From Gammaproteobacteria bacterium (GTDB lineage: Bacteria; Pseudomonadota; Gammaproteobacteria; CAKMZV01): 64,000 bases of DNA. Under the pieces are notes generated by a model. The model was not told where the DNA came from, did no database searches, and saw nothing but the letters and a program-made list of their open reading frames with translations. Each line of letters starts with the position of its first letter. Positions within the stretch are counted from its first letter, which is position 1. Location: positions 1,544,550-1,608,549 of the forward strand of contig OZ255827.1 in assembly GCA_965277625.1 (NCBI GenBank), given 5' to 3'. The translations under genes were made by a program, and so were the position numbers. Shown piece by piece: positions 1 to 64,000 of this stretch.

Positions 1-202
1 GAATATCATGACATTTTAACCAATCAACTTCGTACGTTCATTTGTTTTTACGTAGCAACGACGCTTTTTAAAGTTGCGCCCCAGACGTATTTTACTCATG
101 CACGTTGATCATGGTCAGTATCATGATTTGTATAGAAAATGTAACCTTGTCATAGAAATTAACCAAGATGACTCGCCCAATTAATTTCTCTAATTCAACC
201 TA

Positions 203-430
203 AATTTATACCATATTTTCAGCTTATTCATATTGAAAATATCTTGCAAGTTGATTTATCCACAGAATGTTAGATCAAAGAACAAACCTTTTCAAATAAC
301 GAGCCGAATTTTTACCACAATCCAAACATCAAGACTAAATCAAAACTATTTTAAATAAGGCTCTTTTACATCAATGGTCAATGAACAGAATCCAACGCAC
401 CTAATGACTATGCAGCTTCCAAATATAATC
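203..430 (+). pseudogene. Degenerate duplicate of the aldehyde dehydrogenase promoter and first ~30 codons
   Basis: About 75% nucleotide identity to 1003-1200 by eye. In the aldH reading frame, 'caa tgg aca' has become 'caa tga aca', a premature stop. The 374..601 ORF is this remnant. Confidence 0.5.
256..264 (+). promoter_or_regulatory. Perfect DnaA-box consensus TTATCCACA
   Basis: Exact 9-mer, extended to TTATCCACAGA as in the two boxes at 35311 and 35323. Confidence 0.3.
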
Positions 431-464
431 ATTAGATGTTGTTACTGCAAAGTTCTTTTGCTTC

Positions 465-836
465 TCATTCGCGTAAAATTTTCTCCATCTTACGACCTTT
501 GGCTAATTCATCTATCAATTTTTCCATTTGGCGACATTGCTTATATATCAAAAATTCAGCCTCAATATCTTCAATTCTATAACCGCAAACAACGCCTTTA
601 ATCAAGTGTTCGTTTGGATTGATGTTTGCTTTTTGAAAAAATGTTCTAAAAGTTGCCTTTTCATTGATAAGTTCTTGTAAAGTATTTGGATCATAGCCCG
701 TAAACCATTGAATGACTTGGTTAAGTTCTTCTTTGGTTTTACCCTTTTTCTCCAATTTATTCAGATAGAGTGGATAAATGGATGCAAATATCATATTAGC
801 AATTTGTTCGTTTTTTTCGGCTGTCACTTTCATTTT
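465..836 (-). CDS. DUF2200 family protein
   Basis: ORF 465..875. The likely start is the internal MKVTAEKNEQIANMIFASIYPLYLNKLEKKGKTKEEL, which is typical of DUF2200 proteins. Confidence 0.65.
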   Translation of the reverse strand, partial: KMKVTAEKNEQIANMIFASIYPLYLNKLEKKGKTKEELNQVIQWFTGYDPNTLQELINEKATFRTFFQKANINPNEHLIKGVVCGYRIEDIEAEFLIYKQCRQMEKLIDELAKGRKMEKILRE

Positions 837-1123
837 AATTTGATTTAAAGTGGAAGAGGATAAGTGGCAAATCAAATTTTTACAAGACTGCCGTTTCTAA
901 TGCCTCTAAAATTAATGTTGCACTTGAATCATGAGTTGCCTCAGGTCATGTATCCTCATAAAGACAAAACATTCTGCTTTAAAATCTTTGGCTTCAACAG
1001 TCATTTTATACCATATAATCAAGCCATCCAAATTGAAAACATCTCCCGAGTTGATTGATGGCAGAATGTTCGCACAATCAGCAGAGTTTAACGACAATTC
1101 AAACCTCAAAACGGAATCAGATT

Positions 1124-2557
1124 ATGTTAGATAAACGTTCTTTTTACATCAATGGTCAATGGACAGCACCCAGTGCACCGAATGACTACAACGTGATCAA
1201 TCCTTCAACCGAAATCGTTGAAGCTGTGATTAGTATGGGTTCAAAAACAGACACCAATCGCGCAGTCGCTTCGGCACGCGCCGCTTTTCATGATTGGAGT
1301 CAGAGTACTGTGACTGAACGCATTGCTTTGATCGAGCGCATTCTTTCCATCTACAAATCCCGTTCAGATGATATGGCACAAGCCATTTCAATGGAGATGG
1401 GGGCGCCCATTGATATGGCAAAACAGCAACAATATGGCGCCGGTGTTTGGCACATAAATAACTTCATTACGGCCTTGAAGCAATTCTCTTTTGAGCATCC
1501 TTCGCACCCCAACAGTTCCGAGTTGATTCGCTACGAACCCACAGGGGTTTGTGCGCTCATCACGCCTTGGAACTGGCCAATGAATCAAGTGACCTTAAAA
1601 GTGATTCCAGCCTTGGCGGCGGGATGCACAATGATTCTCAAGCCCTCTGAAATTGCCCCCCTATCCTCCATGTTATTCGCTGAGATTCTGCACGAAGCGG
1701 GTTGCCCAGCAGGCGTATTTAATTTGATTAATGGTGATGGCGTGGGTGCTGGTACCCAGTTATCTAACCATCCAGATGTTGATTTGATTTCATTCACAGG
1801 TTCAACACGTGCAGGCACCGCCATTTCAAAGGAAGCAGCTGATTCAATCAAAAGGGTTCGGTTAGAGTTAGGGGGCAAAGGCGCCAATATAATATTTGCA
1901 GACGCAGACGATAAAGCGGTGACCCGTGGCGCACGCCATTGTTTCAATAATTCAGGTCAATCTTGTAATGCCCCGACCCGCATGCTCGTTGAAAAAAGTC
2001 GCTACCAAGAAGCTGTTGAGCAAGCAAAAGCCGCAGCCGAAACGACCCACGTGGATCTGGCGTCCTTATCTGGACGACACATCGGACCGGTTGTTTCCAA
2101 AACACAGTTTGACCGCATTCAACAATTGATTGAAAAAGGCATTGAAGAAGGCGCCCAATTGGTGGCAGGTGGGGTTGGCAAACCCGCACACTTGGACAAA
2201 GGCTATTTTGTACAACCCACCGTCTTCGCCAATGTCCACAATAAAATGACCATTGCCCAAGAAGAAATATTTGGACCCGTTCTTTCAATCATTCCTTTTG
2301 AAACTGAAGAAGAAGCCATCAAAATCGCTAATGACACGCCGTACGGACTGGCGAACTTCATCCAAACCCAAAATCCAGAGCGGGCTATGAATGTTGCCCA
2401 ACAATTGCGTTCGGGGATGGTCAGAGTCAATGGTATGGACATTAGCGAAGTGGCGCCGTTTGGTGGCTTCAAACAATCTGGCAATGGGCGTGAAGGCGCG
2501 CGTTGGGGGATTGAAGAATTTTTAGAAACCAAAGTCATTACCGAATTTAATCTGTGA
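1124..2557 (+). CDS. NAD(P)-dependent aldehyde dehydrogenase family protein
   Basis: ALDH hallmarks (ELGGKG, FxNxGQxC-like region, C-terminal EEIFGPV). Start chosen at internal ATG (MLDKRSFYINGQW) to give ~478 aa, the typical ALDH length. ORF track begins at 1055. Confidence 0.9.
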   Translation: MLDKRSFYINGQWTAPSAPNDYNVINPSTEIVEAVISMGSKTDTNRAVASARAAFHDWSQSTVTERIALIERILSIYKSRSDDMAQAISMEMGAPIDMAKQQQYGAGVWHINNFITALKQFSFEHPSHPNSSELIRYEPTGVCALITPWNWPMNQVTLKVIPALAAGCTMILKPSEIAPLSSMLFAEILHEAGCPAGVFNLINGDGVGAGTQLSNHPDVDLISFTGSTRAGTAISKEAADSIKRVRLELGGKGANIIFADADDKAVTRGARHCFNNSGQSCNAPTRMLVEKSRYQEAVEQAKAAAETTHVDLASLSGRHIGPVVSKTQFDRIQQLIEKGIEEGAQLVAGGVGKPAHLDKGYFVQPTVFANVHNKMTIAQEEIFGPVLSIIPFETEEEAIKIANDTPYGLANFIQTQNPERAMNVAQQLRSGMVRVNGMDISEVAPFGGFKQSGNGREGARWGIEEFLETKVITEFNL

Positions 2558-2710
2558 GTTCAGCCTTTTTACTCTTTCATGGATTCAGACCGATGATTTT
2601 CTCGTGGTGATAGCTATTACAGAACTTTTAGCAGTTTTAACCATAAATGATCTAAATTCAAAAAGCTGATTTTTTTATCCCGCCTTGATACACCTGCTAT
2701 AATCCTTATC

Positions 2711-3232
2711 ATGGAACATACTCAAAAAAAGCAATATTCGTATGATGAATTAATTGATTGTGGCAATGGCAAATTATTTGGTCCAGGCAATGCCTGCTTA
2801 CCCTTGCCTCCTATGCTCATGTTTGATTGCATCTCACTCATTGAAGACACTGGTGGTCGCTACAGCAAAGGACACATTCACGCTGATTTAGACATTAAAC
2901 CTGATATGTGGTTTTTTGACTGTCACTTCAGAGGTGATCCGGTGATGCCTGGATGCTTGGGGCTTGATGCCATGTGGCAATTGATTGGTTTTTATTTGGG
3001 CTGGGTTGGCGGTCTGGGTAAAGGACGTGCTTTGGGTGCGGGCGAATTGAAATTTTTTGGTCAAGTGACACCAGAATCAAAGAAAATAAGATACCAAATT
3101 GACCTCAAAAGAGTCATTCGTAGAAAATTATGCATGGGCATTGCTGACGCAATTTTAATCGTTGATGACGTCGTCATCTATTCAGCCAATGACTTGCGAG
3201 TGGGATTGTTTACAGAAACAAATACTTTTTAA
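2711..3232 (+). CDS. fabA: 3-hydroxydecanoyl-ACP dehydratase/isomerase
   Basis: 173 aa with FabA-specific motifs ([24 protein letters not shown]). Lies upstream of fabB. Confidence 0.9.
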
Positions 3233-3261
3233 CAATAAATGAATAACAGGATAGGAACATT

Positions 3262-4479
3262 GTGCGTAGAGTTGTCGTAACTGGGATTGGCATCGTCTCA
3301 TGCTTGGGTAATACAAAAGCCTCAGTCTTAGAGCATTTGAGCGAAGGTAAATCAGGCATCTGTTTTGCCGAGGATTATGCTGAAAAAGGCTTCCGTTCCT
3401 TAGTCAAGGGTAATTTATCGGTTGATGTCGAGAGAATTCCTCGTAAGACTTTAAGATTTATGAGCGATACAGCGATCTTTTCTTACCTTGCTATGCTCGA
3501 TGCCATTGAGGATGCTCAATTGGCGCCCGAACAATATGAATGCAACCAGCGCGCTGGCCTCATCGTTGGCTCAGGCGGCGCTTCAACGTCTAATGTGGTT
3601 GAATCAGCCGACATATTGCGCGACAAAGGCATTAGAAAAGTTGGTCCATATAGAGTCACTCGTACCATGGGTAGCACCGCTTCAGCCTGTTTGGCAACGC
3701 CGTTTAAAATTCATGGTGTTAATTACTCCATTTCCAGCGCCTGTTCAACCGGTGCGCATTGTGTTGGAAATGCCATGGAAATCATTCAATTAGGCAAGCA
3801 GGACATCATTTTTGCTGGCGCGGGTGAAGAATTAGACTGGACACTTTCCATGATGTTTGATGCCATGGGCGCATTATCATCAGAATATAACGATCAACCC
3901 ACCAAAGCTTCCAGAGCCTATGACAAAGACCGTGATGGTTTTGTTATCTCAGGGGGCAGCGGCATCGTTGTCTTAGAAGAAATGGAACACGCGATAAAAA
4001 GAGGCGCACCAATTTATGCTGAACTGGTTGGCTATGGCGCAACTTCTGACGGTTATGACATGGTCCAACCATCGGGTGATGGCGCAGTTCGTTGCATGCA
4101 ACAAGCGCTATCAACCTACAAAGGATCAATTGACTATATCAATGCTCATGGGACCAGTACCGTCGTCGGTGATGTCAAAGAACTCCAAGCTGTGAAATCA
4201 GTTTTTGGGGCCAATATCCCACCGCTTAGCTCGACTAAATCCATGACAGGACATTCACTCGGCGCTTCTGGCGTGCAAGAGTTCGTTTATAGTCTATTGA
4301 TGATGGACGCTGGGTTTGGATGTGAATCGATCAATATTGATACGCTTGATCCAGAAGCCGAAGGTTTCCCTATTTTAAGGGAAAAAACACCCATAGACAT
4401 GAATGCATTTATGTCAAACAGTTTTGGATTTGGTGGCACCAACGCCACATTGATTGCAGAAAAATTCAAATCCGATTAG
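3262..4479 (+). CDS. fabB: 3-oxoacyl-ACP synthase I (KAS I)
   Basis: 405 aa, near-collinear with E. coli FabB ([31 protein letters not shown]). GTG start with AGGAA ribosome-binding site. Confidence 0.9.
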
Positions 4480-4509
4480 GCTGGGATCAACACCCATTCT
4501 AGCTGTACT

Positions 4510-4995
4510 ATGGCGGTGACTAAAAACGATGTGATCATAGGCATCGGCAGTAATATTGAACCCAAACAATCCATTAGAAAAGCCCTTAGCGCATTATCTG
4601 ACTTCATTGTCGATAGCCAACTGAGCCGTTATTATCGGAGTAAAGCCATTGGTTTTGACGGACACGATTTCATAAATGTGGGGTTGAAGGGCAAAACGGA
4701 TTTATCGCCTACCCTGCTACTGCAGGCGCTGAAGGCGATTGAACACGATTTGGCCCAGAGTCAGAATCAGACGGCTTCCAAGAGTCGGATCATCGATTTG
4801 GATCTATATACTTATGCTGATTTAAAAAGTCATAGACTACCGCGCAAAGACCTCCTCATTTATCCTTTTGCCGCTCAAATCATGGTGGATTTATGCCCTC
4901 ATCAAAATCATCCAACCCAAGGTCGCAGTTATGAGCAAATAGCTGATGATCTCAAAGCTTCATCGATTTTAAAACCCATTGTGTTTGACGATTGA
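4510..4995 (+). CDS. folK: 2-amino-4-hydroxy-6-hydroxymethyldihydropteridine diphosphokinase (HPPK)
   Basis: 161 aa. N-terminal VIIGIGSNIEP and overall HPPK pattern. Confidence 0.75.
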   Translation: MAVTKNDVIIGIGSNIEPKQSIRKALSALSDFIVDSQLSRYYRSKAIGFDGHDFINVGLKGKTDLSPTLLLQALKAIEHDLAQSQNQTASKSRIIDLDLYTYADLKSHRLPRKDLLIYPFAAQIMVDLCPHQNHPTQGRSYEQIADDLKASSILKPIVFDD

Positions 4996-5001
4996 CGACC
5001 T

Positions 5002-6030
5002 GTGTTAGAAATTAACCCACAACAACAGCACACTTGCACTCAATTAACAAACCATATTTTGGCGTTGATTGAAACCCATGGTGCCATCAATTTTTGTGCG
5101 TTCATGCAGCTGGCCTTGTACCATCCTCAATGGGGATACTATTACAGCGATATTGAAAAAATTGGACCAGCAGGAGATTTCACAACAGCCCCAGAAATCA
5201 GTCCCATATTCGCCCATTGCCTTGCTCAATATCTTAAGCAACACTATCCAGATTTAAAAGACTACCATCTGTTAGAAATCGGCGCTGGCAAAGGGGGCTT
5301 AGCCAAAAATTTGCTTGAGATCATTCACCCAGCCGCCTACGAAATATTAGAGCTCAATAATGATTTTCGCCAACAGCCACATGCTGACCCAGCTTGTATT
5401 TGGTTAGAGGATTTTCCAGCTAAGGCCAATCGTATAATCATTGCCAATGAGGTCCTCGATGCATTTGCAGTGGAGCGATGGATTAAAAAATCCAATGTCT
5501 GGCATTGCGCTTATGTCACCAATGATCACGGAGGTTTAAGTTTACAATGGCAAGCGCGTCCATTGCATCAATCTTTGTGCGATCACTTAATGGACTGGCC
5601 AGAGGATAAGGAATATTTTTACAGTCCGCTGTTGCCTGCTTGGTTGACGGCGCTCACAGATTGTTCAGAAGCCATCATCTTTATGGACTACGGATCTCAT
5701 GTCTCGGAACTTGCTCGTATGAGCACAGGTGGGTTGCGTTGCTATTATCAACATCATCAACACAACCAGCCTTTGTTATATCCCGGGGTGTTTGACATCA
5801 CCGCTGATGTTGATTTTAGTTGGATCCAGGCGCAAACGTCTTGGCAGACTGAAGCCTATTACACCCAATCTCATTTTTTATTGAACCATGGGGTAGGCAC
5901 GATTGATCTAATGAACCTAAGTCCGCAACAACAATTGAAAACAAGCCAAGCGATTAAACACCTGGTTATGCCTGATGCCATGGGTGAAATTTTCAAATTT
6001 TTACACCTCAAACAGCTGTCTGAGTCATAG
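5002..6030 (+). CDS. SAM-dependent methyltransferase, MidA/DUF185 family
   Basis: 342 aa. DFTTAPEISPIFAHCLAQ and LLEIGAGKG motifs of the MidA family. Confidence 0.7.
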   Translation: MLEINPQQQHTCTQLTNHILALIETHGAINFCAFMQLALYHPQWGYYYSDIEKIGPAGDFTTAPEISPIFAHCLAQYLKQHYPDLKDYHLLEIGAGKGGLAKNLLEIIHPAAYEILELNNDFRQQPHADPACIWLEDFPAKANRIIIANEVLDAFAVERWIKKSNVWHCAYVTNDHGGLSLQWQARPLHQSLCDHLMDWPEDKEYFYSPLLPAWLTALTDCSEAIIFMDYGSHVSELARMSTGGLRCYYQHHQHNQPLLYPGVFDITADVDFSWIQAQTSWQTEAYYTQSHFLLNHGVGTIDLMNLSPQQQLKTSQAIKHLVMPDAMGEIFKFLHLKQLSES

Positions 6031-6042
6031 GATTTTGCTCAA

Positions 6043-6441
6043 TCAGCGATGACGGTCGGTGTCGTCGTAATCTGAATGGATGATTTGCACAGAACCCTGC
6101 GCATTTTGTTTAGAGCGTCGATCCATCCGAGCGATGAGCCATTGCCGAATCCAGGGCAATAACAATAAAATGCCCAAAAAATCGCTCATAAAGCCGGGAA
6201 TAATAAGCAAAACGGCTCCTATACTCCGTAGCATAAGATGACGCTCATTGATGGCGTTGTGTGAGATGTTCCAACGTTGCCGAAATTGCGAGAGCAACTC
6301 AATGCTCTGCATTCTTAGGAAAAACATGCCAAACATGCCACTGGCAATAAACTCAAATACTGTGCCTAAAAAGCCAATAGCGTGCCCCACTTCAATCAGC
6401 AACCAAAGCTCAGCGAAGAAGAAAATTAAAATCCGAAACAT
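6043..6441 (-). CDS. fxsA: FxsA family inner-membrane protein
   Basis: FxsA-like hydrophobic N-terminus and a PGF(M/T)SDFLG-like motif. Start taken at MFRIL. Confidence 0.7.
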   Translation of the reverse strand: MFRILIFFFAELWLLIEVGHAIGFLGTVFEFIASGMFGMFFLRMQSIELLSQFRQRWNISHNAINERHLMLRSIGAVLLIIPGFMSDFLGILLLLPWIRQWLIARMDRRSKQNAQGSVQIIHSDYDDTDRHR

Positions 6442-6442
6442 A

Positions 6443-7354
6443 CTATTCAATGATTTTGCCGAAGCGGCTGAAGTCAAAACCGTCTAAGCGGCCATCATAA
6501 TTCATCCAGACAAAAATGGCCTGACCTTTCAAGTATTTGTCAGGCACTAATCCCCATATTCTGCTGTCGCTGCTGTTGTCCCTGTTATCGCCCATCATAA
6601 AGTAATGCCCCTCGGGAACGCTTACCTTTAACCGCCATTGCCCAAAGGCATTGCGTGCCTCTTCAAAGTATTGGCGCTTGGGGAAAGGGTTCTGTATGCG
6701 CATATTTTTTGCCCCTTGGGTTTCATGTAACACCTGGTGTGAGTGCGTCCCTAAATGTTCTGTCACAAGAAAAACCTCATCACCAATATCGTAAGTCTGA
6801 TTGCCCGTATATATTTCTTCGCGTTTAAATTTAATGACTTGACCATTGATGGTTAAACGATGCCCCTCAATCAATATTTCATCACCAGGTAAGCCGATGG
6901 TTCTTTTAATATAATCGGTGCCTGGTTCGTGTGGAAAACGAAACACTACCACATCACCCCGTTCAGGTGTGCCACTACCAATAATACGAGTGCCGACAAT
7001 CGGTAGTCGTAACCCATATTCAAATTTTTTGACCAATACAAAATCACCAATATGTAAGGTTGATTGCATGGATCCTGATGGAATTCTAAAAGGCTCAAAC
7101 AGGAAGAAACGAATCACAAAAACAAACAATAATACTGGGAATAATGAAGCCAGGAATGATAATACTTTTATCGTGCTATTTTGATTACTGTGGTGGTTAT
7201 CGAGAAATAGCATAAAGGCAAACCAAAGTACACCCAAAAACGCAGTGACTAAGGTTAACCAAGCTTCAAATGTACCAAACATCCAGACACCGTAGGCCGA
7301 TAAAGCCCCGAGACTGATGCACACAAAAAAACCCAACCAATAGAGTACTTTCAC
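6443..7354 (-). CDS. lepB: Signal peptidase I
   Basis: 303 aa with S26 peptidase boxes ([18 protein letters not shown]). Downstream of lepA as in the conserved lepA-lepB operon. Confidence 0.9.
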
Positions 7355-9156
7355 GTTTTTTTCCTATCTAATACGGCCATAAAAGCTTCTTGCGGCACTT
7401 CAACACTGCCAATTGATTTCATACGTTTCTTGCCTTTTTTCTGTTTCTCTAATAATTTTTTCTTACGACTAATATCGCCACCGTAGCATTTGGCAGTGAC
7501 ATTTTTTCGCAGGGCTCTGATATTTGAACGCGCAATGATTTTAGCACCAATGGCCGCCTGCAAAGCGATTTCAAACATTTGCCGAGGGATTAAATCTTTG
7601 AGACTTTCAATTAAAGCGCGACTCCTATGGACAGAACGTTCGCGATGCATTAAACACGCCAAAGCATCGACATTTTCACCATTGATTAAAACATCGACCT
7701 TAACCAAATCAGAATGCATATAACCATCTATCTCATAATCCATCGAGGCATAACCTCTGGAACACGATTTAAGCTGTTCAAAAAAATCAACCACGACTTC
7801 ATTCAAAGGCAATCGCCAAATCATTTGAGCTTGTTTGCCCATATAGTTTAAATTTTGTTGAACCCCGCGTTTTTCGATACATAAGGTTATGATGTTGCCA
7901 ATGTACTCTTCTGGGGTGTAGATATTGGCTTTGATCATGGGTTCTTGAATCTCTGCATATTGACCAATATCAGGCATATTTGAGGGATTTTCAACCTCAA
8001 TGGTTGTGCCATTTTTCAATAGGACCTTATACAATACTGTGGGTGATGTGGTTATCAAACTCAAATCATATTCCCGTTCTAAACGCTCTCGTACAATCTC
8101 CATATGTAACATACCGAGAAAACCAATTCTAAAACCAAAACCCAAGGCATCTGAGGTTTCGGGTTCAAATTGCAATGCAGAATCGTTCAAACAAAGCTTT
8201 TCCAAGGCTTCCCTAAAGTCCACATAATCTTCGGTGCTGACGGGGTATAAGCCGGCAAACACACGAGGTTGAATTTGTTTAAAACCCCTTAATGGCTCAA
8301 CACAAGCATTTTTTAAATAGGTTAGGGTATCTCCTACTGGAACACCATGAATGTCTTTAACACCTGCGACTAAGTAACCGACGGCGCCCGCAGACAATTT
8401 TTTTAGAGGTTGGCGTTTGGGGTTGAATAAACCCAACTGTTGAATTTCATAGTCCATACCCGATGATAAGACTTTCATTCTTTGACCCACTTCAAAACAG
8501 CCATCGACGACTCGAATGAGTGAAACCACACCAAGGTAGGGATCAAACCATGAATCGATGATGAGAGCTTTGGGTGCTGAATCGAGATTCCCTTTTGGCG
8601 GCTCAACAAAATCCACAATTTTTTGTAATAATTCTGGCACGCCCTCACCCGTTTTTGCGCTCACAGCAGTGATCTCACTGGTGTCAATACCAATCATATT
8701 TTCAATGTCATCCTTTACCTGCTCAGGATTGGAAGCGGGCAAGTCAATTTTATTAAGCACGGGTAATACTTCAAGACCTTCGTCCATCGCTGCGTAGCAA
8801 TTGGCGATGGTTTGCGCTTCAACCCCCTGTGAGGCGTCAACGATCAACAGCGCTGCTTCACAAGCGGCCAAAGATCGTGAGACCTCATAGGAAAAATCAA
8901 CGTGACCGGGCGTGTCAATAAAATTGAGCTGATAGGCTTGGCCATCTTTGGTTGATTGAAATATAAGAGAGACCGACTGGGCTTTGATGGTGATGCCCCG
9001 CTCTCGCTCAATGTCCAAAGAATCAAGAACCTGCGCCTTCATTTCACGGTCTGCTAAAGCCCCACAATATTGAATGATTCGATCAGACAAGGTTGATTTA
9101 CCATGATCAATGTGCGCAATGATGGAGAAATTTCGTATGAATTTTTGTTCTAACAC
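7351..9156 (-). CDS. lepA: Elongation factor 4
   Basis: 601 aa with GTPase G1 (AHIDHGKST) and LepA-specific C-terminal domain. Confidence 0.95.
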
Positions 9157-9753
9157 AGACTAATGTCCTGAAAGCTATTTGGGTCTTTAATGAGTACGTT
9201 CAAGCGTATTTATATAGGCGCGCTATTGTACTTCAATGACCTTGATTTCACATCACATCTACCCTGAGGTCGCAATTCTTTTTGGACCATCGCTAAACGT
9301 TTAGTCGTACTAAGACACTTTGTAACTTTGATCACTTATACCGCCCATATCATATGGATGTCGTACAGTTTTAAACATCTCCATTTTTTTAATGAGCGAT
9401 TTGATAGACATTTCGTTAAACTTCTTAGTTTTATACATTTATTTTTATAATTTCAATTTTTAGATCTAGCCATATGGTTCCCATCGCGTTTAATTTTAAT
9501 TTGCTACACATTTGTAAAGCAATCTATTTTCAATGAAGCGATTTAAGCAGACTATAGAACGATCGAAAAACGACCATGAGGCTATGCCATTAACTAGAAC
9601 AACATAGAACTTTGGGATTTATCAGGACCAATGACCCTAAAACAGGTTCTGTATGACAATCAAAAGCAACAAAGTTTATAATACCGCGCTTATAAATCAA
9701 AGTTATCGCAATATTCCAATTTATCACCACTTAAAAATTATTATTCTAATCAG

Positions 9754-10617
9754 ATGAAAGGCATTATTCTCGCAGGAGGCACTGGATCTCGACTATTCCC
9801 ATTGACAATGGGCGTCTCTAAACACCTATTTCCCATTTACGACAAGCCCATGATTTATTACCCCTTGTCCGTCCTTATGCTGGCTGATATAAGGGAGATT
9901 TTGATCATCACCACACCAGAAGATCAGGCAAATTATAAACGCCTCCTCGGCAATGGTAAACAATGGGGGATTAGCATTGAATATTGTATTCAAACAAAAC
10001 CCAAGGGATTGGCAGAAGCTTTTATTTTGGGAAAATCTTTTATTGGTCAGGATTCAGTATGTCTCGTATTAGGTGATAATGTTTTCTGGGGTCATACCTT
10101 TTCTGCAAAATTACAAAAAGCCAGAGAAATTAAGGACGGTGCTGTCATTTTTGGCTATCAAGTCATTGACCCAGAAAGATTTGGCGTGGTAGAATTGGAT
10201 CGAGATGGATATGCAATCTCATTAGCAGAAAAGCCCAAAAAACCAAAATCAAATTTAGCCGTCACGGGTCTGTATTTTTATGATAATGATGTTATTAATA
10301 TCGCCCACGACATTCAACCCTCTGATCGTGGTGAACTCGAGATTACGTCAATTAATGAACACTATTTGAATCACAAGAAATTACACGTTGAAATCTTAAG
10401 TAGAGGGTTTGCTTGGTTAGATACTGGGACGCATTCCAGTTTATTAGATGCTTCAAAGTTTGTTGAAACCATAGAGAAACAGCAAGGTTATAAAATCGCT
10501 TGCCTTGAGGAAATTGCTTGGTTAAAGAAATGGATAAATACCAATCAATTACAACAGGAGGCCTTAAAATATACCAATAATAACTATGGTCAATATCTGC
10601 TCCGACTCATCAATTAA
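9754..10617 (+). CDS. rmlA: Glucose-1-phosphate thymidylyltransferase
   Basis: 287 aa. MKGIILAGGTGSRLFPLT...KQLLPIYDKPMIYY signature of RmlA. Confidence 0.9.
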   Translation: MKGIILAGGTGSRLFPLTMGVSKHLFPIYDKPMIYYPLSVLMLADIREILIITTPEDQANYKRLLGNGKQWGISIEYCIQTKPKGLAEAFILGKSFIGQDSVCLVLGDNVFWGHTFSAKLQKAREIKDGAVIFGYQVIDPERFGVVELDRDGYAISLAEKPKKPKSNLAVTGLYFYDNDVINIAHDIQPSDRGELEITSINEHYLNHKKLHVEILSRGFAWLDTGTHSSLLDASKFVETIEKQQGYKIACLEEIAWLKKWINTNQLQQEALKYTNNNYGQYLLRLIN

Positions 10618-10787
10618 ATAAGGCTACTAAGTCTAAAATACCGTATGGCTAAAACGATTTCAAACACAAGGGCTGGAGACGATATTGGTAAAGCGAACAC
10701 CTATTCTACTAGTATGTGGTGGATACATCATTCATGCTGTTGATCATTTTTTAAATTATGACAACAATCAAACTCTCGATATAGAAA

Positions 10788-11936
10788 ATGAATAAAGCAA
10801 TAAAATTTAATCAGCCCTATATAACTGGCAAAGAACTTGAATTAATAAACGATGTTTTTGCTCGAAATCAGTTCAGTGGTAATGGTTACTACACTCAAGC
10901 ATGCCAACAAAAAATCAAAGAAATTTTGGACGTTGAAAATGTGCTGTTAACCGACAGTTGCACGTCAGCTTTAGAAATATCAGCCCTGTTGCTTAGAAAA
11001 TGGCATGTAAAACAACAAATAATTTTGCCATCCTATACCTTTTCATCAACGGCTGCTGCGTTTGCACGTTGTGGTTTTGAAATAGTTTTTGCCGAGATTG
11101 AACCGCATACCATGATGATTGACATTGAGGATGTTAAACATAAGATTACCCCACATACTGCTGCCATTGTCATAGTGCACTACGCTGGATTTTGTGCTGA
11201 TTCAGCCAAATATAGAAAATTGTGCGATGATAACGGACTCTATTTGATTGAAGATGCTGCCCAAGCTTTTGGAAGTCGTAAAAATGACGAACCCATAGGC
11301 CGTGATGGTGATCTAAGCTGTTATTCATTCCACGAAACCAAAAATCTACACGCAGGATTGGCTGGTGCATTGGTGATCAATAATCATTCTTTTTTTGATA
11401 GAGCTTGTCATATGTGGGAAAGAGGCACAAACCGACAAGAAGTTTTAAAAGGGTTGATCGATAAATATTCTTGGGTCGAAATTGGCGGCAGTTTTTATCC
11501 AACTGAACTTCAAGCAGCTTTTTTATTGGCCCAACTGGATCATTTTCTTGAAAATTTATTGCAAAGAAAAAATCTATTTATGGGTTACTACAACTATTTT
11601 TGCAGCAAAAATTATTCAGATGTAAATTTTCCTCTTATACAAGATGATTTTCAAACAAACTACCATGCCTTTTGGCTAACTTTTAGGTCTGAGGCAGAAT
11701 GCGATTATGTTCGGAAGACCCTGTCTAAACAAAGCATATCTGCCTATATCGGTTATGTGCCACTCCATTCATCCCAAGTGGGGTTACAAATGAATTATCA
11801 ACCTGACGATCTTCCTTTAACGGAAGCATTTGCCAAAAAAATTCTAAGGCTTCCCATGCATAACAATATGAGTCAGAAAGATGTTGACAGCATTTGTACG
11901 AATATCAATCAAGCTTTAACACAATACCGAAAATAA
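10788..11936 (+). CDS. DegT/DnrJ/EryC1/StrS family sugar aminotransferase (WecE/ArnB-like, dTDP-4-keto-6-deoxyhexose aminotransferase)
   Basis: 382 aa. Collinear with E. coli WecE (SCTSALE, PSYTFxST, FSFHETKN, WxExG). Confidence 0.85.
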   Translation: MNKAIKFNQPYITGKELELINDVFARNQFSGNGYYTQACQQKIKEILDVENVLLTDSCTSALEISALLLRKWHVKQQIILPSYTFSSTAAAFARCGFEIVFAEIEPHTMMIDIEDVKHKITPHTAAIVIVHYAGFCADSAKYRKLCDDNGLYLIEDAAQAFGSRKNDEPIGRDGDLSCYSFHETKNLHAGLAGALVINNHSFFDRACHMWERGTNRQEVLKGLIDKYSWVEIGGSFYPTELQAAFLLAQLDHFLENLLQRKNLFMGYYNYFCSKNYSDVNFPLIQDDFQTNYHAFWLTFRSEAECDYVRKTLSKQSISAYIGYVPLHSSQVGLQMNYQPDDLPLTEAFAKKILRLPMHNNMSQKDVDSICTNINQALTQYRK

Positions 11937-11945
11937 AGAGATAAC

Positions 11946-12719
11946 ATGACCTCTTTTAACACAGCAAAATACGAAGTACAACAACTGCTCAACAAGATCT
12001 CTAAGACGGTTGAAGATGATCTACGACTTGAAGCCATTGTTGAAAGTATTAAAGACTGGTCTGAAATTGAATCCATTGCTTCAATTGAGCAGTGGTTTAT
12101 TGAACAGCAGGAACAGTGTTCAATGGTTTTAGAAGACATTCCAATAACGGAATGTAGAGGATGGTCGCTGAACCCAAAAAGTGGATTCGTTGAGCACGAC
12201 AGTGGTGAATTTTTCTATGTCCAAGGCATACGAATAAAACACTCCAAAAGTCGTGAAGTGACAGAGGGATGGGATCAGCCTATGTTAACTCAAGTGGGTT
12301 ATAACGGTGGCATTGTCGGCGTCATCAGAACCAAAATAAACGAAATACCTTATTACCTTGTGCAAGCCAAAGCCGAACCAGGCAATCCAGATAAAGTTCA
12401 AATCAGCCCTGCCCTGCAAGCAACATTCAGTAATATCAAAAAATCTCATGGGGGCAGTAATCCGCTTTTTCATGAATATTTTGAATTCCCTGATCAAAAT
12501 AATGCCACAGTATTATTCAACCAGTGGATGTCTGAAGATGGTGGACGATTACATTTAAAATGTAACAGAGGGATGATCGTCGAAATACTTTCTGAGGCAA
12601 TAACAAGTTTAGAAATACCGCCTTCTTTTAAATGGCTTTCATTGTTCCAAATCAAACACCTCATAAAAAATAGCAGCTGGGTGAATCCTCACGTTAGAGG
12701 CATCATTTCTCACCTATAA
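11946..12719 (+). CDS. Single-domain NDP-hexose 2,3-dehydratase-like protein (putative)
   Basis: 257 aa. FFYVQGIRIKH...GWDQPMLTQ...GGIVGVI...YYLVQAKAEPGN resembles one repeat of the EvaA/TylX3 Hexose_dehydrat domain. Recognition is from memory of the family motif, so it is tentative. Confidence 0.4.
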   Translation: MTSFNTAKYEVQQLLNKISKTVEDDLRLEAIVESIKDWSEIESIASIEQWFIEQQEQCSMVLEDIPITECRGWSLNPKSGFVEHDSGEFFYVQGIRIKHSKSREVTEGWDQPMLTQVGYNGGIVGVIRTKINEIPYYLVQAKAEPGNPDKVQISPALQATFSNIKKSHGGSNPLFHEYFEFPDQNNATVLFNQWMSEDGGRLHLKCNRGMIVEILSEAITSLEIPPSFKWLSLFQIKHLIKNSSWVNPHVRGIISHL

Positions 12720-12731
12720 AGATACTCCATC

Positions 12732-13682
12732 ATGAATTTGGCAGTTTGGTCTATAGGCAGTCACGCGAGAAAAAATATTCTCCCTGCTGTCATAAAATCT
12801 AAAAAAGTCAATCTCAAAGGTTTATTGACTCGACACACAAAACTCGGTGAAGACCTCTGTGCGGATTATCAGTGTGTTCAATACTCGTCAGCCGAAGCTT
12901 TACTACAATCACCAGACATTGATATCATTCATATTTGTAGCCCAAACGGGATTCATTTTGAACAAGCAAAAGCTTGTATTGAGCATGGTAAACATATCAT
13001 TGTCGAAAAAAGAGCCTTTTCTACATTGGAACAGTCCTATGAAATTGCAAATCTTGCCAAAGCGCAAAAGGTTTTAGTATTTGAAGCATTTATGTATCAA
13101 TATCATGCCCAATTTAAGCAATTAAAAAAATTGCTGGCAGAAAAAAAATATGGTGCCATAAGATCCATTTACGCATCTTTTGGTTTTCCATACTTACCAA
13201 AAAATAGTGTTCGACATTCAAAGAAACTCGATGGTGGTGCCTTAGGTGATGCAGGTGTTTATCCCATTTCAGCAATCTTGGCTTTAATGGGAAATGATGT
13301 GGATTTGGTTTATTCGACGATGAATTTTGAAAAAGATTTTGAAGTTGATACCTCTGGCTTAGCGGTGTTTAAAAACAAAGGCCAAAAAGGCATTTGCCAA
13401 TGGATATTTGGAGGCAGTTATAAAAACGCCATTGAAATTTGGTGTGAAAATGGCCATATTTATGTCGATCGAGCCTTTTCCAAAACCGAACAATTCCCTA
13501 CAAGCCTCTCAATTCATCACAATGGCGAAATCATTGAAACCATAAACTCTGGAGAAGACAATCATTTTACAAACATGTACGATCATTGCTACGATTTAAT
13601 TAATGAAGAACAATATGAATCATCCATTGAATCGCTGATTTTACAATCTGAAATCGTAGAAAAAATTCGCTTAAAACAATGA
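12732..13682 (+). CDS. Gfo/Idh/MocA family oxidoreductase (candidate NDP-sugar ketoreductase, KijD10-like)
   Basis: 316 aa. N-terminal Rossmann fold and IHICSPNGIHFEQAKACIEHGKHIIVEK consensus (EKP-like motif). Confidence 0.75.
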   Translation: MNLAVWSIGSHARKNILPAVIKSKKVNLKGLLTRHTKLGEDLCADYQCVQYSSAEALLQSPDIDIIHICSPNGIHFEQAKACIEHGKHIIVEKRAFSTLEQSYEIANLAKAQKVLVFEAFMYQYHAQFKQLKKLLAEKKYGAIRSIYASFGFPYLPKNSVRHSKKLDGGALGDAGVYPISAILALMGNDVDLVYSTMNFEKDFEVDTSGLAVFKNKGQKGICQWIFGGSYKNAIEIWCENGHIYVDRAFSKTEQFPTSLSIHHNGEIIETINSGEDNHFTNMYDHCYDLINEEQYESSIESLILQSEIVEKIRLKQ

Positions 13683-14626
13683 TCAGTTTTGTTATTCCCG
13701 TTTATTTCACGTCTCCTTCAGAGTCTGGGTTGACAAAGTTGATCGACAGAATCACTGCGATTTGTGAACAAATAGATTCGTCTTTTGAAATCATTTTGGT
13801 GGACGATGCTTGCCCATCAAATTCTTGGGATCATATTCAGAAACTGTGTGTCAAAATGCCTGCCATAGTCAAAGGCATCAAACACAGTCGAAATTTTGGT
13901 CAACAAAATGCCATTACTACTGGACTTTCCATGAGTAGTGGTGAGTGGATGGTCGTTATGGATTGTGATTTTCAAGATGACCCTGAAGCCATCTTCGATC
14001 TCTGGGCAAAAAAAAATGAAGGCTTTGATTATGTTGTTATCTCACGTTTTAATCGTCAAGATTCATTTTTAAAAAAATCAACCTCTTATCTCTTTTGGCG
14101 ATTATTCTCATTTTTAACCAATACAACGCTAGATGGTTCTGTTGCAAACTATGGCATCTATAACCGTAAAGTCATCAATGCTTATTTATCTATCAATGAT
14201 CAAATAAAATCTTTTCCAGCCCACGTTAATTGGTTAGGATTCAATAGGGCAACCATAGAATATCAGCACCAACCGAGATTGAGCGGCAAATCATCTTATA
14301 GCATTGCCAAAATGTTCATATTAGCAACCAATACCATACTGAATTTTTCTGACAGACCCTTGTGGCTAATTGCACAAACAGGGCTTTGGATCTCTGCACT
14401 CAGCATATTGACCGCTTTGTGTTTTTTTATAGGCGCTTTATTGGACATATTTGTGGTTCAAGGCTGGGCGGGTATTATTGTGTCCATTTGGTTATTCTCA
14501 GGCTTAATCATTTTTTTACTTGGGATAATAGGACTCTACGTTTCCAAAACATTTGAGCAAACCAAAAACCGCCCCACAGCCATTATTTCAGAAAAAATTG
14601 GCTTTGAACGAGAAGAACTAAAATGA
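13679..14626 (+). CDS. GT2 polyprenyl-phosphate glycosyltransferase (ArnC/GtrB-like)
   Basis: 315 aa. ISFVIPVYF...ILVDDAC...NFGQQNA...VVMDCDFQDDP with two C-terminal transmembrane helices, the ArnC/GtrB architecture. Confidence 0.8.
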   Translation: MISFVIPVYFTSPSESGLTKLIDRITAICEQIDSSFEIILVDDACPSNSWDHIQKLCVKMPAIVKGIKHSRNFGQQNAITTGLSMSSGEWMVVMDCDFQDDPEAIFDLWAKKNEGFDYVVISRFNRQDSFLKKSTSYLFWRLFSFLTNTTLDGSVANYGIYNRKVINAYLSINDQIKSFPAHVNWLGFNRATIEYQHQPRLSGKSSYSIAKMFILATNTILNFSDRPLWLIAQTGLWISALSILTALCFFIGALLDIFVVQGWAGIIVSIWLFSGLIIFLLGIIGLYVSKTFEQTKNRPTAIISEKIGFEREELK

Positions 14627-14991
14627 ATTATTTATATATTTTAGGTTGTATAATCTTCACCGTTTATGGGCAGTTAATCATTAAACATAGACTGGCATCT
14701 CATCCACCCTTACCTGGTGATTTCTCTGAAAAGATGATTGCAGTCATCAAGTTGCTTTTTGACCCCTTTATTGCCTCAGGTCTATTTGCTGCATTCATAG
14801 CTGCGCTTCTGTGGATCGTTGCCCTCTCAAAATTTGAATTGAGCTTTGCTTATCCCATGATGAGTTTCTCTTTCGTGTTAGTCAGCATATTCTCGTTCTT
14901 ACTATTCAATGAGGTAATGAGCGTGTATAAAATTTTAGGATTAATACTAATCATGTCAGGTATTTTTATTCTGAATTTGCATGCTAAATGA
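14623..14991 (+). CDS. ArnE/ArnF-like (EamA/SMR-type) small 4-TM flippase subunit
   Basis: 122 aa. Alignable by eye to E. coli ArnF (IFTVYGQLIIKHRLASHPP vs IASVAQLSLGFAASHLPP; AYPMMSFSFVLVSI...IMSGIFIL). Confidence 0.6.
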   Translation: MNYLYILGCIIFTVYGQLIIKHRLASHPPLPGDFSEKMIAVIKLLFDPFIASGLFAAFIAALLWIVALSKFELSFAYPMMSFSFVLVSIFSFLLFNEVMSVYKILGLILIMSGIFILNLHAK

Positions 14992-16385
14992 GCATAACTT
15001 TTCCTTCTTTAACCGTTATTGATTGGGTACTAACTGCCCTCATATTAGCCATTATTTGTTGTGCCATTTATCTTTTTGGCAACTATTGCACCCACTGCAT
15101 TGATCAGGCTTGGACTGCATCTTTTGGTCTCAATTTTATTCAAAACCAAACCTATGTTGAAGACTTAACCTTTGCAAATTCTGCAGGAGATTTTCGTTTT
15201 TTTGGGATGACACTTGCATATGTCAATGGCAAGTTAGCATCAACATTTAGTACCCATCCCTACTTTTTTGCTTTAATTTCAACTTGTTTTACACTGCTTT
15301 CCAACGTTTTTTGGTATTTTGGTTTTAAACGATTATTTAATCGAAACATCGCTTTATTTACAACCTTATGCCTGTTTATTGCCACCACAAGTTTTGGTGT
15401 TAGCCAAATTAATCGTCCTGAAGCGCTTTTGTTTCTTCTCTGCTCAGTCAGCTTCTGTTGTGCCAGTTATCGCTATTATTTCATTGCGGCGATTTTAGCA
15501 GGCATTTGTATTGAAATTCATCCCATGGGGTTCATCTGCTTCATTTATTTGACTGGCGTATTACTCATTTCTGATGATCGTAAGCATATTAAACATTGGT
15601 TGGCTATAGGGATTGCTGGTTTGATTGGACTGGGGTATTTTCTGCTCCTTCATCATCCCTATTTAGAACTTTATCAAACTATTTTAAGTCAAGCACGAGG
15701 TGCAAATTTTATTCAAAATAATTTCATTTTGGCTTATTTTTTTGATGTCAGATATTTTAAAAATGTCCCCGAAGCCTTTCTTTTAATTGCGATGATTGTT
15801 GTCACACTAATCAAAAAAAATGCTTTCTCCAATACAGCTGTACGTCTTAGCCTATTATGGTTAATAGCCATTTTGTTGTTTTCCTTATTGATTGGCAGAG
15901 GCAATACGCAGTATGGTATTTATTTATTACCACCGCTATTCCTACTCTCTGTCGCACAACTTCATCAATGGAAGACGTTCAAACCGATCATTGTGCTAAT
16001 CGTTGTTTATTACTTACTGCAATATATGGCTTTAATTTATATTAATGGCCATTTTAGAATGCATCAATACCATAATCAAATCAATCAACACCTCCCAAAA
16101 AAGTCAGAGGGGACCATTTATTTAGGGCATTCTAATCACTGGTTTACATTTAATAACGACCCCGACCGCCAGTTTTACACCGTCCAAGAGAATGATTTAA
16201 AATTTCTTAAAAATCAAAGATTTATCTGGATTCGCGACAACATTTGGGAACCAATTAACGCCCAACCGACAACTGAATTTCAAAAGTTGGCTAAAAAATG
16301 TCCAATGAAATTGCTAAGCCATTTCGATTACGGTCGGCATTCAGTACGATTTGAGCAATATGATTGCCGTAAAATTGCACCTTAA
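14988..16385 (+). CDS. Polytopic membrane protein, putative GT-C glycosyltransferase (ArnT/Gtr-type-like)
   Basis: 465 aa with ~11 predicted TM helices, acidic residues in the first extracytoplasmic loop (YVEDL) and a ~90-aa soluble C-terminal tail. Gene position matches arnC-arnE/F-arnT or gtrB-gtrA-gtr(type) logic. Confidence 0.4.
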   Translation: MSITFPSLTVIDWVLTALILAIICCAIYLFGNYCTHCIDQAWTASFGLNFIQNQTYVEDLTFANSAGDFRFFGMTLAYVNGKLASTFSTHPYFFALISTCFTLLSNVFWYFGFKRLFNRNIALFTTLCLFIATTSFGVSQINRPEALLFLLCSVSFCCASYRYYFIAAILAGICIEIHPMGFICFIYLTGVLLISDDRKHIKHWLAIGIAGLIGLGYFLLLHHPYLELYQTILSQARGANFIQNNFILAYFFDVRYFKNVPEAFLLIAMIVVTLIKKNAFSNTAVRLSLLWLIAILLFSLLIGRGNTQYGIYLLPPLFLLSVAQLHQWKTFKPIIVLIVVYYLLQYMALIYINGHFRMHQYHNQINQHLPKKSEGTIYLGHSNHWFTFNNDPDRQFYTVQENDLKFLKNQRFIWIRDNIWEPINAQPTTEFQKLAKKCPMKLLSHFDYGRHSVRFEQYDCRKIAP

Positions 16386-16514
16386 ATTACCCTGCTGTCT
16401 TGAAAATTAAATAAAAAATAATCCACAACTGTGGGAAATTTTATAGAAAACGTAAATCTTATTGTAAAAAACCGCCTAAATAAATCATCCATAAACAATC
16501 TATTGAGAAAATAT

Positions 16515-17540
16515 ATGAATACCACTGACGCCGCTTTAACATCTAATACTCCGCCTTTACTAAACAAAATTTCATCAGTGATTGGGTTAATCGTGCCAAT
16601 CGCTAGCTTTTTTCTATTGTCAAAAACCTTAAGTCCCCCTGCATTATGGGTGATGATGGGTGTATTACTCGGATTGCCCAGTGGTTTGAGCTTATTCATG
16701 CCCCGTTTTAATAAATGGGCGCAACTCTCAAGTACCATTGCCCTCATTGCTATTGTTGTCATTGCATCTGCAGACTTATGGCATGCATTATTGAATCAAG
16801 TACAAGCCGATCTATCGTTTCAACTATTGAGTCTCATATTGGCTTTGCTCATTGCTGCTGTATTGCAATTAACGCAGTTGCTGTATAGTGTGACCGAAGA
16901 TGAAATGAAGGTTCACGATCTAACCGATAAGGCTTTAAGTGGTCCGTCATTGGTCATAAGTTTCAGCATTGGTCTGATTCTGACTTCTTTGATGCTATCT
17001 TGGATGCAGACGACGGAAATCGCGCTCATGTCCAGTATTTCTCCAAAATTTTTAACCCGCGGCGTTATCCCACCACTGACCCTCACCTTGTTTTTCTGGG
17101 GCGCCTTATTGTTATTCGGTAAATGGCTCAAAATGCTGATTCAAGTCAAGCATAGTGATAGTGCCCGTTCTCACTTCAACACAGCGCATCAAAAAACTGA
17201 CACTTCAGTTAAAAAACAAGATGAATTCTTTCAACTAATCTGGCAACAATTTGAGGCTTCTTACACCCTTCCTCGATACATCAATTGGGCCATTCCCATA
17301 CTTGGGTTTATTGGCACAGTTTTGGGCATTTCTCTTGCAACAGAGGGTTTGAGTGCCATATTGGCCAATAATGATTCAGAGTTTAATCAGTTGCTCGGTT
17401 CTGCTCTTTCCCCGCTCGGTATCGCCTTTGATACCACTTTAATTGCACTCTCATTATCAATTGCCTTGGCGTTTTCTCAAACCATACTTTATCGCTGGGA
17501 AGAAAAACAATTGCTCATTTTGGAAGAAAAACTTAAATAA
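16515..17540 (+). CDS. MotA/TolQ/ExbB-family proton channel protein
   Basis: C-terminal ILGFIGTVLGI...LGIAFDTTLIALSLSIA matches the ExbB/TolQ TM2-TM3 signature, with extra N-terminal TM helices. ATG at 16515 preferred over the GTG at 16431, which lies inside a promoter-like AT-rich palindrome. Confidence 0.6.
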   Translation: MNTTDAALTSNTPPLLNKISSVIGLIVPIASFFLLSKTLSPPALWVMMGVLLGLPSGLSLFMPRFNKWAQLSSTIALIAIVVIASADLWHALLNQVQADLSFQLLSLILALLIAAVLQLTQLLYSVTEDEMKVHDLTDKALSGPSLVISFSIGLILTSLMLSWMQTTEIALMSSISPKFLTRGVIPPLTLTLFFWGALLLFGKWLKMLIQVKHSDSARSHFNTAHQKTDTSVKKQDEFFQLIWQQFEASYTLPRYINWAIPILGFIGTVLGISLATEGLSAILANNDSEFNQLLGSALSPLGIAFDTTLIALSLSIALAFSQTILYRWEEKQLLILEEKLK

Positions 17541-17543
17541 TCC

Positions 17544-18095
17544 ATGCCCAAAAAGATCCATCGTAAAGGGAAAAGCCTGTTCAATAGTGGCGATATCGAT
17601 GCGCCTATGGTTGAGGTGTTCGGTGGTGCCTTGGCATTGTTGATCATCATTTTTATTTTAATCAATTTGATTGTGACGCAAGACATCCGCGCCATGTTGG
17701 ACCGTTCAACCGAAGACGCCAAATTTAAAGTGTCTTGGCAAAATGGCACCGAAGGTTTGGTGGTTATTTCCTACCCTGACAAGCTGCGCATCATTGAAAC
17801 CAATGAGAGTATCCCCCGCTCTAAAATATGCACACCCAATAACCCTTTCCTGCGCTACGTCGAGAACATCTATAACAATTCGCAGAATCAACAACTGATT
17901 TTTGCCATTTTAGACAATGGGGTGGAAACCATGGCCATTGCTCGCAATTGTATGCGCGCCCGCTGGGCTCAACGGGTCATCAATATTGGTTGGATTATTG
18001 CCAATCAAGACTTGCTGTCCACCGTTCGATTGCAGGATTTACCTGCGCGCATAAAGAAATCGTTAAACTTTAATAAACCACCAACAACGCAATGA
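17544..18095 (+). CDS. ExbD/TolR/MotB-like biopolymer transport protein
   Basis: 183 aa. Short cytoplasmic N-terminus, a single TM (FGGALALLIIIFILINLIV, like ExbD VMLVLLIIFMV), then a periplasmic domain. Confidence 0.5.
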   Translation: MPKKIHRKGKSLFNSGDIDAPMVEVFGGALALLIIIFILINLIVTQDIRAMLDRSTEDAKFKVSWQNGTEGLVVISYPDKLRIIETNESIPRSKICTPNNPFLRYVENIYNNSQNQQLIFAILDNGVETMAIARNCMRARWAQRVINIGWIIANQDLLSTVRLQDLPARIKKSLNFNKPPTTQ

Positions 18096-19882
18096 GTGAG
18101 CGTGTACAGCAACAGAATCAATCTAAATCATTTGGGTTGTTGGGCCAAAGTGGTGTGGCATTGGCTGATATTTTGGCAAACAGCGTTGCAGTGATTCTGA
18201 TCTTAATTGCCGTAACGCTCACCGTTCAACAAAAAAAAGCGCAAGATGAATTAGAACAAAATGCGGACATCACCACTATTTTAGCGAGACAGTTAGCAAC
18301 CAGCGTTGTGTTCAACGATTTGCCAACCAGCCCCCCTGCTCGATTACACGACTATCACTCATGCGAGATTCCGCATGACTGCAATCCCTATTTGTATCCG
18401 ATCATTGAAATGCACGATGGCTATATCCGTATTTTTAATAACAATACCAAAATTTATCGTAATGAACTGCTACGAAAAGAGAATGCCTTTGACTTATACA
18501 TCAAAAATTTACGTCCTGAAGAAATATTAAATTTGCGTTTAGACGTCTATTCTGTGAGTGAATACTACCTGACATTGGGCATTTTGAAAGAACATAATGC
18601 CAGTCCCAGACATTGGCACTACCTTGGTGAAAGTGTGCCACCATTGAAAAATCAAATACTTAATGAAGAACGCATTGCCGGACATCAACAAGACCAAAGT
18701 TCAGAAGGTTTGGATGAGGGTCAAAGCAACAGTGACAGTGAGGGCAGCAATGATTCAGAAAGTTCAAGCCGCTCAAACCAACAAAGCCAGGGTCAAACGC
18801 CTTCACAAATGCCCGAAGGAACCGAATTGGCCGATTCTGAATCTCGGCAGTCTCTGCAGTATGATAGCCTTCTGCCGCCAGCCGATGGCGGGGCATCCAA
18901 TGAAGTCTCTGAAAATGCCCAAGAACAACCTGGCGGACCAACTGAATCCGAATCGTCTCAAAGCAACAAAACTCCCACGACTTTATTTGAAGCCTTAACG
19001 GGTATGATGGCAGAATCTCAAGGCCTTACCCCTCCTGAGCAAAGTGGTCAAGGTTCATCGGGCAAACGATCGATGCGTGTTCACGTCCCCAATGCTGGAA
19101 AATCAACTGGAAACGAAGGCAAATCCTCCGACAGTGTTAATTTACCTGCCGATGAATATCACCGTGTTGTGATTGCCTACATTCTGACAATGCTTGAACA
19201 AGCACACATTCAAAAAACTTTGGCACTCCCTCAAGCGAGAGAATGGCTGGCGCAGCTCGCTCAAAGCCCAGAGAGCATCCAACAACTGCCCTTGTATCCG
19301 CTGATTGATTCATTAGCGATGATCTTTGATCATGGGCATGAAGCCCGATCTTCAACATTGCAAAAAACCGTTATTGACGCAAGCTTGAGAGATAATCAAC
19401 TGCAAATTCCCTATAACGTTGCCTACCCTGCACCTGTTATAAAAACCTATAACACCCCTGTTTGGTTAGACAAACTGACTCAAGCCCAAAACGTTCAACC
19501 AGCGTTGTTAATGCGACTGTATCCCAGTCTATTTAAAGGCGAAGTTTTAGAATTTCCCGAAGGTTATACGGTTATTGTCCATCCTGATGAAGCTGCTAGA
19601 ACCATTGCTCAATGGCGACCCATTGCTGTACTCGATGCCCAATTAAATGACATCAGTTTAGGATTTGTTTATGCCTCAATAGCCAATGAGCAACTGGTGA
19701 TTCACGCAGGCGAAAACCAATTGTTATTGAATAAATTTCCCATTTCAGATCCACAAATCAGTGCCAAAGACAACACCGAAATTCTCACGCCCATACTATG
19801 GCTGTTTGGATTATTTACCCTCTTGGTATTACTGTCAAGAATGCGTATTCGAACTCGACGAGAATCCCTCAAATCCATTTAG
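18092..19882 (+). CDS. ExbD/TolR-like protein with long acidic low-complexity extension and C-terminal TM anchor
   Basis: 596 aa. N-terminal ExbD-like TM (ADILANSVAVILILIAVTL), an ExbD-like domain, then ~200 aa of S/E/Q/D-rich low-complexity sequence, a C-terminal globular part and a terminal hydrophobic helix. Confidence 0.4.
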   Translation: MSERVQQQNQSKSFGLLGQSGVALADILANSVAVILILIAVTLTVQQKKAQDELEQNADITTILARQLATSVVFNDLPTSPPARLHDYHSCEIPHDCNPYLYPIIEMHDGYIRIFNNNTKIYRNELLRKENAFDLYIKNLRPEEILNLRLDVYSVSEYYLTLGILKEHNASPRHWHYLGESVPPLKNQILNEERIAGHQQDQSSEGLDEGQSNSDSEGSNDSESSSRSNQQSQGQTPSQMPEGTELADSESRQSLQYDSLLPPADGGASNEVSENAQEQPGGPTESESSQSNKTPTTLFEALTGMMAESQGLTPPEQSGQGSSGKRSMRVHVPNAGKSTGNEGKSSDSVNLPADEYHRVVIAYILTMLEQAHIQKTLALPQAREWLAQLAQSPESIQQLPLYPLIDSLAMIFDHGHEARSSTLQKTVIDASLRDNQLQIPYNVAYPAPVIKTYNTPVWLDKLTQAQNVQPALLMRLYPSLFKGEVLEFPEGYTVIVHPDEAARTIAQWRPIAVLDAQLNDISLGFVYASIANEQLVIHAGENQLLLNKFPISDPQISAKDNTEILTPILWLFGLFTLLVLLSRMRIRTRRESLKSI

Positions 19883-19884
19883 CC

Positions 19885-21447
19885 ATGAGCCAAAATCGCG
19901 TCATTGCCCTCATTCTGTTTATTGTCATTACTTTGGCATTAGTCTGGTGGCGTTGGGTTTATTTGTCCCCGCAGCAACTCGATTTAGTCACCGTTGTTGA
20001 AACAGACCAACCGGCTGTCGTCAGCCCCATGGATGAGGTTCTCAAAAAGCATATCAACTTGCTGACCCATACCCAGACTTTATTGCAGCAATTTAAACGC
20101 CCCAGTGAATCCATCACTTTAAAACCGCTGTGGATTGACCGTTGTGAGGTTACGCAAAGAGACTTTCGCCAATTTGCCACTTGGCGAGCGGCTCAGGTCA
20201 TTCCGCCAAATGCCCATCCAGCAACCCCCCAGCGATGGGCGTATAAAAGTCAATCAGAAAATCATCGCATACTCGGACAACTGAGCATGCCTGCAGGTGG
20301 ATTAAGTTATTTAGATGGTTGGGCGTATTGCCATGCTGCTGGCGGTCGCTTACCAAGCAGTCAGGAGTTTGAAGCAATCAGTGCAGGCAAGGAACAACGT
20401 TTATATCCTTGGGGCAATACACTGGTTGACGATGCTTGGCCCTATAAGGACCCTTCTTTGAACGTTGCCCAAGTGTGCGGTTCGCATCCAGCAACTGATA
20501 CACCCGAAGGCATCCATGATTTAGGCAACAATGTTTTAGAATGGACGACAAACAACGACCAAGCTGTGTTGATGGGTGGCAATGCCTACCATCGCCCTTT
20601 GGCATTAAATGCCATCAACCTTATCAGGCGTTCAGCACCTGTGGATTTTCGTTCGCAATACACAGGTTTTCGTTGCGTCTATGACCGAACCCAACAAGCC
20701 AATTTAGATTCGCTGCCTTTGCCGTGGGGGAGCCAGCCAAAAATTGCCAGTATAGATGCTTCAACATTGACAATCGGTCCACCCAAATCTGCTAAAATTC
20801 CCGCATTATTATTGCATTTAAAGGATGATCAACTCAAATCGATCCAAAACTTTTCCATCATCCCGACACGCTTAAATTTAAAAGTGATGCGTTATGAAGT
20901 CACGGTGGCATCGTACACTAAATTCTTACGCGACCCATTGGTGCGATTCGGTTTTTATAATCACCCACAACAACCCGTCAACATGGCCCATGATCCCGTC
21001 CGATGGGACACACAGCAACAAAATCCAAGTCATCCTGTGACCAACATCACGTGGTGGAATGCCTGGTCATTTGCCAAATGGGTGGGCGGGCGACTGCCAA
21101 CAGCCCCTGAATGGACGGCGCTTGCGGGCGCACATTCCACGCGTTTCCCCTATGGAAACCAATACCAACCCCTAGCCTCTGTGGACAGAAATCGCATAGA
21201 CAGCCAATGGCAATCCTTAGAAGTCATCGCCTCAAATGATGACAGCAAACACGCAATCAAAGGTTTTGCTGGTAATGTTGCCGAATGGACCAGCACATCG
21301 CTATTGCGCGGCAATGCTTTTACCTTGGTCATCAAGGGTGGCAGTTTCTTCATGCCTGAAGAAGGCGGAGAAATCGGTCAAAGTGGCGAAGCACCGCCAA
21401 ATTATAAAAATGCAGACTTGGGTTTCCGGGTGGTTTTTCCGAATTAG
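19885..21447 (+). CDS. Membrane-anchored tandem FGE-sulfatase (SUMF1/EgtB/GldK-like) domain protein
   Basis: Starts 3 nt after the upstream stop. N-terminal TM, then two FGE-like repeats (GGRLPSSQEFE...YPWGN...GNNVLEWT...GFRCVYD and GGRLPTAPEWT...GNVAEWT...GFRVVF). No paired catalytic cysteines seen near the C-terminus of either repeat. Confidence 0.7.
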   Translation: MSQNRVIALILFIVITLALVWWRWVYLSPQQLDLVTVVETDQPAVVSPMDEVLKKHINLLTHTQTLLQQFKRPSESITLKPLWIDRCEVTQRDFRQFATWRAAQVIPPNAHPATPQRWAYKSQSENHRILGQLSMPAGGLSYLDGWAYCHAAGGRLPSSQEFEAISAGKEQRLYPWGNTLVDDAWPYKDPSLNVAQVCGSHPATDTPEGIHDLGNNVLEWTTNNDQAVLMGGNAYHRPLALNAINLIRRSAPVDFRSQYTGFRCVYDRTQQANLDSLPLPWGSQPKIASIDASTLTIGPPKSAKIPALLLHLKDDQLKSIQNFSIIPTRLNLKVMRYEVTVASYTKFLRDPLVRFGFYNHPQQPVNMAHDPVRWDTQQQNPSHPVTNITWWNAWSFAKWVGGRLPTAPEWTALAGAHSTRFPYGNQYQPLASVDRNRIDSQWQSLEVIASNDDSKHAIKGFAGNVAEWTSTSLLRGNAFTLVIKGGSFFMPEEGGEIGQSGEAPPNYKNADLGFRVVFPN

Positions 21448-21577
21448 AATGGCCAATCAATTCGCACCACAAATCCGAGTAATATCTAAAATAATCTAAC
21501 GCTTGTTTAAGAATTTCAGTCCCTGATAAAGTAGAATGCCCCTTTATTATTAAATTTCCGCTACCGCATATAAAACC

Positions 21578-23041
21578 ATGACTATTTTTGAAAAAGCACT
21601 GACATTCGACGATGTCTTGCTTGTCCCCGCTTACTCCAACATACTGCCCAAATCAGTCAATTTAGAGTCTCATATTACGTCATCTATGCGCTTAAAGATC
21701 CCTTTATTATCTGCCGCCATGGACACAGTCACAGAGCACAAATTGGCCATTGCTTTGGCGCAGGAAGGCGGTATTGGTATCATCCACAAAAACCTTTCGA
21801 TCAAAGATCAAGCGCTTGAGGTGTCCAAAGTCAAAAAACATGAAAGTGGTATCATTCGCAATCCAATTACCATCACCACTGAGCAAACCATAGGCGATGC
21901 GCTACGCCTTAGCAAGCTTAATGGTATCTCTGCCATGCCAGTGGTGGAGGGTAAAAAATTAATTGGGATCGTTACAGGCCGAGACATGCGCTTTGCCACC
22001 CAATTGTCCGATTCAATCGAGACGGTAATGACCAGTCAACCAAACCTCATCACCATTCAAGAAAAAGCGGTTCAACGCGACACAGTGGTCGGGTTACTCC
22101 ATAAACACCGTATTGAGCGCCTTCTTGTGGTCAACGAATCGCACGAGCTTCAAGGGATGGTCACCGTTCGTGACATTGAAAAGTCATCGACTTATCCCCA
22201 AGCCAGTAAGGATGAACACCAACGATTATTGGTTGGTGCGGCGGTTGGTACTGGGCAGGACATCAATAAACGCGTTGAAGCCCTCATTGAAGCCCATGTC
22301 GATGTTCTGGTCGTTGACACAGCACACGGCCATTCCCAAGGCGTGATTAACAAAGTACGTTGGATCAAAACCCATTATCCCCATACCCAAGTCATTGCTG
22401 GTAACATCGCGACCCAAGAGGCAGCACTGGCATTGCAAGAAGCCGGTGCAGATGCGGTCAAAGTTGGCATCGGTCCTGGCTCAATTTGCACCACCCGCAT
22501 CATTGCAGGCATTGGCGTCCCACAAGTGACCGCCATTTTGGATGTGGTTCAAGCCCTAAAAGACTCGCCTGTAAAAGTCATTGCTGATGGTGGCATGCGC
22601 TTTTCAGGGGACATTGCCAAAGCATTGGCTTGTGGTGCGGATGCGGTCATGATGGGCAGTATTTTTGCTGGCACCGATGAAGCGCCAGGCGAAATTGAAT
22701 ATTATCAAGGCCGTGCCTATAAATCATATAGAGGTATGGGCTCTCTGGGCGCTATGCGTGAGCAACATGGCTCAAGTGATCGCTATTTTCAAGCTGAAAT
22801 CGAAGCCGATAAATACGTTCCCGAAGGCATTGAAGGTCGAGTGCCTTATAAAGGCGCCATCAGCCCCATCATTCATCAGCTGGCAGGTGGACTGCGCTCT
22901 AGTATGGGTTACTGCGGTGCTAAAGATCTAAGGACATTTAACAAGAACGCTAAGTTTATAACCGTCACCCATGCTGGCATGACCGAAAGTCACATCCATG
23001 ATGTTTCAATTACCAAGCAAGCTCCTAATTACCGCATTTAG
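21578..23041 (+). CDS. guaB: IMP dehydrogenase
   Basis: 487 aa with CBS pair and the catalytic [11 protein letters not shown] loop. Confidence 0.95.
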
Positions 23042-23091
23042 GGACTGATTTTGTTGAATTTGTTGCGCACATCACGTTCATCATTGTATTT

Positions 23092-24663
23092 ATGAGTGAA
23101 CCTCACAAAATACTCATTTTAGATTTTGGGTCGCAATTTACCCAACTCATCGCTCGACGCATTCGAGAAATTGGCACCTATTGCGAAATTTATGCCTGCG
23201 ATACAAACATCAAAGCCATCAAAGCATTTCGCCCAAAAGGTATCATTCTCTCAGGTGGGCCCAATTCAACTTATGCTGAGAACGCCCCTCAGGCAACAGC
23301 GGAACTATTTGAGCTTAACATCCCCATTCTTGGCATCTGCTATGGCATGCAATGGATCGCGCAGCATTTTGGCGGCACTGTTCAAAAGAGTGCCAAGCAC
23401 GAATACGGATATGCCCAAGTAAGAGCGCATGGACACACGCCTCTGTTGAATGACATACAAGACAACATTAATGAGCTGGGGCATGGATTATTAGATGTTT
23501 GGATGAGCCACGGCGATCAAGTGAGCACTCTACCAGAATCCTTTATCCGCATGAACTCTACGCCCAACTGCCCTATTGCAGGTATGGCAAATGTCGCTGC
23601 CCAAATTTATGCCATTCAATTCCACCCAGAGGTCACCCACACCACTCAAGGACAAGCCATCTTAAGCCGATTTGTATCAGGCATATGTCAGTGCGACAAT
23701 CAATGGGTTGCCAATAATATCATTGATGAAGCCGTGGCTTCAATTCAACAACAAGTGGGTCAAGCAGGCAATGTTTTGTTGGCCTTATCTGGTGGGGTTG
23801 ATTCTTCTGTCTGCGCATTACTACTCCATCGCGCCATTGGCAATCGTTTACACTGTGTTTTTGTCGATAATGGCTTATTACGACTGAATGAAGGCGATGA
23901 AGTCATGGCGCTTTTTTCGGATAAATTAGGACTAAACGTCCTAAGAATCAATGCCCAAGACCAATTTTTTAGAGCGTTGAAGGACGTTGACGAACCCGAG
24001 GAAAAACGTAAAATCATCGGCAATCAATTCATTAAAGTGTTTGAACAACAAGCTGCAATACGACCCAATATAGACTGGCTAGCACAAGGCACGATTTATC
24101 CTGATGTCATTGAGTCCGCCGCCGCCAAACATGGCAAAGCCAAGGTCATTAAATCACACCACAATGTGGGCGGATTACCCAGCACCATGAAACTTAAACT
24201 GATTGAGCCATTGCGAGCCTTATTCAAAGACGAAGTTCGCAAAATTGGTTTAATGCTGGGTTTGAACACCCAGCTGCTCCATCGTCACCCCTTCCCAGGT
24301 CCAGGTTTGGGCGTCCGTATTTTGGGACAAGTGACCGAGGAATATGCCCGCATTCTGCGCCAAGGGGATGCCATTTTCATTGAGGAATTGCGCCGTGCAG
24401 ATTGGTACGATAAAGTTTCACAAGCCTTTGTGGTATTCCTTCCGGTCAAAACCGTAGGCGTGGTCGGTGATGCACGTCGTTACGGATATGTATTAGCATT
24501 GCGCGCCGTTCAAACCCCCGATTTCATGACGGCCAAGTGGGCAGACTTACCAACCACAATGCTCAGCACCGTGTCGAACCGCATCATTAACGAAGTGCCC
24601 GAGATTTCACGTGTGGTTTACGACATCTCTGGCAAACCACCTGCCACCATTGAATGGGAATAG
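23092..24663 (+). CDS. guaA: GMP synthase (glutamine-hydrolysing)
   Basis: 523 aa. GATase (GICYGMQ) plus ATP-PPase SGGVDSSV P-loop. Confidence 0.95.
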
Positions 24664-25062
24664 TCAAATAATTGTAAGTACCTGATATATAAAGAATTGA
24701 GCGATTTAAATCGGTTAAAAATGCTCATTTAAAATTGTGGTTTTAACTTGTATTTCGTCTATAATATTAGATTGTAGGAAACATTAACATTTCAGTGGCT
24801 ATAACTTACTTTTTATCTTTAGTCTCTCAAGGCGTAATAAGGAATCACAGCAACTATTTCCGAAAATGGAAACAAGCATGCAAGTAAATTTGCCCAGATT
24901 TTTTCGTTTGAATCACATGCTGAAATGAAAATGAAATTTAATCGAGCGTAAATAGTTGAATAATGAACGAATGATCCATTAAATAAAATAAACGTCCATC
25001 TAAAGCCTTTGCATTAAAGCTGGAATGCGAAAAGGTGCGAAGATAAAAAGTAGGAAAAAACA

Positions 25063-25341
25063 GTGAATATTGAACAAGCTAAAAAAATCATTATCCAAGC
25101 CATTTCAGAGACACTCCAAGGTAAGGCTGAAGTGACTGAAGAAATGCAGCTGATTGGTGGTGAATCCTTACTTGACTCTATGAAGTTAGTCGAAGTATGT
25201 CTTTTATTGGAAGACTTGGCTGACGACCATGGATTTGAGTTTGATTGGACTTCAGAAGCTGCCATGTCAAAATCTCGCAGTATGTTCCGCAGCGTTGCCA
25301 CGCTCGCTGAAGAATTCGCTCATCAATCAGTGTCATCATGA
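25063..25341 (+). CDS. Acyl carrier protein-like
   Basis: 92 aa. GGESLLDSMKLVE phosphopantetheine-site-like motif. GTG start after AGGAAA. Confidence 0.6.
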   Translation: MNIEQAKKIIIQAISETLQGKAEVTEEMQLIGGESLLDSMKLVEVCLLLEDLADDHGFEFDWTSEAAMSKSRSMFRSVATLAEEFAHQSVSS

Positions 25342-26015
25342 TCATTGTGACTGGCGCCAGTCGAGGGCTGGGTAAGGCAATTTCTGAACGCCTAGTTGAT
25401 AATGGTGAGAAAGTTATTGGTATAGCGAGATCGATTGAAGATGTTGAATTTGAAGCCGTACAATGTGATGTCAGTTGCTACGTATCAGTAAAGAATGCTG
25501 TGCGTAAGGTAAAGCAGATGAATACGCCAGTAAAGGCATTCATAAATGCGGCCGGTGTAGCCTCAATGAATTTGGCTTTGACCACTGATGAATCAACCGT
25601 TCAGAAACTCATTCAAACAAACCTGGTTGGAACAATCTATTGCTGTCAATTATTTGCCCCACTAATGTTGCGACAAAAACAGGGATGTTTTATTAATTTT
25701 TCCACGATTGCTGTTGCGCTTGCCCTAAAAGGTGAATCTGTTTACGCGGCATCTAAAGCAGGGGTTGAAGTCTTTTCGCGCACCTTTGCACGAGAAGTGG
25801 CAGATTTTAATGTTCGTGTAAATTGTATCGCGCCAGGGCCGATCCGAACTGACTTACTGAGGGGTATTACAGACGCACAGATTGATAAAATCACATCTCA
25901 ACAAGTTATGCCTAAACAATTCCAAAAGTCAGATGTGTGCGACCTTGTGGAACTATTACTTGATGAGAAAGCATCTTCATTGAGTGGGCAGGTGCTCAAT
26001 GTTGGTGGCGTTTAA
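25338..26015 (+). CDS. SDR family oxidoreductase (FabG-like 3-oxoacyl-ACP reductase candidate)
   Basis: 225 aa. TGASRGLG, NAAG and YAASK catalytic motifs. Confidence 0.8.
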   Translation: MIIVTGASRGLGKAISERLVDNGEKVIGIARSIEDVEFEAVQCDVSCYVSVKNAVRKVKQMNTPVKAFINAAGVASMNLALTTDESTVQKLIQTNLVGTIYCCQLFAPLMLRQKQGCFINFSTIAVALALKGESVYAASKAGVEVFSRTFAREVADFNVRVNCIAPGPIRTDLLRGITDAQIDKITSQQVMPKQFQKSDVCDLVELLLDEKASSLSGQVLNVGGV

Positions 26016-27310
26016 TGGACATTTTAGAACAGTTAAAAGAACGCTGGAAGGGTATTGATTACCCTTTTTTGGTGCACGCCACAGGTGAGTTACGTTTTAA
26101 TGAAATAACGGCGCTAGACTCAGTCGATCTCTCTGAAGTAAAAAGTGGCGATGTTGTGGCACTAATTGGTGATTTCGATCCCCAATCCATACTAACACTA
26201 TTGCAACTCATTGACAAAAACGTCATCCTCGTCCCATTAACGACTGATACTAAATCGCAACACTCATACTTTTTTGATGCGGCATTGATAGACGTTGTGA
26301 TTGAAGGTGACTCTGTACAGCGATTAAACCATCATCGGAAACATCCATTCATTGAGCAACTGAGAGCGCAACAACATGGGGGATTAGTTCTATTTTCAAC
26401 TGGAACAACGGGTCGTCCTAAAGCGATTTTACATGACTTAACTTTATTCATGCAAAGATTCGAAACGGTTCGCCCAACGCTGAAAACAATCAATTTTTTG
26501 CTTTTTGATCACATTGGTGGTTTAAATACTTTGCTTCACACACTGTTTAACAAAGGCACTGTGGTCGCACCCAAGTCCCGTCGTGTTGAAGATATCTTAA
26601 CAACGTGTGCAGAACATAACATAGAAGTGCTACCAACGACACCAACATTTCTTCGAATGATGCTAATGAGTGGGCTCATACCAAATAATTTCCCCAAATC
26701 TCTACGCATCATTAGCTATGGAACTGAGCGAATGGATCAGCCCACATTAGATGCCCTTTGTGAATTATTACCGAATGTCGATTTTAGACAAACCTTTGGT
26801 ATGTCTGAGTTGGGTATTGTTCGTGTAAAAAGTGAATCTCGCAGCAGTTTGTTTATGCAAATTGGAGGTGAGGGCGTGGAGACGAGGGTCGTTGATCAGG
26901 TATTAGAAATACGTTCTCAAACTAGAATGCTGGGTTATCTAAATGCTGATAGTCCTTTTGATGAAACAGGTTGGTATAACACAAAAGACATTGTGGAAGT
27001 GCGTGATGGATTCTACAAAGTGACCGGTCGAACTACAGAGGTCATCAATGTTGGTGGGCTTAAGTTTATGGCCTCTGAGGTTGAAAGAATCGCACTACAA
27101 TTCAAAGGGGTAGAATTGGCCAAAGCGGAAGGCAAACCAAATCCAATAACAGGGCAGCATGTTGAACTCATTGTGCAATCGGCGCCAAATGCTGAGGTGG
27201 ATAAGAACGCGTTAAAGGATTACTTAAGTGCGCAATTACCAATGCACATGTTACCAAAACGCCTAAGAGTGTCCCAAGTGGCGGTTGGCCATCGGTTTAA
27301 AAGGCAATAA
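26015..27310 (+). CDS. ANL-superfamily adenylate-forming enzyme (PaaK/LuxE-like acyl-CoA or acyl-ACP ligase)
   Basis: 431 aa. FSTGTTGRPKAILH AMP-binding P-loop. The size fits the short PaaK/F390-synthetase-type ligases. Confidence 0.65.
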   Translation: MDILEQLKERWKGIDYPFLVHATGELRFNEITALDSVDLSEVKSGDVVALIGDFDPQSILTLLQLIDKNVILVPLTTDTKSQHSYFFDAALIDVVIEGDSVQRLNHHRKHPFIEQLRAQQHGGLVLFSTGTTGRPKAILHDLTLFMQRFETVRPTLKTINFLLFDHIGGLNTLLHTLFNKGTVVAPKSRRVEDILTTCAEHNIEVLPTTPTFLRMMLMSGLIPNNFPKSLRIISYGTERMDQPTLDALCELLPNVDFRQTFGMSELGIVRVKSESRSSLFMQIGGEGVETRVVDQVLEIRSQTRMLGYLNADSPFDETGWYNTKDIVEVRDGFYKVTGRTTEVINVGGLKFMASEVERIALQFKGVELAKAEGKPNPITGQHVELIVQSAPNAEVDKNALKDYLSAQLPMHMLPKRLRVSQVAVGHRFKRQ

Positions 27311-27312
27311 AT

Positions 27313-28269
27313 ATGAAAATAAAAGATCATTTTTTAATACTCCCATCGACCAGTCTCGATGTTAGCCAAATACTCATTGATTCAGGGGCCAGCAGCGAAG
27401 ATGCTTTGAAAACAATAGGCATAACGGGCATCTCGAGTATTCGTTACGCCCATCCAAAGTTGTTGACAGAGTTTGTTTTTGATGGTTTGACAATGATTGA
27501 TAAAAACCACGATCAAATCTTCGCAAATGTTGATGCAATAATTGTTGTGTCGCAGTCATACGATCAAAGAATTCCTTCTATAAGTACTCGAATTCAAAGC
27601 AAGTTTCATATTCGCTCAGATGCGTTCTGTATCGATGTTATGGATGGCTGCTCTGGTTACATCAAAGCACTCAGTTTGGCGTCAATGTTAGAACAAAGCG
27701 GCTTTAAAAAAATTCTTATCATCGCTGGCGATTTAAATTCCATGATGACTGCTAAAGCGGACACTGGGACTAAAATTCTATTTGGCGACGGCATTTCAAT
27801 TTCCATCCTTGAAGCCGATGAATCGGAATTGGATACACGAATTTATAATAACGGGGACCAAGATAGTGTCATTTCATGTTCGACCAGCGAAAATTTGATG
27901 ACCATGAATGGTTTTGAAGTGTTTAGATTTACGCGGAATGTGGTGCCTTCAATGATCAACTCGTACCTCAATGATTGCGGGCAATCGCTAGAAAATTATG
28001 AGCTTGTCGCCCTTCATCAAGCCAGTAAACTTGTTGTATCATCTATATGTGCTTCGCTTAAATATAAAAACACTTTATGCGACGATTATTCTTGTGGAAC
28101 CATCGGAAATCTCGGCGCTGGCAGTATTGGCGCTTGGTTATCTGAAATTAAGGATCTTGATAAAAAAGGCCCTTTGAAAATGTTAGCGGTTGGGTTTGGT
28201 TCAGGTCTTTCGTGGGGGTTAGCGTCTGCTATAATTGATATTCAAAGAAATGAGGTGATCTATGTCTAA
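27313..28269 (+). CDS. 3-oxoacyl-ACP synthase III (FabH-like)
   Basis: 318 aa. Cys-His-Asn triad contexts (DVMDGCSGYIKAL; ALHQASK; IGNLGAGSIG) in the FabH order. Confidence 0.7.
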   Translation: MKIKDHFLILPSTSLDVSQILIDSGASSEDALKTIGITGISSIRYAHPKLLTEFVFDGLTMIDKNHDQIFANVDAIIVVSQSYDQRIPSISTRIQSKFHIRSDAFCIDVMDGCSGYIKALSLASMLEQSGFKKILIIAGDLNSMMTAKADTGTKILFGDGISISILEADESELDTRIYNNGDQDSVISCSTSENLMTMNGFEVFRFTRNVVPSMINSYLNDCGQSLENYELVALHQASKLVVSSICASLKYKNTLCDDYSCGTIGNLGAGSIGAWLSEIKDLDKKGPLKMLAVGFGSGLSWGLASAIIDIQRNEVIYV

Positions 28270-28492
28270 AGTAAGTTTTAAGGATTTTTCAAGTAGTTTT
28301 GCAGAGGAGCTTAACATCGATCGTGCGCTTGATCCTACAACCCAATTAAAGGACTTAACTGAATTCGACAGTGCTGGTAAAATTTATATAAGCCTCATCA
28401 TTGAAGAGCTTTTTGGCTTCCAGATAGAGCATAAAATACTCAATGAGTGCGAGTCTTTAAAAGATCTATATGACTACTGCTGCAAGCAATAA
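28262..28492 (+). CDS. Acyl carrier protein-like (second)
   Basis: 76 aa. LTEFDSAGKIYISLIIEELF with a DS motif in helix II. Confidence 0.5.
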   Translation: MSKVSFKDFSSSFAEELNIDRALDPTTQLKDLTEFDSAGKIYISLIIEELFGFQIEHKILNECESLKDLYDYCCKQ

Positions 28493-28504
28493 TATGGTGC
28501 GTAT

Positions 28505-29035
28505 ATGATTCAAGCATCCCTGAGAAGTATTGCGCTTGATGATATACAACTTTTGCGCTTTTGGAGAAATCTTGATCATGTAAGGCGTCAAATGATTTTG
28601 ACGAGATACATTGACAGAAATGAGCAACGTCATTGGTTTGAGACATCAAATGAAAACTTGGTGCGCTATTTCATTTACTCACTCGATACGCATGATGTGG
28701 GATGTGCCAATCTTCTCAATATAAATCAAACCGAGAAATCATTTGAAGGTGGTATTTTTTGTGGCGATACCACTTACCTAAATCACTGGGTCAATATTTG
28801 GGCTTGTATTAAGATTTACGACTACGGCTTTTTTGAGCTTGGTTTGGAGAAATCATTCGCTAAAGTATTGAAGGATAATTTACCGGCATTAAAATTAAAT
28901 AAGTCTTTGGGCTATCAATTTATCAAAGATATTGATCAAAACATCGGCTGGTATGTATTGACCCGAGATGATTACATTCAATCAACAGTGAAAATAAAAC
29001 GATACTTACGCGAATTCGCAAAACAAACTTTGTGA
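28505..29035 (+). CDS. GNAT family N-acyltransferase (PseH-like)
   Basis: 176 aa. N-terminal LRFWRNLDHVRRQM resembles PseH FKWRNHPDINQFM, within a GNAT-like fold pattern. Confidence 0.5.
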   Translation: MIQASLRSIALDDIQLLRFWRNLDHVRRQMILTRYIDRNEQRHWFETSNENLVRYFIYSLDTHDVGCANLLNINQTEKSFEGGIFCGDTTYLNHWVNIWACIKIYDYGFFELGLEKSFAKVLKDNLPALKLNKSLGYQFIKDIDQNIGWYVLTRDDYIQSTVKIKRYLREFAKQTL

Positions 29036-29396
29036 TTAGCTTTTATGTATGATGCGACATTATTTTGCCCTATGATGGACTGAATGGTCGATTGAATAAC
29101 CACTTAAGAAAACGTCGTCGTTTTGACATTCAGTATGCATCAAAGCATTCATTTCAAGGCGTCTTGGCCGATAATTGGGTCATACGAGATGACGCGTGCG
29201 ATAAAGATACTTCGTACAGTAATAATCGCTTTTTAAATCTTTTTCTTTATGGGTCGATTTTAATTCCCTTCTTTTATAAATAAATCTGGGAAAAGCAATG
29301 AATTCATGAACAAGATTGCATTGTTATTTTCCCGTCATTCAAGGATAATGAGCCCGTACTATAGGTACATATACTTACCATTACAATTATTTAGCC

Positions 29397-29864
29397 ATGC
29401 AACACCACCAATCGCTTGTTTTAAATCAGCAACTGCCCAAAGGCAGCCGAGTTGGCATTGTTTGGTCGCGTTTTAATGAAGCATTAACATCGTCTTTAAA
29501 AGACCACGCACTCAGGACGCTCATCGAAGCAGGTGCTGAGGCAGATTCAGTCATCATTCAAGCGGTTCCTGGTTCAGCAGAATTGCCCCTGTCTTGTCAA
29601 AAATTGCTTAAAAACCATGATTTAGATGGGGTTATTGCCATAGGCGTGGTGATAAAAGGAGAAACGCTGCATTTTGAATATGTTTGTAACATGACCGCCT
29701 ATGGCATTATGCAAGTGCAATTAGCCTGTGAAAAACCCATTGCTTTTTGTGTCCTCACCACCCAATCTTACGAGCAAGCCTTAGCAAGAGCTGGGACGCA
29801 TAACAATAAGGGAGAAGAAGCAGCCATAACGTTGGTTGAATTGCTACAACCCACTGCCTCATAA
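29397..29864 (+). CDS. ribH: 6,7-dimethyl-8-ribityllumazine synthase
   Basis: 155 aa. VGIVWSRFN...VPGSAELP...IAIGVVIKGETLHFEYV. Confidence 0.9.
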   Translation: MQHHQSLVLNQQLPKGSRVGIVWSRFNEALTSSLKDHALRTLIEAGAEADSVIIQAVPGSAELPLSCQKLLKNHDLDGVIAIGVVIKGETLHFEYVCNMTAYGIMQVQLACEKPIAFCVLTTQSYEQALARAGTHNNKGEEAAITLVELLQPTAS

Positions 29865-29870
29865 TTTCAT

Positions 29871-30290
29871 ATGTCTGAAAGCACCTCTCGGTTTTTATCA
29901 CGACAAAGAATCGTTCAAGCGCTGTACCAATGGGAGATCAGCCAAGACAGCATTCAATCAATTTCTGCGCAATTCACCACCGATTTTGATCGAATGAACG
30001 GTGCTGACAAAGTTTTTTTTACCCAGAGATTGCATGCCATTCATCGATTGATTGAAAACATTGATGAAAAAATCAACGGCAAATTAGCGCGAACCAAGTA
30101 TCACCTCAGTGAAATAGATTACGCCACCTTACGCTTAGCAACCTATGAGCTTCTTTATACAACAGATGTGCCCAAGAACGTTGCCATAGATCAAGCCATA
30201 GAAGTCACCAGAGTATTTGGCAGCTTAGAAAATACAGGATTTATCAACGCCATGCTTGAGAGCATCATTCAAACTCATGATCACCCTTAA
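29871..30290 (+). CDS. nusB: Transcription antitermination factor NusB
   Basis: 139 aa. NusB fold pattern, immediately after ribH as usual. Confidence 0.9.
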   Translation: MSESTSRFLSRQRIVQALYQWEISQDSIQSISAQFTTDFDRMNGADKVFFTQRLHAIHRLIENIDEKINGKLARTKYHLSEIDYATLRLATYELLYTTDVPKNVAIDQAIEVTRVFGSLENTGFINAMLESIIQTHDHP

Positions 30291-30819
30291 AATCTTATTT
30301 GGTTCAATTCTGATTGTCGTCGCCATCCTGCTCGTTAGTCGTGACGAGGGCATAACCGAGCAAGCACCTCAATCGGTCGCTCAAAAACAATTCAGAGTAT
30401 CCTCAATGACCACCTTTTACCTGTCTGACACCAGTCGTTTGGTACTTCAAAGTCCATTCAGTGAATATGACGCTTTGAACCAATCATTTGTCTTAGAACA
30501 GCCAGCGATCGTCCATCAAAATGCGGATAAATCTACGGTCACCTTAACATCACAAATAGGCATTCTTTCAGACAAAAACAATCAAATTGCGTTTAAAGAG
30601 AAAGTATGGATAGAAACATTTGGTAAGTACGCCAATACAGTAAAAACGGCTTTTTTGATGCTTGATTTATCGACCAACCAAGCCAGAAATAATGTCCAGA
30701 ACACTATTTCTGGAGCCTGGGGTCAGACCACAGGTGAAAATCTATTACTCAGTTTGGATGACAATACTCTGAATTTACAGAATGTTGCATCAACGATAAA
30801 TGCCCAGACACAGAAATGA
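30277..30819 (+). CDS. lptC: LPS export protein LptC
   Basis: N-terminal TM anchor and ~180 aa periplasmic domain. Position directly upstream of lptA-lptB. Start ambiguous (30256 or 30277). Confidence 0.55.
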   Translation: MITLKILFGSILIVVAILLVSRDEGITEQAPQSVAQKQFRVSSMTTFYLSDTSRLVLQSPFSEYDALNQSFVLEQPAIVHQNADKSTVTLTSQIGILSDKNNQIAFKEKVWIETFGKYANTVKTAFLMLDLSTNQARNNVQNTISGAWGQTTGENLLLSLDDNTLNLQNVASTINAQTQK

Positions 30820-30836
30820 TTGGAATCTCTTGTAAA

Positions 30837-31322
30837 ATGAAAACTTATTTCAAACTCTTTATGATCAGTCTTATATTTGGTTGGGTACCAGCATATGCGG
30901 CAGACACAGCTCAATCAACCCAAACCATTAAAATAGAGGCCAATAATCTCAAGATTTCGAAAGATGGCAATGAAATCATTTATAAGGGTAATGTGATTGC
31001 CATCCGAGATAATGTCACCATTCATGCAGATCAAATCAAAGTGATCAGTGATAATGATGAAATCCAAACCATTCACGCAACGGGCACACCAGCCACCCTG
31101 TATAAAAATGATCCCATTGAGCCCTTTAATTCAAGCGCCTCACTCATTATATGGCATGCTAAATCCGATAAATTGACCATGAAAGGCAAGGCCAAAGCAC
31201 AACAGAAAGACAACCACTTGCAAAGTGAAACGATTATTTATAACCTAAATGACAATGTACTCGAAGCAGGTGGCGGAAATTCGCGCGTCATAACAACCAT
31301 CAATCCTGAACAAGAACAATGA
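30837..31322 (+). CDS. lptA: LPS export periplasmic protein LptA
   Basis: Signal peptide ([21 protein letters not shown]) then the OstA-like repeat pattern [23 protein letters not shown]. Confidence 0.7.
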
Positions 31323-32044
31323 TCAGCACTTTAACAGCCGAACATCTTGCCAAATCCTATCAGAGTAAAAAAGCCGTAAGCGATGTATCCCTCAAAGTTA
31401 ACAGTGGTCAGATCGTCAGTTTATTGGGCCCGAATGGCGCAGGCAAAACAACGACATTCTATATAATCTCAGGGCTGATTCAGCCCGACGAAGGAACAAT
31501 CTTCTTAGATCAAGCAGATATCTCAAATTTTCCTATACATAAGCGGGCTCAACTGGGTATTGGCTATTTGCCACAAGAAGTTTCAATATTTAGAGGATTA
31601 AGTGTTTATGACAACCTCATCGCTGTCTTAGAGTTCACGGCATTGTCAAAACAACAACAGCAGAAAAAGGCCAATTTGTTATTATCCGAATTTAATTTAG
31701 AGCACGTCAAAGATACGCTCGGACTCCAACTTTCAGGTGGCGAAAGACGACGGGTAGAAATTGCTCGAGCTTTGGCGACTGAACCCAAATTCATCCTATT
31801 GGATGAACCTTTTGCAGGCGTTGATCCCATCTCTGTGGGTGAGACCAAAGCGCTTATTCAAGCCGTCGCCAAAAAAAATATTGGGATCATTATTACCGAT
31901 CATAACGTCCGGGAAACTTTGAGTATTTGTGATTTGGCTTATATACTCAACCAGGGTGAACTGATTGCCACAGGGACGCCTAAAACCATCATTGAACATC
32001 CTCAGGTCAAGCAGGCTTATTTGGGTAATGACTTCAATCTTTAA
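31319..32044 (+). CDS. lptB: LPS export ABC transporter ATPase LptB
   Basis: 241 aa. Walker [18 protein letters not shown] signature, [11 protein letters not shown]. Confidence 0.9.
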
Positions 32045-32113
32045 AGCAAAATCATATTCAAATGCCAAATGAACGAATACGATGGCCTCATGCCAAATAA
32101 TTGAGTAATTCCC

Positions 32114-35100
32114 GTGCAGTCTTTTTTTCAACGCTTTTTATCAAATCATGTCTTAGCCAATTTCTTTTTTGTATTGGTTATCTTTATTGGGGCCGTCACC
32201 TATCAAACATTACCAAGACAACAAGATCCAACCATCAACTTTAACTGGGTCAGCATCACCACAGTTTTACCGGGCGCCTCGGCTCAGATCATTGAGGAAA
32301 AAGTCACACAACCATTAGAAGAGGGTTTAGAGAACGTTGGTGACATTAAATTTGTGACCAGCTACAATCGGCAAAATGTTTCCGCCATAGTCATTCGTTT
32401 TAACGACATCAGCGAAGATGATTTTGATACTCGCATCCAGGATGTCCGGCGAATCATGCAGAGTAAGCGAGCCGAACTGCCGAGCGAAGCCTCTGATCCT
32501 GAAGTGATTGAAATAACCAGCTCTAATGGTTTTCCAAGCGCTTTTGTCGTCATTACCAGTCCAAACAATGACGAAAAACTCCGTTTAGCTGCCAAACAGT
32601 TGCGACGGGAGCTGAATCGTCTAAAGCGCGTTGATAGTGTCAATGAAGCCGCACTGACTGATCCACAAATCACCATTGCATTTAAGCCAGAGAAATTGGT
32701 TCAATATCAACTCTCAATAAACGATTTGATAACGTCCATACGTCAAGCTGTGCAAGATGTTGCCGCAGGTGACGTTGACATCAAAAATCAATCTTGGTTG
32801 GTGATCCTGCAAGGTGAAACACAGAATATTCAGAATCTTGCCAATATACCCATACAAACGCCACGAGGAGAGATACCTCTGTCGGTTATAGCGGACGTTT
32901 CGCGCAATCAAGCTGAACCAAGCACCTTGGTTGAATACGAAGGCAAACCAGCTGTCATGCTTTCAGTCTTAAAGAAGGAAAATGAGAATACCTTGCAATT
33001 GGTTGAGCAGATAGGGGCAATCGTTGACGAAAAAAATAGCATAGCAAAAGATGGCATTCAATATTATCTTGCTGATGATCAAACCGACGTTACACGCAAA
33101 GCGCTCAATGTCATGCAAAGTAATTTTGCCATTGGTTTGGTGTTCGTGCTTCTGGTCACCTGGTTGTTTCTTGGTTTTAGAATAGCGCTCATGACCACTA
33201 TTGGCATCCCATTCACCGTCGCTGGTACGATTTGGATCATCGGCCAATTAGGGTTCACCTTAAATACCATGGTCTTTTTAGGGATGGTTATTGCCCTTGG
33301 CATGATGGTTGATGATGCAGTGGTGGTGGTTGAATCCATCTACTATAAAATGCAACAAAAAGTGAAAACGACCACCGCTGTGATCGATGGTATCAAAGAG
33401 GTCATAGCCCCAGTTTCTACGTCAGTATTAACCACAATTTCAGCCTTCCTGCCCCTTATGTTGCTGCCCGGTTTATTAGGGAAATTTATGTTGGTTGTCC
33501 CACTGGTTGTGACCATTGCCTTACTCGTTTCACTCATCGAAGCCTATTGGCTTTTGCCCTCTCACGTGATGATGATGAACATGGATCAAACCAAAGAAGG
33601 TCGCGTAGCGCGCTACCGTAAATCTTTCCTGCATGGTTTAAGAAACAAATACGCCAAAATATTGCTCAAAATCATGCGTTACCCCAAAATCACCATAATG
33701 CTATTTATACTGTTGGCAATTGGGGTATTTGGCGGCGGAGCGGCTGGTATCGCATCGGGCTACCTCAAGGTGGACTTTTTTGCCAATGATCCACTGCGTT
33801 TGTTTTATGTCAATGTCAAAATGCCCAGCGGCACACCCTTAGACAAAACCATGCAAAAAGTCGCCGAAGTTGAAACCATTGTACGCCGCACCATCAACAA
33901 AGCAGAAAGACGATCCATTGTGGCTTATGCTGGCCAGGCTTTTACCGAAACGGCACCGGTTTACGGCAAGCATTATGGGCAAATCTTAGTCAGTTTAAAA
34001 CCCAAACAAGCCGATTTTCTCTCAATTGATGAATTGGTCAAACAGCTAACCAAAGAAGTAGCGGTGGTTGAAGAAGGCACGCAAGAACTAAACTTTCTAA
34101 CACTGGCGGGCGGTCCACCTGCCGGCAAAGCCATCAATATGAAAATACTCGGTGATGATTACGACCGCATACGCAGTGCAGCAGACCAACTGAAGCGTAT
34201 TATGCGCAATGACCCAGACTATCTCAACGTTGACGATGATGATACGCCAGGCACTTGGGGATTGAATGTGCAAATTGACTATGCAAAAGCACGTTTGTAC
34301 AACATCCAGCCACAACAAATTTCACAATTCATTGTGGCTCTGGTTGATGGTGTCATCATTGCCCAAACACTGATCGATAATGAATACATTGACATTCGAT
34401 TAAAAGCTCAAAACGATCCAAATAGTGAAGACATCACAGATTATATTCTTTCAAAAAACATAATCTCTCCAAGTGGTGCCATCGTCCCCATCCGCTCGCT
34501 GGTCAAAACTAAAACTGAAATTGTTCGGGGCAATATATTGCACTATAATTTTCAGAAGTCAATCACGCTTTCTGCAGATATAGTGACCAGTCGTACTGAT
34601 ACTCTTGCTGCCAATAATAAACTGACGAACCATTGGAAAAAAATCAATGCCCAATTCCCAGATTTGAGCATTGATTCATCGGGGCAGTTTGATGACATTA
34701 ATGAAAGCTTGGCCACATTGCCCATTTTATTTCTTTATGGTTTGGCGCTTATGTATCTGATTTTAGGGACTCAATTTAGAAGCTATATTCAACCACTCGT
34801 GGTCTTTACAGCCATTCCATTGGCGTTTATTGGCGTCGTTATAGGCTTGTTGATCACCAGAAACATCATCAGCGTTTATACACTTATTGGTTCTGTTGCG
34901 CTGTCGGGCATTGCCGTTAATGCCGCCATTGTCATGGTTGCAACCGCCAACGCCAATCAAGCTGCGGGAATGATCCGCAGCCATGCCATTTTTTATGCCG
35001 CCAAAAGACGCATTGTACCCATCCTCATTACTTCATCTACCACAGTGGCTGGACTGATGGCATTGGCCATAGGGGTGGGCGGAAAATCGTTATTATGGGG

Positions 35101-35236
35101 GCCCATCGCCTCTGTTATTGTCTCGGGGGTATTCTTCTCGGGCACATTGTCTTTGCTGGTCATTCCAATCATCTACATCTGCTATGAAAAAATGCGGTTT
35201 TTTCGCTGGCCGAGATTAAAGAAAGCCAGTGGCTAA
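32114..35236 (+). CDS. RND efflux transporter permease (AcrB/AcrD/AcrF family)
   Basis: 1040 aa with 12-TM RND architecture and two large periplasmic loops. No adjacent membrane-fusion or outer-membrane-factor gene. Confidence 0.9.
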   Translation: MQSFFQRFLSNHVLANFFFVLVIFIGAVTYQTLPRQQDPTINFNWVSITTVLPGASAQIIEEKVTQPLEEGLENVGDIKFVTSYNRQNVSAIVIRFNDISEDDFDTRIQDVRRIMQSKRAELPSEASDPEVIEITSSNGFPSAFVVITSPNNDEKLRLAAKQLRRELNRLKRVDSVNEAALTDPQITIAFKPEKLVQYQLSINDLITSIRQAVQDVAAGDVDIKNQSWLVILQGETQNIQNLANIPIQTPRGEIPLSVIADVSRNQAEPSTLVEYEGKPAVMLSVLKKENENTLQLVEQIGAIVDEKNSIAKDGIQYYLADDQTDVTRKALNVMQSNFAIGLVFVLLVTWLFLGFRIALMTTIGIPFTVAGTIWIIGQLGFTLNTMVFLGMVIALGMMVDDAVVVVESIYYKMQQKVKTTTAVIDGIKEVIAPVSTSVLTTISAFLPLMLLPGLLGKFMLVVPLVVTIALLVSLIEAYWLLPSHVMMMNMDQTKEGRVARYRKSFLHGLRNKYAKILLKIMRYPKITIMLFILLAIGVFGGGAAGIASGYLKVDFFANDPLRLFYVNVKMPSGTPLDKTMQKVAEVETIVRRTINKAERRSIVAYAGQAFTETAPVYGKHYGQILVSLKPKQADFLSIDELVKQLTKEVAVVEEGTQELNFLTLAGGPPAGKAINMKILGDDYDRIRSAADQLKRIMRNDPDYLNVDDDDTPGTWGLNVQIDYAKARLYNIQPQQISQFIVALVDGVIIAQTLIDNEYIDIRLKAQNDPNSEDITDYILSKNIISPSGAIVPIRSLVKTKTEIVRGNILHYNFQKSITLSADIVTSRTDTLAANNKLTNHWKKINAQFPDLSIDSSGQFDDINESLATLPILFLYGLALMYLILGTQFRSYIQPLVVFTAIPLAFIGVVIGLLITRNIISVYTLIGSVALSGIAVNAAIVMVATANANQAAGMIRSHAIFYAAKRRIVPILITSSTTVAGLMALAIGVGGKSLLWGPIASVIVSGVFFSGTLSLLVIPIIYICYEKMRFFRWPRLKKASG

Positions 35237-35310
35237 AGACAAAATCCCCCAAGTTTATTCAATAATTTTACACATTGTTAAAATCTAACCAATCAGCTGA
35301 TTTCGTTGAA

Positions 35311-35331
35311 TTATCCACAGAGTTATCCACA
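35311..35331 (+). promoter_or_regulatory. Two tandem perfect DnaA boxes (TTATCCACAgagTTATCCACA), 12-bp phasing
   Basis: Exact consensus 9-mers at 35311-35319 and 35323-35331. A 1-mismatch box (TTATCAACA) lies at 35455-35463. All sit in a 670-bp AT-rich gap. Confidence 0.5.
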
Positions 35332-35908
35332 GAACCTTCTCGTCAAAATGCTTATATTTTTCATTGAATTTTTTTTATAAACAATTGATTTTCATAAATA
35401 TAGTGGAATAATTGAGGTTTTTAAGTGATTATTAGCATTTTGATCCGCTATAAGTTATCAACAAATCACATAACTCGTTGATTAAAGGCAATATTACGCA
35501 TAGGCAGCATCATTTTATGGATCAATAGCAAAGCCTAAGCACCGGATCTTGAGCAACGATTTTCAAATGCATAAAAATGACAATCTTAGCTGGATGACTC
35601 AATAAGAAGAATGTGCTATTATTTTAAAATCATCGTTCTTTGTACAGTCATACCATGTTATTAATGAGGGCTGGACTCAATGTTGCTGACAAAATATCAA
35701 TCACATAATAATGATCAAACATTCGGGCATAAAAACGCTTAGATCATATTTTTACAATCAAGCACCGAATGGAGTGAACATATATAATTAAACGTCGTAT
35801 GATTGATCAAATGGTCATTGAAGCAAAACGTCATTTGACCCACTGCTATGCAATAAGTCCAAGATTTTTTCCATAAGACAATAAATATCGAACATATACC
35901 TTCAAACT

Positions 35909-37330
35909 ATGATGAATGCCGTTAGTCAAACTCTGTACGACAAACTTTGGGATCGACATGTTGTTGAATCTATGGATACCGACAATGCTTTGATTTACAT
36001 TGATCGACACCTGATACACGAGGTTACCTCTCCCCAAGCATTTGAGGGATTACAGTTGGCCAATCGAAGCCCTTGGCGTACGAACGCCATCTTAGCGGTG
36101 CCTGACCATAATGTACCCACACGCGATCATCAAGCGGGGGCGCAAGGAATCCTTGAAAAAGTCTCCCGACTACAGGTTGAAACCTTGGATAAAAACACCC
36201 AAAAATATAAAATCAGACAAATCCCCTTAACCGATCTAAGACAAGGCATTGTTCACATCATTGGACCCGAACAGGGTTTTACACTGCCAGGCATGACTTT
36301 GGTCTGTGGCGATTCACATACATCAACACACGGTGCCTTGGGCTGTTTGGCCATGGGCATTGGTACTTCTGAAGTTGAACATGTTTTGGCTACCCAATGC
36401 TTGATTCAGAAAAAATTGAAGAACATGCTCATTGAGATTACTGGGCAACTGGTGCCTGGTGTCTATGCCAAAGACGTGATTCTCGCCATCATTGGTGAAA
36501 TTGGTACAGCAGGGGGCACGGGCTATGCCATTGAATTTGCTGGTTCTGTGATCCGTGATATGAGCATCGAAGGCCGAATGACCATCTGTAATATGGCCAT
36601 TGAAGCGGGCTCTCGAGCAGGGATGGTTGCCGTTGATGATCAAACCATCGAATACGTGAAATCAAAACCAGCAGCACCAAAAGGCGATCTTTGGCTTCAA
36701 GCAGAACAAGATTGGAGAACGCTCCATTCGGACCCCGAAGCGACATTTGATAAGGTTGTCACCATCGATGGCAGCAAGATAAAACCTCAAGTGAGCTGGG
36801 GCACTTCTCCTGAAATGGTCGTTTCAGTTGATGGACGCATCCCCTCCCCTCAGCAAGCGCAGTCCACAGGCAAAACTCAGTCCATTGAGCAAGCTCTGGC
36901 ATACATGGATTTATCGGGTGATATGCCCGTTGTTGACATTCCCATCGATTATGTCTTTATTGGTTCTTGTACCAATGCACGCATTGAAGATTTGCGCGCT
37001 GCTGCAAAATATGTGACCAACAAGAAAATTGCCCCCTCCATTGAACGCGCCATTGTTGTGCCTGGATCTGGACTGGTCCGCCAACAAGCCGAACAAGAAG
37101 GATTGGATAAGCTATTCATTGACGCGGGTTTTGAATGGCGCGAGGCTGGTTGTTCAATGTGTTTGGGCATGAACGAAGACCAATTGCCTGAAGGCAAACA
37201 TTGTGCCTCAACTTCAAATAGAAATTTTGAAGGGCGTCAGGGCAGAGGGGGGCGCACCCATTTGGTTAGCCCAGCCATGGCAGCCGCTGCAGCCGTTAAT
37301 GGTCACTTTACTGACACGCGTCACTTATAA
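35909..37330 (+). CDS. leuC: 3-isopropylmalate dehydratase large subunit
   Basis: 473 aa. Aconitase-family motifs ([13 protein letters not shown]; [12 protein letters not shown]; [11 protein letters not shown]; [14 protein letters not shown]). Confidence 0.9.
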
Positions 37331-37428
37331 TCGTTTGAACATTTGACAATACTGCTCTTAGAATTTAAACCTTTGTTGAACGATCAATCGTCAATCACTG
37401 AATAATATTTATTTAGTCTGGACTAATA

Positions 37429-38220
37429 ATGCCTATTATTGAATTAGAACATGTCGTTTTTAAACGATCGACCAAAACCATTTTCAATCATCTGAATTTG
37501 AGCATTGATGACAATGGTATCACTGCGCTTATGGGACCCAGTGGTGTGGGCAAAACCACCCTGCTACAATTGATTACTGCTCAAATAAAGCCAGATTCAG
37601 GCACGGTCAGAGTATTGGGAGACGACATTCATAAATTGAAGCGCAAAGCGCTGTTTGAATTACGCAAAAAGATTGGCGTGCTTTTCCAAAATGGCGGCTT
37701 GTTGGGTGATCTAACCGTCTTTGAAAACGTGGCCTTGCCTCTGCAAGAAAACACCCGCTTAAATCAGTCTATGATTCGCAACCTGGTCTTAATGAAATTA
37801 GAAGTTGTTGGTTTAAGGGGCGTTTGCGACCAATATCCAAATGCACTCTCTGGCGGTATGGCACGACGGGTTTCCTTTGCACGGGCACTTGCTTTAGACC
37901 CACCCATTCTTCTGTTTGATGAACCCTTTGTTGGGCAAGACCCCATCAGCATGGGCATCTTGATGCGCCTCATTAAATCTTGCTCCAAAGCCATGGACAC
38001 AACCTCTGTCGTGGTCTCACACGACGTAGAAGAAGTCCTCAGCATTTCTGACTATGTCTTTTTAATTTCTCAAGGCAATGTGGTCGATCAAGGCAAACCC
38101 GAGGCGCTTCGTTCAAATCAAACCGCCTACTCTGAACAATTTGTATTGGGCAAACCAGACGGTCCTGTCCCCTTTCATCAACCGACTCAGATTGAGTATA
38201 TCAGCGATCTTATACAATGA
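37429..38220 (+). CDS. mlaF: Phospholipid ABC transporter ATPase MlaF
   Basis: 263 aa. Walker A GPSGVGKTT, LSGGMARRV signature. First gene of an mlaFEDCB-order set. Confidence 0.85.
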   Translation: MPIIELEHVVFKRSTKTIFNHLNLSIDDNGITALMGPSGVGKTTLLQLITAQIKPDSGTVRVLGDDIHKLKRKALFELRKKIGVLFQNGGLLGDLTVFENVALPLQENTRLNQSMIRNLVLMKLEVVGLRGVCDQYPNALSGGMARRVSFARALALDPPILLFDEPFVGQDPISMGILMRLIKSCSKAMDTTSVVVSHDVEEVLSISDYVFLISQGNVVDQGKPEALRSNQTAYSEQFVLGKPDGPVPFHQPTQIEYISDLIQ

Positions 38221-38987
38221 ATTGGATTCAAAGTATAGGCAAACTGGTGCTCGATGTCACCCAAACAACGGGCAAGATCTCGTTATTTGTTTGGCTTCTT
38301 TTGGCTTCGGGATTTAAAAGAAAGGGTTTCTTAAAGCTGTTAATCAAACAAATATTCAATACGGGGGTGCTTTCTTTACCGATCATCCTTGTTGCGGGTT
38401 TATTCGTCGGCATGGTCCTTGGCCTACAACTCTATTCCACGCTCGCAAGATTCGGGTCTGAAGAAGTGCTTGGTGTTGTCACAGCACTGTCGTTTTATCG
38501 AGAGCTGGGGCCTGTTTTAACCGCCATTTTATTCGCTGCTAGGGCAGGTTCTGCTTTGGCAACAGAAATTGGTGTGATGAAAACCACTCAACAATTAGCC
38601 GCCTTAGAAATGATGGCCATTGACCCCATGTATAGAATCTTTCATCCACGTTTATTGGCCAGTATTATTGTCATGCCCGCTCTGAATTTTATTTTTGTTG
38701 CCGTTGGGCTTATTGGATCTTGGTATATAGGGTCCTATGTACTAGGCATAGATGGCGCCTCCTTTTGGACACAAATACAAGACCAGGTTGATTGGGTTTC
38801 AGACGTATTAAATGGCACGGTCAAATCGTTTATTTTTGGTTGTATTTGTGCCATTTTGGCGCTTTTTTATGGTTATGATTGCCGACCCACAGTTGATGGC
38901 ACCAGCTTGGCCACAACAAAAACCGTGGTTTACAGTTGCTTGCTGGTACTGGGGTCAAACGTCATTCTTACTGCAATTATGTTTTAA
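38217..38987 (+). CDS. mlaE: Phospholipid ABC transporter permease MlaE
   Basis: 256 aa polytopic permease of the MlaE/Ttg2B family, overlapping mlaF. Confidence 0.85.
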   Translation: MNWIQSIGKLVLDVTQTTGKISLFVWLLLASGFKRKGFLKLLIKQIFNTGVLSLPIILVAGLFVGMVLGLQLYSTLARFGSEEVLGVVTALSFYRELGPVLTAILFAARAGSALATEIGVMKTTQQLAALEMMAIDPMYRIFHPRLLASIIVMPALNFIFVAVGLIGSWYIGSYVLGIDGASFWTQIQDQVDWVSDVLNGTVKSFIFGCICAILALFYGYDCRPTVDGTSLATTKTVVYSCLLVLGSNVILTAIMF

Positions 38988-39074
38988 TCTTATACGATTG
39001 ATCAATTAACAGAGACTAAAACAGGCTCTTGCGCCAAGAAAGATTATAATATCACCCCTTATGAGACATTTATT

Positions 39075-39521
39075 ATGAGTGAAAGAAAATTACAGGTTTG
39101 GGTCGGCTTATTTACAGTGCTTGTATTGGCATCATTGTTTTTCATTGCCATTAAGGGGAGCAATTTAAATGTATTTCAGTCATCAGACGGCTACAAACTC
39201 AATGTTTATTTTGGCGAAATCGGCGGCTTAAAAAAATCAGCCCCAGTCACTATGGCCGGTGTTGAAATAGGCCGAGTGGCTTCTATAGGATTAGACCCGT
39301 CAACTTTCCAAGCCAAGGTTGTACTGAACATTTATGAGCGTTATAACCAGTTACCACTGGATAGTTCGGCCAGCATCCTAACTTCAGGCATATTGGGTGA
39401 AAAATATATTGGCATCACGCCAGGGGGAGATACAGAGTCTTTACTGAATGGCGACACCATAGAGATCAGCCAGTCAGCTTTGGTACTGGAAAATCTCATT
39501 AGCACTTTTCTTAATAAATAA
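39075..39521 (+). CDS. mlaD: MCE-domain protein MlaD
   Basis: 148 aa. N-terminal TM plus MCE domain (VYFGEIGGLKKSAPVTMAGVEIGRV). Confidence 0.8.
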   Translation: MSERKLQVWVGLFTVLVLASLFFIAIKGSNLNVFQSSDGYKLNVYFGEIGGLKKSAPVTMAGVEIGRVASIGLDPSTFQAKVVLNIYERYNQLPLDSSASILTSGILGEKYIGITPGGDTESLLNGDTIEISQSALVLENLISTFLNK

Positions 39522-39529
39522 ATTTCAAT

Positions 39530-40132
39530 ATGATCATCCGCAATCTCATCATAGTCCTCATGCTTTCCTTTTTTACGACGATTGCCCAAGCAGAGCAAAC
39601 CGTCTTACGAGACTTGATGGCCAAACACACTCAAAATTTCTACGAAAACTTGGAGTTGGATAGAAATCATTATGACGATCAACCTCGTGAACTTAGAAAA
39701 CTGGTTGAGCAACATTTTGATCATTTTTTTGATTGGCAGCGTATGTCACGTTTTGTGCTTGGAAAATATAGCCGAACGACGAATAAGGATGATATGGCCA
39801 CCTTCACGCGAGAATTCAGAGAATTACTGCTGAACTCTTATGCGACTGTGATGCTTCGTTACAGTTTTAATCAATTTGTATTCCTACCAGAACGTTCTGG
39901 ACGGCGTGAAGGCACTTATATATTAAAAACCATCACTAAGACGGGTACAAAAGACATTCCTATAGAATATTATGTAATCGCTTCAGAAACCGACAAAAAG
40001 ATCATTGATGTTCGGGTAGAAGGTTTGAGTTTGCTCATTAACTACCGAAAAGCATTCGCCGAAGAAATACAAAATAAATCAGTTCAAGCCTTAATTGAAA
40101 ACATTAAGACACGCAATAAAAAAATCCAATAA
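39530..40132 (+). CDS. mlaC: Phospholipid-binding periplasmic protein MlaC
   Basis: 200 aa. Signal peptide plus MlaC/Ttg2D pattern. Position after mlaD. Confidence 0.7.
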   Translation: MIIRNLIIVLMLSFFTTIAQAEQTVLRDLMAKHTQNFYENLELDRNHYDDQPRELRKLVEQHFDHFFDWQRMSRFVLGKYSRTTNKDDMATFTREFRELLLNSYATVMLRYSFNQFVFLPERSGRREGTYILKTITKTGTKDIPIEYYVIASETDKKIIDVRVEGLSLLINYRKAFAEEIQNKSVQALIENIKTRNKKIQ

Positions 40133-40185
40133 GATTGCGCTTACTTTACAAATTCTGCTTAATCCTCTAAGACTGCCACCGTCAT

Positions 40186-40467
40186 ATGGACATCATCGTC
40201 AATAACCAAACCATATTGTTAAAGGGCAATGCGACTTTTGAGTCACTGCACGATCTTGCGTTTCCACAACTCGTTGCAGGGCGCTATGATGTGGATTGGT
40301 CTCAAATACAAGAAATCGACAGTTTATTGTTTGGTTGGTTGATTGAATGGAAAAAACAGTGTTTGCAAAATGGCATCGTTCTACACTTTAAGGGAGAAAA
40401 TGCGCGCATTCAAACATTGACCCATTTGTACAACCTCACCCCATTATTTGAAAATCATGAACAGTAG
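40186..40467 (+). CDS. mlaB: STAS-domain protein MlaB
   Basis: 93 aa STAS-like protein ending the mla gene set. Confidence 0.55.
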   Translation: MDIIVNNQTILLKGNATFESLHDLAFPQLVAGRYDVDWSQIQEIDSLLFGWLIEWKKQCLQNGIVLHFKGENARIQTLTHLYNLTPLFENHEQ

Positions 40468-41197
40468 TATTGCAATTCAATTTTCACAAGTCGTCAAAAA
40501 CTATCCCGATGTTCAGGCCTTAAAAAACATTAACTTTAATATTGAAGAAGGCAGTTTTTTTGGTCTTTTAGGTCCCAATGGCGCTGGTAAATCCACGCTG
40601 ATTAACATTTTGGCTGGTTTGGTCAGAGCCAGCGAGGGCTCGGTGAGCGTATTCGGCAATGACGTGGTTGACGATTACCGCCAAACACGCCGTGATTTAG
40701 GCTTAGTGCCGCAAGAACTCATCAGTGATGGGTTCTTTTCTGTGATTGATTTATTGCGCTTGCAAGCGGGTTATTTTGGTTTTGGTCGCCAGCAACACGA
40801 TTGGATCGATGAACTTTTGCATATATTGGCGCTGACTGACAAAGCGGACACACTGACCGCCAATCTTTCTGGCGGCATGAAACGTCGTGTGCTCATTGCC
40901 CAAGCCTTGGTTCACAAACCTAAAATCATCATTTTAGATGAGCCCACAGCCGGCGTTGACATTGATTTGCGCAAAACCATATGGACTTTCATCCGCAAGT
41001 TACACAAAATGGGGCACACCATTATCTTAACCACCCACTATTTAGAAGAAGCTGAACAATTGTGTGAACGCATCGGCATCATCAGTGATGGCAGAATGAT
41101 TGCATTGGACGCCAAAGACGAACTGTTAAACAATGGCAATAATCGCCTTGAAAAAGTTTATTTGGATTTGGTATCAGAGGATAGAGGAAAAGAATGA
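40448..41197 (+). CDS. ABC transporter ATP-binding protein (ABC-2 type, YadG-like)
   Basis: 249 aa. GPNGAGKST, LSGGMKRRV, ILDEPTAGVD. Confidence 0.85.
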   Translation: MKIMNSSIAIQFSQVVKNYPDVQALKNINFNIEEGSFFGLLGPNGAGKSTLINILAGLVRASEGSVSVFGNDVVDDYRQTRRDLGLVPQELISDGFFSVIDLLRLQAGYFGFGRQQHDWIDELLHILALTDKADTLTANLSGGMKRRVLIAQALVHKPKIIILDEPTAGVDIDLRKTIWTFIRKLHKMGHTIILTTHYLEEAEQLCERIGIISDGRMIALDAKDELLNNGNNRLEKVYLDLVSEDRGKE

Positions 41198-41970
41198 AAA
41201 TGCAGTGGAACTGGTACGGGACTTGGGTATTATTTAGAAAGGAAAATCTACGATTCTTAGAAGTTTCGTTGCAAACCATCTTTGCGCCCGTTATTACAGC
41301 CATTTTGTATCTGATCATATTTTTACCCATCGGCGACGACATGGCTAAATATTCAACTGGCTCCTATGATTACGGGCTGTTTTTAATCCCGGGATTGGCC
41401 ATGATGACGATTTTACAAAACGCTTTTGCCAATACTTCATCCAGTATGATACAGTCAAAATTTTATGGCAACATTCTATTTTTGCTGGTCGCCCCCCTTT
41501 CACCCATGGAAATTTATTTGGCCTTTGTTGGCGCTGCCGTCATTCGGGGGATTATTGTCGGCGTTGCCGTTTTTGCCTGTGGTTTTTTATTTTACGATGT
41601 GACTTTTGTTCATCCCTTTTATGCGTTATTTTTCTGCATTTTGTGCTCTGCTGTGATGGGGGCAATGGGCTTAATTGTGGGTATATGGGCAGAGAAATTT
41701 GACCATCTTGCCGGCTTTCAAAATTTCGTTTTGTTACCCATGACTTTTTTAAGTGGCGTTTTTTATTCGATCAGCAAACTCCCTCCTCTATGGCAAACCA
41801 TATCTCTGCTCAATCCATTTCTATACATGATTGATGGCCTTCGGTACACTGCATTAGGGGTGTCTGATCAGCCTTTTATTTTTGCCATAATCATGGTTTT
41901 GATATTCTTAGCCATCCTTACATTGTGGTGTTATTACATTTTGAAAAGCGGGTACAAACTTAGACAATAA
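41194..41970 (+). CDS. ABC-2 family transporter permease (YadH-like)
   Basis: 258 aa, six TM helices. Overlaps the upstream ATPase gene. Confidence 0.8.
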   Translation: MKMQWNWYGTWVLFRKENLRFLEVSLQTIFAPVITAILYLIIFLPIGDDMAKYSTGSYDYGLFLIPGLAMMTILQNAFANTSSSMIQSKFYGNILFLLVAPLSPMEIYLAFVGAAVIRGIIVGVAVFACGFLFYDVTFVHPFYALFFCILCSAVMGAMGLIVGIWAEKFDHLAGFQNFVLLPMTFLSGVFYSISKLPPLWQTISLLNPFLYMIDGLRYTALGVSDQPFIFAIIMVLIFLAILTLWCYYILKSGYKLRQ

Positions 41971-42019
41971 ACTACAATGTGTTTATATTATTTTAAACCG
42001 CTATACATTCCAATAAACT

Positions 42020-42247
42020 GTGCAATCTGAACAAATCATCCAAAAAATAAAAGCGCACATCGGTCAGTGTGAAATCATCGTCAATGGCTCCGATTGCAAT
42101 TTCAGTGTTGAAGTCACCAGTCCAAATTTTCAAGGCAAGAACACCTTGATGAGACATAGGATGGTGAATGCCGCTGTGGCTGATGACATTCAAAGTGGTG
42201 CATTGCATGCACTTTCCATCAAAACCTATACACCCGAAGAAAAATAA
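42020..42247 (+). CDS. ibaG: BolA family protein (IbaG/YrbA-like)
   Basis: 75 aa BolA-like protein between the mla/ABC genes and murA, as in E. coli mlaB-ibaG-murA. Confidence 0.65.
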   Translation: MQSEQIIQKIKAHIGQCEIIVNGSDCNFSVEVTSPNFQGKNTLMRHRMVNAAVADDIQSGALHALSIKTYTPEEK

Positions 42248-43542
42248 TGGATACTTTACTAATCAAGGGTGGCACACCTTTAAGTGGTGAAATTAAAATT
42301 TCTGGCGCAAAAAATGCTGTTTTGCCGATTATGATTGCCAGTTTACTCACCGATGAAACCCTAACAATCTATGGCTCGCCTTACTTAATGGATGTGACCA
42401 ATGTCATGCAATTATTGGCAGGCATGGGCGTCAGTCTCAGTTTTAATTATATTGACGAATCTGCCATCAGCATTAAAAATTCTTCGAAGATAAAAAATCC
42501 GCCCACAGAGATGGTCCGCCTAATGCGCGCTTCAATTCTAGCACTTGGTCCCATGCTCGCACGTTATGGTCAAGCAAAATTAACCATGCCTGGAGGCTGT
42601 GTGATTGGTGATCGTCCCATTGATGTGCACCTTAAGGGTTTAGAAGCGATGGGCGTTGATTTTAGCGAAAGTCATGGCGATTGGATCATTGGTAAAACTA
42701 AAAATAAACGCCTACAGGCTGCAGACATTCACCTCAGAACGGCATCCGTGACGGGCACAGAAAACCTGATCATGGCCGCAACCTTAGCAGAAGGCCAATC
42801 CATCCTCAGAAATACCGCCAAGGAACCTGAAATTGTTGACCTGGCCAACTGTCTAAATAAAATGGGTGCCAAAATTACTGGCCACGGGACCTCAACCATT
42901 AAAATTGAAGGGGTTGAGAAGTTAAACGGTACCAAATACACCCTCATGCCCGATCGAATCGAAGCCGCAACCTATTTGGTGGCAGCGGCCATAACAAGGG
43001 GCAAGATAAAAATTCACAATGTGGTCACCGAACACCTTAAACAAACAACAGATATGTTGAAAAAAGCAGGCGTGGACATCGTATTTGGTGAGGATTTTAT
43101 AGAAGTCGATGCGCGCGGCAAACAGCTTAAAGCCATTGATATAAAAACCGAGCCGTATCCTGGATTTCCAACCGATATGCAAGCACAGTTCATTGCTTTA
43201 AATGCCCTATCGCAAGGCGAGGGACGAATCACTGAAGAGGTTTTTGAAGGGCGCTTCCGTCATGTATCAGAACTTAAGAAGATGGGCGCAGACTTAACCA
43301 TTGAAGACAATGTGGTTATTTCTAGAGGCGTTTCCGAGCTTAATGGTACATTTATCACAGCCAGTGATCTACGGGCTTCAGCATCTTTGGTATTAGCTGG
43401 TCTAGTCGCTAATGGAGAAACGGTTATTCATCAAGTCCATCATATTGATCGCGGCTATGAGTTGATAGAAGAAAAGTTCCGCAAATTGGGCGCCAATATT
43501 TTTCGCTTGCACTCTGCTGAAAAACCGCCCGAGATAATCTAA
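42247..43542 (+). CDS. murA: UDP-N-acetylglucosamine 1-carboxyvinyltransferase
   Basis: 431 aa with the MurA pattern throughout (catalytic Cys loop LMPGGCVIGDRPID). Confidence 0.95.
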   Translation: MDTLLIKGGTPLSGEIKISGAKNAVLPIMIASLLTDETLTIYGSPYLMDVTNVMQLLAGMGVSLSFNYIDESAISIKNSSKIKNPPTEMVRLMRASILALGPMLARYGQAKLTMPGGCVIGDRPIDVHLKGLEAMGVDFSESHGDWIIGKTKNKRLQAADIHLRTASVTGTENLIMAATLAEGQSILRNTAKEPEIVDLANCLNKMGAKITGHGTSTIKIEGVEKLNGTKYTLMPDRIEAATYLVAAAITRGKIKIHNVVTEHLKQTTDMLKKAGVDIVFGEDFIEVDARGKQLKAIDIKTEPYPGFPTDMQAQFIALNALSQGEGRITEEVFEGRFRHVSELKKMGADLTIEDNVVISRGVSELNGTFITASDLRASASLVLAGLVANGETVIHQVHHIDRGYELIEEKFRKLGANIFRLHSAEKPPEII

Positions 43543-43544
43543 AG

Positions 43545-44180
43545 ATGGCAGATCAACAACCCATCGTCCTGGCGTTGTCTAAAGGACGGATTTTAGAACA
43601 AACCCTCCCACTCCTGGCAAAGCTAAATATTCACGTTGATGAAAACGTTGAGCAGACACGCAAGCTGCTGCTGAATACTTCGCAACCCAATATCAAATTG
43701 CTCATCTTACGCGCGACCGATACGCCAGTTTACGTCAAAGAAGGGGTCGCCGATATTGGCATCATTGGCAAAGACATTTTGCTCGAATCTGGCGGCGATG
43801 GATTGGCCGAATATATGGATCTAAAGATTGCTCCTTGCCGCCTGTGTATAGCGTCTCTTTGTGGTAAAAAACCCGATTCAACCACAAAAATAAGAGTGGC
43901 AACAAAATATGCTTTTTTTGCCCAAAAATGGTTTGCCGAGCAAGGCCAACCCGCTGAAATCATCAAACTGTATGGCTCAATGGAACTAGCCCCTTTGGTT
44001 GGTCTGGCAGATTACATTGTTGATATTGTCGAAACGGGCAATACGCTGAAAGCACACGGACTGAAGGTCGTTGAGGATATCTGCCCGATCAGCAGTCGCT
44101 TGGTGTTTAATCCAAATTCACAGAAGACCAAATCTAAAGCATTAAACGCATTGCTGGCACGATTTTCCGAACATAGTTGA
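43545..44180 (+). CDS. hisG: ATP phosphoribosyltransferase (short form)
   Basis: 211 aa short-form HisG motifs. hisD follows. Confidence 0.85.
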   Translation: MADQQPIVLALSKGRILEQTLPLLAKLNIHVDENVEQTRKLLLNTSQPNIKLLILRATDTPVYVKEGVADIGIIGKDILLESGGDGLAEYMDLKIAPCRLCIASLCGKKPDSTTKIRVATKYAFFAQKWFAEQGQPAEIIKLYGSMELAPLVGLADYIVDIVETGNTLKAHGLKVVEDICPISSRLVFNPNSQKTKSKALNALLARFSEHS

Positions 44181-44199
44181 TAAAACACGCGCATTCTCT

Positions 44200-45486
44200 A
44201 TGAAAGTGAAGCATCTAAACACAGAATCTTCAAATTTTGAAACACAGTTTGCCCAACTGCTGGCACGTGAAACACCCATTGTTCAAGGCATAGAAGCGAC
44301 CGTTAAAGACATCATTGCTGATGTAATCAAGACGGGTGATCAAGCGCTACTCAAATACACTCAACGTTTTGATGATTTTAAACCCGCAGCGCTTCGGGTT
44401 GATAAACAAACCCTTGTAGAAGCTGAGAAACAAGTCTCCAATGACTTACGCCACAGCATGTCACACGCCATTGAACGAATCACAGCCTTCCACCAAGCAC
44501 AGAAGCTTGAGGATTGGCATTATGTTGATGAAATTGGCGTGCATTTGGGGCAAAAAATCACCCCCATTGACCGCGTCGGCATCTATGTCCCTGGCGGCAA
44601 AGCCGCTTATCCTTCCTCGGTCATCATGAACGCCATCCCAGCAAAAGTGGCGGGCGTCAATCATATTTGCATGATGACACCCACCCCGAAGGGTGACCTC
44701 AATGAAGCTGTACTGACCGCCGCAAGCCTTTGTGGTGTAGATGAAATTTATACCATTGGGGGCGCTCAAGCCATTGCCGCTCTGGCTTATGGTACGGAAT
44801 CCATTGCAAAAGTGGATAAGATTGTCGGACCAGGTAATGCCTATGTGGCTGAAGCCAAACGTCAAGTGTTTGGTCAGGTGGGCATCGATATGATTGCAGG
44901 CCCATCAGAAATAACAATCATTACCGATGGCCAACTACCTGTTGAATGGGCGGCCATGGATTTATTCTCTCAAGCCGAACACGACGAGCTCTCGCAAGCC
45001 ATATTGCTCTGCCATGATGGGGATTATTTATTAGAATTAGAACAGACCATGCATCGTTTATTAGAGACCATGCCCCGCAAGTCAATCATTGAAACCGCCA
45101 TCACCCATCGTTCGGCTTTGATTCAAACCAAAGATTTGGCCGAAAGTATAGCATTGGCCAATCGCATTGCACCTGAGCACTTAGAACTTGCCATAGAACA
45201 CCCTGAAACACAACTTGAATACATTCAAAATGCGGGCGCCATCTTCTTGGGCATATTCACACCAGAAGTATTTGGCGATTATTGTGCGGGCCCTAACCAT
45301 ATCTTACCTACTTCAGCCACGGCTCGATTTTCTTCTCCGCTTGGTGTGCCCGACTTTCAAAAACGCAGCAGCGTTGTACAGTGCAATCAAGTCTCGGCAC
45401 AAAAACTCGCGCACACATCAATCACCCTCGCAGAACATGAGTCTCTCACCGCTCATGCAACTGCAGCACGTTACCGACTAAAATGA
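44200..45486 (+). CDS. hisD: Histidinol dehydrogenase
   Basis: 428 aa with HisD pattern (GPGNAYVAEAK, SQAEHD). Confidence 0.95.
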   Translation: MKVKHLNTESSNFETQFAQLLARETPIVQGIEATVKDIIADVIKTGDQALLKYTQRFDDFKPAALRVDKQTLVEAEKQVSNDLRHSMSHAIERITAFHQAQKLEDWHYVDEIGVHLGQKITPIDRVGIYVPGGKAAYPSSVIMNAIPAKVAGVNHICMMTPTPKGDLNEAVLTAASLCGVDEIYTIGGAQAIAALAYGTESIAKVDKIVGPGNAYVAEAKRQVFGQVGIDMIAGPSEITIITDGQLPVEWAAMDLFSQAEHDELSQAILLCHDGDYLLELEQTMHRLLETMPRKSIIETAITHRSALIQTKDLAESIALANRIAPEHLELAIEHPETQLEYIQNAGAIFLGIFTPEVFGDYCAGPNHILPTSATARFSSPLGVPDFQKRSSVVQCNQVSAQKLAHTSITLAEHESLTAHATAARYRLK

Positions 45487-46559
45487 ATGCCCGTGTTAAA
45501 GCTGTCATTCGCAAAGACATTCAATCTATAAGGGCGTACGAATCAAAGAATGCCAAAGGGTTGATTAAGTTAGATGCGATGGAAAACCCCCATGCCACAC
45601 CCCCTGAAATACTGAATGAATGGAAACAAAATATTGATCTACTTCAGGTAAATCGTTATCCTGACAGTGAAGCGACCGCCCTAAGAACCGCCATAGCGAA
45701 AAATCATCAATGTACCATTGATAACATACTGTTGGGCAATGGTTCTGATGAACTGATCCAGTTACTGATTCTTGCTTGTTGTGGCCCTAAGGACAAAGTG
45801 CTGTCATTTGAACCCAGTTTTGTTATGTACAAAATGGCCGCACTTTTTGCCTCTGTGGAATACTGCGCGATCCCTCTGACCAAAGATTACACCATTCCGC
45901 TTGAACAAACGCTTGAACAAATCAAACGTCATCAACCCAAACTCATATTTATCTCTCACCCCAACAACCCAACTGGCAATTTATTTGATTTGCCAACCAT
46001 TGAGGCCATTCTCCAGACAGCGCAGGGCTTGGTTGTCATCGATGAAGCCTATGCGCCCTTCTCTACCCACAGCTACTTAGATCAATACGCAGATTATCCC
46101 AACATTGTCATCTTGAGAACCTTGTCAAAAATAGGCTTTGCTGGATTACGATTAGGCTATGCCATTGCTCAAACGCCTTGGATCGTAGAATTGAATAAAG
46201 TCCGCATGCCTTATAACATCAACAGTGCCACTCAACATTTCATACAATCGTATCTGGTGAAGTCACAAACTTATGAAGATCAAATCGACGACATCATTAA
46301 AGCGCGCAGCGCTCTGAGTCAATCGCTTAATGAACTCGCGGTCGTTGCAACCGTCTATCCCAGTGAGACCAATTTTTTATTGGTGAAAATAAACCCCACA
46401 CATTGTGCAGAAAAAGTGTACCAACATCTCATAAACCAAGGTATATTGGTCAAATGTCTGCACCATATTCATCCCTTGCTCAAACAATGTTTACGCATCA
46501 GCGTGGGGCAATCTCATGAAAATAAAACACTCATCGACGCGTTGAAATGTCTGTCTTAA
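45483..46559 (+). CDS. hisC: Histidinol-phosphate aminotransferase
   Basis: 358 aa class II aminotransferase with the PLP lysine context TLSKIGFAGLRLGY. Confidence 0.9.
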   Translation: MNARVKAVIRKDIQSIRAYESKNAKGLIKLDAMENPHATPPEILNEWKQNIDLLQVNRYPDSEATALRTAIAKNHQCTIDNILLGNGSDELIQLLILACCGPKDKVLSFEPSFVMYKMAALFASVEYCAIPLTKDYTIPLEQTLEQIKRHQPKLIFISHPNNPTGNLFDLPTIEAILQTAQGLVVIDEAYAPFSTHSYLDQYADYPNIVILRTLSKIGFAGLRLGYAIAQTPWIVELNKVRMPYNINSATQHFIQSYLVKSQTYEDQIDDIIKARSALSQSLNELAVVATVYPSETNFLLVKINPTHCAEKVYQHLINQGILVKCLHHIHPLLKQCLRISVGQSHENKTLIDALKCLS

Positions 46560-47293
46560 CAAAATCCTTAGTGGATTACACCCACCAGCTGCTCAATTGT
46601 GATCAGATTGATGATTACTGCCCAAATGGGCTGCAAATTGAAGGCACCGCTGAAATCAAAACCATCATCGGTGGTGTTACCGCTTCTCAAGCATTGATTC
46701 AGCAAGCCATTGCCGCAAAAGCCGATGCCTTGCTCGTCCATCACGGTTATTTTTGGAAGGGTGAATCGGCGACCCTCACTGGGATAAAAGGACAACGCAT
46801 ACGACAATTGATTGAACACAACATCAATTTAATCGCCTATCATTTGCCCTTAGACATCCACCCAAAACTGGGAAATAACGCTGGACTTGCAGAACTTTTA
46901 GGCATTCATGATGAATCAGAAAATCCAAGCAGTTTATTAAGACTCGGATCCATTGAACCCTGTTCCATTGAACGATTGACCCAGCACATTCAACAAAAAT
47001 TAAATCGCCCACCTACCCATTTGCCTGGCGGCCAACAAACGGTCAAAACGATTGCGTGGTGCACAGGTGCTGCTCAAGATATGATTGAAGAAGCGGCCAG
47101 CCTCAATGCCGATGTTTTCATGAGTGGCGAAGTGAGCGAGCGCACGACTCATTTAGCACAAGAGCTGGGCATCCATTATCTGGCTTGTGGTCATCACGCC
47201 ACAGAAATATTTGGGGTTCAAGCCTTGGGTCAACATTGGGCTGAAAAATTTGATGTGTCATTCAAATTCATCAATATTGATAATCCCATATAG
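46547..47293 (+). CDS. Nif3-like dinuclear metal centre protein (YbgI/YqfO family)
   Basis: 248 aa. DYCPNGLQIEG...LLVHHGYFWKG motifs of the NIF3 family. Confidence 0.8.
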   Translation: MSVLTKSLVDYTHQLLNCDQIDDYCPNGLQIEGTAEIKTIIGGVTASQALIQQAIAAKADALLVHHGYFWKGESATLTGIKGQRIRQLIEHNINLIAYHLPLDIHPKLGNNAGLAELLGIHDESENPSSLLRLGSIEPCSIERLTQHIQQKLNRPPTHLPGGQQTVKTIAWCTGAAQDMIEEAASLNADVFMSGEVSERTTHLAQELGIHYLACGHHATEIFGVQALGQHWAEKFDVSFKFINIDNPI

Positions 47294-47320
47294 GGCAGAA
47301 ATCGCCAATCATTCAGCAAA

Positions 47321-48241
47321 ATGGATTCCAAACCCGTTCTAGATTATCTAAGCAATTTACAACAGCGATTCTGTCAAAGATTGGCCGCGTTTGAACAAGA
47401 ATCGTCTTTCAAATCAGACCATTGGCACAAAGCAGAGACTGAAACCTTGCAAGGGCATGGTCAGTCGAATGTATTGGAGTTTGGTCAAGTCATTGATAAA
47501 GGCGGGGTGAATTTTTCACACGTCTGGGGCAATCAGTTTCCAGCTTCAGCCACTCAAACTCGTACTGATTTGGTCGGATTGCCTTTTGAAGCCTTGGGCT
47601 TATCCATTGTCATTCATCCCAAAAACCCGATGATTCCCTGTTCTCATGCCAATTTACGCTTATTAATCAGTACTGACAAAGCCCATAAACCTGTGTGGTG
47701 GTTCGGTGGCGGCTTTGATTTGACGCCCTACTACCCATTTCAAGAAGATGTCATCCTCTGGCACCAAGCAGCCAAAACCGCCTGCCAACCTTTTGGCCAA
47801 TCTATTTACCCTTCGTTCAAAAAATGGTGCGATGAATATTTTTATCTGCCCCATCGTCATGAATGCCGTGGCGTGGGCGGGCTGTTTTTTGATGATCTGA
47901 ATCAAGCAAATCATGGCTGGTCTTTTGAAAAATGCTTTTCGTTCATTCAAAGCGTCGGCGAGACCTACCTTGAAAGTTATATGACCATTGTTGAAAAACG
48001 TCATAGGCTTGAATACACCGACGCCCAGAAAAAATTTCAACAATACCGCCGTGGTCGTTACGTCGAATTTAATCTGCTTTACGATCGAGGCACTTTGTTT
48101 GGCTTACAATCAAATGGGCGTACGGAAAGCATTTTGATGTCACTGCCCAATGAAGTTCATTGGCAATACAATTGGCAGCCTGAACCCATGAGTGAAGAAG
48201 CGAAACTCAATGATTTTCTCAAACCACAAGACTGGGTGTAA
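47321..48241 (+). CDS. hemF: Oxygen-dependent coproporphyrinogen III oxidase
   Basis: 306 aa with HemF motifs (GGGFDLTPYYPF, RRGRYVEFNLLYDRGT). Confidence 0.9.
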   Translation: MDSKPVLDYLSNLQQRFCQRLAAFEQESSFKSDHWHKAETETLQGHGQSNVLEFGQVIDKGGVNFSHVWGNQFPASATQTRTDLVGLPFEALGLSIVIHPKNPMIPCSHANLRLLISTDKAHKPVWWFGGGFDLTPYYPFQEDVILWHQAAKTACQPFGQSIYPSFKKWCDEYFYLPHRHECRGVGGLFFDDLNQANHGWSFEKCFSFIQSVGETYLESYMTIVEKRHRLEYTDAQKKFQQYRRGRYVEFNLLYDRGTLFGLQSNGRTESILMSLPNEVHWQYNWQPEPMSEEAKLNDFLKPQDWV

Positions 48242-48268
48242 AATATCTTCGATAATGCACACACCACT

Positions 48269-48757
48269 ATGAACAAACTTAGCCACCTTAATGAAGCCGG
48301 TCACGTGACCATGGTTGACGTCACGGATAAACACATCACTGATCGAAAAGCCACAGCGCACGCAAGCATTAAAATGCAGCCAGACACGCTCGAGCTTATT
48401 CAATCAGGTCAGCACAAAAAGGGCGATGTTCTCGCTTGTGCCCGCATTGCTGGCATCATGGCTGCCAAACAAACATCAGCCCTCATCCCCATGTGCCATC
48501 CTTTGATGTTAACATCCGTGCACATTGATTTAACGGCAGAACACAACGCTGATTTTTGTGGCATTCGAATTGTAGCCACCTGCACCGTCTCAGGTCAAAC
48601 CGGGGTTGAAATGGAGGCATTGACGGCGGCTTCAATCAGCGCCCTGACCCTTTATGACATGTGTAAAGCGGTCGATAGAGGCATGGTCATCGGCCCCATT
48701 CAATTGATAGAAAAACAAGGTGGAAATTCTGGACACTGGCAAATAGACAATGACTGA
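48269..48757 (+). CDS. moaC: Cyclic pyranopterin monophosphate synthase
   Basis: 162 aa. [16 protein letters not shown] and [23 protein letters not shown]. Confidence 0.9.
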
Positions 48758-49346
48758 GGTCCTTGTTTGGTCGTTCTCGGCTTATCTGGTTGGTTCCATA
48801 GCCATTGCCGTTTTGGTTTCCAAAAGTTTTGGCTTACCCGATCCACGTGAGATGGGTTCGGGCAATCCTGGCGCGACCAATGTTTTGCGCACAGGCCATA
48901 AAAAAGCCGCGATATTGACTTTGATTGGCGACGCCCTAAAAGGATTCCTAATCATTTTGTTTGCTCAAGTTTTTGGCTATTTTGACCAATTTTATCTACT
49001 CGCCTTATTTCTTGCCGTCATAGTGGGTCATATGTTTCCCATCTTTTTTGATTTTAGAGGCGGCAAAGGTGTGGCCACCTTTTTTGGGGCACTGTTTGCC
49101 TGGGATATTTGGTCATTGACCGTGGCTTTTAGTGCACTGATTACCTGGCTTGTGAGTGTCAAAGTGCTCAAATATTCTTCGTTGGCGGCCATTATTTCAG
49201 TGTTTTTGACACCCCTTTATGCTTGGTTGTGGGGTTATCAAGATATAAACATCATTGCAGGGCTGGTGGTCATTGGTGCACTCATTACTTGGCGCCATAA
49301 AAATAACATCAAAGCGCTCATACAAAAAACCGAAACCAAGGCCTAA
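48750..49346 (+). CDS. plsY: Glycerol-3-phosphate acyltransferase PlsY
   Basis: 198 aa. [12 protein letters not shown] and KGVAT motifs. Confidence 0.9.
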
Positions 49347-49415
49347 GCCATTCACCCAAGAAACGTGGCATAATATCAGCATTCAGCTTTAATCATTCAT
49401 TACAGGAGTCAAGCC

Positions 49416-50255
49416 GTGGAAAAATTACAGTCAATTATTGATCAAGCTTGGGAGAATAGAGCTCAGCTTGACCCAGCCGCGCCGCCGCAAGCAGTCAATG
49501 AAGCTGTGGAGCAGGTCATCCAATATTTAGACAATGGCACCCTAAGAGTGGCCGATCAACAAGGCGTTGGCCAGTGGCACGTCAACCAATGGGTCAAACG
49601 AGCCGTTTTGCTGTCGTTTCGCTTGCGTAACAATCGGGTCATGGCCACAGGTGATGGTCTGAAATTTTTTGATAAAGTAGAGAATAAATTCAATGAATGG
49701 GACGAAGCCCAATTCAAACAATCGGGTATTCGGGTGGTGCCCTCAGCGGTTGCCAGAAAAGGCTGTTATATTGCAAGCAATACGGTTTTAATGCCATCTT
49801 ATGTCAATATTGGTGCTTACATAGACAGTGGTACCATGGTTGATACCTGGGCAACTGTGGGTTCTTGCGCCCAGATTGGTAAAAACGTGCACTTATCGGG
49901 TGGCGTTGGCATCGGTGGGGTTTTAGAACCCATCCAAGCAGGTCCTACCATCATCGAAGATGGTTGTTTTGTCGGTGCGCGCTCAGAAGTGGTTGAAGGC
50001 GTGGTTGTTGAAAAAAATGCCGTCATCTCCATGGGCGTTTACATAGGTCAAAGCACCCGCATTTACGACAGGGAAACGGGTGAAATCAGTTATGGGCGCA
50101 TTCCAGCAGGATCCGTGGTTGTATCAGGAAGTTTGCCATCAAAGGATGGCTCTTACAGTTTATACTGCGCCGTCATTGTTAAAAAAGTGGACGATAAAAC
50201 CCGTTCCAAAGTGGGAGTCAACGAACTCCTGCGCTTAGCCGAATCTCAAACTTAA
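49416..50255 (+). CDS. dapD: 2,3,4,5-tetrahydropyridine-2,6-dicarboxylate N-succinyltransferase
   Basis: 279 aa with left-handed beta-helix repeats and DapD N-terminal domain. GTG start after AGGAG. Confidence 0.9.
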
Positions 50256-50268
50256 TCAGACTCATACT

Positions 50269-51405
50269 ATGTTAGCCTTAGATATTACCAAAGAACTTGT
50301 TAAACGCCCTTCAGTCACGCCGAATGATAAAGGCTGTCAAGACTACCTTATTAGCCTGTTAGAACCCTTGGGTTTTAACTGTCAAACGCTTGTGTATGGC
50401 GAGGTCACTAATTTGTGGGCCACCCGAGGGTCGGGTGCGCCATTGCTCGTCTATTTGGGTCATACGGATGTTGTGCCTACGGGTGAGATTGACCAATGGC
50501 AAACCCCACCATTTGAACCCACTTTGATTGATCAAAAGCTGTATGGTCGTGGTACTGCTGATATGAAAGGGTCTGTGGCGTGTTTCCATGCCAGTCTGCA
50601 CGCGTTTTTAAAAAACCACAGTGACCACAAAGGCACCATCGGTGTTTTAATCACCAGTGATGAAGAAGCCATTGCCATTGATGGCGTTAAGAGAGTGGTT
50701 GAAGAACATTTCATACCGAATAATATTCACATCGATTATTGTTTGGTCGGCGAACCGACCAGTGAAAAAATCTTGGGTGATACCATAAAAAATGGTCGGC
50801 GCGGCTCTATGGACGGTCATCTAACCGTTTATGGCAAACAAGGCCATATTGCCTACCCGCATTTTTCCCTTAATCCCGTTGACCTCGTTGCACCCTTGAT
50901 CACCGAACTAACCCAAATTGAATGGGACCAAGGCAATGATGATTTTGAACCCACTGGCTTTCAAATTTCTAATTTACAAGCTGGCACTGGCGCCACAAAC
51001 GTCATCCCTGGTTCAGTGAAAATGGCTTTTAATTTTCGTTATAACACCGAACATACTGACGCTTCATTGAAGGCTCAAATTGAGGCGATTATTAACAAAT
51101 ATGGCTTAACTTACGATCTCCAATGGAAGCTGTCAGGCCCGCCCTATAGTGTGGCAAAAGATGGTGCCCTTGTCCACGCTTGCCAAAATGCGGGCGCTAA
51201 AATTTTTGGCATAACCCCAATGTTATCAACTTCAGGTGGCATTTCAGATGGTCGTTTTATTGCACCAATGGGTGCTGAAACGATTGAATTTGGGGGCTTG
51301 AGCACAACCATTCATCAGGCCAATGAACACATCGGTCTGGAAGAATTGGAAAAACTGTCCCTCGTTTATGAAAATATTCTTGAACAGCTGCTTTGCCCAA
51401 GCTAA
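50269..51405 (+). CDS. dapE: Succinyl-diaminopimelate desuccinylase
   Basis: 378 aa M20 peptidase (GHTDVVP, GRGTADMKG) directly after dapD. Confidence 0.9.
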   Translation: MLALDITKELVKRPSVTPNDKGCQDYLISLLEPLGFNCQTLVYGEVTNLWATRGSGAPLLVYLGHTDVVPTGEIDQWQTPPFEPTLIDQKLYGRGTADMKGSVACFHASLHAFLKNHSDHKGTIGVLITSDEEAIAIDGVKRVVEEHFIPNNIHIDYCLVGEPTSEKILGDTIKNGRRGSMDGHLTVYGKQGHIAYPHFSLNPVDLVAPLITELTQIEWDQGNDDFEPTGFQISNLQAGTGATNVIPGSVKMAFNFRYNTEHTDASLKAQIEAIINKYGLTYDLQWKLSGPPYSVAKDGALVHACQNAGAKIFGITPMLSTSGGISDGRFIAPMGAETIEFGGLSTTIHQANEHIGLEELEKLSLVYENILEQLLCPS

Positions 51406-52232
51406 GCATTGCTCAATGGCGGGCCCAAGCCCGCAAAAAATGTGGCCACATAATCGGTGATACGGCATTAGAGATAGACCTTATCATCAAGCATGTCTGT
51501 CAATTTAACGATGTTGAGTGTATTACCAAACAACAGGATTTACTGACAAATCTTCAATACCAGACGCTCGAGTCCTTGCTTCACAGACGTCTTCAGAATG
51601 AACCCATTGCCTATATCTTAGGTTTTGCTGAATTTTATGGGTTGAATCTATTTGTCGATGCCCGAACGCTCATCCCACGTTCAGATACCGAACCAATGAT
51701 AGATTGGTTGTTGGCCAATATACGCCTTAAATCCTCTCGAATTTTAGATTTGGGCACTGGCAGCGGTGCCATTGCCATTGCCTTAAAGACACACTTGCCC
51801 CAAGCTGATGTACACGCCATCGATTCAGACATTCAAGCCTTAGAAGTGGCCAAAAAAAATGCCAATCACCACCAATTAAACATCGAATTTCATCATCAAA
51901 ATTGGCTCAGTGATTGTCACGATCAATTTGATGTTATTATTGCCAATCCACCCTACATTGATGAAAATGATGGGCACCTAAAAGCTTTGACTTTTGAACC
52001 GCAACACGCTCTGATTGCCCAAGATCATGGACTTAAAGATTTAAAAACCATCATTGCCCAAGCCATGCCTTGCTTGAATAATCAGGGCTTGTTGCTTCTG
52101 GAACATGGCGAAAGCCAAGCAATTGACGTCATGCGTGCGTTGCAATTACAAGGATTTGATGCCATAGAAAATCATGTTGATTGGCAAAGTAAACCGCGGT
52201 TTTGTTCTGCCATCAAATGGGTGAACTGTTAA
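51393..52232 (+). CDS. prmC: Release factor glutamine N5-methyltransferase
   Basis: 279 aa. IPRSDTE, ILDLGTGSGAIA, IANPPYI. Confidence 0.8.
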   Translation: MPKLSIAQWRAQARKKCGHIIGDTALEIDLIIKHVCQFNDVECITKQQDLLTNLQYQTLESLLHRRLQNEPIAYILGFAEFYGLNLFVDARTLIPRSDTEPMIDWLLANIRLKSSRILDLGTGSGAIAIALKTHLPQADVHAIDSDIQALEVAKKNANHHQLNIEFHHQNWLSDCHDQFDVIIANPPYIDENDGHLKALTFEPQHALIAQDHGLKDLKTIIAQAMPCLNNQGLLLLEHGESQAIDVMRALQLQGFDAIENHVDWQSKPRFCSAIKWVNC

Positions 52233-52241
52233 AATAGCCCC

Positions 52242-53081
52242 ATGAAATTTGACCACCCCGATCAATTCCGTCAGCACCCTTTCAAGAACATAACTTTATT
52301 GGGCATGTCAGGCGTAGGCAAAACCCATTTATCCAATCAATTGGCTAAGGAAAACTGGTATCACTACTCTTGTGATTACCAAATCGGCACTGGGTCATTA
52401 AAACCACAAATCGAAGCGAGCATACAACAAAAAATTTGCCAAGAGGAATCATTGCAACCGATTTTTGCCGATGGGTCGATTCGTGTTCACGCGCATATCA
52501 CCATTGACAATCTTTCAGCCCTATCAAACTACGTCGGGCGTCTGGGTAATCCGCATCTGGGTGGCATCAATTATCATGAATTTTTGCGCAGACAACGCCT
52601 GCATTACCAGGCTGAAATTGAAGCTGTGGAGCAATCCATTCCTGCCAGTGAACAAGCTCAAAAAGACCAGTATTTCGGTTTTCTCAACGATGCCACTGGA
52701 AGCTTGTGTGAGATTGTTGACAGCGGCATCTTTGATCGATTGGCGCCCCATTCCCTCATTCTGCACATTCGTTCTACTGAACAAGATCGTGAACAATTGA
52801 TTGAGCGTGCCTACCGTTACCCTAAACCCCTATACTTTAACGAGGATTTTCTGAAAAAACAGCTGGCACTGTATTTAGAGGAAAACGATTTGGCATACGT
52901 TGCGCTCATTAACCCTGATCAATTCTCACAGTGGATTTTCCCGCGTTTAGTCATTCATCGATCCAACATTTATGAATACTTAGGGCATACTTACGGCTAC
53001 GCCGTTAATGCGCAAGACGTCCGTGATATTCGGGACAGCCAAGATTTTTTAGATTTAATCACCCACACCATTGCTCAATAA
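52242..53081 (+). CDS. Uncharacterised P-loop NTPase
   Basis: 279 aa with N-terminal Walker A (LLGMSGVGKTHL). No further family recognised. Confidence 0.45.
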   Translation: MKFDHPDQFRQHPFKNITLLGMSGVGKTHLSNQLAKENWYHYSCDYQIGTGSLKPQIEASIQQKICQEESLQPIFADGSIRVHAHITIDNLSALSNYVGRLGNPHLGGINYHEFLRRQRLHYQAEIEAVEQSIPASEQAQKDQYFGFLNDATGSLCEIVDSGIFDRLAPHSLILHIRSTEQDREQLIERAYRYPKPLYFNEDFLKKQLALYLEENDLAYVALINPDQFSQWIFPRLVIHRSNIYEYLGHTYGYAVNAQDVRDIRDSQDFLDLITHTIAQ

Positions 53082-53084
53082 GCC

Positions 53085-54149
53085 ATGCCTTTAATTGCCA
53101 TTTCAGAACTGCCTTCATTTGCGCGCCTTCGTCAACAAGGCGAAACCATACTACCCATCTACAGAGCGCAAACTCAGGAAATTAGAGCGCTCCACATTGG
53201 TTTATTAAATATGATGCCTGATTCGGCATTGGAAATTACCGAACGCCAATTTTTGCGACTGATTGGTCAAAGCAATGACATTGTCCAATTTCACCCCCAT
53301 CTATTGACCATTCCAGGCATTAAACGCAGCGAAAACACTCAAAAACACATCGATCAATTCTATCAATCGTTTGAAAATATAAAACAACAAGGATTGGATG
53401 TGCTGATCATCAGTGGGGCCAATGTCACCAATGAGAATTTAGACGAAGAACCTTTTTGGCACCCTTTAACAGAAATCATAGACTGGGCTTATGAATACGT
53501 CACCTCAACCCTCTGTTCTTGCTTAGCCACCCATGTGGTCATGCAATATCATTACAACCAACCTCGACAACATCTTGGTCATAAATGTTGGGGCGTATTC
53601 AATCATCATGTAGTCCAAAAAGATCACCCCCTTACGCGTGACATCAACACCAAATTTGACGTCCCTCATTCCCGTTTTAACCAAGTTTCTAAAGAACAGT
53701 TCACCCAAGCTGGTTTAGAAGTATTGGTTGAAAGCGCGCACGCAGGGGTGCACGTTGCTGTCAGTAAAGATGGCTTCCGTCAAGTGCTTTTTCAAGGTCA
53801 TCCAGAATATGATGCCGTTTCTTTATTGAAGGAATACAAACGAGAGGTTCAACGCTATTTTCAGCGTCAAACAACTGATTATCCGCCCTTTCCAGTACGC
53901 TATCTTAATCCATTGGCACAAGCCATCTTGGAAGAATATTGTGATGAGATAAAGCACTGCCAAAATAATAATCAAGCCATGCCCATTTTCCCAGAATCTT
54001 TGGTCGCCCCATTACTCAATAATACATGGCAAGATACCACCAAATCCATTTTCAGCAATTGGATCGGCCTTGCCTACCAGTTGACCCACGTCGAACGCAA
54101 CAAACCCTTCATGGACGACATTGATCCACTGAATCCCTTAGGACGATGA
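53085..54149 (+). CDS. metA: Homoserine O-acyltransferase, MetA family
   Basis: Collinear with E. coli MetA (LNMMP...FLRL; VTSTLxxCxA; APHSRF; GHPEYD) with a ~45-aa C-terminal extension. Confidence 0.8.
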   Translation: MPLIAISELPSFARLRQQGETILPIYRAQTQEIRALHIGLLNMMPDSALEITERQFLRLIGQSNDIVQFHPHLLTIPGIKRSENTQKHIDQFYQSFENIKQQGLDVLIISGANVTNENLDEEPFWHPLTEIIDWAYEYVTSTLCSCLATHVVMQYHYNQPRQHLGHKCWGVFNHHVVQKDHPLTRDINTKFDVPHSRFNQVSKEQFTQAGLEVLVESAHAGVHVAVSKDGFRQVLFQGHPEYDAVSLLKEYKREVQRYFQRQTTDYPPFPVRYLNPLAQAILEEYCDEIKHCQNNNQAMPIFPESLVAPLLNNTWQDTTKSIFSNWIGLAYQLTHVERNKPFMDDIDPLNPLGR

Positions 54150-54271
54150 TGGTTGCTATACAAAACAACCTTTCTTTCACAACCAATGCTTCAAAAAATC
54201 GGGCGGTTGTTACCTTGCCCTGTGATGATAATCATCCATCAGAATCTCAAATGACGTGGTCGGATTCGTAA

Positions 54272-54889
54272 ATGCCAACCCTTGACTGGACCATTGAAGA
54301 CCTTGGTCGAACCGAATATGTGCCATGTTGGCAAGACATGAAACGCTTTACCATGCAACGAACTGAACAGACTGCCGATACCCTGTGGGCAACACACCAC
54401 CCACCCGTATATACCTTGGGACGGGTGGCCGACAAGAAGCATTTATTAGTAGATAAAGACATTCCAGTCATTCAGGTTGATCGTGGTGGTGAAGTCACCT
54501 ATCACGGCCCAGGTCAATTGGTCATCTATGTTCTATTAGACATATTTAGAGCCAAGATTGGCATTAAAACGCTGGTGTATCATTTGGAGCAAAGCATCAT
54601 CGATGTACTACAAATGTACGAAATTCATGCTTATAGACAAACAGGTTTTCCAGGCATTTATACCAAGGAAGGGAAAATTGCGGCCTTGGGCTTAACGTGT
54701 AAGCGGCGCGGCACTTATCACGGATTAAGTCTAAATATAGACATGGATTTACAACCTTTTTTGTGGATTAACCCCTGTGGCCGAAAGCAGGCGGTTATTG
54801 ACGTTAAAACCTTGCAACCTGATGTTTCATATAGTCAATTGCAAGCTCAATTGATTGAAAGACTAAAGCAAACCGAATTTACCATTTAA
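54272..54889 (+). CDS. lipB: Octanoyltransferase
   Basis: 205 aa. HPPVYTLGR, VDRGGEVTYHGPGQ. Confidence 0.85.
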   Translation: MPTLDWTIEDLGRTEYVPCWQDMKRFTMQRTEQTADTLWATHHPPVYTLGRVADKKHLLVDKDIPVIQVDRGGEVTYHGPGQLVIYVLLDIFRAKIGIKTLVYHLEQSIIDVLQMYEIHAYRQTGFPGIYTKEGKIAALGLTCKRRGTYHGLSLNIDMDLQPFLWINPCGRKQAVIDVKTLQPDVSYSQLQAQLIERLKQTEFTI

Positions 54890-54906
54890 ATATTCAAGAT
54901 ACAACT

Positions 54907-55563
54907 ATGATAAAACATCTATTTGGCCTCATTATTCTGTCATTTATAAGCAGTGCCTGTTCTTTTTCCGACAGTTCTGAGCCAGAATCGCCGGAAATCC
55001 CCACACCCTTGATTCAATTATCTCAACACAAAACCATCAGTGATTTTAAATTTGTCGATCATAACAGCCAACCTTTTGGTCTCGCAGATCTTAAGGGGCA
55101 ATGGAGTTTGGTGTTTTTTGGATTTACCCATTGCCCGGACATTTGCCCACCCACGCTCATAGAAATGGCCAATCTTTACAAAAAAATGAAACAGGCAAAG
55201 CTACCCAATGAACAATTGCCGCAAGTTATTTTTGCGTCAGTTGACCCCAAAAGAGACACGGTTGAAAAGATTAAAACCTACGTAAAAGCATTTCATCCCG
55301 ACTTTCAAGGCATCGTTGGTGATAAATTTAATCTCATTGCATTGTCAAAACAGTTAGGCGTTTATTATTTAAAAGCAGACATTGAAACGGACTCAGCTGA
55401 TGAACACAGTGCCCATCAACCCTCAAATGATGACTACCTCATCAACCATACGGGTAACATCATCATATTCAATCCCGAGGGACAATACATTGGATTTTTT
55501 CGCTCACCACATCACAGTGAAAAAATGGTTGAATTGTGGACCACACTCACCCAAAAAAAATGA
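54907..55563 (+). CDS. SCO1/SenC family copper chaperone
   Basis: 218 aa. Signal/lipobox-like N-terminus and FGFTHCPDICP thioredoxin-fold motif. Confidence 0.85.
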   Translation: MIKHLFGLIILSFISSACSFSDSSEPESPEIPTPLIQLSQHKTISDFKFVDHNSQPFGLADLKGQWSLVFFGFTHCPDICPPTLIEMANLYKKMKQAKLPNEQLPQVIFASVDPKRDTVEKIKTYVKAFHPDFQGIVGDKFNLIALSKQLGVYYLKADIETDSADEHSAHQPSNDDYLINHTGNIIIFNPEGQYIGFFRSPHHSEKMVELWTTLTQKK

Positions 55564-55579
55564 AGTTCACTTAGTATAG

Positions 55580-55588
55580 TTATCCACA
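55580..55588 (+). promoter_or_regulatory. Perfect DnaA box in dnaA upstream region
   Basis: TTATCCACA in the 274-bp AT-rich gap upstream of dnaA. Confidence 0.5.
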
Positions 55589-55837
55589 ATTTTAATTTGA
55601 AGCATAAATCCCAATAGCATAGGGCATAGTGACAAAAAACAAAATCGATTGAAAAACTTATTAACAATTTATTTATTTTTCAATCAAAAAATTCCAATTT
55701 TTTTTTACAAAAACCTCGATATTTTAATTAAAAATGATGCAAAATATCAGTCGTAAGAACAAAGCAAGCATTTAGCAGAACCAACCTATTTGCTTCCGTA
55801 ATAATTAAATTTTAATCAGGTATATCAAAGGTTTACT

Positions 55838-57163
55838 GTGAGTTTTGCTTGGCGACGTTGTGTGACAATTTTAGAAAAACAATTAGATTCGCTCGAATTT
55901 GAGCGTTGGATTGCGCCCCTCACAGCGAAACAAACAAATTCCTCAATTTCGATCTTCGCGCCCGACGAATCTTTTGCCGATCGTTTAATGGGTCAGCCTT
56001 ATTGGGAGACGATCACACAGTTGCTACAATCGAACAGTCAGGAATCATTACGCATTGAATTAGAAGCGCGTCCAACAGACTCAAACGACATGACGCACAT
56101 CCAAGCCAAAGCCAGTGGCGCTCGAGTTGAACAACAACTCGAAAAATCCGGCCTGAGACCACAATTTTCTTTTAGTAATTTTGTCACAGGTCAAACCAAT
56201 GCCATGGTTTGTGCTGCAGCAAAGGAAATCGCTCAACACGCCAAAGCCAGCATCTACAATCCATTTTTTATATATGGCCGATCAGGTCAAGGTAAAACCC
56301 ACTTGCTATTTGCCATTGGTAATCACTTGGTACGACACACCAATGTCAAAGTTTTTTATCAACATGCCCCTCGGTTTGTTACCAGTTTTGTTGCGGCGCT
56401 TAACCAAAAGAAAATGCCAGAATTCAAACGCTTCTATAGCAGTTTTGACGTGCTCTTAATTGATGATGTGCATCTGTTTGCTGACAAAACAGGCACCCAA
56501 GAAGAGTTATTCCAAATCATCAACTTAATGCTGGAAGGTCACAAACAAGTCGTATTCACTTGCGATCGCTATCCCAAAGATTTGAGTGGTTTTACCGACC
56601 GCCTTCGTTCGAGATTTGGCGCTGGGTTGGCATTGGAAGTCAAACCGCCTGAATTAGAACTTAGGGTGGCCATTCTCAAATCAAAAGCCGAAGAAATTGG
56701 CTTGTCTTTACCTGAAGATGTGGCCTTCTTAGTCGCCAAGAAAATTCGTTCAAATGTGCGCGAATTACAAAGTGCACTGGCCACCTTAAAAGCCTATCAC
56801 GAATTCAAAAGCAATCAACCTGTCAGTCTAATCAGTGCCAGTCATGCATTAGAAAATGCATTTGCTTCACATTCTAGAACCGTTACCATTGATCAAATCA
56901 TCAAAGCGGTTGCTGTGTACTATTACCTCAGAAACAGTGATTTAACATCCTGCATTCGTCGCCAACCCATTGTTCGAGCACGACACCTTGCCATGATGCT
57001 GGCCAAAGATTTAACCAACCTAAGTTTGGCTGAAATTGGCGAAGCTTTTAAACGTGATCATTCTACGGTGCTCCACGCTTATCGCAATATGAGTAAACTG
57101 CGTTCAAAACATCCGAACATTGAGAGTGATTATCATAATCTATACACAACGCTTTCTAGTTAA
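55838..57163 (+). CDS. dnaA: Chromosomal replication initiator DnaA
   Basis: 441 aa with AAA+ Walker A (GRSGQGKTHL), sensor motifs and a C-terminal DNA-binding domain. GTG start. Confidence 0.95.
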   Translation: MSFAWRRCVTILEKQLDSLEFERWIAPLTAKQTNSSISIFAPDESFADRLMGQPYWETITQLLQSNSQESLRIELEARPTDSNDMTHIQAKASGARVEQQLEKSGLRPQFSFSNFVTGQTNAMVCAAAKEIAQHAKASIYNPFFIYGRSGQGKTHLLFAIGNHLVRHTNVKVFYQHAPRFVTSFVAALNQKKMPEFKRFYSSFDVLLIDDVHLFADKTGTQEELFQIINLMLEGHKQVVFTCDRYPKDLSGFTDRLRSRFGAGLALEVKPPELELRVAILKSKAEEIGLSLPEDVAFLVAKKIRSNVRELQSALATLKAYHEFKSNQPVSLISASHALENAFASHSRTVTIDQIIKAVAVYYYLRNSDLTSCIRRQPIVRARHLAMMLAKDLTNLSLAEIGEAFKRDHSTVLHAYRNMSKLRSKHPNIESDYHNLYTTLSS

Positions 57164-57255
57164 GTTCTAGTTTTAGGCTTATAATGAACCATCCTTAAAT
57201 TCAGGGATGGATTTTGGAACACGCTTAGGATCAGCACCTTATTATTATTTAGCTA

Positions 57256-58389
57256 TTGGAGAATGCCGTGAAGCTACTTTTTGAAAGAGAACCATTACAT
57301 CGCGCACTCAGTGATATTGTTAATGTCGTTGATCGCATCAAACTTTTACCCATTCTTGATAATGTCAAACTTCAGATTGACTCTGAAGGCATCACCCTGA
57401 CAACCACTGATACTGAATTGCAGATGGTCGCTCAATTAGCGCTAGCCGAAGGCGAAACCATCAAAGAGCCTTTTGAAATCACCTTAGGTGCCCAGAAATT
57501 TCTAGACATCATCGCGAGTGTGAAAGATGAGTTCATTACCGTTGAATTTGATGAAGGCAAAGCAACAATTCGCACGGATCAATCCCGTTTTACCTTGGCA
57601 ACCCTGCCCGTTGAAGGATTTCCGCAACTGGATTTGTCTCAGTTTGATTTATCAGTGACCATATCCAAGAAAAATCTTAAAGCCCTAATCACCAAAACCA
57701 GCTTTGCCATTTCTGCCAAAGACATTCGGGCACCGCTTAGAGGGTTGTTGTTTGAAGCAAAAGGCGCAACCATTAAAACAGTTGCCACAGATGGTCATCG
57801 CCTGGCACTGGCACACGCTGCCTTAGACACTGAGGTATCAGAAGAGTGTCGTGTGATTGTACCGCGCAAAGCCGTTCTTGAAATCGTCCGTCTGGTTGAT
57901 GATTCGGATGAAAATATCACCCTTTCCATTAATTCAAACTTTATCTCATTTACTTTGGAGCGGTATAAAAATCTTATTTTTGCGAGTAAACTGATTGTCG
58001 GTCAATTCCCAGCCTACACCAGCGTGATACCTCAGAATAATCCACATACTTATTCAACCAATGTTGGAGAGCTATCGTATGCTTTAAAACAAGCCATTTT
58101 GATCAATCGTGAGCCAACACGCCAAGTTCGAATGAAGATAACCACAGACAGCACCACAATTTCTTCAAAAAACAAAGATCAAGAAGATTCAGAAGTCAGT
58201 TTAATCTCAACCTATGATGGTACTGAGCTTGAGGTCGCGTTCAATGAAAGCTACTTACAAGAGGCCTTAAGCACACTAAAAAATGACTTGCTCAACATGA
58301 AAATCGCCACGGCATCGGGTAGCATCTTAATTGAAGAACTGGATGAACAAATCGAAGTCAAGCATGTTATTATGCCGATGACTATATAG
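57256..58389 (+). CDS. dnaN: DNA polymerase III beta sliding clamp
   Basis: 377 aa with three-domain clamp pattern. A GTG at 57268 with a better-spaced GGAGA may be the true start. Confidence 0.9.
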   Translation: MENAVKLLFEREPLHRALSDIVNVVDRIKLLPILDNVKLQIDSEGITLTTTDTELQMVAQLALAEGETIKEPFEITLGAQKFLDIIASVKDEFITVEFDEGKATIRTDQSRFTLATLPVEGFPQLDLSQFDLSVTISKKNLKALITKTSFAISAKDIRAPLRGLLFEAKGATIKTVATDGHRLALAHAALDTEVSEECRVIVPRKAVLEIVRLVDDSDENITLSINSNFISFTLERYKNLIFASKLIVGQFPAYTSVIPQNNPHTYSTNVGELSYALKQAILINREPTRQVRMKITTDSTTISSKNKDQEDSEVSLISTYDGTELEVAFNESYLQEALSTLKNDLLNMKIATASGSILIEELDEQIEVKHVIMPMTI

Positions 58390-58405
58390 TCTTTCAAAAA
58401 TTTAA

Positions 58406-59014
58406 ATGGGTAAGCTTTATATTGTTTCTGCACCCTCTGGCGCAGGCAAAACTTCGTTATTGACAGCAGCTGTTTCGAGTTTAGATTTTCTCTGCCTGAG
58501 CGTCTCACACACAACACGACCTAAAAGAGACAACGAAATTGATGGTAAAAACTATCACTTTGTCGATGATCAAGTCTTTCAAAAACTCAAATCTGATGCG
58601 GTGTTCCTTGAAACAGCTCAAGTATTTGGATACGAGTACGCCACCTCCAAAATTTGGGTTGAGCAACAATTGGCAAAAGGCTTAGATGTGGTTTTAGAAA
58701 TCGATTGGCAAGGCGCTGAACAAATTCGCAAAATCTTTGCTGATGTGATTGGCATATTCATACTGCCGCCCGACTACACAACCCTGAAAACCCGATTGTT
58801 CAATCGAAAAACTGACGATGTGGCTGTGATACAAAAAAGACTGAATGAGGCCATCACCGATATTCAGCAATATCGCCATTTTGACTATGTGATTATCAAT
58901 TCAAATTTTGATCAAGCATTGACTGCCATCAAAAGTATTTTTTTAAGTCAACGCCATACGATCCAATCACAGCAACAAACCATCGAATCTTTGTTCAAAA
59001 ATTTTAAATCCTAA
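58406..59014 (+). CDS. gmk: Guanylate kinase
   Basis: 202 aa. SAPSGAGKTSL and the GMP-binding pattern. Confidence 0.9.
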   Translation: MGKLYIVSAPSGAGKTSLLTAAVSSLDFLCLSVSHTTRPKRDNEIDGKNYHFVDDQVFQKLKSDAVFLETAQVFGYEYATSKIWVEQQLAKGLDVVLEIDWQGAEQIRKIFADVIGIFILPPDYTTLKTRLFNRKTDDVAVIQKRLNEAITDIQQYRHFDYVIINSNFDQALTAIKSIFLSQRHTIQSQQQTIESLFKNFKS

Positions 59015-59193
59015 CATTGCCGTCATAGGATTCAATGTTTTCGATTTAACCTCAGTGTTTTTTATATAAAACCATTCTATGTGGTAGAATACCGCGCCTC
59101 ATGTACAACCTTTGACTCAATGACGCCTATGTGTCGTCAAGACCGAGGTTGAAGCATGTTTCCTTACGCTACAGACTTGTTCTGAGCGTTTTA

Positions 59194-59202
59194 TTATCCA
59201 CA
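59194..59202 (+). promoter_or_regulatory. Perfect DnaA box abutting the rpsF Shine-Dalgarno
   Basis: TTATCCACA immediately followed by AGGAG, with the ATG 9 nt later. Confidence 0.4.
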
Positions 59203-59215
59203 AGGAGTTTTATAT

Positions 59216-59578
59216 ATGAGACATTATGAATTGTTTTTTATGGTGCATCCTGATCACAGCGATCAAGTGCCCTCAATGATCGAAAAGTATAGCCAGACTA
59301 TTGCAAATTCGAAGGGGAAAATTCACCGCCTAGAAGACTTAGGTCGTCGTCAGTTGGCCTATCCCATTCAAAAGTTACACAAAGCACACTATGTTTTGAT
59401 GAACATCGAAACAACCAAGGAAACGGTTGATGAACTGGTTCTTGCATTCCGTTTTAATGATGGCATATTACGCCATCTGTTCATTCAAAAAGATTCAGCT
59501 ATTACAGAAGCCTCAAAACTTCTAAAACCTGAGTCAGAAGAATCCTCTGAAAATACAAACCAAGCAGGTAACGCATAA
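59216..59578 (+). CDS. rpsF: 30S ribosomal protein S6
   Basis: 120 aa. [13 protein letters not shown] signature and acidic C-terminus. Confidence 0.9.
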
Positions 59579-59805
59579 TGGCCAAAACAAACAACCGTCA
59601 AAATAGCCGTCAACGTCAGATCACTGGAGACATTGATTATAAAGATGTGGCATTACTCAAACAGTTTTTGACCGAAACGGGCAAAATCATCCCATCTCGG
59701 GTCACTGGCATTAGTGCCAAAAACCAAAGACAATTGAGTAAGGCCGTCAAACATGCTCGCACAATGGCCTTGTTGCCTTATACTGACAGACACGCAATCT
59801 ATTAA
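59578..59805 (+). CDS. rpsR: 30S ribosomal protein S18
   Basis: 75 aa. [26 protein letters not shown]. Confidence 0.9.
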
Positions 59806-59808
59806 ATC

Positions 59809-60678
59809 ATGTTTCTTTCTATAGCCCGGTGGCTGATGGCCTCTCGTGGTAAAGCGTACATTACATTGATTGCATTAGCACTCATCAGTACCATTATAAA
59901 ACCTGTAGGCATTCTGGTGAGCGCAGGTATTGCGCTGGTCACTTTGACCATTGGTTTGCAATCTTCTATTGTTTTAGCCATTCTTTCTTCATTTTTTGTT
60001 GGCATGCTCAATATGATATTTGGTCAAAGCCTGTTGTTTAATGTTGGGATTTATGTCGGTATTTTTGTCATCCCTGTTATAGGTTCAGCATTAATTCTCA
60101 AATATAAATCCATAGAATTGGCCAGTCTTGGTTTGGCAGTATGGGCAGCAACAATTCTTGTGCTTGCAAAACTATGGATGCCCGATTTAAACCTATTCTG
60201 GTATCCAGTAATTCAAAATTACTCAACCCTGCTGCAGTTAAATCTGGCACCTGAGGAAATTGAAATTTTGAGCAAGACAATGAATGCTGGCATCAGTTTA
60301 ATGGTCTTTATAATGCCATTACTTGGACTTTTGCTTGGAAAATATTGGCAGACGCGGCTCTATCAACCGGGTGAATTTGCCGAAATTTTTCAACAATGGT
60401 TTTTTGGTAATAAAATTGCCAGTGCCCTAATCATCATTATTGCTTTAGCAATCTTTGACAATCAACTGGCAAATGATTTGATTGGTATTATTTTGGCATT
60501 GTTTGTTTTACAGGGTATTGCCTTAATTCATTATATTTGGCGTATTAAAGCAATCTCTAAATTTTGGCTTTATGCCTTCTATCCCGTTATTTTTATTTTT
60601 TCTGAAGCCATGCTGTTGCTCGCCTTTACGGGATTGATTGACAACTGGGCAAACATCAGAAAAAGATTACAACACTGA
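59809..60678 (+). CDS. Polytopic inner-membrane protein (DUF2232/YybS-like, tentative)
   Basis: 289 aa with ~8 TM helices, inserted between rpsR and rplI. Its position mirrors Bacillus yybS upstream of rplI. Confidence 0.5.
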   Translation: MFLSIARWLMASRGKAYITLIALALISTIIKPVGILVSAGIALVTLTIGLQSSIVLAILSSFFVGMLNMIFGQSLLFNVGIYVGIFVIPVIGSALILKYKSIELASLGLAVWAATILVLAKLWMPDLNLFWYPVIQNYSTLLQLNLAPEEIEILSKTMNAGISLMVFIMPLLGLLLGKYWQTRLYQPGEFAEIFQQWFFGNKIASALIIIIALAIFDNQLANDLIGIILALFVLQGIALIHYIWRIKAISKFWLYAFYPVIFIFSEAMLLLAFTGLIDNWANIRKRLQH

Positions 60679-60686
60679 GGTTTAAC

Positions 60687-61142
60687 ATGAAAATTATTTT
60701 ATTAGAAAGAATCCAAAATCTGGGCGAAATTGGTGGCGTCATTGAAGTCAAACCTGGCTATGCTAGGAATTATTTATTGCCACAAGGTAAAGCCAAAATA
60801 GCAACCGAAGAAAACATCAAAATTGTTGAAGCACAAAAAGCAGAATTGGCCAAACGTTCAGCCGATGCTGTGGCATATGCTCAAGCCCTTGCTGATAAAG
60901 TTGCTGGGGTTGAGGTTGTACTCTTAAGAAAAGAGTCAACAGATGGCAATTTATACGGTTCTGTCAATAACCATGACATCTCGGTTGCCCTCAATGAGAT
61001 GGGATTTGAAATTGAGAAAAAGCACATCCAATTGGATGGCGGCGCATTCCGGACATTGGGCGAATTTCCTGTGAATATTATTATTCAAAATGATATTACA
61101 GCCGAAATAAAACTTATTATTCAGCCCGAACCCAGCGAATAA
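60687..61142 (+). CDS. rplI: 50S ribosomal protein L9
   Basis: 151 aa. MKIILLERIQNLGEIGGVIEVKPGYARNYLLPQG. Confidence 0.9.
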   Translation: MKIILLERIQNLGEIGGVIEVKPGYARNYLLPQGKAKIATEENIKIVEAQKAELAKRSADAVAYAQALADKVAGVEVVLLRKESTDGNLYGSVNNHDISVALNEMGFEIEKKHIQLDGGAFRTLGEFPVNIIIQNDITAEIKLIIQPEPSE

Positions 61143-61163
61143 CCACAAAAATTGACAGACGAC

Positions 61164-61197
61164 GCCATCGCCCCGAATCTGGTGATGGCTGTTTTTA
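61164..61197 (+). terminator. Rho-independent terminator after rplI
   Basis: GCCATCGCC (ccgaatct) GGTGATGGC stem-loop followed by TGTTTTTA. Confidence 0.5.
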
Positions 61198-61561
61198 TGA
61201 CCGTTCAATGAATGTTGGTGGCCCTTTCTGCGGTTTCTTAGAATCATTTTGCGCCATCGATTTTATCTCTTTAAATATTGAAGCGTAGGCTGGTATCTCA
61301 CAGGCGTGGACATTCAATAAGACCCGTTGAAAGAACCGAGCAAAGCTGAGTTGCATGGCACAAAAACAATCAAGCTAAACATCATTGGGCAGGCTTTTCA
61401 ATCGATGCGCACTATCGCAGAAATTCGTTTCATTCATCATAGTTGAGGCTGTGTTTTCTAGCTTAAGTTGGTACAATCTTGATACCTGTACTTAAAAAAG
61501 CAAGCCAAAAGAGACCTTTTCCGAATTCATCAACAAGACCTTTAAAAAAACACGACATAAT

Positions 61562-62998
61562 ATGGCAAAGAAAAATGCTGCAGCCTTCATCCCACCACAT
61601 TCGATTGAAGCCGAACAATCGGTTCTGGGTGGTATGCTCATTGATAACGAAGCCGCCGAAGATGTCTTGGGATTATTACATGCAGAAGATTTTTACCGCG
61701 CGGATCATCAAATGCTCTTTTCAACCATTCAAACGCTCTTTAGTGAGCGCAGACCCGTTGACATCATAACAGTCAGCGAACACCTTGAGCGGCTAAATAG
61801 CTTAAAAGAAGCGGGTGGTACGGTTTACATTGGTGAATTGGCTCAGAATACGCCAACGGCTGCAAACATTAAAACCTATGCCATCATCGTTCGTGAACGG
61901 GCTTTAATGCGGGCATTAATTCAAATTGGTGCCGATATATCTCGCATGGGATTTGACCCGCAAGGCTTAGGCCCTATGGAATTGACTGAAAAAGCTGAAC
62001 AAATGGTCTTTAAGCTGGCAGAACAGCAAATAAAAACAGATTCTTTCAAACCCATTGAAAAAGTGTTTGGGGAGGTGATTCAGAAAGTCAGTGATCTTTC
62101 AGAGTTGGACTCTGATATCACAGGCGTCCCCTCTGGATTTGTTGATTTAGATAAAATGACCGCGGGTTTTCAGTCTGGCGACCTTATTATTTTGGCTGGA
62201 CGGCCTTCTATGGGTAAAACAACCCTTGCCATGAATTTAGTTGAACATGCCGCACGCCACTACATGCAACCTGCTTTCGTTGAAGGGGGCGATTCTATGC
62301 CCTCATGCGTTGGTGTGTTTAGTATGGAAATGGGGGCAGAACAAGTGGTCATGCGCCTGGCCTCTTCTATAGGCAAAATTCCGCTCAGCAATCTGCGCAA
62401 TGGTCAATTGGATCATGACCAGTGGCAACAATTTTTTAGTGCAGGGGAGACGATTAAACCCCTGCAGATTCACATTGATGATTCTTCGGGTCTTACCGCA
62501 TTTGAGCTACGTGCTCGCGCCCGTCGTTTAAAAAGAAATTACAACAACTTATCGTTGATCATTGTTGATTATTTACAACTGCTACACGGTGATTCAAAAG
62601 AGGATAACCGCGTAGCCGAAATGACTCAAATATCACGTCTGTTAAAAGAAATGGCGCGTGAACTGAACATCCCCGTCGTTGCATTATCTCAATTAAATCG
62701 CGGCTTAGAGAAGCGTAATGATCGACGACCAATCATGTCAGATTTGCGCGAATCAGGCTCCATCGAACAAGATGCAGACATTATCATGTTCATCCATCGT
62801 GAGGAAGTCTATGAGAAAAACAAACCCGAACTAAAAGGGCAAGCCAAACTGATCATAGCCAAACAGCGAAACGGCGACATTGGCGATATTGATCTTCGTT
62901 TTGAAGGGCAATACTCTCGCTTTACAACCCCTATACATAGAGATGCTGAAGAGCATCTTGCTTATGACGGGTTTCATGTTGATGATCTACAACAATGA
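61562..62998 (+). CDS. dnaB: Replicative DNA helicase DnaB
   Basis: 478 aa with Walker A (GRPSMGKTT), H2-H4 motifs and N-terminal primase-interacting domain. Confidence 0.95.
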   Translation: MAKKNAAAFIPPHSIEAEQSVLGGMLIDNEAAEDVLGLLHAEDFYRADHQMLFSTIQTLFSERRPVDIITVSEHLERLNSLKEAGGTVYIGELAQNTPTAANIKTYAIIVRERALMRALIQIGADISRMGFDPQGLGPMELTEKAEQMVFKLAEQQIKTDSFKPIEKVFGEVIQKVSDLSELDSDITGVPSGFVDLDKMTAGFQSGDLIILAGRPSMGKTTLAMNLVEHAARHYMQPAFVEGGDSMPSCVGVFSMEMGAEQVVMRLASSIGKIPLSNLRNGQLDHDQWQQFFSAGETIKPLQIHIDDSSGLTAFELRARARRLKRNYNNLSLIIVDYLQLLHGDSKEDNRVAEMTQISRLLKEMARELNIPVVALSQLNRGLEKRNDRRPIMSDLRESGSIEQDADIIMFIHREEVYEKNKPELKGQAKLIIAKQRNGDIGDIDLRFEGQYSRFTTPIHRDAEEHLAYDGFHVDDLQQ

Positions 62999-63042
62999 CA
63001 GTCGTTATTCTTTTTTCTAGTCAAACTTGTCTCCCTTAGTCG

Positions 63043-64000
63043 TATGAACGGTGCACGCCTCACCATTTCTGCTTCGGCCATCGATGCGAACTACCAAACG
63101 GCTGTATCACTCCATAATAATCATCGCGTATTTGCTGTGGTCAAATCCAATGCTTATGGGCATGGTTTAGTCTTTGCTGCCAAAGCCATTAAAAGCGCCT
63201 ATGGTTATGCCGTTTGTCGCTTAGAAGAAGGGTTGTGCTTACGCAAAACTGGCATCAAAAAGCCTATTTTATTGCTCCAAGGCGCCGCCTCAAAAGACGA
63301 ATGGGCAGCATGTATTGAGCATGCAATTATGCCGGTTCTGCACCATCAGAAGCAACTGAGCTATTTACGACAAACCGCTGACTATCCGTCTAAACTTCCC
63401 ATTTGGATTAAAGTCAATACGGGCATGAACCGCTTGGGATTTTCAATTTCAGAAGCGGCAAAAGTCTATGATGAACTCGATGCCTTTAATCCCATACTTA
63501 TGAGTCATTATGCCTGTGCTGATGTGCCCGCTCATAGCCTCAATGTTCAACAACAACAGCGATTTAATGATTTAAATAAAGTCTGCAAGGCAACCACTTC
63601 TTTAGCAAATTCAGCCGCATTATTGGCGCAACAATATGAACGAGGCGACATTGCACGTGCTGGCATTATGCTCTATGGACATGCACCCTATGAAAACCCA
63701 AACATCCAACTGGCGACAACCATGCGCTTTGAAGCACCAGTCATTGCCTTGCAATCGGTCGAAAAAGGACAGATTGTTGGCTATGGCAGTACGTGGACGG
63801 CACCAGTAAAGGGTCAGATTGCCATTCTGCGCGTCGGTTATGCCGATGGTTACCCTCGAATTCTAAGCAACCAAATGGATGTGGCGTTTAAAGGACAAAG
63901 ATACCCCTTGGCTGGGTGCATTTCTATGGACATGTGTGCGGTCTTTGTGGGTGAAAATAAAGCGGCCATTCAACAGGGTGATTGGATTGAACTCTGGGGC
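63043..64000 (+). CDS. alr: Alanine racemase (3' end beyond window)
   Basis: Read in-frame from the ATG at 63043. VVKSNAYGHG PLP-lysine motif. dnaB-alr adjacency as in E. coli. Truncated by the window end. Confidence 0.75.

Follow-up and report, generated by a model that had tools for sequence, protein, structure and literature searches.

A candidate extracytoplasmic glycosylation operon with a predicted dTDP-aminosugar supply line

Seven genes at positions 9754-16385 of the 64-kb stretch of DNA analysed here (the window), which comes from an uncultured gammaproteobacterium, probably constitute an operon for three-component extracytoplasmic glycosylation, in which a dTDP pathway would supply the lipid-linked donor. 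The nucleotide sugar is predicted to be a dTDP-4-amino-2,4,6-trideoxyhexose. The logic of loading, flipping and transferring a sugar on undecaprenyl phosphate (Und-P) is familiar and is the same as in Arn and Gtr systems; the apparent novelty lies in the sugar supply line and the transferase family. The block's proteins fail every Arn equivalog cut-off, and in contrast to Arn systems, which carry UDP-Ara4N genes, the block has none and carries dTDP-aminosugar genes instead. A preliminary description of this DNA had called such an arrangement an undescribed variant, and we found no published description of a dTDP-fed Und-P system of this type, of the block's sugar supply line or of its 465-aa GT-C family. 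The observation in that description is confirmed, and its interpretation is largely supported.

In the route we propose, RmlA would make dTDP-glucose, and an unlinked dTDP-glucose 4,6-dehydratase encoded outside the window would provide dTDP-4-keto-6-deoxyglucose. A single-domain EvaA-like 2,3-dehydratase would then remove the C-2 hydroxyl, a KijD10-like Gfo/Idh/MocA enzyme would reduce the C-3 ketone, and a divergent WecE-like transaminase would aminate C-4, giving dTDP-4-amino-2,4,6-trideoxyhexose of unspecified stereochemistry. At the cytoplasmic face, a GtrB/ArnC-type GT2 would load this sugar onto Und-P. An ArnF-like protein with four transmembrane (TM) helices, probably a homodimer, would flip the Und-P-sugar to the periplasmic face, where the GT-C protein (candidate catalytic base D39) would pass the sugar to an acceptor, perhaps a component of LPS or a protein of the surface. 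All of the chemical steps are inferred, as are the exact sugar, the acceptor and the direction in which the flippase works.

Block layout and sugar-forming enzymes

The block had been described as seven co-directional, tightly spaced or overlapping genes, and all seven ORFs are indeed found at the coordinates given below, on the + strand and mostly overlapping. In block order they are separated by gaps of 170, 9 and 12 bp and then by three 4-bp overlaps. The first gap sets rmlA off from the other six genes, which the short gaps and overlaps join closely. A search for an internal terminator within the block gave no convincing one. The best promoter match, a sigma-70-like ATGACA-18-TATAAT (11/12) at 9653-9682 (+ strand), lies about 70 bp ahead of rmlA and is no more than a weakly supported candidate for the promoter of the operon, because the 25 promoter-like sites in the region are no excess over the 28.8 expected after shuffling. 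The block had also been placed between lepA and guaB; this holds on the lepA side, but four more genes (16431-21447) intervene between the GT-C gene and guaB.

All gene assignments survived tests against profiles, solved structures or predicted folds, including the two weakest. The rmlA product (9754-10617, 287 aa), a glucose-1-phosphate thymidylyltransferase, scores above the TIGR01207 equivalog cut-off (469 bits vs 361) and matches PF00483 with 253 bits. The next gene (10788-11936, 382 aa) encodes a divergent WecE-like PLP aminotransferase of the DegT family (PF01041, 237 bits) that passes the NF008687 cut-off (417 bits vs 375) and falls under that of TIGR02379 (325 vs 435). Its best PDB matches are WecE structures 6blg and 4piw (1e-67), with ArnB and QdtB at about 1e-25 to 1e-30, and it shares 45-58% identity with the DegT genes adjoining the short dehydratase in most other loci. 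From these relationships, it is predicted to aminate C-4 of dTDP-4-keto-2,6-dideoxyhexose.

The NDP-hexose 2,3-dehydratase (11946-12719, 257 aa) is half the length of characterised enzymes of this kind. It carries a single copy of PF03559 (Hexose_dehydrat; 190 bits), a profile that matches EvaA twice (150 bits over residues 36-246 and 92 bits over 262-458), and it appears to be the counterpart of EvaA's N-terminal half, which is Nudix-like and catalytic. The EvaA catalytic residues E139 and E190 (PMC8987622) align with E144 and E197 of the window protein, both invariant in the single-domain family; this family has at least 1,540 members. Its AF2 model (pLDDT 82) has EvaA as top Foldseek match (E = 1.2e-13, TMq 0.68). 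The Gfo/Idh/MocA oxidoreductase (12732-13682, 316 aa) has the family's N- and C-terminal domains (PF01408, PF22725), and its closest solved relative is the dTDP-sugar 3-ketoreductase KijD10 (3rbv, 1.6e-27), with a moderate lead over other Gfo-family matches (100 vs 82 bits). It is predicted to act as a C-3 ketoreductase on the 3,4-diketo dehydratase product.

The window contains neither rmlB nor any other extended SDR gene, and the same is true of the 10 kb around the block in a close relative; the pathway would therefore depend on an unlinked gene. The block also lacks arnA and arnD, as the preliminary description had noted. ArnC takes an N-formylated sugar only (PMC12690121). Many related loci do carry genes for WbqC, a formyltransferase fragment, an ATP-grasp protein or an acyltransferase; the window has none of these to draw an unfavourable transamination forward.

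The predicted undecaprenyl-phosphate route

The GT2 (13679-14626, 315 aa; Glycos_transf_2) combines a GT-A domain with C-terminal TM helices and matches GtrB sll0501 (5ekp, 1.6e-39) and ArnC (9bhc, 1.8e-33) over its full length. Its best NCBIfam match is PgfS, at 162 bits against a cut-off of 500, and the ArnC match is likewise below cut-off. The protein belongs to a clade marked by the signature DCD + D-[AS]-[CS]-P-x-x-[SP]-W, common to cassette-linked GT2s, with which it scores 213-251 bits; against GT2s found elsewhere in the company of the window's GT-C family, it reaches only 69-128 bits. It is predicted to form Und-P-(4-amino-2,4,6-trideoxyhexose), although its sequence does not reveal its nucleotide specificity.

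Downstream, a small EamA/SMR-type membrane protein (14623-14991, 122 aa) had been called ArnF-like, and profile matches bear this out: it exceeds the EamA cut-off (PF00892, 36 bits vs 28) and covers positions 4-118 of the 120 in the ArnF profile NF002816, with 52 bits against a cut-off of 99. Homologues next to the cassette in Phenylobacterium, Alteromonadaceae and Enterovibrio share 50-52% identity with it, and its predicted role is that of the Und-P-sugar flippase.

The last gene (14988-16385, 465 aa) belongs to a family without a Pfam model and reaches PMT_2 only below threshold (20 bits vs 26). Structure comparison nevertheless found the GT-C fold that had been suspected, in a model of moderate confidence (pLDDT 75.7, built from 12 sequences); its top matches include Pmt4 and Pmt2, and ArnT and ALG enzymes score equally well. 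No Wzx- or Wzy-type assignment emerged from the profile and fold checks. The protein is predicted to move the sugar from Und-P to a periplasmic acceptor; a role of the block in cationic-peptide resistance is speculative.

Recurrence of the sugar genes beside the lipid-linked route

The DegT, short dehydratase and Gfo genes recur together as a cassette in about 25-30 loci spread over Alpha- and Gammaproteobacteria, Gemmatimonadota, Firmicutes and Poseidoniales archaea, and in about 30 loci of various phyla the short dehydratase is directly followed by a Gfo homologue. True RmlA and RmlB genes (45-77% identical to RmlB) adjoin the cassette in most loci, with RmlB missing from several. Most cassette loci have no polyprenyl-phosphate (Pren-P) GT2 or ArnF-like gene, so the cassette sugar evidently also serves ordinary cytoplasmic glycosyltransferases. 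In further loci, the cassette is accompanied by a same-clade GT2, a flippase and a GT-C from a different family. In an Enterovibrio locus (L012), Gfo, GT2 and ArnF follow one another just as they do in the window; a Syntrophomonadaceae locus (L013) combines the GT2 and a pair of EamA genes with the cassette and a PF10131 protein; in L029, a YfhO protein accompanies the GT2, RmlA, RmlB and the cassette; and L021 holds the cassette and the GT2 together with GtrA and a formyltransferase fragment. By sequence relationship, the GT2 clade thus tracks the sugar cassette in four unrelated lineages, and not the GT-C family.

The ArnF-like clade points the same way. It comprises at least 493 metagenomic loci, 24 of which have at least 3 kb on both sides. 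Within 3 kb of ArnF, 22 of these 24 carry a DegT gene, 20 a GT2 gene (18 at 38% identity or more) and 18 both. DegT is a bona fide WecE in all three classified loci (TIGR02379, 623-660 bits, cut-off 435), and L079 also has RmlA and a true RmlB (TIGR01181, 504 bits vs 365). Where ArnF-clade loci hold nucleotide-activation genes, these are true RmlA/RmlB; in 80 such metagenomic loci, no SDR of the ArnA type was hit by the RmlB query, and the three with Pfam annotation have no formyltransferase. The dehydratase-reductase pair is rare here (2/80 loci; 1/24 of those well flanked), and the 2-deoxy step would therefore be an add-on outside the core. With both the GT2 and ArnF clades travelling with dTDP-4-aminosugar genes, comparison supports the idea, raised in the preliminary description, of an Und-P route fed by adjacent dTDP-aminosugar genes, a coupling that we infer from gene neighbourhood.

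Alternative readings and conservation of the block

The block might instead hold two independent modules. Its sugar genes would feed a Leloir glycosyltransferase in the cytoplasm, one encoded elsewhere and working on O-antigen or capsule, and the GT2-ArnF-GT-C trio would draw on a common UDP-sugar (Glc, GlcNAc or GalNAc) in the manner of Gtr, CsbB/YfhO and Francisella/Bordetella systems. All of the biochemically characterised Pren-P GT2s named in PMC12690121, PMC7389260 and PMC11127046 use UDP- or GDP-sugar donors, and the 170-bp gap after rmlA and the many cassette loci lacking a Pren-P GT2 or ArnF-like gene fit such a split. We consider it unlikely, however, given the 4-bp overlap of the reductase and GT2 genes, the lack within the block of any glycosyltransferase besides GT2 and GT-C, a GT2 clade that follows the cassette across four lineages, and the nearness of DegT to the ArnF clade in the metagenomic loci. 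Equally, the architecture could be right and the sugar another. DegT would then work at C-3, like EvaB or DnmJ, with Gfo reducing C-4, to give a 3-amino-2,3,6-trideoxyhexose; or Gfo would oxidise C-4 of dTDP-glucose and later re-reduce C-3, keeping the 6-OH, to give a 4-amino-2,4-dideoxyhexose independently of RmlB. The vancosamine and daunosamine pathways aminate 2,3-dehydratase products at C-3, Gfo/Idh/MocA enzymes can act as dehydrogenases, the KijD10 margin is modest, and rmlB is absent from the window and several cassette loci. Such a sugar still seems improbable to us: DegT is far nearer the C-4 enzyme WecE (231 bits) than either of two enzymes acting at C-3, QdtB (106) and the 2oga transaminase (82), and it passes NF008687; most cassette loci adjoin a true RmlB; and the best solved relative of Gfo is a C-3 ketoreductase.

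The same donor pathway could also serve O-glycosylation of a secreted or membrane protein, as by PMT or PgfS/PgfM, in place of Arn-type lipid A modification, a possibility we take seriously while leaning against it. The PgfS match of the GT2 recalls a streptococcal protein-glycosylation system, but its score lies far under the cut-off; Pmt4 and Pmt2 rank high among GT-C fold matches, but no better than ArnT and ALG enzymes. In other genomes, the GT-C family forms tandem paralogues next to surface proteins of Glug, Cadherin-like or Calx-beta type (one has 6,221 aa), a neighbourhood that is circumstantial. A gene 1.7 kb downstream of the block encodes a 596-aa protein, part of which is a long, disordered and Ser-rich stretch, yet no feature of the window links it to the block. 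Finally, the block could be an inactive remnant in a reduced genome of 2.1 Mb, its pathway incomplete for lack of rmlB; a GT-C paralogue is also variable between strains. This we judge very improbable. The window and a close relative both keep all seven ORFs intact, and several have close copies in sibling assemblies. Against the 95%-identical relative, dN/dS is 0.06-0.22 for six of the seven genes (0.06 for rmlA; the Gfo gene was left out for its gapped alignment), comparable to neighbouring genes. The block genes are under purifying selection and functional. Linked rml genes are likewise missing from many metagenomic ArnF/GT2/WecE loci, which makes supply from unlinked genes normal.

The block is AT-richer than its surroundings, as had been judged by eye: GC is 0.371 against 0.432 +/- 0.029 in the other 49 window ORFs of at least 150 aa (Mann-Whitney p = 1.6e-6), and GC3 is 0.342 against 0.421 (p = 8e-6). 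The gap upstream of rmlA (9157-9753, 597 bp) has a GC of 0.33. The suggested origin of the block as an acquired island is only partly supported: it agrees with the lower GC, but at least four sibling assemblies share the block, with nucleotide identity of about 95%, and it has no tRNA, flanking repeats or mobility genes. Within the lepA-rmlA gap, 293 bp at 9239-9531 stand in place of 2,089 bp in the 95%-identical relative (blastn against L002), and tblastn found no remnant there of P0002, the extra 469-aa GT-C paralogue (43% identical to the window GT-C) that the relative's segment carries. This second paralogue would imply two acceptor sites in the relative. The GT-C paralogue is strain-variable, present in some strains and absent from others.

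Layout, composition and inheritance of the block

The glycosylation block comprises seven plus-strand genes at 9754-16385, whose positions agree exactly with those in the preliminary description. rmlA (9754-10617; TIGR01207, 469 bits against a cut-off of 361) is followed by a WecE-like DegT aminotransferase (10788-11936, assigned by profile and PDB comparison), a 257-aa 2,3-dehydratase (11946-12719; a single copy of PF03559, 190 bits), a Gfo/Idh/MocA oxidoreductase (12732-13682, assigned by profile), a GT2 glycosyltransferase (13679-14626; PF00535, 77 bits, with GtrB and ArnC alignments), a 122-aa EamA-type small protein (14623-14991; EamA 36 bits, cut-off 28; best named match ArnF) and a 465-aa GT-C protein (14988-16385), which matches PMT_2 only below threshold (20 bits vs 26). 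Profile searches confirmed the RmlA, DegT, 2,3-dehydratase, Gfo/Idh/MocA, GT2 and EamA assignments first proposed from the sequence alone. The genes are spaced by 170, 9 and 12 bp and then joined by three successive 4-bp overlaps. A promoter and terminator scan of the block region gave site counts not above those of shuffled sequence and is therefore neutral on co-transcription.

The block is AT-richer than its neighbours, as first described: its GC content is 0.371, compared to 0.432 for the other 49 ORFs of the window (p = 1.6e-6), which suggests a foreign origin. The proposal of an acquired island is only partly supported. The whole window contains no tRNA, no mobility gene marks the block, an Rfam scan of the block and its edges returned a single AsrC match far below threshold, and a repeat scan of the same region returned short chance repeats only, so that the hallmarks of integration are absent. 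The block had also been placed between lepA and guaB, but four further genes separate it from guaB. Four co-directional genes lie 3' of the block at 16431-21447, where GC content returns to the window average, and are kept in the relative. They encode a 369-aa protein with a weak MotA/ExbB match and proteins of 183, 596 and 549 aa, the last with FGE-sulfatase domains; in the 596-aa protein, a long disordered central part rich in Ser, Gln and Glu separates hydrophobic stretches that lie close to the two termini. Farther on, 3' of guaA (25338-29035), genes for a short-chain dehydrogenase, an AMP-binding enzyme, a KAS III-like protein and a low-GC (0.36) GNAT acetyltransferase may form a small acyl-modification cluster, for which no link to the block was established.

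Comparison with related assemblies shows a block that is fixed and functional in its lineage, with a number of transferases that varies between strains. The source contig, from an uncultured gammaproteobacterium, spans 2.106 Mb, and the same proteins occur in at least four sibling assemblies. In the GTDB representative (OZ255843.1, 2.06 Mb), which is ~95% identical across the whole region, the same block sits in the same place, with an eighth gene between lepA and rmlA encoding a 469-aa paralogue (P0002) that is 43% identical to the GT-C of the window. This is a presence/absence polymorphism: 293 unrelated bp at 9239-9531 of the window lie opposite 9470-11558 of the relative's region (L002), and neither tblastn nor blastn found a remnant of P0002 in the 9157-9753 gap. 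As the P0002 cluster has one member, just one sibling assembly is known to carry the paralogue. Between window and relative, six of the block's seven genes have dN/dS values of 0.06-0.22, near those of neighbouring genes, and a decaying pseudo-operon was rejected on this basis; for the Gfo gene, alignment gaps made the ratio incomputable.

Predicted nucleotide-sugar supply by the transaminase, dehydratase and reductase cassette

The short dehydratase belongs to a strongly conserved family of ~255-aa proteins with at least 1,540 matches at 52-64% identity. Its profile scores 150 bits against the N-terminal half of EvaA and 92 bits against the C-terminal half. The N-terminal half of EvaA holds active pocket A, and E139 and E190 are essential (PMC8987622); the invariant E144 and E197 of the short dehydratase align with these two residues. 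An AF2 model (pLDDT 82) returned EvaA as the first structural match (E = 1.2e-13), followed by Nudix hydrolases. Characterised 2,3-dehydratases have a duplicated Nudix-like two-domain architecture (~470 aa in actinomycetes), whereas the block's enzyme has one PF03559 copy and a single Nudix-like domain. No published work was found on short 2,3-dehydratases of envelope loci.

The flanking enzymes were compared with solved structures and curated profiles. Among PDB entries, the Gfo/Idh/MocA protein matches the dTDP-sugar C-3 ketoreductase KijD10 best (1.6e-27, 100 bits), ahead of uncharacterised Gfo proteins at 82 bits, and its conserved place directly 3' of the dehydratase supports a C-3 ketoreductase role. 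The transaminase matches WecE at 1e-67, whereas its matches to ArnB and to QdtB, which acts at C-3, lie at ~1e-25 to 1e-30. It scores above the NF008687 cut-off (417 vs 375 bits) and below that of TIGR02379 (325 vs 435), and its sequence places it in a putative divergent WecE-like subfamily that is found together with 2-deoxygenation genes.

No rmlB or other extended SDR was found in the 64-kb window, where tblastn with an approximate RmlB query returned nothing better than E = 1.3, and rmlB is likewise absent within the 10-kb flanks of the block in the relative. In a genome scan with the dehydratase family, a genuine RmlB (45-77% identical) and RmlA were usually encoded within 10 kb of the cassette, which indicates that the cassette's normal substrate is the RmlB product. 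In the lineage of the window, rmlB is predicted to be unlinked to the block. By textbook order, 2,3-dehydration would precede 3-ketoreduction and 4-transamination, which predicts dTDP-4-amino-2,4,6-trideoxyhexose as the product of the block, each of these chemical steps being predicted. A literature search on 4-amino-2,4,6-trideoxy sugars returned only AAT, an unrelated 2-acetamido sugar.

The same order of steps is known from actinomycetes, where EvaA, TylX3 or SpnO acts with KijD10, TylC1 or SpnN and forosamine-type 4-amination. The context differs, however. The actinomycete enzymes serve antibiotic biosynthesis and their product goes to an aglycone, whereas short dehydratases occur in envelope glycosylation loci of Gram-negatives, Firmicutes and archaea, and the product of the block would go to a lipid carrier.

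Related genes also occur in other arrangements. Four loci of Candidatus Poseidoniales, marine group II archaea (L016, L018, L023, L028), encode the short dehydratase and Gfo in all four cases and DegT in three, with RmlA and RmlB; the archaeal cassette is 47-53% identical to bacterial proteins, which indicates exchange across domains. In Bradyrhizobium and other Alphaproteobacteria (L044-L058), a more distant short-dehydratase subfamily (~30% identity) is flanked by rmlA and rmlB. Its DegT is a different one (23-26% identity), a Gfo gene is usually missing, and the genes probably serve another sugar pathway.

The predicted lipid-carrier genes and their probable link to the sugar genes

The GT2 aligns over its full length, including the TM region, with its best solved relative, the GtrB homologue sll0501 (residues 2-310, 1.6e-39; 28% identity), and with ArnC (residues 2-307, 1.8e-33). 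It carries a DCD motif and is predicted to be a polyprenyl-phosphate glycosyltransferase. The 122-aa candidate flippase, which overlaps each of its neighbours by 4 bp, aligns with the ArnF model across 115 of 120 positions and matches the EamA, TMEM234 and SMR models, not the GtrA model PF04138.

An exact database look-up of the 465-aa protein gave no match, and its context was taken from a 93% homologue. A word-indexed search found 11 family members, compared to 407 representative clusters in an exhaustive profile search. Among 44 sampled members, Pfam matches were limited to scattered sub-threshold hits to GT87, PMT_2, PMT and EpsG. Residues D39, W42, R143, E176, H178 and H222 show little or no variation. 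In solved GT-C enzymes the catalytic Asp lies just after TM1 (PMC11127046), as D39 does in this family. The 465-aa protein combines a GT-C fold with a conserved acidic residue after TM1. The preliminary description had considered that the membrane proteins might prove to be a Wzx or an O-antigen polymerase, or that this protein might lack a GT-C fold; neither proved to be the case, and no profile or fold supports a Wzx, Wzy or WaaL identity for any of them. Elsewhere, the 465-aa family occurs as 2-5 tandem paralogues with a GT2 and GtrA, sometimes fused (L059 1-8243; L060 6752-8563; L061 1-2891), beside Glug, Cadherin-like or Calx-beta domain proteins, one of 6,221 aa. Such neighbours hint at a possible role of the family in surface-protein glycosylation.

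We asked whether the sugar half and the membrane half of the block are coupled. The key proposal of the preliminary description, that an Und-P route is fed by the adjacent dTDP-sugar genes, is supported by three comparative lines: a gene combination that recurs, the clade of the GT2, and a metagenome scan with the ArnF-like clade.

The DegT-dehydratase-Gfo cassette is conserved in ~25-30 loci of Alpha- and Gammaproteobacteria, Gemmatimonadota, Firmicutes and Poseidoniales archaea, and its combination with lipid-carrier genes recurs in other lineages, where the individual parts vary. In Enterovibrio (L012), Gfo, GT2 and ArnF follow one another as they do in the window. A Syntrophomonadaceae locus (L013) combines the cassette with a GT2, two EamA genes and an 870-aa PF10131 membrane protein, and in Vulcanimicrobiota (L029) a YfhO-family protein accompanies a GT2, RmlA, RmlB and the dehydratase-Gfo pair; in CsbB/GtcA/YfhO systems, YfhO serves as the GT-C (PMC7389260). 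In Hyphomonadaceae (L021) a formyltransferase fragment adjoins the GT2, and GtrA and a 591-aa polytopic protein accompany the cassette, while in Phenylobacterium (L007) and Alteromonadaceae (L011) an ArnF-like gene lies directly 5' of DegT. Across 54 cassette loci, the 465-aa family is absent beyond the lineage of the window.

The GT2 sequences follow the sugar genes. The window GT2 matches cassette-linked GT2s at 213-251 bits (36-42% identity) and shares with them the signature DCD / D-[AS]-[CS]-P-x-x-[SP]-W, compared to just 69-128 bits for GT2s that lie beside the same 465-aa GT-C family elsewhere. This supports a separate clade that appears to track the sugar genes, not the GT-C. Reading nucleotide specificity from GT2 motifs was set aside, as the clade signature is interpretable only with structure.

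The metagenome scan with the ArnF-like clade returned at least 493 loci. Neighbours were counted in the 24 loci flanked by 3 kb or more on each side: within 3 kb of the ArnF-like gene, DegT was present in 22, GT2 in 20 and both in 18. In 18 of the 24, the nearby GT2 was at least 38% identical to that of the window. The usual order is polytopic protein, GT2, WbqC, DegT and ArnF-like gene, where the Pfam-less polytopic protein has 554-608 aa, 9-11 TM segments and SDAAIANILAEE after TM1. The DegT proteins of three classified loci are bona fide WecE (TIGR02379, 623-660 bits, cut-off 435; NF008687 passed too), and L079 also encodes RmlA and a true RmlB (TIGR01181, 504 bits vs 365). The RmlB query picked up no ArnA-type SDR among 80 metagenomic loci. 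From the neighbour counts and the WecE and RmlB identities we infer that the GT2 and flippase clades of the window as a rule occur with dTDP-4-amino-6-deoxyhexose enzymes. To this module the dehydratase-reductase pair is a rare addition, present in two of the 80 loci and one of the 24 well-flanked ones.

The metagenomic module itself looks like an Und-P-4-amino-4,6-dideoxyhexose system. Examples among L062-L141 lie at L122 5543-10363, L089 4814-10363 and L079 5579-14256, and acyltransferases are sometimes present. On the unrelated 849-kb metagenomic contig of L122 (10534-13256), the module lies near lepA with just prs between; lepA is also a neighbour in the window, probably by coincidence.

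Relation to known three-component systems, amine tailoring and acceptor

Three-component systems decorate finished envelope polymers outside the cytoplasm, and they drive serotype conversion, phage resistance and, via Ara4N, polymyxin resistance. The characterised nucleotide-fed systems in the literature that we examined use UDP-sugars. Functionally, the block is a predicted Arn/Gtr-type three-component system that belongs to neither the Arn pathway nor Gtr.

Membership of the Arn pathway was rejected because every cut-off was missed (ArnC 140 vs 529, ArnF 52 vs 99, ArnB 129 vs 631, and 20 vs 26 for PMT_2, which we take to cover ArnT-type enzymes) and because ArnA and ArnD are absent from the block. 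The last point had been noted at the outset. The seven block proteins contain no formyltransferase, SDR or deacetylase domain, and the window contains no extended SDR. Arn uses a UDP nucleotide, a pentose and an ArnE/ArnF pair, whereas the block has dTDP enzymes (RmlA and WecE-like), a predicted 6-deoxy and probably 2,6-dideoxy hexose, and a single small-protein gene. Gtr and the Gram-positive CsbB/GtcA/YfhO and GtlA/GtlB systems, like the block, encode a Pren-P GT2, a small flippase and a GT-C together, and the use of one donor by paralogous GT-Cs recalls serotype-specific Gtr enzymes. However, the block lacks GtrA (PF04138) and a prophage context; its flippase is of the EamA/ArnF type and its GT-C comes from a different, Pfam-less family. 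Moreover, Gtr-type systems draw on housekeeping UDP-Glc, UDP-GlcNAc or UDP-Gal, in contrast to the built-in nucleotide-sugar pathway of the block.

Other systems resemble the block in part. The pentofuranose systems of Citrobacter youngae O1/O2 (GT136) have a dedicated donor pathway, an SMR-type flippase and an unclassified GT-C (PMC11127046). With these and mycobacterial DPA-dependent arabinosylation the block shares a dedicated non-standard donor supply, an SMR-type flippase and a previously unclassified GT-C, and the pentofuranose enzymes have a proposed catalytic Asp just after TM1, like D39. The donors differ, being made from PRPP in those systems and, in the block, a predicted dTDP-activated amino-deoxyhexose moved by a GT2. 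The metagenomic module (L079, L083, L089, L096, L097, L122 and others) shares with the block the GT2 clade (38-48% identical) and the ArnF-like clade (47-62% identical), and it has a WecE-type dTDP-4-keto-6-deoxyglucose transaminase and, in some loci, RmlA and RmlB. It carries WbqC, and another polytopic protein without a Pfam model stands where the block has the 465-aa family; without the dehydratase-reductase pair its predicted product is a 4-amino-4,6-dideoxyhexose. For corynebacterial RptA, a dTDP-derived polyprenyl-P-rhamnose donor has reportedly been proposed. RptA is a GT-C that adds rhamnose to arabinogalactan (PMC3123699).

A dTDP-aminosugar donor for such a route had been called an undescribed variant, and a literature search found no published dTDP-fed three-component system of this type. 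The three-step logic of the block is known from Arn and Gtr; what would be new is its putative dTDP-aminosugar supply. The block rests on two uncharacterised protein families and is linked to a very common, unstudied metagenomic module. If the operon works as inferred, the donor range of three-component systems would grow to dTDP-activated 4-amino-deoxyhexoses, including a 2-deoxy aminosugar otherwise tied to actinomycete antibiotics. There would then be a testable function for the 1,540 or more single-domain 2,3-dehydratases, for the ~400-cluster Pfam-less GT-C family and for the second Pfam-less polytopic family, as well as new parts for glycoengineering, and the metagenomic module, with its 493 or more loci, may be a general cationic surface modification. 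A broader reading, which we consider unlikely, is a widespread counterpart of Ara4N: Und-P-4-amino-6-deoxyhexoses made through dTDP-sugars, flipped by ArnF-like proteins and transferred by several GT-C families lacking curated Pfam models, here also 2-deoxygenated by a single-domain EvaA-like dehydratase, so that lipid A or the LPS core would bear a 4-amino-2,4,6-trideoxyhexose that is cationic and highly acid-labile. If this were true, surface charge would be lowered as with Ara4N, and the mild-acid steps of standard LPS work-ups would have destroyed the sugar.

The acceptor could be lipid A or core, as for Arn, O-antigen, as for Gtr, or protein. The protein option draws on the resemblance of the GT2 to PgfS, on the surface proteins that lie beside the GT-C family in other genomes, and on the Ser-rich 596-aa protein downstream.

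ArnC requires an N-formylated substrate (PMC12690121). Related loci carry tailoring genes (WbqC, formyltransferase, ATP-grasp or acyltransferase) and the window carries none, which leaves two options, transfer of the free amine or the action of an unlinked enzyme. A search for functional literature on WbqC found none. Tailoring genes differ by lineage (L012 1173-4345, L013 2307-3458, L011 4606-8275, L007 2420-6416) and across these four loci include ATP-grasp ligases, a class I/II aminotransferase, AMP-binding/LuxE/LuxC, WbqC, a methyltransferase, a PhyH dioxygenase and an LbH acyltransferase. This variety suggests varied N-acylation of the 4-amino group. In the Hyphomonadaceae locus (L021 12718-14165), the Formyl_trans_C fragment overlaps the start of the cassette-linked GT2 in another reading frame, and the GT2 ORF, read stop to stop, extends ~110 residues 5' of the GT2 domain. 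This could be a formyltransferase-GT2 fusion frameshifted in the MAG, echoing the logic of the ArnA formyltransferase and ArnC.

Follow-up and report, generated by a model that had tools for sequence, protein, structure and literature searches.

A single-domain homologue of NDP-hexose 2,3-dehydratases in a predicted amino-sugar operon of a gammaproteobacterium

A gene on the forward strand of a 64-kb stretch of gammaproteobacterial DNA (hereafter the window) probably encodes a functional sugar 2,3-dehydratase that consists of one domain only, and we infer from sequence and predicted structure that the protein is a homodimer serving a 4-amino-2,4,6-trideoxyhexose pathway with lipid-carrier delivery. 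EvaA, TylX3, OleV, Gra-orf27 and SpnO are two-domain NDP-hexose 2,3-dehydratases (PF03559, EC 4.2.1.159; structure 4J7G/4J7H). The half-size form is a new variant within these known PF03559 dehydratases, and no paper on a single-domain 2,3-dehydratase was found in the literature searched. The gene and its neighbours are:

9653 to 9682, + strand: best sigma-70-like promoter match (ATGACA-18-TATAAT, 11/12), upstream of rmlA, candidate operon promoter.
9754 to 10617, + strand: rmlA, glucose-1-phosphate thymidylyltransferase, forming dTDP-glucose (TIGR01207, 469.3 bits versus 360.65; PF00483).
10788 to 11936, + strand: WecE-like PLP-dependent dTDP-4-keto-sugar C4 aminotransferase, DegT family (NF008687, 416.7 versus 375).
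11946 to 12719, + strand: single-domain (half-size) NDP-hexose 2,3-dehydratase homologue (PF03559, E 4.6e-56).
12732 to 13682, + strand: predicted KijD10-like Gfo/Idh/MocA NAD(P)H-dependent sugar 3-ketoreductase (PF01408 and PF22725).
13679 to 14626, + strand: ArnC/GtrB/PgfS-like GT2 polyprenyl-phosphate glycosyltransferase (PF00535); it begins before the Gfo gene has ended.
14623 to 14991, + strand: small EamA/SMR membrane protein resembling ArnE/ArnF, a possible flippase of a lipid-linked sugar (PF00892).
14988 to 16385, + strand: polytopic membrane protein, a probable periplasmic glycosyltransferase of GT-C type, ArnT/PMT-like (PMT_2, E 8e-4).

The promoter upstream of rmlA is no more than a candidate, since promoter-like sites in the region are no more numerous than expected from shuffled sequence.

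The half-size gene starts with ATG, 6-7 nt downstream of a Shine-Dalgarno-like motif (AAAGAG), and its product has 257 amino acids. Both peptides quoted for this 257-residue product in a preliminary description were found in the translation, YYLVQAKAEPGN at residues 136-147 and GWDQPMLTQ at residues 108-116. That description held that only one repeat of the dehydratase was matched, and a Pfam search, which it had proposed as a check, bears this out strongly: PF03559 (Hexose_dehydrat) gave a single match of residues 46-257 to positions 3-203 of the 203-position profile, which is covered in full, with 189.9 bits against a gathering cut-off of 25 (E 4.6e-56). No other PF03559 copy or segment lies within the 64-kb window. 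Instead of two tandem Nudix-like domains in a chain of about 450-500 residues, the protein has one domain in 257 residues, and it aligns to both halves of EvaA, better to the N-half than to the C-half.

Half size is a trait of the family and not a truncation. All of at least 120 listed homologues (52-100% identity) are about 230-280 residues long, 109 of them 250-259, and length, start and C-terminus are conserved in more than 130 half-size sequences. A split or truncated gene is ruled out by this constant length, by the lack of a second PF03559 segment in the window and by the intact flanking genes. Purifying selection on the gene is strong (pN/pS 0.068, equal to that of rmlA). It is extremely improbable that the ORF is a degenerate relic, or that its product, though Nudix-like, serves an unrelated purpose in hydrolysis or regulation. 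Such a reading could draw on its being half the canonical length and on the fact that no NCBIfam model matched the protein, but it has against it the conserved length and ends, 27 invariant columns in an alignment of 31 sequences, a pN/pS like that of rmlA and an intact set of dehydratase catalytic residues. The preliminary description had offered a degenerate protein as its alternative; invariant residues throughout the family and the low pN/pS contradict this and rule out a degenerate gene.

All catalytic residues of pocket A, which lies in the active N-terminal half of the two-domain enzymes, are present in the half-size domain. In EvaA, E139 and E190 of pocket A are essential according to a review (PMC8987622). 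They align with E144 and E197 of the half-size protein, which are 99% conserved in 137 half-size sequences, and the invariant His163 of EvaA corresponds to H168; conservation of the catalytic Glu and His residues, the second check proposed beforehand, is thus borne out. Residues K142, N147, Q158-A-T160, N163, H168 and K205 are invariant in the 137 half-size proteins and in 139 N-halves, but not in C-halves (K137, N142, Q153, T155, N158, H163 and K198 are among the EvaA N-half invariant residues compared with the half-size clade). Overall, 16 of the 19 invariant columns specific to N-halves, the active half of two-domain enzymes, are shared by the half-size clade at ≥ 94%. Three of the four columns specific to C-halves are also present, the fourth showing a conservative change from E to D; residues otherwise invariant only in C-halves yet kept in the half-size protein are R103, E104 and the DGGR motif, which includes R201. 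The matching residues of EvaA are R315, E316, E405 and R408.

This combination of N-half- and C-half-specific residues in one chain is consistent with a homodimer whose chains each fulfil both functions. A confident AlphaFold2 model of the monomer (pLDDT 92.6, pTM 0.88) had EvaA as its top Foldseek matches (4j7h and 4j7g, E 1e-15, TMq 0.75), so that the fold anticipated for this protein in the preliminary description is supported by structure prediction. The next-nearest folds were NUDT5, YffH, NUDT14 and ADP-ribose pyrophosphatase. These proteins are homodimers. As single-domain chains with the next-best folds, the homodimeric Nudix hydrolases NUDT5, YffH (the E. coli GDP-mannose hydrolase) and NUDT14 show that the quaternary structure proposed here has a precedent among similar folds, although they share only 7-13% identity with the half-size protein and, having a Nudix box, hydrolyse their substrates instead of dehydrating them. 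The half-size enzyme may therefore, as far as can be judged from sequence, act as a homodimer or a dimer of dimers reproducing the pseudo-dimeric EvaA subunit. Each dimer would have two complete active sites, instead of the one active site and one remnant of EvaA.

To our knowledge, EvaA is the sole structural model of the family, with one active pocket and one remnant pocket. If the present reading is true, a natural single-domain enzyme with both residue sets allows the contribution of the second half to be tested directly. Among the best 150 of 1321 PF03559 representatives, 133 were two-domain and at least 17 were single-domain clusters. In an unrooted neighbour-joining tree, half-size proteins, N-halves and C-halves formed three separate clades (bootstrap 0.82, 0.61 and 0.88, respectively), which does not support loss of a domain from inside the N-half clade; being unrooted, the tree is compatible with an ancestral single-domain form as well as with an early loss. 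The half-size protein resembles EvaA-type enzymes in its Pfam family, its Nudix-like fold, both essential glutamates and almost all further N-half invariants, a predicted Gfo/Idh/MocA 3-ketoreductase partner and a probable dTDP-sugar setting (rmlA in the window, rmlB in many relatives). It differs from them in having one domain and 257 residues in place of two domains and 450-500 residues, in belonging to a separate clade, in uniting N-half- and C-half-specific residues in one chain and in the location of its genes, which lie in envelope-glycan loci of Proteobacteria and other non-actinomycetes whereas those of the EvaA type lie in antibiotic gene clusters.

A wider proposal, which we offer tentatively as possible though short of probable, is that single-domain 2,3-dehydratases represent the EvaA family as it was before the duplication, or are functionally equivalent to that form; that they are homodimers with two full sites in which the Arg-Glu pair and the (D/E)GGR motif act in trans; that they carry out C2 deoxygenation widely in envelope glycans; and that the product of the window operon follows an ArnT-like route. 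On this view, the invariant Arg-Glu and (D/E)GGR of two-domain enzymes would show that their 'remnant' C-half provides the active pocket with a function in trans.

Upstream of the half-size gene, the DegT-family gene was described beforehand as a C4-type aminotransferase, and its product does exceed the cut-off of the WecE model NF008687 (scores above), without reaching the narrower TIGR02379 model (324.9 versus 434.85). Its best PDB matches are WecE (6blg/4piw, E ~1e-67), with the C3 enzyme QdtB at 1.9e-29, and its strong NCBIfam and PDB relatives are all C4 enzymes. In 30 related loci a WecE-like orthologue (median identity 52%) directly precedes the half-size gene, abutting or overlapping it. 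Downstream, a reductase of KijD10 type had been predicted, and the best solved relative of the Gfo/Idh/MocA protein is indeed KijD10 (3rbv, E 1.6e-27). It resembles the KijD10/TylC1-type C3 ketoreductases in that the Lys of its EK motif and the Tyr of GVYPI align with identical KijD10 residues, presumably the catalytic ones in view of the structural work on KijD10; it differs in that identity to KijD10 is only about 30% and no NCBIfam equivalog matches it. In 65 of 67 related loci the next gene after the half-size one encodes a Gfo/Idh/MocA homologue; rmlB-rmlA and N-formyl, N-acetyl or ATP-grasp acylating enzymes are further frequent neighbours in the family. The half-size gene shares its operon with rmlA. 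The gene for the 4,6-dehydratase, rmlB, adjacent in many relatives, was not found when two RmlB proteins were compared with the 64-kb window by tblastn, nor over another 10 kb on the upstream side in a sister genome; substrate supply would thus have to rely on a gene elsewhere.

In the pathway that we favour, RmlA and an RmlB encoded elsewhere would provide dTDP-4-keto-6-deoxy-D-glucose. The half-size enzyme would remove the C3 proton and eliminate the C2 hydroxyl to give dTDP-3,4-diketo-2,6-dideoxyhexose; deprotonation at C3 to an enolate is the first step of the EvaA mechanism (PMC8987622). The KijD10-like reductase would then reduce C3 straight away and the WecE-like aminotransferase would aminate C4, and the most likely product predicted from these assignments is dTDP-4-amino-2,4,6-trideoxyhexose.

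Amination might take place elsewhere on the ring. In actinomycete pathways a DegT-family C3 aminotransferase often acts after the 2,3-dehydratase, and an active dehydratase could be followed by EvaB/DnrJ-like C3 amination of the 3,4-diketo product and reduction of C4 by the Gfo protein, leading to dTDP-3-amino-2,3,6-trideoxyhexose. In many related loci the nearby DegT protein does belong to another subfamily (21-28% identity to the window enzyme) and is encoded downstream or divergently, and from this difference in subfamily and position other regiochemistries probably exist within the family. For the window operon we consider C3 amination unlikely, as its aminotransferase passes the equivalog model of the C4 enzyme WecE with QdtB far lower, and its reductase has a C3 ketoreductase as closest solved relative, with the Lys and Tyr identical. 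Moreover, the sugar 4-ketoreductases known to us are SDR enzymes and not members of Gfo/Idh/MocA.

The half-size enzyme might instead enolise its substrate without eliminating water, as a 3,4-ketoisomerase or epimerase, so that the final sugar would be a 2-hydroxy 4-amino-4,6-dideoxyhexose epimer. The initial C3 deprotonation by EvaA to an enolate could in principle be diverted in this way (PMC8987622), and R128, Y137, P248 and H249 are invariant in the half-size clade only and absent from N-halves. In addition, in the literature searched, no 2-deoxy amino sugar is described in such glycans and there is no report of a 4-amino-2,4,6-trideoxyhexose in a bacterial envelope glycan; the matches were all AAT/bacillosamine-type 2-acetamido sugars or actinomycete pathways. 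The 16 of 19 N-half-specific residues that are kept, both essential glutamates among them, tell against a loss of elimination, as does the near-obligate coupling to a KijD10-like 3-ketoreductase, a signature of two-step C2 deoxygenation. The reductase also needs a 3-keto group, and the aminotransferase needs a 4-keto group to be left. We see little prospect that elimination is bypassed.

Two sugars rather than one might be made, the aminotransferase forming dTDP-Fuc4N or dTDP-Qui4N for the lipid-carrier route and the dehydratase-reductase pair a separate 2,6-dideoxyhexose. The aminotransferase, being above the threshold of a model for an enzyme with an ordinary 2-hydroxy substrate, could make plain dTDP-Fuc4N, and in some loci (L048, L050 and L085) the pair occurs without any DegT gene in the surrounding 5-10 kb. 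Such a division of labour is nevertheless improbable. The window operon, with genes that overlap or lie almost end to end, has one polyprenyl-phosphate GT2 and no other glycosyltransferase. In 30 loci there is no gap between the WecE-like gene and that of the dehydratase, and no 4-ketoreductase is present in the operon to complete a non-amino 2,6-dideoxy sugar. In its pass on the WecE equivalog and its dependence on RmlA and RmlB, the operon resembles the WecE/dTDP-Fuc4N pathway of enterobacterial common antigen; it differs in being coupled to a 2-deoxygenation pair, in the lack of a WecD acetyltransferase in the window and in its predicted delivery by a polyprenyl-monophosphate route in place of WecF-type cytoplasmic assembly.

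The single 4-amino-2,4,6-trideoxyhexose that we favour is probably loaded on undecaprenyl phosphate and attached in the periplasm, since genes for an ArnC-like GT2, an ArnE/F-like SMR protein and an ArnT-like GT-C protein follow that of the reductase, with overlapping starts and stops. The GT2 protein matches PgfS (162 bits) and ArnC (139.5 bits, cut-off 529) over their full length, both below the equivalog cut-offs, and the SMR protein is likewise below cut-off for ArnF (52.4 bits versus 99) and ArnE (38.3 versus 92). The protein encoded at 14988-16385 scores 20 with PMT_2, below the gathering score of 26.1. Its low-confidence AlphaFold2 model has ArnT (5ezm, E 5.9e-4) as top Foldseek match, followed by other GT-C enzymes; as the model is built on a shallow alignment of six sequences (pLDDT 58.5; only five homologues were found), this match is a hint only. 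The same GT2/SMR/GT-C arrangement occurs in Vibrio mimicus, Phenylobacterium, a Syntrophomonadaceae MAG and metagenome loci.

In the predicted route the ArnC-like GT2 would transfer the sugar to undecaprenyl phosphate, the ArnE/F-like protein would flip the lipid-linked sugar and the GT-C protein would attach it to a periplasmic acceptor, which may be lipid A, core or some other glycan or protein of the envelope. Delivery would thus parallel L-Ara4N modification with a dTDP-derived 2-deoxy amino sugar. The operon shares with the L-Ara4N pathway (ArnB, ArnC, ArnE/F, ArnT) its logic and its protein classes (DegT, GT2, SMR and GT-C), and its product would likewise have a free or acylatable amine. 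The L-Ara4N pathway, in contrast, starts from UDP-glucuronate and not from a dTDP-hexose, and includes a formylation-deformylation by ArnA (dehydrogenase/decarboxylase-formyltransferase) and ArnD (deformylase), domains of which are absent from the operon genes (9754-16385). There is only one SMR gene, and all Arn equivalog matches are below cut-off; the operon is Arn-like in its working but is not a member of the Arn system. Envelope amino-sugar decoration of the L-Ara4N kind governs resistance to cationic peptides. If the prediction is true, these seven genes are a compact candidate for a new lipid-carrier-mediated amino-sugar decoration; on the wider proposal, the source organism would have a new cationic envelope modification comparable to L-Ara4N.

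Sugars of the 2,6-dideoxy amino type are regarded as building blocks of actinomycete antibiotics, and the preliminary description took the chemistry to be atypical of Gram-negative surface glycans. The distribution of the half-size genes argues otherwise: a relative is encoded in 579 of 600 pattern-matched metagenome stretches, and glycan loci of proteobacterial and marine origin often carry the single-domain enzyme together with its reductase. Cultured carriers include Vibrio mimicus (BCN22275.1), Brumicola pallidula DSM 14239 and Catenovulum sediminis. On the wider proposal, C2 deoxygenation of dTDP-hexoses by this pair would be widespread and overlooked in Gram-negative and marine envelope glycans, and may have gone unnoticed because 2-deoxy glycosides are destroyed by the acid steps of LPS analysis. 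The gene content suggests that many of these bacteria put an undescribed 2-deoxy amino sugar on their envelopes. Were this so, many environmental Proteobacteria would have 2,6-dideoxy amino sugars in their envelopes, which would matter for structural work on LPS and capsules, for serotyping and for phage or immune recognition, and the small half-size enzyme could serve glyco-engineering of 2-deoxy sugars. Similar DNA was not found in complete E. coli genomes. In the plasmid collection, PF03559 genes were almost only two-domain ones from Streptomyces, five of which were taken as references.

The ORF at 11946-12719 (+) starts with ATG, 6-7 nt downstream of an AAAGAG ribosome-binding-like motif, and encodes 257 aa. 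A preliminary description presented it as a half-size NDP-hexose 2,3-dehydratase with a single repeat; its coordinates, its length and both peptides quoted there were found in the translation. PF03559 (Hexose_dehydrat) matches once, as that description expected, at aa 46-257 over profile positions 3-203 of 203 (189.9 bits against a cut-off of 25 bits, E 4.6e-56), and there is no second PF03559-like segment in the whole 64-kb window. Among solved structures EvaA (4j7g, E 1.6e-50) is the sole real relative; the protein can be aligned to either of its halves, scoring 106.7 bits with the N-terminal and 66.6 bits with the C-terminal one. A degenerate protein had been considered as an alternative. 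Comparison with a sister genome revealed 19 synonymous and five non-synonymous differences (pN/pS 0.068), the same as for the neighbouring rmlA (0.072); the gene is under purifying selection and thus not degenerate.

Half size is a trait of the family. A search of 5.8 billion proteins gave 1540 matches, and among the 120 listed (52-100% identity) all are of approximately 230-280 aa, 109 of them of 250-259 aa. Searching 1.84 billion cluster representatives exhaustively with HMMER yielded 1321 matches at E ≤ 1e-3, the best 150 of which comprise 133 two-domain and 17 one-domain proteins (approximately 250-264 aa where complete). A pattern scan of contigs revealed a relative encoded in at least 579 metagenome stretches (579 of the 600 matched stretches listed). 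Carriers include Vibrio mimicus, Brumicola pallidula, Catenovulum sediminis, a Phenylobacterium MAG, a Syntrophomonadaceae MAG and many marine metagenomes. The chemistry had been called typical of actinomycete antibiotics; as an exclusive trait this does not hold, since the module is common outside actinomycetes. Automatic annotation labels half-size proteins either 'NDP-hexose 2,3-dehydratase family protein' or 'oxidase EvaA'.

EvaA is a dimer with two Nudix-like domains per subunit; its active site, in which E139 and E190 are essential, lies in pocket A of the N-terminal domain (N-half), while pocket B of the second domain (C-half) is described as an inactive leftover of duplication (PMC8987622). 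An alignment was made of 137 half-size proteins and 139 each of N- and C-halves, the latter taken from EvaA, five Streptomyces/Nocardiopsis/Kitasatospora enzymes and 133 representatives. Conservation of the catalytic glutamates, which had been proposed as a check, was found: the counterparts of EvaA E139 and E190 are E144 and E197 of the half-size protein, with 99% conservation across the half-size clade. This clade shares 16 of the 19 columns invariant only in N-halves (including K142, N147, Q152, A159, T160, S162, N163, H168, G170 and K205). It also keeps exactly three of the four invariant only in C-halves (R103, E104, G200), with D198 conservatively replacing Glu in the fourth, so that the half-size chain bears the union of the conserved residues of both halves. 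Separately, C-halves of the 139 two-domain enzymes are 93-100% invariant at EvaA R315, E316, W320, Q322, P323 and E404, E405, G406, G407, R408, which align to half-size R103, E104, W109, Q111, P112 and E197-R201. Such invariance despite an 'inactive' pocket B suggests that the C-half contributes to catalysis or assembly.

Scored with the half-size family profile, 131 of 133 two-domain proteins match better in their N-half than in their C-half (means of 156 and 93 bits). In a neighbour-joining tree, half-size proteins (bootstrap 0.82), N-halves (0.61) and C-halves (0.88) form three separate clades. The mean distance from the half-size clade is 1.34 to N-halves and 1.80 to C-halves, so it is closer to the N-halves, yet it is not nested within the N-half clade. 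As the tree is unrooted, it fits both an ancestral single-domain form and an early loss.

The AlphaFold2 monomer model (31-sequence family alignment) is confident, with a pLDDT of 92.6 and a pTM of 0.88. Its first Foldseek match in the PDB is EvaA (E 1e-15, TMq 0.75), followed by NUDT5, E. coli GDP-mannose hydrolase, NUDT14 and ADP-ribose pyrophosphatases, all single-domain Nudix enzymes that function as homodimers. From these relatives and the mosaic residue pattern we infer that the half-size enzyme forms a homodimer in which both active sites are complete and which mimics the pseudo-dimeric EvaA subunit.

By sequence, predicted fold and catalytic residues, in all of which it resembles the characterised two-domain 2,3-dehydratases (EvaA type), the half-size protein is a member of the PF03559 superfamily, but it differs from them in lacking the two-domain architecture and in its biological setting. 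In a 2022 review of nucleotide-sugar dehydratases, two-domain EvaA is the sole paradigm and only antibiotic pathways are covered (PMC8987622). A full-text literature search turned up neither a study of a single-domain PF03559 member nor any bacterial envelope glycan reported to contain a 4-amino-2,4,6-trideoxyhexose.

The gene lies in a seven-gene operon, in which a GT2 and an SMR gene accompany:

9754-10617, RmlA, dTDP-glucose synthesis (TIGR01207, 469 bits)
10788-11936, WecE-like aminotransferase, upstream of the half-size gene (NCBIfam WecE equivalog, 416.7 against a cut-off of 375)
11946-12719 (+), half-size gene
12732-13682, Gfo/Idh/MocA protein, directly downstream of the half-size gene (Pfam)
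14988-16385, putative GT-C, polytopic membrane protein of 465 aa (sub-threshold PMT_2 match)

Among solved structures, the Gfo protein is most closely related to KijD10 (E 1.6e-27), which was deposited under the name 'sugar 3-ketoreductase'. The EK-motif Lys and the GVYPI Tyr of the Gfo protein match identical KijD10 residues, which we take to be catalytic there. Gene neighbourhoods were compared in 88 related loci. Of the 67 whose sequence extends far enough, 65 have a Gfo homologue directly 3' of the half-size gene. An exception is one MAG (L009, 10896-17719), where a 6.6-kb gene encoding a 2220-aa TSP3_bac/DUF4214 protein is inserted between the two; this locus also has LuxC/LuxE-like, AMP-binding, FabA-like and NeuB genes.

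The NCBIfam model passed by the aminotransferase is that of dTDP-4-amino-4,6-dideoxygalactose transaminase, and in the PDB the enzyme matches WecE (E approximately 1e-67) far better than the C3 enzyme QdtB (1.9e-29). Orthologues are directly upstream of the half-size gene in 30 loci (median 52% identity). At many other, metagenome loci the nearby DegT belongs to another subfamily, with 21-28% identity to the window enzyme, and is downstream or divergent (L029, L036, L044-L047, L057, L059, L068, L070, L075, L078, L086, L088-L091), and in L048, L050 and L085 there is no DegT gene within 5-10 kb of the dehydratase-reductase pair. This pair probably serves the synthesis of more than one 2-deoxy sugar. 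Other frequent neighbours are rmlB-rmlA and N-formyl-, N-acetyl- or ATP-grasp-type acylating enzymes, which agrees with an amino-sugar product.

In the proposed pathway, dTDP-glucose from RmlA would be converted by an RmlB to dTDP-4-keto-6-deoxyglucose, which would undergo 2,3-dehydration by the half-size enzyme, C3 reduction by the KijD10-like enzyme and C4 amination by the WecE-like enzyme, giving a dTDP-4-amino-2,4,6-trideoxyhexose. Its weak point is rmlB, of which no homologue occurs in the 64-kb window, nor in a further 10 kb covered by the sister-genome sequence; RmlB would have to be encoded elsewhere in the approximately 2-Mb chromosome. The preliminary observation is confirmed, and its reading as a 2,3-dehydratase with a partner reductase making an amino sugar is supported, with two adjustments: the module is common outside actinomycetes, and the proposed homodimer has indirect support. 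The half-size protein is likely to be catalytically active in 2,3-dehydration, in concert with the reductase next to it; that a dTDP-4-amino-2,4,6-trideoxyhexose is the exact product is an even call.

Beyond the Gfo gene, start and stop codons overlap. The GT2 has full-length similarity, below equivalog cut-offs, to ArnC and PgfS, both polyprenyl-phosphate glycosyltransferases, and the SMR protein (122 aa, EamA/SMR) is closest to ArnF and ArnE. The putative GT-C has only five homologues among 5.8 billion proteins; its AF2 model is poor (pLDDT 58.5), with ArnT (5ezm, E 5.9e-4) as top Foldseek match, followed by other GT-C enzymes. This very small family is fast-evolving, with the highest pN/pS of the operon (0.23). 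The amino sugar is probably loaded onto undecaprenyl phosphate, flipped and attached in the periplasm, the same logic as in the L-Ara4N system. However, no Arn equivalog cut-off is reached and neither ArnA nor ArnD is present, so the operon is not a member of that system. The same GT2/SMR(/GT-C) arrangement also accompanies the dehydratase module in V. mimicus and Phenylobacterium, in the Syntrophomonadaceae MAG and at several metagenome loci; at other loci the module lies within Wzx/Wzy- or Wza/Wzz-type polysaccharide clusters.

The operon (9754-16385) has a G+C content of 36-39% (GC3 0.29-0.39), below the 42-48% of flanking housekeeping genes, and looks like a horizontally acquired glycan island inserted beside lepA-lepB. 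The sister genome (OZ255843.1) is 95-96% identical over 5001-19378. Its lepA-rmlA interval holds an additional segment of approximately 2.1 kb (L097, 9470-11558), where the window (9239-9531) has only approximately 290 nt. On this segment lies the gene for another GT-C, P0293, a 469-aa paralogue of the window GT-C (43% identity); a second periplasmic transferase is thus present or absent at strain level. Directly downstream of the operon, 16431-21447 holds a conserved gene set without assigned role, also found in the sister genome. Two of its proteins have no Pfam match; the middle of one of these, 596 aa long, is of low complexity and rich in Ser, Gln and Glu. The others are an FGE-sulfatase-domain protein and a protein that matches MotA/ExbB weakly (E 8e-4).

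Follow-up and report, generated by a model that had tools for sequence, protein, structure and literature searches.

Introduction

To our knowledge, ion-driven motors of the 5:2 type are the only route by which Gram-negative bacteria deliver energy past the inner membrane. The classes of these motors comprise the flagellar, Ton, Tol, gliding/T9SS and Zorya systems, and each of them has revealed distinct biology. Among Ton systems, one ExbB with two ExbD paralogs is a known gene arrangement. For non-catalytic domains of the FGE fold, roles in ligand binding and as sensor modules are established or predicted, and FGE-fold domains provide the sensor in defence STANDs and related conflict systems (PMC7159879; PMC13581612).

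Here, we analyse a locus in which genes for both types of protein lie side by side. The window, i.e. the whole stretch of DNA that was analysed, comprises 64,000 nucleotides of a gammaproteobacterial contig (OZ255827.1); all coordinates refer to this window, and all features are on the + strand. An original prediction had described four of its genes, here referred to as G1-G4, as an undescribed operon for an energised envelope machine and had likened them to the AglRQS gliding motor of Myxococcus and to the PorL/M-PorK (GldL/M-GldK) proteins. That the operon is undescribed agrees with our searches. Annotation gives a generic family name at most, and no source names the cassette beyond "hypothetical" or "MotA/TolQ/ExbB family". 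A full-text literature search found neither a paper on an FGE-sulfatase protein combined with a MotA/ExbB/ExbD/TolR operon nor a description of a tandem, anchored FGE-fold protein in a motor operon.

Results

Four genes form a compact cassette

G1-G4 are co-directional and closely packed at 16515-21447, with a 3-nt gap between G1 and G2, a 4-nt overlap between G2 and G3 and a 2-nt gap between G3 and G4. Upstream of G1 is an AT-rich intergenic gap of 129 nt (16386..16514, GC 0.256), which is a presumed promoter/leader region. We infer that a promoter lies within this gap; a consensus promoter scan of 16386-16514 gave no more matches than expected by chance, and neither promoter nor terminator scans gave an above-chance signal relevant to the boundaries of the operon. 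The predicted architecture, i.e. a co-directional operon with near-zero spacing after an AT-rich gap, is borne out by the ORFs and the GC content.

G1 (16515..17540) encodes a divergent channel subunit of the MotA/TolQ/ExbB superfamily of 341 aa from the ATG at 16515. An alternative GTG start at 16431 would give an ORF of 16431-17540; the database copy of G1 (P0001, 341 aa, 100% identical) begins at the ATG at 16515. An exact look-up of P0001 returned no record. G2 (17544..18095; 183 aa) is a bitopic protein with a TolR-like periplasmic domain, and G3 (18092..19882; 596 aa) has two membrane anchors. G4 (19885..21447) has a signal-anchor and two FGE-sulfatase domains. Its ORF opens at 19798, and we assign its start to the ATG at 19885 (MSQNRV...) because the resulting 520 aa fit the length of its orthologs (517-544 aa).

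G1 has a conserved MotA/TolQ/ExbB-type hairpin

Based on hydropathy, G1 contains eight hydrophobic segments, the last three of which are the conserved ExbB/TolQ-like core, and its cytoplasmic part is minimal, with a loop of 56 residues and a tail of 22 residues after the last TM helix. A conserved TM hairpin spans residues 258-319 (17286..17471) and reads PILGFIGTVLGISLA ... GIAFDTTLIALSLS. The MotA/TolQ/ExbB signature quoted for this gene in the original prediction is real: 33 sequences show no variation in PILGFIGTVLGISLA and GIAFDTTLIALSLS or in T268, D306, T307 and T308, and the polar residues of the G-T-V and T-T motifs are present. We take the threonines of the hairpin to correspond to T148/T181 in ExbB and T145/T178 in TolQ, and the hairpin is the presumed ion pathway.

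As for its classification as MotA/ExbB-like, 29 of the 33 members of the G1 family match Pfam MotA_ExbB (PF01618) at E <= 0.01 (best 4.4e-8), while this copy, with 19.5 bits (E 8e-4), is under the gathering score of 22.9. A full-length G1 profile matched no PDB chain at E <= 1; the hairpin sub-profile matched 8vvn_C (E 6e-4). The latter, the best solved relative of G1, is a 696-aa protein with five chains whose deposited name is MotA/TolQ/ExbB proton channel domain protein; its length and the five copies would fit a ZorA-type subunit.

G2 and G3 have acidic TM helices and TolR-like domains

The N-terminal TM helix of G2 (residues 23-45) carries the motif P-x-x-E24-V-F-G-G, in which E24 does not vary among 25 homologs and persists in 15 of 17 distant representatives. 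Residues 71-152 make up a periplasmic beta-beta-beta-alpha-beta-alpha-beta domain with a TolR-like fold. In G3, the N-terminal TM helix carries LADILAN, and D26 is invariant in 36 homologs; a TolR/ExbD-like periplasmic domain is at residues 94-200 (18371..18691). For the periplasmic domains of both proteins, TolR is the best compact structural match.

G3 continues with a disordered linker (residues 203-345, 18698..19126; pLDDT below 50 in the AF2 model) that is S/G/E/Q-rich and acidic with a net charge of -14; among 36 orthologs, its length (104-159 aa) is conserved and its sequence is not. The linker is followed by a C-terminal periplasmic domain consisting of a helical bundle and a beta-sandwich (residues 350-555, 19139..19756), for which no recognisable relative was found among PDB structures, and by a C-terminal TM anchor (residues 562-585, 19775..19846; hydropathy 2.32) with a basic tail. 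The C-terminal helix spans residues 562-595 in the AF2 model, and the anchor is present in 36/36 orthologs. Describing gene 3 as simply ExbD-like is therefore inadequate for this protein of 596 aa, which also possesses a further domain in its C-terminal part and another TM helix.

At the sequence level, G2 and G3 matched nothing in Pfam and NCBIfam at E <= 1, their profiles found no ExbD, TolR or MotB chain among PDB sequences, and a PADLOC search gave no tie to any named family. When the G2 profile was run exhaustively with HMMER against 1.84 billion representatives, it recovered only 30 cluster representatives, all apparently of its own family, and none of 119 homologs of G3 has a name beyond "hypothetical protein". 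Of the features of the ExbD/TolR family (PF02472), both proteins have the acidic N-terminal TM helix and the alpha/beta fold and lack a sequence or profile match. In other words, the ExbD/TolR/MotB-type single-TM N-terminus that was proposed for them is supported by the acid-bearing helix and the TolR-like fold and not by sequence-level membership of the family. The lack of this match in G2 and G3, the Pfam score of G1 under the cut-off and the negative PDB search with its full-length profile are observations that speak against a motor.

G4 is a membrane-anchored tandem FGE-fold protein without the catalytic cysteines

G4 matches Pfam FGE-sulfatase in two stretches (E 4.9e-47). It has an N-terminal signal-anchor (residues 6-24), no lipobox, and two FGE-sulfatase (C-type-lectin-like) domains, one at roughly residues 72-268 and the other at roughly residues 333-519. 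In human FGE, the catalytic Cys pair is C336/C341 between the GGS and GFR motifs. Between the corresponding GG(S/N) and GFR motifs, Cys is absent from both domains of G4: the stretch in domain 1 reads GGNAYHRPLALNAINLIRRSAPVDFRSQYTGFRC, that in domain 2 reads GGSFFMPEEGGEIGQSGEAPPNYKNADLGFRV, and neither contains Cys. An intact pair, which had been looked for specifically, is not there, and the protein is, as predicted, membrane-anchored with two FGE-sulfatase repeats devoid of it. Among 49 orthologs, domain 1 has four conserved Cys and a His127 that is 96% conserved. Domain 2 of G4 is free of Cys altogether. The PDB relatives of G4 are FGE, pFGE, EgtB, OvsA and CalU17, with E values of just 2e-8 to 7e-4.

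Three assignments of G4 were rejected. It is not a catalytic FGE/SUMF1, as neither domain has the Cys pair; it is not an EgtB/OvoA/SenA synthase, as it scores 54.5 against a cut-off of 420 for SenA and 52.1 against 360 for EgtB, with these models matching the FGE-like part of G4 alone and Pfam finding no DinB domain; and it is not a lipoprotein, as 0/49 orthologs have a lipobox. The proposed parallel to the PorK/GldK lipoproteins fails on the last point and on the score against the GldK model TIGR03525 (29.4 bits where 350 are required; E 5e-7 across 57 residues). Most likely, the tandem domains serve to bind a ligand in the periplasm or envelope, such as a peptide, a glycan or another protein, and do not modify it.

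The cassette is conserved and its surroundings vary

In a pattern scan of species-representative genomes, relatives of G1 were found in 507 places. The best 80 of these 507 loci are all from MAGs or uncultured drafts and marine, and many have sponge-linked names. The hosts are labelled Gammaproteobacteria, and MAG chromosomes of 1.5-2.5 Mb have kept the cassette, which suggests that it is under selection. Co-occurrence of the genes is evident across genomes: 76 of 85 fetched loci have G1-G4 in the same order and on the same strand, and the arrangement is therefore far beyond chance. The set is also seen in independently annotated contigs. Because two Porisulfidus loci lack an adjacent G4, this gene may not be obligatory.

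All-against-all clustering of the ORFs in 80 loci returned G1-G4 as the only recurrent families. No fifth conserved gene emerged from this clustering or from a Pfam scan of 135 immediate neighbours, which fall into 113 different Pfam families. Since the flanking genes vary between loci, we consider the cassette self-contained. The flanks are mostly housekeeping genes; in some loci, genes for methyltransferase, Fic, AAA or Uma2 proteins adjoin the cassette. A TonB-dependent receptor of about 1100 aa is encoded directly 3' of G4 in one subclade of closely related genomes with shared synteny (7/135 neighbours).

The original prediction had noted that TonB, Pal and flagellar genes are missing nearby. 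This is correct, and Tol and Glt partners are missing as well, both here and in related loci. Specifically, TolA, TolB, Pal and CpoB are absent from the cassette, from ~10 kb on either side and from the conserved neighbours; G1-G4 contain no TonB_C domain, and the cassette and its neighbours do not constitute a Ton system. Profile searches and neighbouring genes place G1-G3 in no characterised Tol-Pal, TonB or Agl locus with canonical partners. Likewise, G1-G3 and the conserved neighbours have no Pfam/NCBIfam match to GldL/PorL, GldM/PorM or GldN/PorN.

Two associations were rejected. An association with mobile elements or phages is not supported, as G2 has no relatives in plasmid and phage collections and G1 has none in viral contigs. 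The suggested functional link to the glycosylation island upstream of the cassette did not hold up, as adjacency is seen, besides in the window, in L006 alone, the one fetched locus that is collinear with the window; neither genes of the island nor guaBA flank the cassette in any other locus. Moreover, the base composition of the island differs (GC 0.37 vs 0.45).

Discussion

A model for the cassette

We suggest, with a probability of roughly 55%, that the products of G1-G4 make up a single, self-contained complex in the inner membrane, an ion-driven motor of the MotAB/ExbBD/TolQR (5:2) type with a periplasmic output. In this model, G1 would form the outer ion-conducting ring, which by analogy would be pentameric, while a central axle would be built from one acid-bearing TM helix each of G2 (E24) and G3 (D26). 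The axle would probably be a G2-G3 heterodimer with a TolR-like periplasmic domain on each subunit. Flow of protons or sodium ions via the G1/G2/G3 interface would then cause rotation or conformational cycling. Because G1 is almost without cytoplasmic mass, we expect the output to be periplasmic. It could be relayed through the ectodomain of G3, i.e. the linker of 104-159 residues, the novel C-terminal domain and the second anchor, to G4, the FGE/C-type-lectin-fold domains of which would bind a periplasmic or envelope ligand. Of the energised envelope machine as originally envisaged, the motor-type parts are in place, with one MotA/ExbB-type gene and two genes for proteins with a TolR-like fold; from computation throughout, we infer its energisation, its stoichiometry, its target and its physical contact with G4. 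Our best guess is that the complex functions in envelope maintenance or remodelling and was selected in marine host-associated, largely sponge-associated, Gammaproteobacteria.

An unlikely alternative is a divergent Ton- or Tol-like system, in which G1, G2 and G3 would be the energiser, with G3 in the role of TonB or TolA, and would power an outer-membrane transporter or tethering while G4 would be an accessory binder. The combination of one ExbB-type with two ExbD-type genes has its precedent in Ton systems, both B-type proteins have the TolR-like fold, the long disordered spacer of G3 resembles those of TonB and TolA, and a TonB-dependent receptor follows G4 in one subclade. However, the receptor is confined to this one group of related genomes, domains of the TonB_C, TolA, TolB, Pal and CpoB types are absent from the cassette and its conserved neighbours, the acidic, S/G/E/Q-rich linker is not Pro-rich, and G3 differs from TonB and TolA in that both of its ends are anchored in the inner membrane. 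It is improbable that the cassette is a Zorya-like anti-phage system, in which a ZorAB-type motor would sense envelope perturbation by means of the FGE-fold domains of G4. G1 lacks the ZorA-type cytoplasmic tail, stopping 22 residues past its last TM helix; an OmpA-like peptidoglycan-binding domain is missing, as is any cytoplasmic effector, whether of the ZorC/D/E type or other; and no PADLOC model matches G3 or G4. The cassette is also absent from plasmids, phages and viral contigs, lies mostly among housekeeping genes and, unlike patchy defence islands, is kept with conserved sequence in small symbiont genomes. These findings outweigh the weak matches of G1 to ZorA models (NCBIfam ZorA_4, E 0.077 and 11.9 bits against a cut-off of 500; PADLOC ZorA, E 0.0045 and 13.8 bits) and to the putative ZorA-type 8vvn_C, the sensor role of FGE-fold domains in defence STANDs, and the methyltransferase, Fic, AAA or Uma2 genes beside some loci.

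We consider it quite improbable that G4 is an enzyme whose active site is non-canonical, i.e. an oxidase of the FGE family or an enzyme that modifies peptides or thiols, for which G1-G3 would export, import or position the substrate. FGE-family enzymes without the Cys pair (EgtB, OvsA, SenA) do give partial matches (1e-14 and 3e-8), and His127 of domain 1 is highly conserved. By contrast, the EgtB and SenA scores of 52-54 are far from the cut-offs of 360-420, the required DinB-type iron-binding domain is absent, neither domain has a Cys pair and domain 2 has no Cys whatsoever, and the cassette has no linked gene for a sulfatase or another substrate. Highly improbable, finally, is a gliding/T9SS-like apparatus, in which the motor would drive a periplasmic FGE-fold ring as GldLM/PorLM drive the GldK/PorK-GldN/PorN ring. 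The logic of an ion-driven motor with a Cys-less FGE-fold protein is the same, G4 partially matches the GldK model, and its two FGE domains could conceivably oligomerise. Nevertheless, the GldK match is far below its cut-off, none of the G4 orthologs is a lipoprotein, genes for GldL, GldM, GldN, PorN, Sov or PorV-like proteins are lacking in the cassette and its conserved neighbours, and the hosts are labelled Gammaproteobacteria rather than Bacteroidota.

Returning to the ion-driven complex with periplasmic output, we tentatively speculate that it could represent an unrecognised functional class of 5:2 machine. Here, a heterodimeric Glu/Asp axle (G2 and G3) in the G1 ring would work the doubly anchored G3, and G4 would be the target of the linker and C-terminal domain of G3 or would gate them; the system might be a niche-specific adaptation of the envelope to sponges and other marine invertebrate hosts that has spread horizontally among unrelated members of their microbiomes. 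With the cassette, the 5:2 motors would gain a compact, conserved member that is unusual in having two distinct axle proteins, of which one bears Glu, a doubly anchored G3 with a domain that has no recognisable PDB relative, and G4 as a non-catalytic tandem FGE-fold partner. Because the best 80 of the 507 loci are from uncultured marine bacteria, many of them sponge-associated and including small MAG chromosomes, the cassette is a candidate for a symbiosis-relevant envelope function, and with four genes in about 5 kb it is a tractable handle.

Comparison with known systems

The overall design resembles Tol and Ton systems in that the TM hairpin of G1 is of the MotA/TolQ/ExbB kind, including the threonines of GTV and TT, G2 and G3 each have an acidic N-terminal TM helix with TolR as the best structural match, and energy is presumably delivered to the periplasm. 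However, five additional TM segments at the N-terminus and a far smaller cytoplasmic domain distinguish G1 from ExbB/TolQ. The B-type subunits G2 and G3 differ from each other, with Glu taking the place of Asp in one of them, and neither matches ExbD/TolR at the sequence level; the cassette is without TonB, TolA, TolB and Pal; and the two anchors and novel domain of G3 and the FGE-fold partner G4 have no counterpart in these systems. Zorya ZorAB is similar in the weak matches of the G1 hairpin; by contrast, the long cytoplasmic tail, the peptidoglycan-binding ZorB domain and the ZorC-G effector genes are not part of the cassette.

With AglRQS of Myxococcus, the cassette shares one MotA/TolQ-like and two different TolR/ExbD-like subunits, a likeness in composition only; the lineage is a different one (Gammaproteobacteria MAGs), Glt partner genes are not present, and G3 is far larger than AglQ or AglS. 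With GldLM/PorLM-GldK/PorK, it shares the pairing of an ion-driven motor with a Cys-less periplasmic protein of the FGE-sulfatase fold; however, its motor subunits are of the ExbB/TolR type and G4 is anchored in the inner membrane instead of being a lipoprotein. Both parallels are analogies of composition and not demonstrable homology. Finally, G4 has the FGE fold without the Cys pair in common with pFGE/SUMF2, PvdO, GldJ/GldK, the variable proteins of DGRs and the sensor domains of STANDs, for all of which the expected role is binding. What sets G4 apart from these non-catalytic FGE-fold proteins is that its two domains are in tandem on an inner-membrane anchor and are encoded within a motor operon.

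A compact four-gene cassette

The ORF scan of the window placed four ORFs, all on the + strand, in the cassette region. G1 spans 16431-17540 from a GTG, with an ATG at 16515 as an alternative start; the database copy of this protein (P0001; 341 aa, 100% identical) begins at the ATG. It is followed by G2 (17544-18095; 183 aa), G3 (18092-19882; 596 aa) and G4, whose ORF opens at 19798 and whose ATG at 19885 gives a protein of 520 aa, in agreement with ortholog sizes of 517-544 aa. G1 and G2 lie 3 nt apart, G2 and G3 overlap by 4 nt, and G3 and G4 are separated by 2 nt. The gap 5' of G1 comprises 129 nt with a GC content of 0.256, and consensus scans of this gap and the cassette boundaries detected no promoter or terminator signals above chance. 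The cassette genes are overlapped by short ORFs (86-126 aa) on the opposite strand or in another frame, at 16382-16762 (-), 17489-17749 (-), 18660-18941 (-) and 18663-18998 (+); because the genes they overlap are strongly conserved, they are most likely spurious.

In annotated contigs with G1 homologs of 35-50% identity, the same set of four genes is present, the gene sizes are about 340-460, 165-180, 520-600 and 520-550 aa, and the last gene bears the FGE-sulfatase assignment. A pattern scan with one genome per species identified G1 relatives encoded at 507 places. Among the best 80 of these together with five earlier loci, G1-G2-G3-G4 are kept in order and on the same strand in 76 of 85. Thus, the four-gene operon of the original prediction is borne out both by the packing of the + strand ORFs and by the recurrence of the set. 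The loci that deviate are truncated contigs, a pair from Porisulfidus and three in which a G1-like gene stands alone. In the two loci from Ca. Porisulfidus (L045 and L048, about 9001-15408), G1-G2-G3 are followed by gatA (Amidase) and gatB and G4 is not adjacent; this lineage may have its G4 gene at another site or may do without it. In L027, L051 and L069, a G1-like gene (match from 9001) is present without nearby G2-G4, and in L027 CoA-transferase genes lie downstream of it; each of these lone genes could be an orphan paralog or the remnant of a decayed cassette.

The cassette is independent of its surroundings

In the window, a cluster of sugar-nucleotide, GT2, EamA and polytopic-protein genes lies upstream of the cassette, guaB and guaA lie downstream, and the remainder consists of housekeeping genes. 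In the annotated contigs, the surroundings are wholly different each time. All-against-all ORF clustering of 80 loci identified no further broadly conserved gene, and Pfam assigns the 135 immediate neighbours to 113 different families. The commonest are kinase/TPR proteins (7) and TonB-dependent receptors (7), each within one group of closely related genomes. A receptor of ~1100 aa is encoded directly 3' of G4 on the same strand in L030 (14002-17304) and in L047, L058-L061 and L075, all from closely related Gammaproteobacteria and Pseudomonadales MAGs; this adjacency possibly points to a Ton-like output in the subclade concerned, or may just be inherited synteny. In two contexts that are unrelated to each other (L002/L003, 3389-4162; L004, 4529-5074), TerB-domain genes occur a few kb 5' of the cassette, probably by coincidence.

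The upstream island (9532-16385) contains sugar-nucleotide, aminotransferase, dehydratase, GT2, small-EamA and polytopic-protein genes. Its last gene (14988-16385) encodes a polytopic membrane protein of 465 aa with no Pfam match at 1e-5; judged by its position after the GT2 and small EamA genes, it looks like a putative ArnT-type lipid-linked glycosyltransferase. Apart from L006, which has 95% nucleotide identity to the window and is collinear with it, no other locus has any of these glycosylation genes or guaBA next to the cassette. The two are collinear only from 9532 towards the right; on the other side, L006 encodes a paralog of the 465-aa protein (44% identity) in the place of the window's lepA and lepB. 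Thus, the island has a strain-level breakpoint at its left edge. The GC content is 0.37 in the island, 0.45 in the cassette, 0.47 in guaBA and 0.42 in the whole window. A functional tie between island and cassette had been proposed from their adjacency; with this adjacency confined to the window and the collinear L006 and a GC content of 0.37 vs 0.45, we reject it. Because the flanks vary, no fifth gene is conserved and the island is shared only with L006, the cassette is self-contained and its position in the window is incidental.

Distribution

The best 80 of the 507 loci are all from MAGs or uncultured drafts labelled Gammaproteobacteria, apart from single bins with other labels. The labels include Pseudomonadales, Ca. 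Poriferihabitaceae, Ca. Porisulfidus, Ca. Oxydemutatoraceae, Ca. Azotimanducaceae, Thiomicrospira and Thioalkalivibrio sp. HK1, with a single Deltaproteobacteria- and a single Spirochaetales-labelled bin. Complete or near-complete cassettes in bins with non-gammaproteobacterial labels (L056, Deltaproteobacteria; L063, Spirochaetales; L004) result either from mis-binning or from horizontal transfer between lineages that share a habitat. Many bin series (SB06xx, COS/IRC/STY, PNG, Langseth, Gsub, HK1) presumably derive from sponge or coral holobionts. Several cassette hosts have chromosomes of 1.5-2.5 Mb, and JGI-sourced copies are rare among the homolog clusters listed. Sponge genome notes report MAGs with some of these names as cobionts. 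This pattern suggests a habitat enrichment among loci that, as the closest relatives by construction, were chosen as nearest to a query that is probably host-associated itself. No relatives of the cassette were found in plasmid, phage and viral collections.

A divergent channel subunit and two putative TolR-like partners

G1 matches Pfam MotA_ExbB weakly (E 8e-4; 19.5 bits, under the gathering score of 22.9), and 29 of 33 G1 homologs match this family at E <= 0.01 (best 4.4e-8). The PILGFIGTVLGISLA and GIAFDTTLIALSLS motifs are invariant in the G1 alignment. Among the eight hydrophobic segments in its hydropathy profile, the last three have the ExbB/TolQ core pattern, and the five N-terminal of this core are additional and poorly conserved. 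The core consists of a TM helix, a K/R-rich loop of 56 residues, a TM helix, an acidic loop of 24 residues, a TM helix and a tail of 22 residues. Against PDB sequences, the full-length G1 profile had no match, and the hairpin profile matched 8vvn_C (E 6e-4), a 696-residue protein in five chains deposited as "MotA/TolQ/ExbB proton channel domain-containing protein"; this match agrees with faint matches of G1 to the ZorA models in NCBIfam and PADLOC. Together, the weak Pfam score, the homolog matches, the motifs and the hairpin match identify G1, at the level of sequence, as a divergent MotA/TolQ/ExbB superfamily member that is not placeable in any characterised subfamily.

G2 and G3 belong to no Pfam or NCBIfam family, no homolog cluster of G2 (41 clusters) or G3 (119) has a name beyond "hypothetical protein", and their profiles matched only low-complexity noise among PDB sequences. 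An exhaustive HMMER search of 1.84 billion cluster representatives with the G2 profile returned just 30 proteins at E <= 1e-3, and the aligned ones resemble the family of G2 itself. The single N-terminal TM helix of G2 carries P-x-x-E24-V-F-G-G, whose invariant Glu is also present in 15 of 17 distant representatives; the N-terminal TM helix of G3 bears the invariant L-A-D26-I-L-A-N. We take these motifs to be similar to the helix motifs of ExbD, TolR and MotB. In AlphaFold2 models (mean pLDDT 70.8 for G2 and 73.4 for G3; 81-96 within the post-helix domains), a beta-beta-beta-alpha-beta-alpha-beta domain is C-terminal to the N-terminal TM helix in both proteins, and the two domains are weakly linked by hhalign (E 0.0019). 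G3 also has a disordered, S/G/E/Q-rich linker with a net charge of -14, which is 104-159 residues long in 36/36 orthologs and variable in sequence. Because the model and hydropathy place a further TM helix at the C-terminus, G3 is predicted to be anchored in the inner membrane by both termini.

G4 is a tandem FGE-fold protein without the catalytic cysteines

G4 has a hydrophobic N-terminal anchor followed by two FGE-sulfatase domains (Pfam E 4.9e-47). Its PDB relatives FGE, pFGE, EgtB, OvsA and CalU17 are distant (2e-8 to 7e-4), and its equivalog scores are 54 vs a cut-off of 420 for SenA, 52 vs 360 for EgtB and 29 vs 350 for GldK. At the site of the FGE catalytic pair, both domains lack a cysteine between the GG(S/N) and GFR motifs. 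On this basis and that of the EgtB score, a catalytic FGE or EgtB was rejected. Domain 1 has four conserved Cys (87, 149, 198 and 264) and domain 2 has none; the four suggest structural disulfides and a periplasmic G4. The original prediction likened G4 to the lipoproteins PorK/GldK; this analogy fails, with a lipobox in 0 of 49 G4 orthologs and the low GldK score. Because non-catalytic FGE-fold domains elsewhere are ligand-binding or sensor modules (PMC7159879; PMC13581612), we read G4 as a probable binding module rather than an enzyme.

A putative motor and its relation to known systems

The anatomy of the cassette best supports a 5:2-type ion-driven motor. In this model, G1 would form the ring and the acid-bearing helices of G2 and G3 would form the axle. 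Because G1 is almost without a cytoplasmic domain, the output would be periplasmic, with the G3 ectodomain and G4 as candidate carriers. We infer the stoichiometry, the energisation, the contact between G3 and G4 and the target. More speculatively, a G3 with its first helix in the axle and its last helix outside the ring would represent a new mechanical arrangement.

The core of the original prediction stands: as far as its sequences indicate, the cassette is an uncharacterised envelope system of the motor type, and its tandem FGE-fold partner is Cys-less. Full-text searches of the literature found no paper in which a MotA/ExbB/ExbD/TolR operon is paired with an FGE-fold protein. In a recent survey of MotAB homologs, numerous clades of unknown function are noted as "generic ion transporter", and neither FGE nor sulfatase is mentioned (PMC12505986). 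The cassette represents a coherent, widespread and unstudied module; its parts are unusual, and its ecological distribution is suggestive.

Several known systems were compared with it. The cassette lacks the partner genes that define Tol-Pal and Ton. With respect to T9SS, G4 is neither a GldK equivalent nor a lipoprotein, and GldL, GldM and GldN are missing; with respect to Zorya, the cassette has no ZorA-type tail, no peptidoglycan-binding domain and no effectors. G2 and G3 share fold and helix features with the ExbD/TolR family but have no sequence-level membership in it. In composition, G1, G2 and G3, as one A-type (MotA/ExbB/TolQ-like, putative ring) subunit plus two B-type (ExbD/TolR/MotB-like, putative axle) subunits, resemble AglRQS and ExbB-ExbD1-ExbD2 operons.

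Follow-up and report, generated by a model that had tools for sequence, protein, structure and literature searches.

Six genes lie downstream of guaA in the window analyzed here (the whole 64-kb stretch of DNA) and encode two carrier proteins, a reductase, a ligase, a condensing enzyme, and an N-acyltransferase, raising the question of what they assemble and where the product is placed. From sequence comparisons we consider it probable that they constitute a horizontally acquired, self-contained operon whose products attach a short hydroxyacyl group to the amino group of a nucleotide-linked 4-amino-4,6-dideoxyhexose.

Organization of the cassette

The initial annotation described six co-directional, overlapping or abutting genes, and coordinates, orientation, and spacing are confirmed: all six open reading frames are present on the + strand, spanning 25063-29035. 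In order, these encode ACP1 (25063..25341), a divergent 92-residue carrier protein with a GTG start and a presumed phosphopantetheine site at Ser39; a 225-residue FabG-like short-chain dehydrogenase/ketoreductase (SDR; 25338..26015; adh_short, 5e-43); a compact 431-residue ANL adenylate-forming ligase (26015..27310; AMP-binding, 9e-18); a 318-residue KASIII-type condensing enzyme (27313..28269; ACP_syn_III, 1e-11, and the C-terminal domain ACP_syn_III_C, 3e-6); ACP2 (28262..28492), a 76-residue PP-binding carrier protein with a presumed phosphopantetheine site at Ser37; and a 176-residue GNAT N-acyltransferase of the PseH/FdhC type (28505..29035; Acetyltransf_3, 2e-8). The annotated inventory of ACP, SDR, adenylating enzyme, KASIII, ACP, and GNAT thus holds by domain matches. 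ACP1 and the SDR gene overlap by 4 nt, SDR and ligase by 1 nt, and KASIII and ACP2 by 8 nt, with gaps of 2 nt between ligase and KASIII and 12 nt between ACP2 and GNAT; a single translationally coupled operon is the best explanation.

Measured against a sister genome that is 95% identical, the six genes have dN/dS values of 0–0.18, similar to the 0.05–0.11 of guaA, ribH, and nusB, and the same dS as the core genes on either side. Purifying selection acts on all six, and for ACP1 dN is 0.

Carrier proteins, reductase, and ligase

A domain search of the ACP1 translation gave no Pfam match, and Asp38-Ser39 is invariant among 21 homologues. Searched against the PDB, a profile of the family finds acyl, D-alanyl, or peptidyl carrier proteins and nothing else, at weak E-values (0.017–1.5), and in these weakly scored alignments the DS pair falls on their phosphopantetheine serine. 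ACP2 matches Pfam PP-binding (5e-5; 23.8 bits, over the 20.8 cut-off), its D36-S37 is invariant in 26 homologues, and it is presumed to carry the malonyl extender and the product. The SDR has the TGxxxGxG and YxxxK motifs and scores 154.7 bits against NCBIfam FabG, under the cut-off of 297.75.

The ligase contains the motifs STGTTGRPK, YGTE, and GRxxE..VGG.K, with an invariant Lys429. Among its best 120 relatives in the database all are 430–432 residues long (431 in 118) and 119 are 79–85% identical to it, while distant plasmid homologues (35–42% identical), including one in a PKS loading context, also have a small ACP preceding the ligase. The label 'PaaK/LuxE-like' is not supported, as AMP-binding is the sole family and LuxE is absent among Pfam hits at E <= 0.01; the protein is a generic ANL (FadD/MenE-like) enzyme. 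It is presumed to be an acyl-ACP1 ligase with ACP1 accepting its product. The identity of the acyl group depends on the substrate of this ligase, for which the AF2 model (pLDDT 51) is too poor to read. There is precedent for the pairing of ligase and ACP in bacterial sphingolipid synthesis, where a dedicated ACP and an acyl-CoA-synthetase-like protein (PMC9386255) likewise combine an ANL enzyme with a small, specialised ACP supplying the condensing or transfer enzyme that follows, although the pathway and acyl length are different and there is no sugar acceptor.

Condensing enzyme and N-acyltransferase

The Cys-His-Asn triad of KASIII is intact as first described: Cys113, His235, and Asn266 are invariant across 24 family members and align with the FabH catalytic residues of solved structures, with scores under the FabH cut-offs (119.8 vs 249). 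The GNAT matches NCBIfam PseH (4e-17; 62.7 bits) under the 93.1-bit cut-off, and its best PDB matches are FdhC (3e-8) and PseH (1e-5). With the family profile, PseH (1.5e-13), FdhC (4.9e-13), and the spermidine acetyltransferase SpeG (5.7e-13) are found on a par. FdhC (PDB 5kta), which acts on dTDP-Fuc3N, PseH (PDB 4xpk), and WecD of the ECA pathway are small GNAT-fold N-acyltransferases that modify nucleotide-linked amino-dideoxyhexoses, and the window GNAT has its best solved relatives among them; the similarity is distant, however, and these enzymes use acyl-CoA donors and need no private ACP. We presume that the GNAT takes an acyl group from acyl-ACP and places it on the 4-amino group of a nucleotide-linked 4-amino-4,6-dideoxyhexose.

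Related gene sets and a proposed pathway

The viosamine island of P. syringae pv. tabaci (vioA, vioM, vioT, vioS, vioB, vioR, and acp, with homologous orfB/C/D in the P. aeruginosa PAK glycosylation island) adds 3-hydroxybutanoyl to dTDP-4-amino-4,6-dideoxyglucose, as indicated by genetic and MS evidence (PMC3927599). The initial annotation likened the cassette to this island, and part by part the analogy is fair: both have a dedicated KASIII (vioS), a 3-oxoacyl-ACP reductase (vioR), a private ACP, and an N-acyltransferase (vioB). They are not the same set, however, as the vio island has only one ACP and no adenylating ligase, and its genes, unlike those of the cassette, are embedded with aminotransferase and glycosyltransferase genes in a flagellin island. 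The F. psychrophilum O-antigen genes wfpC-wfpG are predicted to equip Qui2NAc4N with a 3,5-dihydroxyhexanoyl chain at its 4-amino group (PMC6519341) and similarly combine a type-II-FAS-like set (KAS, ACP, KR) with a sugar N-acyltransferase, but with two KAS enzymes, a single ACP, no ligase, and, in place of the GNAT, a PglD-type LbH transferase. Both systems are precedents for FAS-like genes building sugar N-acyl groups.

In the pathway we propose, the ligase would adenylate a free short carboxylic acid and load it onto holo-ACP1 at Ser39. KASIII, using Cys113, His235, and Asn266, would be primed with acyl-ACP1 and catalyze decarboxylative condensation with malonyl-ACP2 (Ser37; malonyl presumably supplied by housekeeping FabD) to yield 3-oxoacyl-ACP2, and the SDR would reduce the keto group or groups. 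Since the cassette has neither a dehydratase nor an enoyl reductase, the chain would end at the 3-hydroxy stage, and the GNAT would then move the hydroxyacyl group from its carrier to the 4-amino group of the sugar.

Recurrence of the module

We compared 51 distinct homologous loci (designated L plus a number), with counts limited to those in which the relevant flank is visible. The ACP1-SDR-ligase trio is directly 5′ of KASIII in 22 of 30 loci and ACP2 directly 3′ of it in 36 of 40, and the complete six-gene order is seen in 12 of the 27 with both flanks visible, in several phyla. Repetition of this order in at least 12 distinct loci across several phyla shows it to be a real module, beyond chance. 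It has two separable halves, ACP1-SDR-ligase and KASIII-ACP2-transferase: the trio is found elsewhere with a transferase alone, KASIII-ACP2-GNAT is present without the trio in L027 and L035/L077, and Scalindua-type loci have lost most of the ligase gene with the remainder intact. The terminal N-acyltransferase is interchangeable between loci, the alternatives being sugar-type enzymes (PglD-like LbH or AAC(3)-fold Antibiotic_NAT) adjoining NeuB and DegT.

Homologous cassettes are mostly in nonulosonic-acid (NulO) loci (L004, L078, L076, L020, L027, L035, L041, and L048), with others in FdtA/DegT loci (L002, L038), and these contexts support sugar N-acylation. The annotated idea of a private-ACP mini-FAS feeding an amino-sugar N-acyltransferase holds, with a GNAT closest to FdhC and PseH and homologous cassettes in amino-sugar loci.

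The acceptor sugar

The cassette adjoins no sugar gene in the window, and the downstream genes scanned are housekeeping. A candidate acceptor pathway lies about 9 kb upstream, behind unrelated genes and guaBA (9754..16385, + strand; NCBIfam and Pfam matches). This island encodes a WecE-type 4-aminotransferase (10788-11936, + strand; WecE equivalog, 416.7 bits, over the 375 cut-off), RmlA, a single-domain 2,3-dehydratase-like protein, a Gfo/Idh/MocA oxidoreductase, an ArnC-like GT2, an ArnE/F-like flippase, and an ArnT/PMT_2-like transferase; there is no N-acyltransferase and no RmlB within it. When single proteins from homologous loci served as queries against the window ORFs, the WecE-type protein was the only DegT-type match, and NeuB, PseB, and CTP-transferase (CTP_transf_3) gave none.

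The initial annotation considered it plausible that the cassette acts on the sugar of this island. There is precedent in L009 (RmlB-WecE-RmlA-cassette), L053 (wecB-wecC-wecF-cassette-wecE), and L054, where the cassette is beside WecE-type genes in an arrangement similar to L053, and these make the link plausible; most homologues, however, are in nonulosonic-acid loci and some are orphans. In the ECA cluster wecD adjoins wecE, and the L053 cassette occupies the place of wecD. We assign a dTDP-Fuc4N-type sugar of the RmlA/WecE island as the acceptor only tentatively, and somewhat less readily entertain a precursor of the pseudaminic-acid type with its genes outside the window. The uncertainty arises because the closest relatives of the GNAT are in NulO or orphan contexts.

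The same chemistry could act on UDP-4-amino-4,6-dideoxy-AltNAc or a relative, a nonulosonic-acid precursor that a Pse/Leg-type locus beyond the 64-kb window would make, which we regard as rather unlikely. It is the context in which most homologous cassettes are found, in loci of the NeuB/CTP-transferase/PseB/PseC type, as are the closest GNATs of known context (L012/L078 and L020; 64–65% identical). At L078, a PseB/PseC/PseF/PseI-type locus, no gene but that of the cassette GNAT is a candidate for PseH. By annotation, Aeromonas flagellin glycosylation islands (PMC7874193) also place ACP, SDR, and AMP-ligase genes, in this order, beside pseH in a pseudaminic-acid locus, but the next genes there are LuxE and LuxC, an aldehyde-forming route, where the cassette has KASIII and ACP2. 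Against this reading are the absence of NeuB, PseB, and CTP_transf_3 matches among the window ORFs in the single-protein search, the housekeeping character of the downstream genes scanned, the sub-threshold PseH equivalog score, and the existence of WecE-context cassettes, which are scattered through the GNAT similarity clustering. If it were true, flagellin, LPS, or capsule would carry a 7-N-hydroxyacyl pseudaminic-type acid, and the WecE island would be unrelated.

The acyl group

The initial prediction of 3-hydroxybutyryl (+86 Da) takes no account of the ligase and ACP1; these imply that the starter is not a CoA ester and that the chain may be longer or carry two hydroxyl groups. Because the trio works elsewhere with a transferase alone, the SDR probably acts already on the ACP1-bound starter, for example reducing acetoacetyl to 3-hydroxybutyryl; KASIII and ACP2 would then add one C2 unit, and the product would be 3,5-dihydroxyhexanoyl-like and not plain 3-hydroxybutyryl. 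By their predicted function, wfpC-wfpG are a natural case of a hydroxyacyl group extended in this way.

Plain 3-hydroxybutyryl could alternatively be made from acetyl-CoA and malonyl-ACP2 as in the P. syringae vio island, with ligase and ACP1 as accessories (e.g. in salvage or loading of malonate or 3-hydroxybutyrate). The vio island makes N-(3-hydroxybutanoyl) with only KASIII, reductase, one ACP, and transferase, and FdhC, to which the GNAT is closest among solved structures, is a 3-hydroxybutanoyl transferase (PMC4869667); the ligase deletion in Scalindua-type loci and the KASIII-ACP2-GNAT sets lacking the trio further indicate that the ligase/ACP1 route is not always needed. We nonetheless judge this unlikely, as the trio directly precedes KASIII in most loci, is under strong purifying selection here, and is more conserved than any other part of the system, pointing to a central rather than an accessory role.

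A product unrelated to glycans (an N-acyl polyamine, an N-acyl amino acid, or a small polyketide-like metabolite) is improbable. SpeG scores about as well as PseH and FdhC against the GNAT family profile, distant homologues of the ligase load PKS systems, and orphan cassettes occur in non-sugar contexts in L008, L017, and the window, but the informative contexts are amino-sugar loci, the alternative terminal transferases beside NeuB and DegT are of the sugar type, and the L053 cassette is in the wecD position.

Probable horizontal transfer and the guaA hotspot

The cassette is separated from guaA (GMP synthase; 23092..24663, + strand; Pfam GATase/GMP_synt_C in the sister locus), whose 3′ end is the anchor of the hotspot, by an AT-rich spacer (24664..25062; computed GC 30%) with no Rfam match and no convincing promoter call. 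A small coiled-coil ORF stands 5′ of ACP1 in other islets, and a possible decayed remnant of it is present at 25007-25063 (weak tblastn match, E = 1.7, in syntenic position). The guaA 3′ end is a known genomic-island hotspot (PMC7775301), and L080 and L082 islets are bounded by direct repeats of it that contain the published GAGTGGGA core. The window cassette shares its location directly downstream of guaA with islands of the ICERspD18B type (PMC7775301), but no integrase or att repeat (a second guaA 3′ repeat) was found in its surroundings, and the islets here are only 4–9 kb, tandem, and without conjugation genes. That the cassette is no more than the inert, decaying leftover of an islet that targeted guaA, to which these losses and the degraded small ORF might point, is highly improbable given six intact ORFs, conserved catalytic residues, and the low dN/dS at a dS equal to that of flanking core genes.

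The ACP1-SDR-ligase core is directly 3′ of guaA in five lineages (the window, L079, L080, L081, and L082). ACP1 is 82% identical to that of L082 and the SDR 83% identical to the Aurantiacibacter copy; between proteobacterial classes the core trio is 82–83% identical, whereas GuaA of the same hosts is only 50% identical. Cassette GC is 40–51% compared with 47–66% for host guaA. The high cross-class identity of the core and its site downstream of guaA in five lineages are new here; that the guaA hotspot houses the cassette as a mobile module had escaped the initial annotation. The best explanation of these sequence relationships is that it entered the lineage by horizontal transfer into this site and is now stably inherited.

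Organization and assignment of the cassette genes

The initial annotation described six co-directional, overlapping or abutting genes at 25063–29035, and both the open reading frames and the domain matches bear this out. All lie on the + strand and encode a putative carrier protein with a GTG start (ACP1, 25063–25341), an SDR (25338–26015), an adenylating ligase (26015–27310), a KASIII condensing enzyme (27313–28269), a second carrier (ACP2, 28262–28492), and a GNAT transferase (28505–29035). Neighbouring genes overlap by 4 nt (ACP1-SDR), 1 nt (SDR-ligase), and 8 nt (KASIII-ACP2) or are separated by 2 nt (ligase-KASIII) and 12 nt (ACP2-GNAT), the pattern that would be expected of a translationally coupled operon. 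Promoter and terminator predictions at the cassette were no better than those from shuffles, and an Rfam scan of 24500–29500 gave no match. Whereas the gene set is as described, the interpretation attached to it, a pathway that places a 3-hydroxyacyl group on the 4-amino sugar of a nearby island, is only partly supported.

Pfam or NCBIfam families are assigned to five of the six proteins, ACP1 being the exception. KASIII matches ACP_syn_III and its C-terminal domain, and the Cys-His-Asn triad read from the sequence is indeed intact: C113, H235, and N266 do not vary among 24 homologues and, in alignments with solved FabH structures, fall on the GCSG, HQA, and GN motifs. Its scores are under threshold for both NF006829 (119.8 bits, cut-off 249) and TIGR00747 (102.4 bits, cut-off 292), and the enzyme is predicted to have a KASIII fold but not to be the housekeeping FabH. 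The SDR has the fold and motifs of its family (Pfam adh_short, 5e-43) and scores 154.7 bits against the FabG model TIGR01830 (cut-off 297.75), and the GNAT matches Pfam Acetyltransf_3 and scores 62.7 bits against the PseH model TIGR03585 (cut-off 93.1). Since SDR, KASIII, and GNAT all miss the housekeeping equivalog models (FabG, FabH, and PseH), these three are specialised paralogues and not core fatty-acid or Pse enzymes. Relative to the sister genome, a 95%-identical relative, dN/dS is 0–0.18 for the six genes and dS is 0.11–0.31, similar to guaA, ribH, and nusB; the low dN/dS and core-like dS argue that the cassette is functional and has been vertically inherited since the two lineages split.

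The two carriers are unlike each other. ACP2 passes the Pfam PP-binding threshold (23.8 bits, cut-off 20.8) and its D36-S37 is invariant among homologues. ACP1 has no match in Pfam or NCBIfam, its D38-S39 is invariant in a 21-member family, and all 35 PDB matches of its profile are acyl, D-alanyl, or peptidyl carrier proteins, with the serine aligned to the phosphopantetheine site, at weak E-values of 0.017–1.5. They are evidently not recent duplicates, as hhalign found no significant relation between their families (probability 2%).

The label 'PaaK/LuxE-like' given earlier to the ligase is not apt, as its Pfam listing at E ≤ 0.01 contains AMP-binding (PF00501; 9e-18, 64.7 bits, cut-off 29.9) alone and its best NCBIfam and PDB relatives are FadD-type proteins, MenE, and FadD10. 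It contains the ANL motifs STGTTGRPK, YGTE, and GRxxE..VGG.K, and the C-terminal K429 is invariant. In a database search its family is far larger than that of KASIII; the best 120 relatives are 430–432 aa long (118 of them 431 aa) and 79–85% identical, except for a 97% copy in the sister lineage. They come from Aurantiacibacter (Sphingomonadales), Amylibacter (Rhodobacterales), Litorivicinus (Oceanospirillales), and many metagenomes. Plasmid searches yielded only distant ligase homologues (35–42%), one of which precedes a giant PKS, and FabH-like enzymes at about 27%. Viral contigs scanned for the ligase gave no match, and the cassette is thus not evidently phage-borne. An AlphaFold2 model of the ligase from a 16-sequence alignment (pLDDT 51, pTM 0.39) was too poor for a fold search.

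Recurrence and modularity

Searching with KASIII recovered a family of 318-aa proteins found mainly in aquatic metagenomes; the exact KASIII product was not on record in the assembly index. One scan each of genome and metagenome collections gave 51 distinct homologous loci (designated by L numbers), in which ORFs were called and labelled by phmmer against the six window proteins. The genome collection contributed only five of these, and the distribution statistics are mainly those of metagenome contigs. ACP1, SDR, and ligase genes (the trio) are directly 5′ of KASIII in 22 of the 30 loci with that flank visible, ACP2 is directly 3′ of it in 36 of 40, the gene after ACP2 is a homologous GNAT in 26 of 40, and the complete six-gene order is present in 12 of 27. 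Among the hosts are an unclassified gammaproteobacterial MAG that is the sister of the window (96% identical), a Chloroflexi MAG, Rubripirellula, Vibrionaceae MAGs, SAR86, and Scalindua.

The cassette is a real functional module with two separable halves, the trio and KASIII-ACP2-transferase. The halves are exchanged in L041 (KASIII-ACP2-GNAT-ACP1-SDR-ligase), the trio is inverted and downstream in L017, and KASIII-ACP2-GNAT stands alone in L027 and L035/L077. Four Scalindua-type nonulosonic acid (NulO) loci from three or four different metagenome samples (L004, at about 3565–4157, and L005, L006, and L021) have the ligase cut down to a fragment of ~46 aa, although ACP1, SDR, KASIII, ACP2, and the transferase are intact. 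The terminal transferase is swappable, and may be a GNAT, an AAC(3)-fold Antibiotic_NAT (five loci), a 208-aa weak-GNAT protein followed by an LbH protein (four loci), or another protein.

Several further features accompany these loci. A conserved protein of 148–163 aa with no Pfam family is usually 3′ of the cassette GNAT elsewhere (L078, 11732–12178, with homologues in L009, L012, L015, L030, L032, L036, and L047); the window lacks it and has a 72-aa ORF (29065–29283, no Pfam match) followed by ribH. The Chloroflexi MAG locus L008 contains two tandem ACP2-like ORFs (10920–11189 and 11295–11546) between KASIII and GNAT. A further combinatorial variant of the cassette parts is present in L083 (4363–10296), a legionaminic-type locus with NeuB and a NeuC-like gene, in the order ACP1, SDR, 82-aa ORF, PglD-like LbH, 72-aa ORF, second SDR, 350-aa KASIII, and 431-aa ligase.

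Sugar contexts and the predicted acceptor

The informative neighbours of the homologous cassettes are nucleotide-sugar genes, which point to amino sugars as acceptors. The commonest context is a NulO locus with NeuB, CTP_transf_3, and PseB/PseC-like genes, often with an aldo-keto reductase, a class-III aminotransferase, and DUF4910 (e.g. L004, L020, L027, L035, L041, L048, L076, and L078); in L078, a PseB/PseC/PseF/PseI-type locus, the cassette GNAT is the sole PseH-like gene. In SAR86-type loci the cassette is joined to FdtA and DegT, a 3-amino sugar pathway, and in three loci it is joined to WecE-type genes. One of these, from Rubripirellula (L009), has the order RmlB, WecE-like, RmlA, cassette with GNAT, and an oppositely oriented GT2; the second (L053) has wecB, wecC, a GT56 wecF-like gene, cassette with GNAT, and a wecE-like gene; and in the third (L054) WecE is directly 3′ of the GNAT. 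The ECA cluster has the GNAT gene wecD beside wecE, and the L053 cassette occupies the place of wecD. L008 and L017 are orphan cassettes.

The GNAT itself is a poor guide to the acceptor. Among solved structures its best relatives are FdhC, which transfers 3-hydroxybutanoyl to Fuc3N, and PseH; its family profile matches PseH (1.5e-13) and FdhC (4.9e-13) but also SpeG (5.7e-13). Pairwise identities of GNAT and KASIII co-vary (r = 0.85), and in similarity clustering the GNATs from WecE contexts are scattered among those from NulO contexts; assignment of the acceptor by GNAT similarity was therefore rejected. The same two patterns suggest that the cassette moves as a unit between pathways sharing a nucleotide-linked 4-amino-4,6-dideoxyhexose.

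A candidate client is encoded upstream in the window, where a sugar island at 9754–16385 contains RmlA, a WecE-type transaminase, an NDP-hexose 2,3-dehydratase-like protein, a Gfo/Idh/MocA oxidoreductase, an ArnC-like GT2, an ArnE/F-like flippase, and a PMT_2/ArnT-like GT-C transferase, with no RmlB, N-acyltransferase, or deacylase. This content suggests delivery of a 4-amino-(2,)6-deoxyhexose via undecaprenyl phosphate to lipid A, LPS, or protein, and the island is a plausible client of the cassette. NDP-hexose 2,3-dehydratases are about 470 aa and have two such domains; the island protein is 257 aa with a single one. The transaminase (10788–11936) is the only DegT-type match when window ORFs were compared by phmmer with proteins from homologous loci, and it passes the WecE equivalog cut-off (416.7 bits, cut-off 375). 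Single NeuB, PseB-like, and CTP_transf_3 proteins from those loci had no match among the window ORFs, and the scanned genes downstream of the cassette are housekeeping genes.

The proposed link from the cassette to this DegT island has precedent in the WecE-joined loci but lacks physical linkage in the window, as guaBA and four unrelated genes separate the two and 13 kb lie between the end of the nearest DegT gene and the first base of the cassette. We tentatively take the dTDP-4-amino sugar of the upstream island to be the acceptor in this genome, with confidence a little short of even. That the acceptor is instead a NulO precursor encoded outside the window, as the commonest context elsewhere would have it, is possible but rather unlikely.

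The sister genome conserves the set of four co-directional genes between the island and guaB (16431–21447). Their products have 369 aa (with a weakly MotA/ExbB-like C-terminus), 183 aa and 596 aa (neither with an assigned family), and 549 aa (with an FGE-sulfatase domain at the C-terminus).

An integration hotspot downstream of guaA

The window cassette is immediately downstream of guaA, whose stop codon is at 24663. Among five long contigs examined, four (L079–L082) have the trio and a variable transferase directly 3′ of guaA, the fifth being the legionaminic-type locus L083; the transferase is a PglD-like LbH protein, a non-homologous GNAT, or an unassigned protein of 322 or 356 aa. ACP1 of the window is 82% identical to that of L082 and the SDR 83% identical to the Aurantiacibacter copy, whereas GuaA of the same two hosts is only 50% identical. 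The cassettes have a GC content of 40–51% against 47–66% for the host guaA genes, and in the window the cassette GC3 is 0.37 against 0.41 ± 0.05 for other genes.

Signs of mobility are present at several of these loci. In L081 the copy is flanked by integrase genes and transposases, with integrase genes after guaA. In L080 and L082 a displaced guaA 3′ end (…ATYGAGTGGGARTAR) is repeated two or three times downstream (at 5951 and 15297 in L080; at 11756, 13138, and 15307 in L082), the whole repeat series being 4739/5951/15297 and 7706/11756/13138/15307. Within the repeat is the GAGTGGGA core that has been reported from islands targeting guaA (PMC7775301). These tandem repeats delimit small islets of 1–9 kb downstream of guaA, and the first L082 islet (about 4 kb) holds the four-gene cassette only; no integrase is present inside the L082 islets. 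The cargo of the L080 and L082 islets includes the trio cassette, methyltransferases, and a FitA/PIN toxin-antitoxin pair. A conserved 58–60 aa coiled-coil ORF without a Pfam family (MKSYDELKAEME...GFTAGMLKG...) is directly 5′ of ACP1 in L080 (7876–8052) and L081 (7876–8058).

Repeat finding, a scan with a 24-nt probe, and local alignment with shuffles found no att repeats around the window cassette beyond chance. Apart from the cassette, the guaA-ribH interval has no listed + strand ORF of 60 aa or more except the 72-aa ORF, which has no Pfam match, leaving no room for an integrase. A weak match (E = 1.7) to the coiled-coil ORF, in the same position at about 25007–25063, is possibly a decayed remnant. 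With no detectable second repeat, no integrase, and at most this remnant, the window cassette appears to be an old, domesticated insertion at the guaA hotspot. A perfect 12-nt inverted repeat (24666–24677 and 29381–29392; AAATAATTGTAA / TTACAATTATTT) brackets the whole insert, one arm starting 3 nt past the guaA stop and the other ending 5 nt before the ribH start; it is AT-rich, and a chance match within 5 kb is plausible.

Predicted acyl product

Loading of a free acid onto ACP1 is the most likely role of the ligase, as a small upstream ACP is still paired with this ligase clade in the 35–42% identical plasmid homologues and a pair of an ACS and a specialised ACP is a published precedent (PMC9386255). 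KASIII, in which the decarboxylation residues are intact, would condense the ACP1-borne primer with malonyl-ACP2. Reduction of the 3-oxo group would then fall to the SDR, and transfer of the product onto a sugar amine to the GNAT. The trio occurs elsewhere without KASIII, so the SDR probably modifies the ACP1-bound starter already, and the six-gene version may therefore produce a starter plus C2 chain with two hydroxyls. Among the module-adjacent proteins that were compared with Pfam there is neither a dehydratase nor an enoyl reductase, and the six-gene order recurs without a slot for either, which fits a chain halting at the 3-hydroxy stage.

Alternatively, by analogy with the P. syringae viosamine (vio) island, the product may simply be 3-hydroxybutyryl made from acetyl-CoA, as favoured by the loci that lack a ligase; the ligase and second carrier of the full cassette imply a starter acid from outside the CoA pool. 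On the most far-reaching reading, the trio, which is at least 79% identical across Alpha- and Gammaproteobacteria, would move promiscuously as an acyl-donor cartridge, delivered by small guaA islets and plugged through a swappable transferase (GNAT, LbH, or AAC(3)-fold) into the 4-amino-dideoxyhexose pathway of its host, with an optional KASIII-ACP2 extension to a 3,5-dihydroxyhexanoyl-like chain. We consider it unlikely that all of these elements hold jointly.

Relationship to known systems and significance

The cassette is predicted to work like the vio island and the wfp systems, in which FAS-like genes make sugar N-acyl groups, and differs in adding an ANL ligase, two unrelated carriers, a GNAT transferase, and a mobile plug-in lifestyle. 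The likeness to the vio set proposed in the initial annotation thus holds for the co-occurrence of KASIII, ketoreductase, ACP, and N-acyltransferase but not for linkage, as in the window these are unlinked to a sugar 4-aminotransferase or glycosyltransferase. In F. psychrophilum a 3,5-dihydroxyhexanoyl group is known on Qui2NAc4N, with KAS, ACP, and KR genes as its predicted makers (PMC6519341), and A. baumannii achieves 3-hydroxybutanoyl decoration via variant transferases alone (PMC9676051). Aeromonas islands have the same ACP-SDR-ligase order next to pseH, but it is followed by luxE and luxC. The Shewanella sfmABCDE operon was considered and rejected as a version of the cassette, as it encodes a PseI-like protein, a TPP enzyme, a reductase, a methyltransferase, and an ATP-grasp protein. 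A literature search found no paper describing the cassette, and the guaA-hotspot location and mobility of the trio are new.

The N-acyl groups of amino sugars define epitopes of O-antigen, capsule, and flagellin, as well as phage receptors. To our knowledge, genes for the supply of unusual acyl groups have been identified only rarely, with no in vitro reconstitution for any of the systems cited here. Recurring in several phyla, the cassette extends the known KASIII/KR/ACP scheme by an adenylating ligase and a second carrier. Few parts of marine surface-glycan loci are as conserved and as mobile as the trio, which lies at a recognised hotspot for integration. If the trio does act as such a cartridge, marine bacteria could change the N-acyl chemistry of a surface glycan, and hence serotype and phage receptor, in one step, using a previously uncharacterised ligase-to-ACP-to-KASIII priming route. 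Characterisation of the cassette would make acyl decorations predictable from metagenomes, provide a compact enzymatic tool for placing hydroxyacyl groups onto nucleotide sugars, and explain the spread of glycan diversity between distant taxa.
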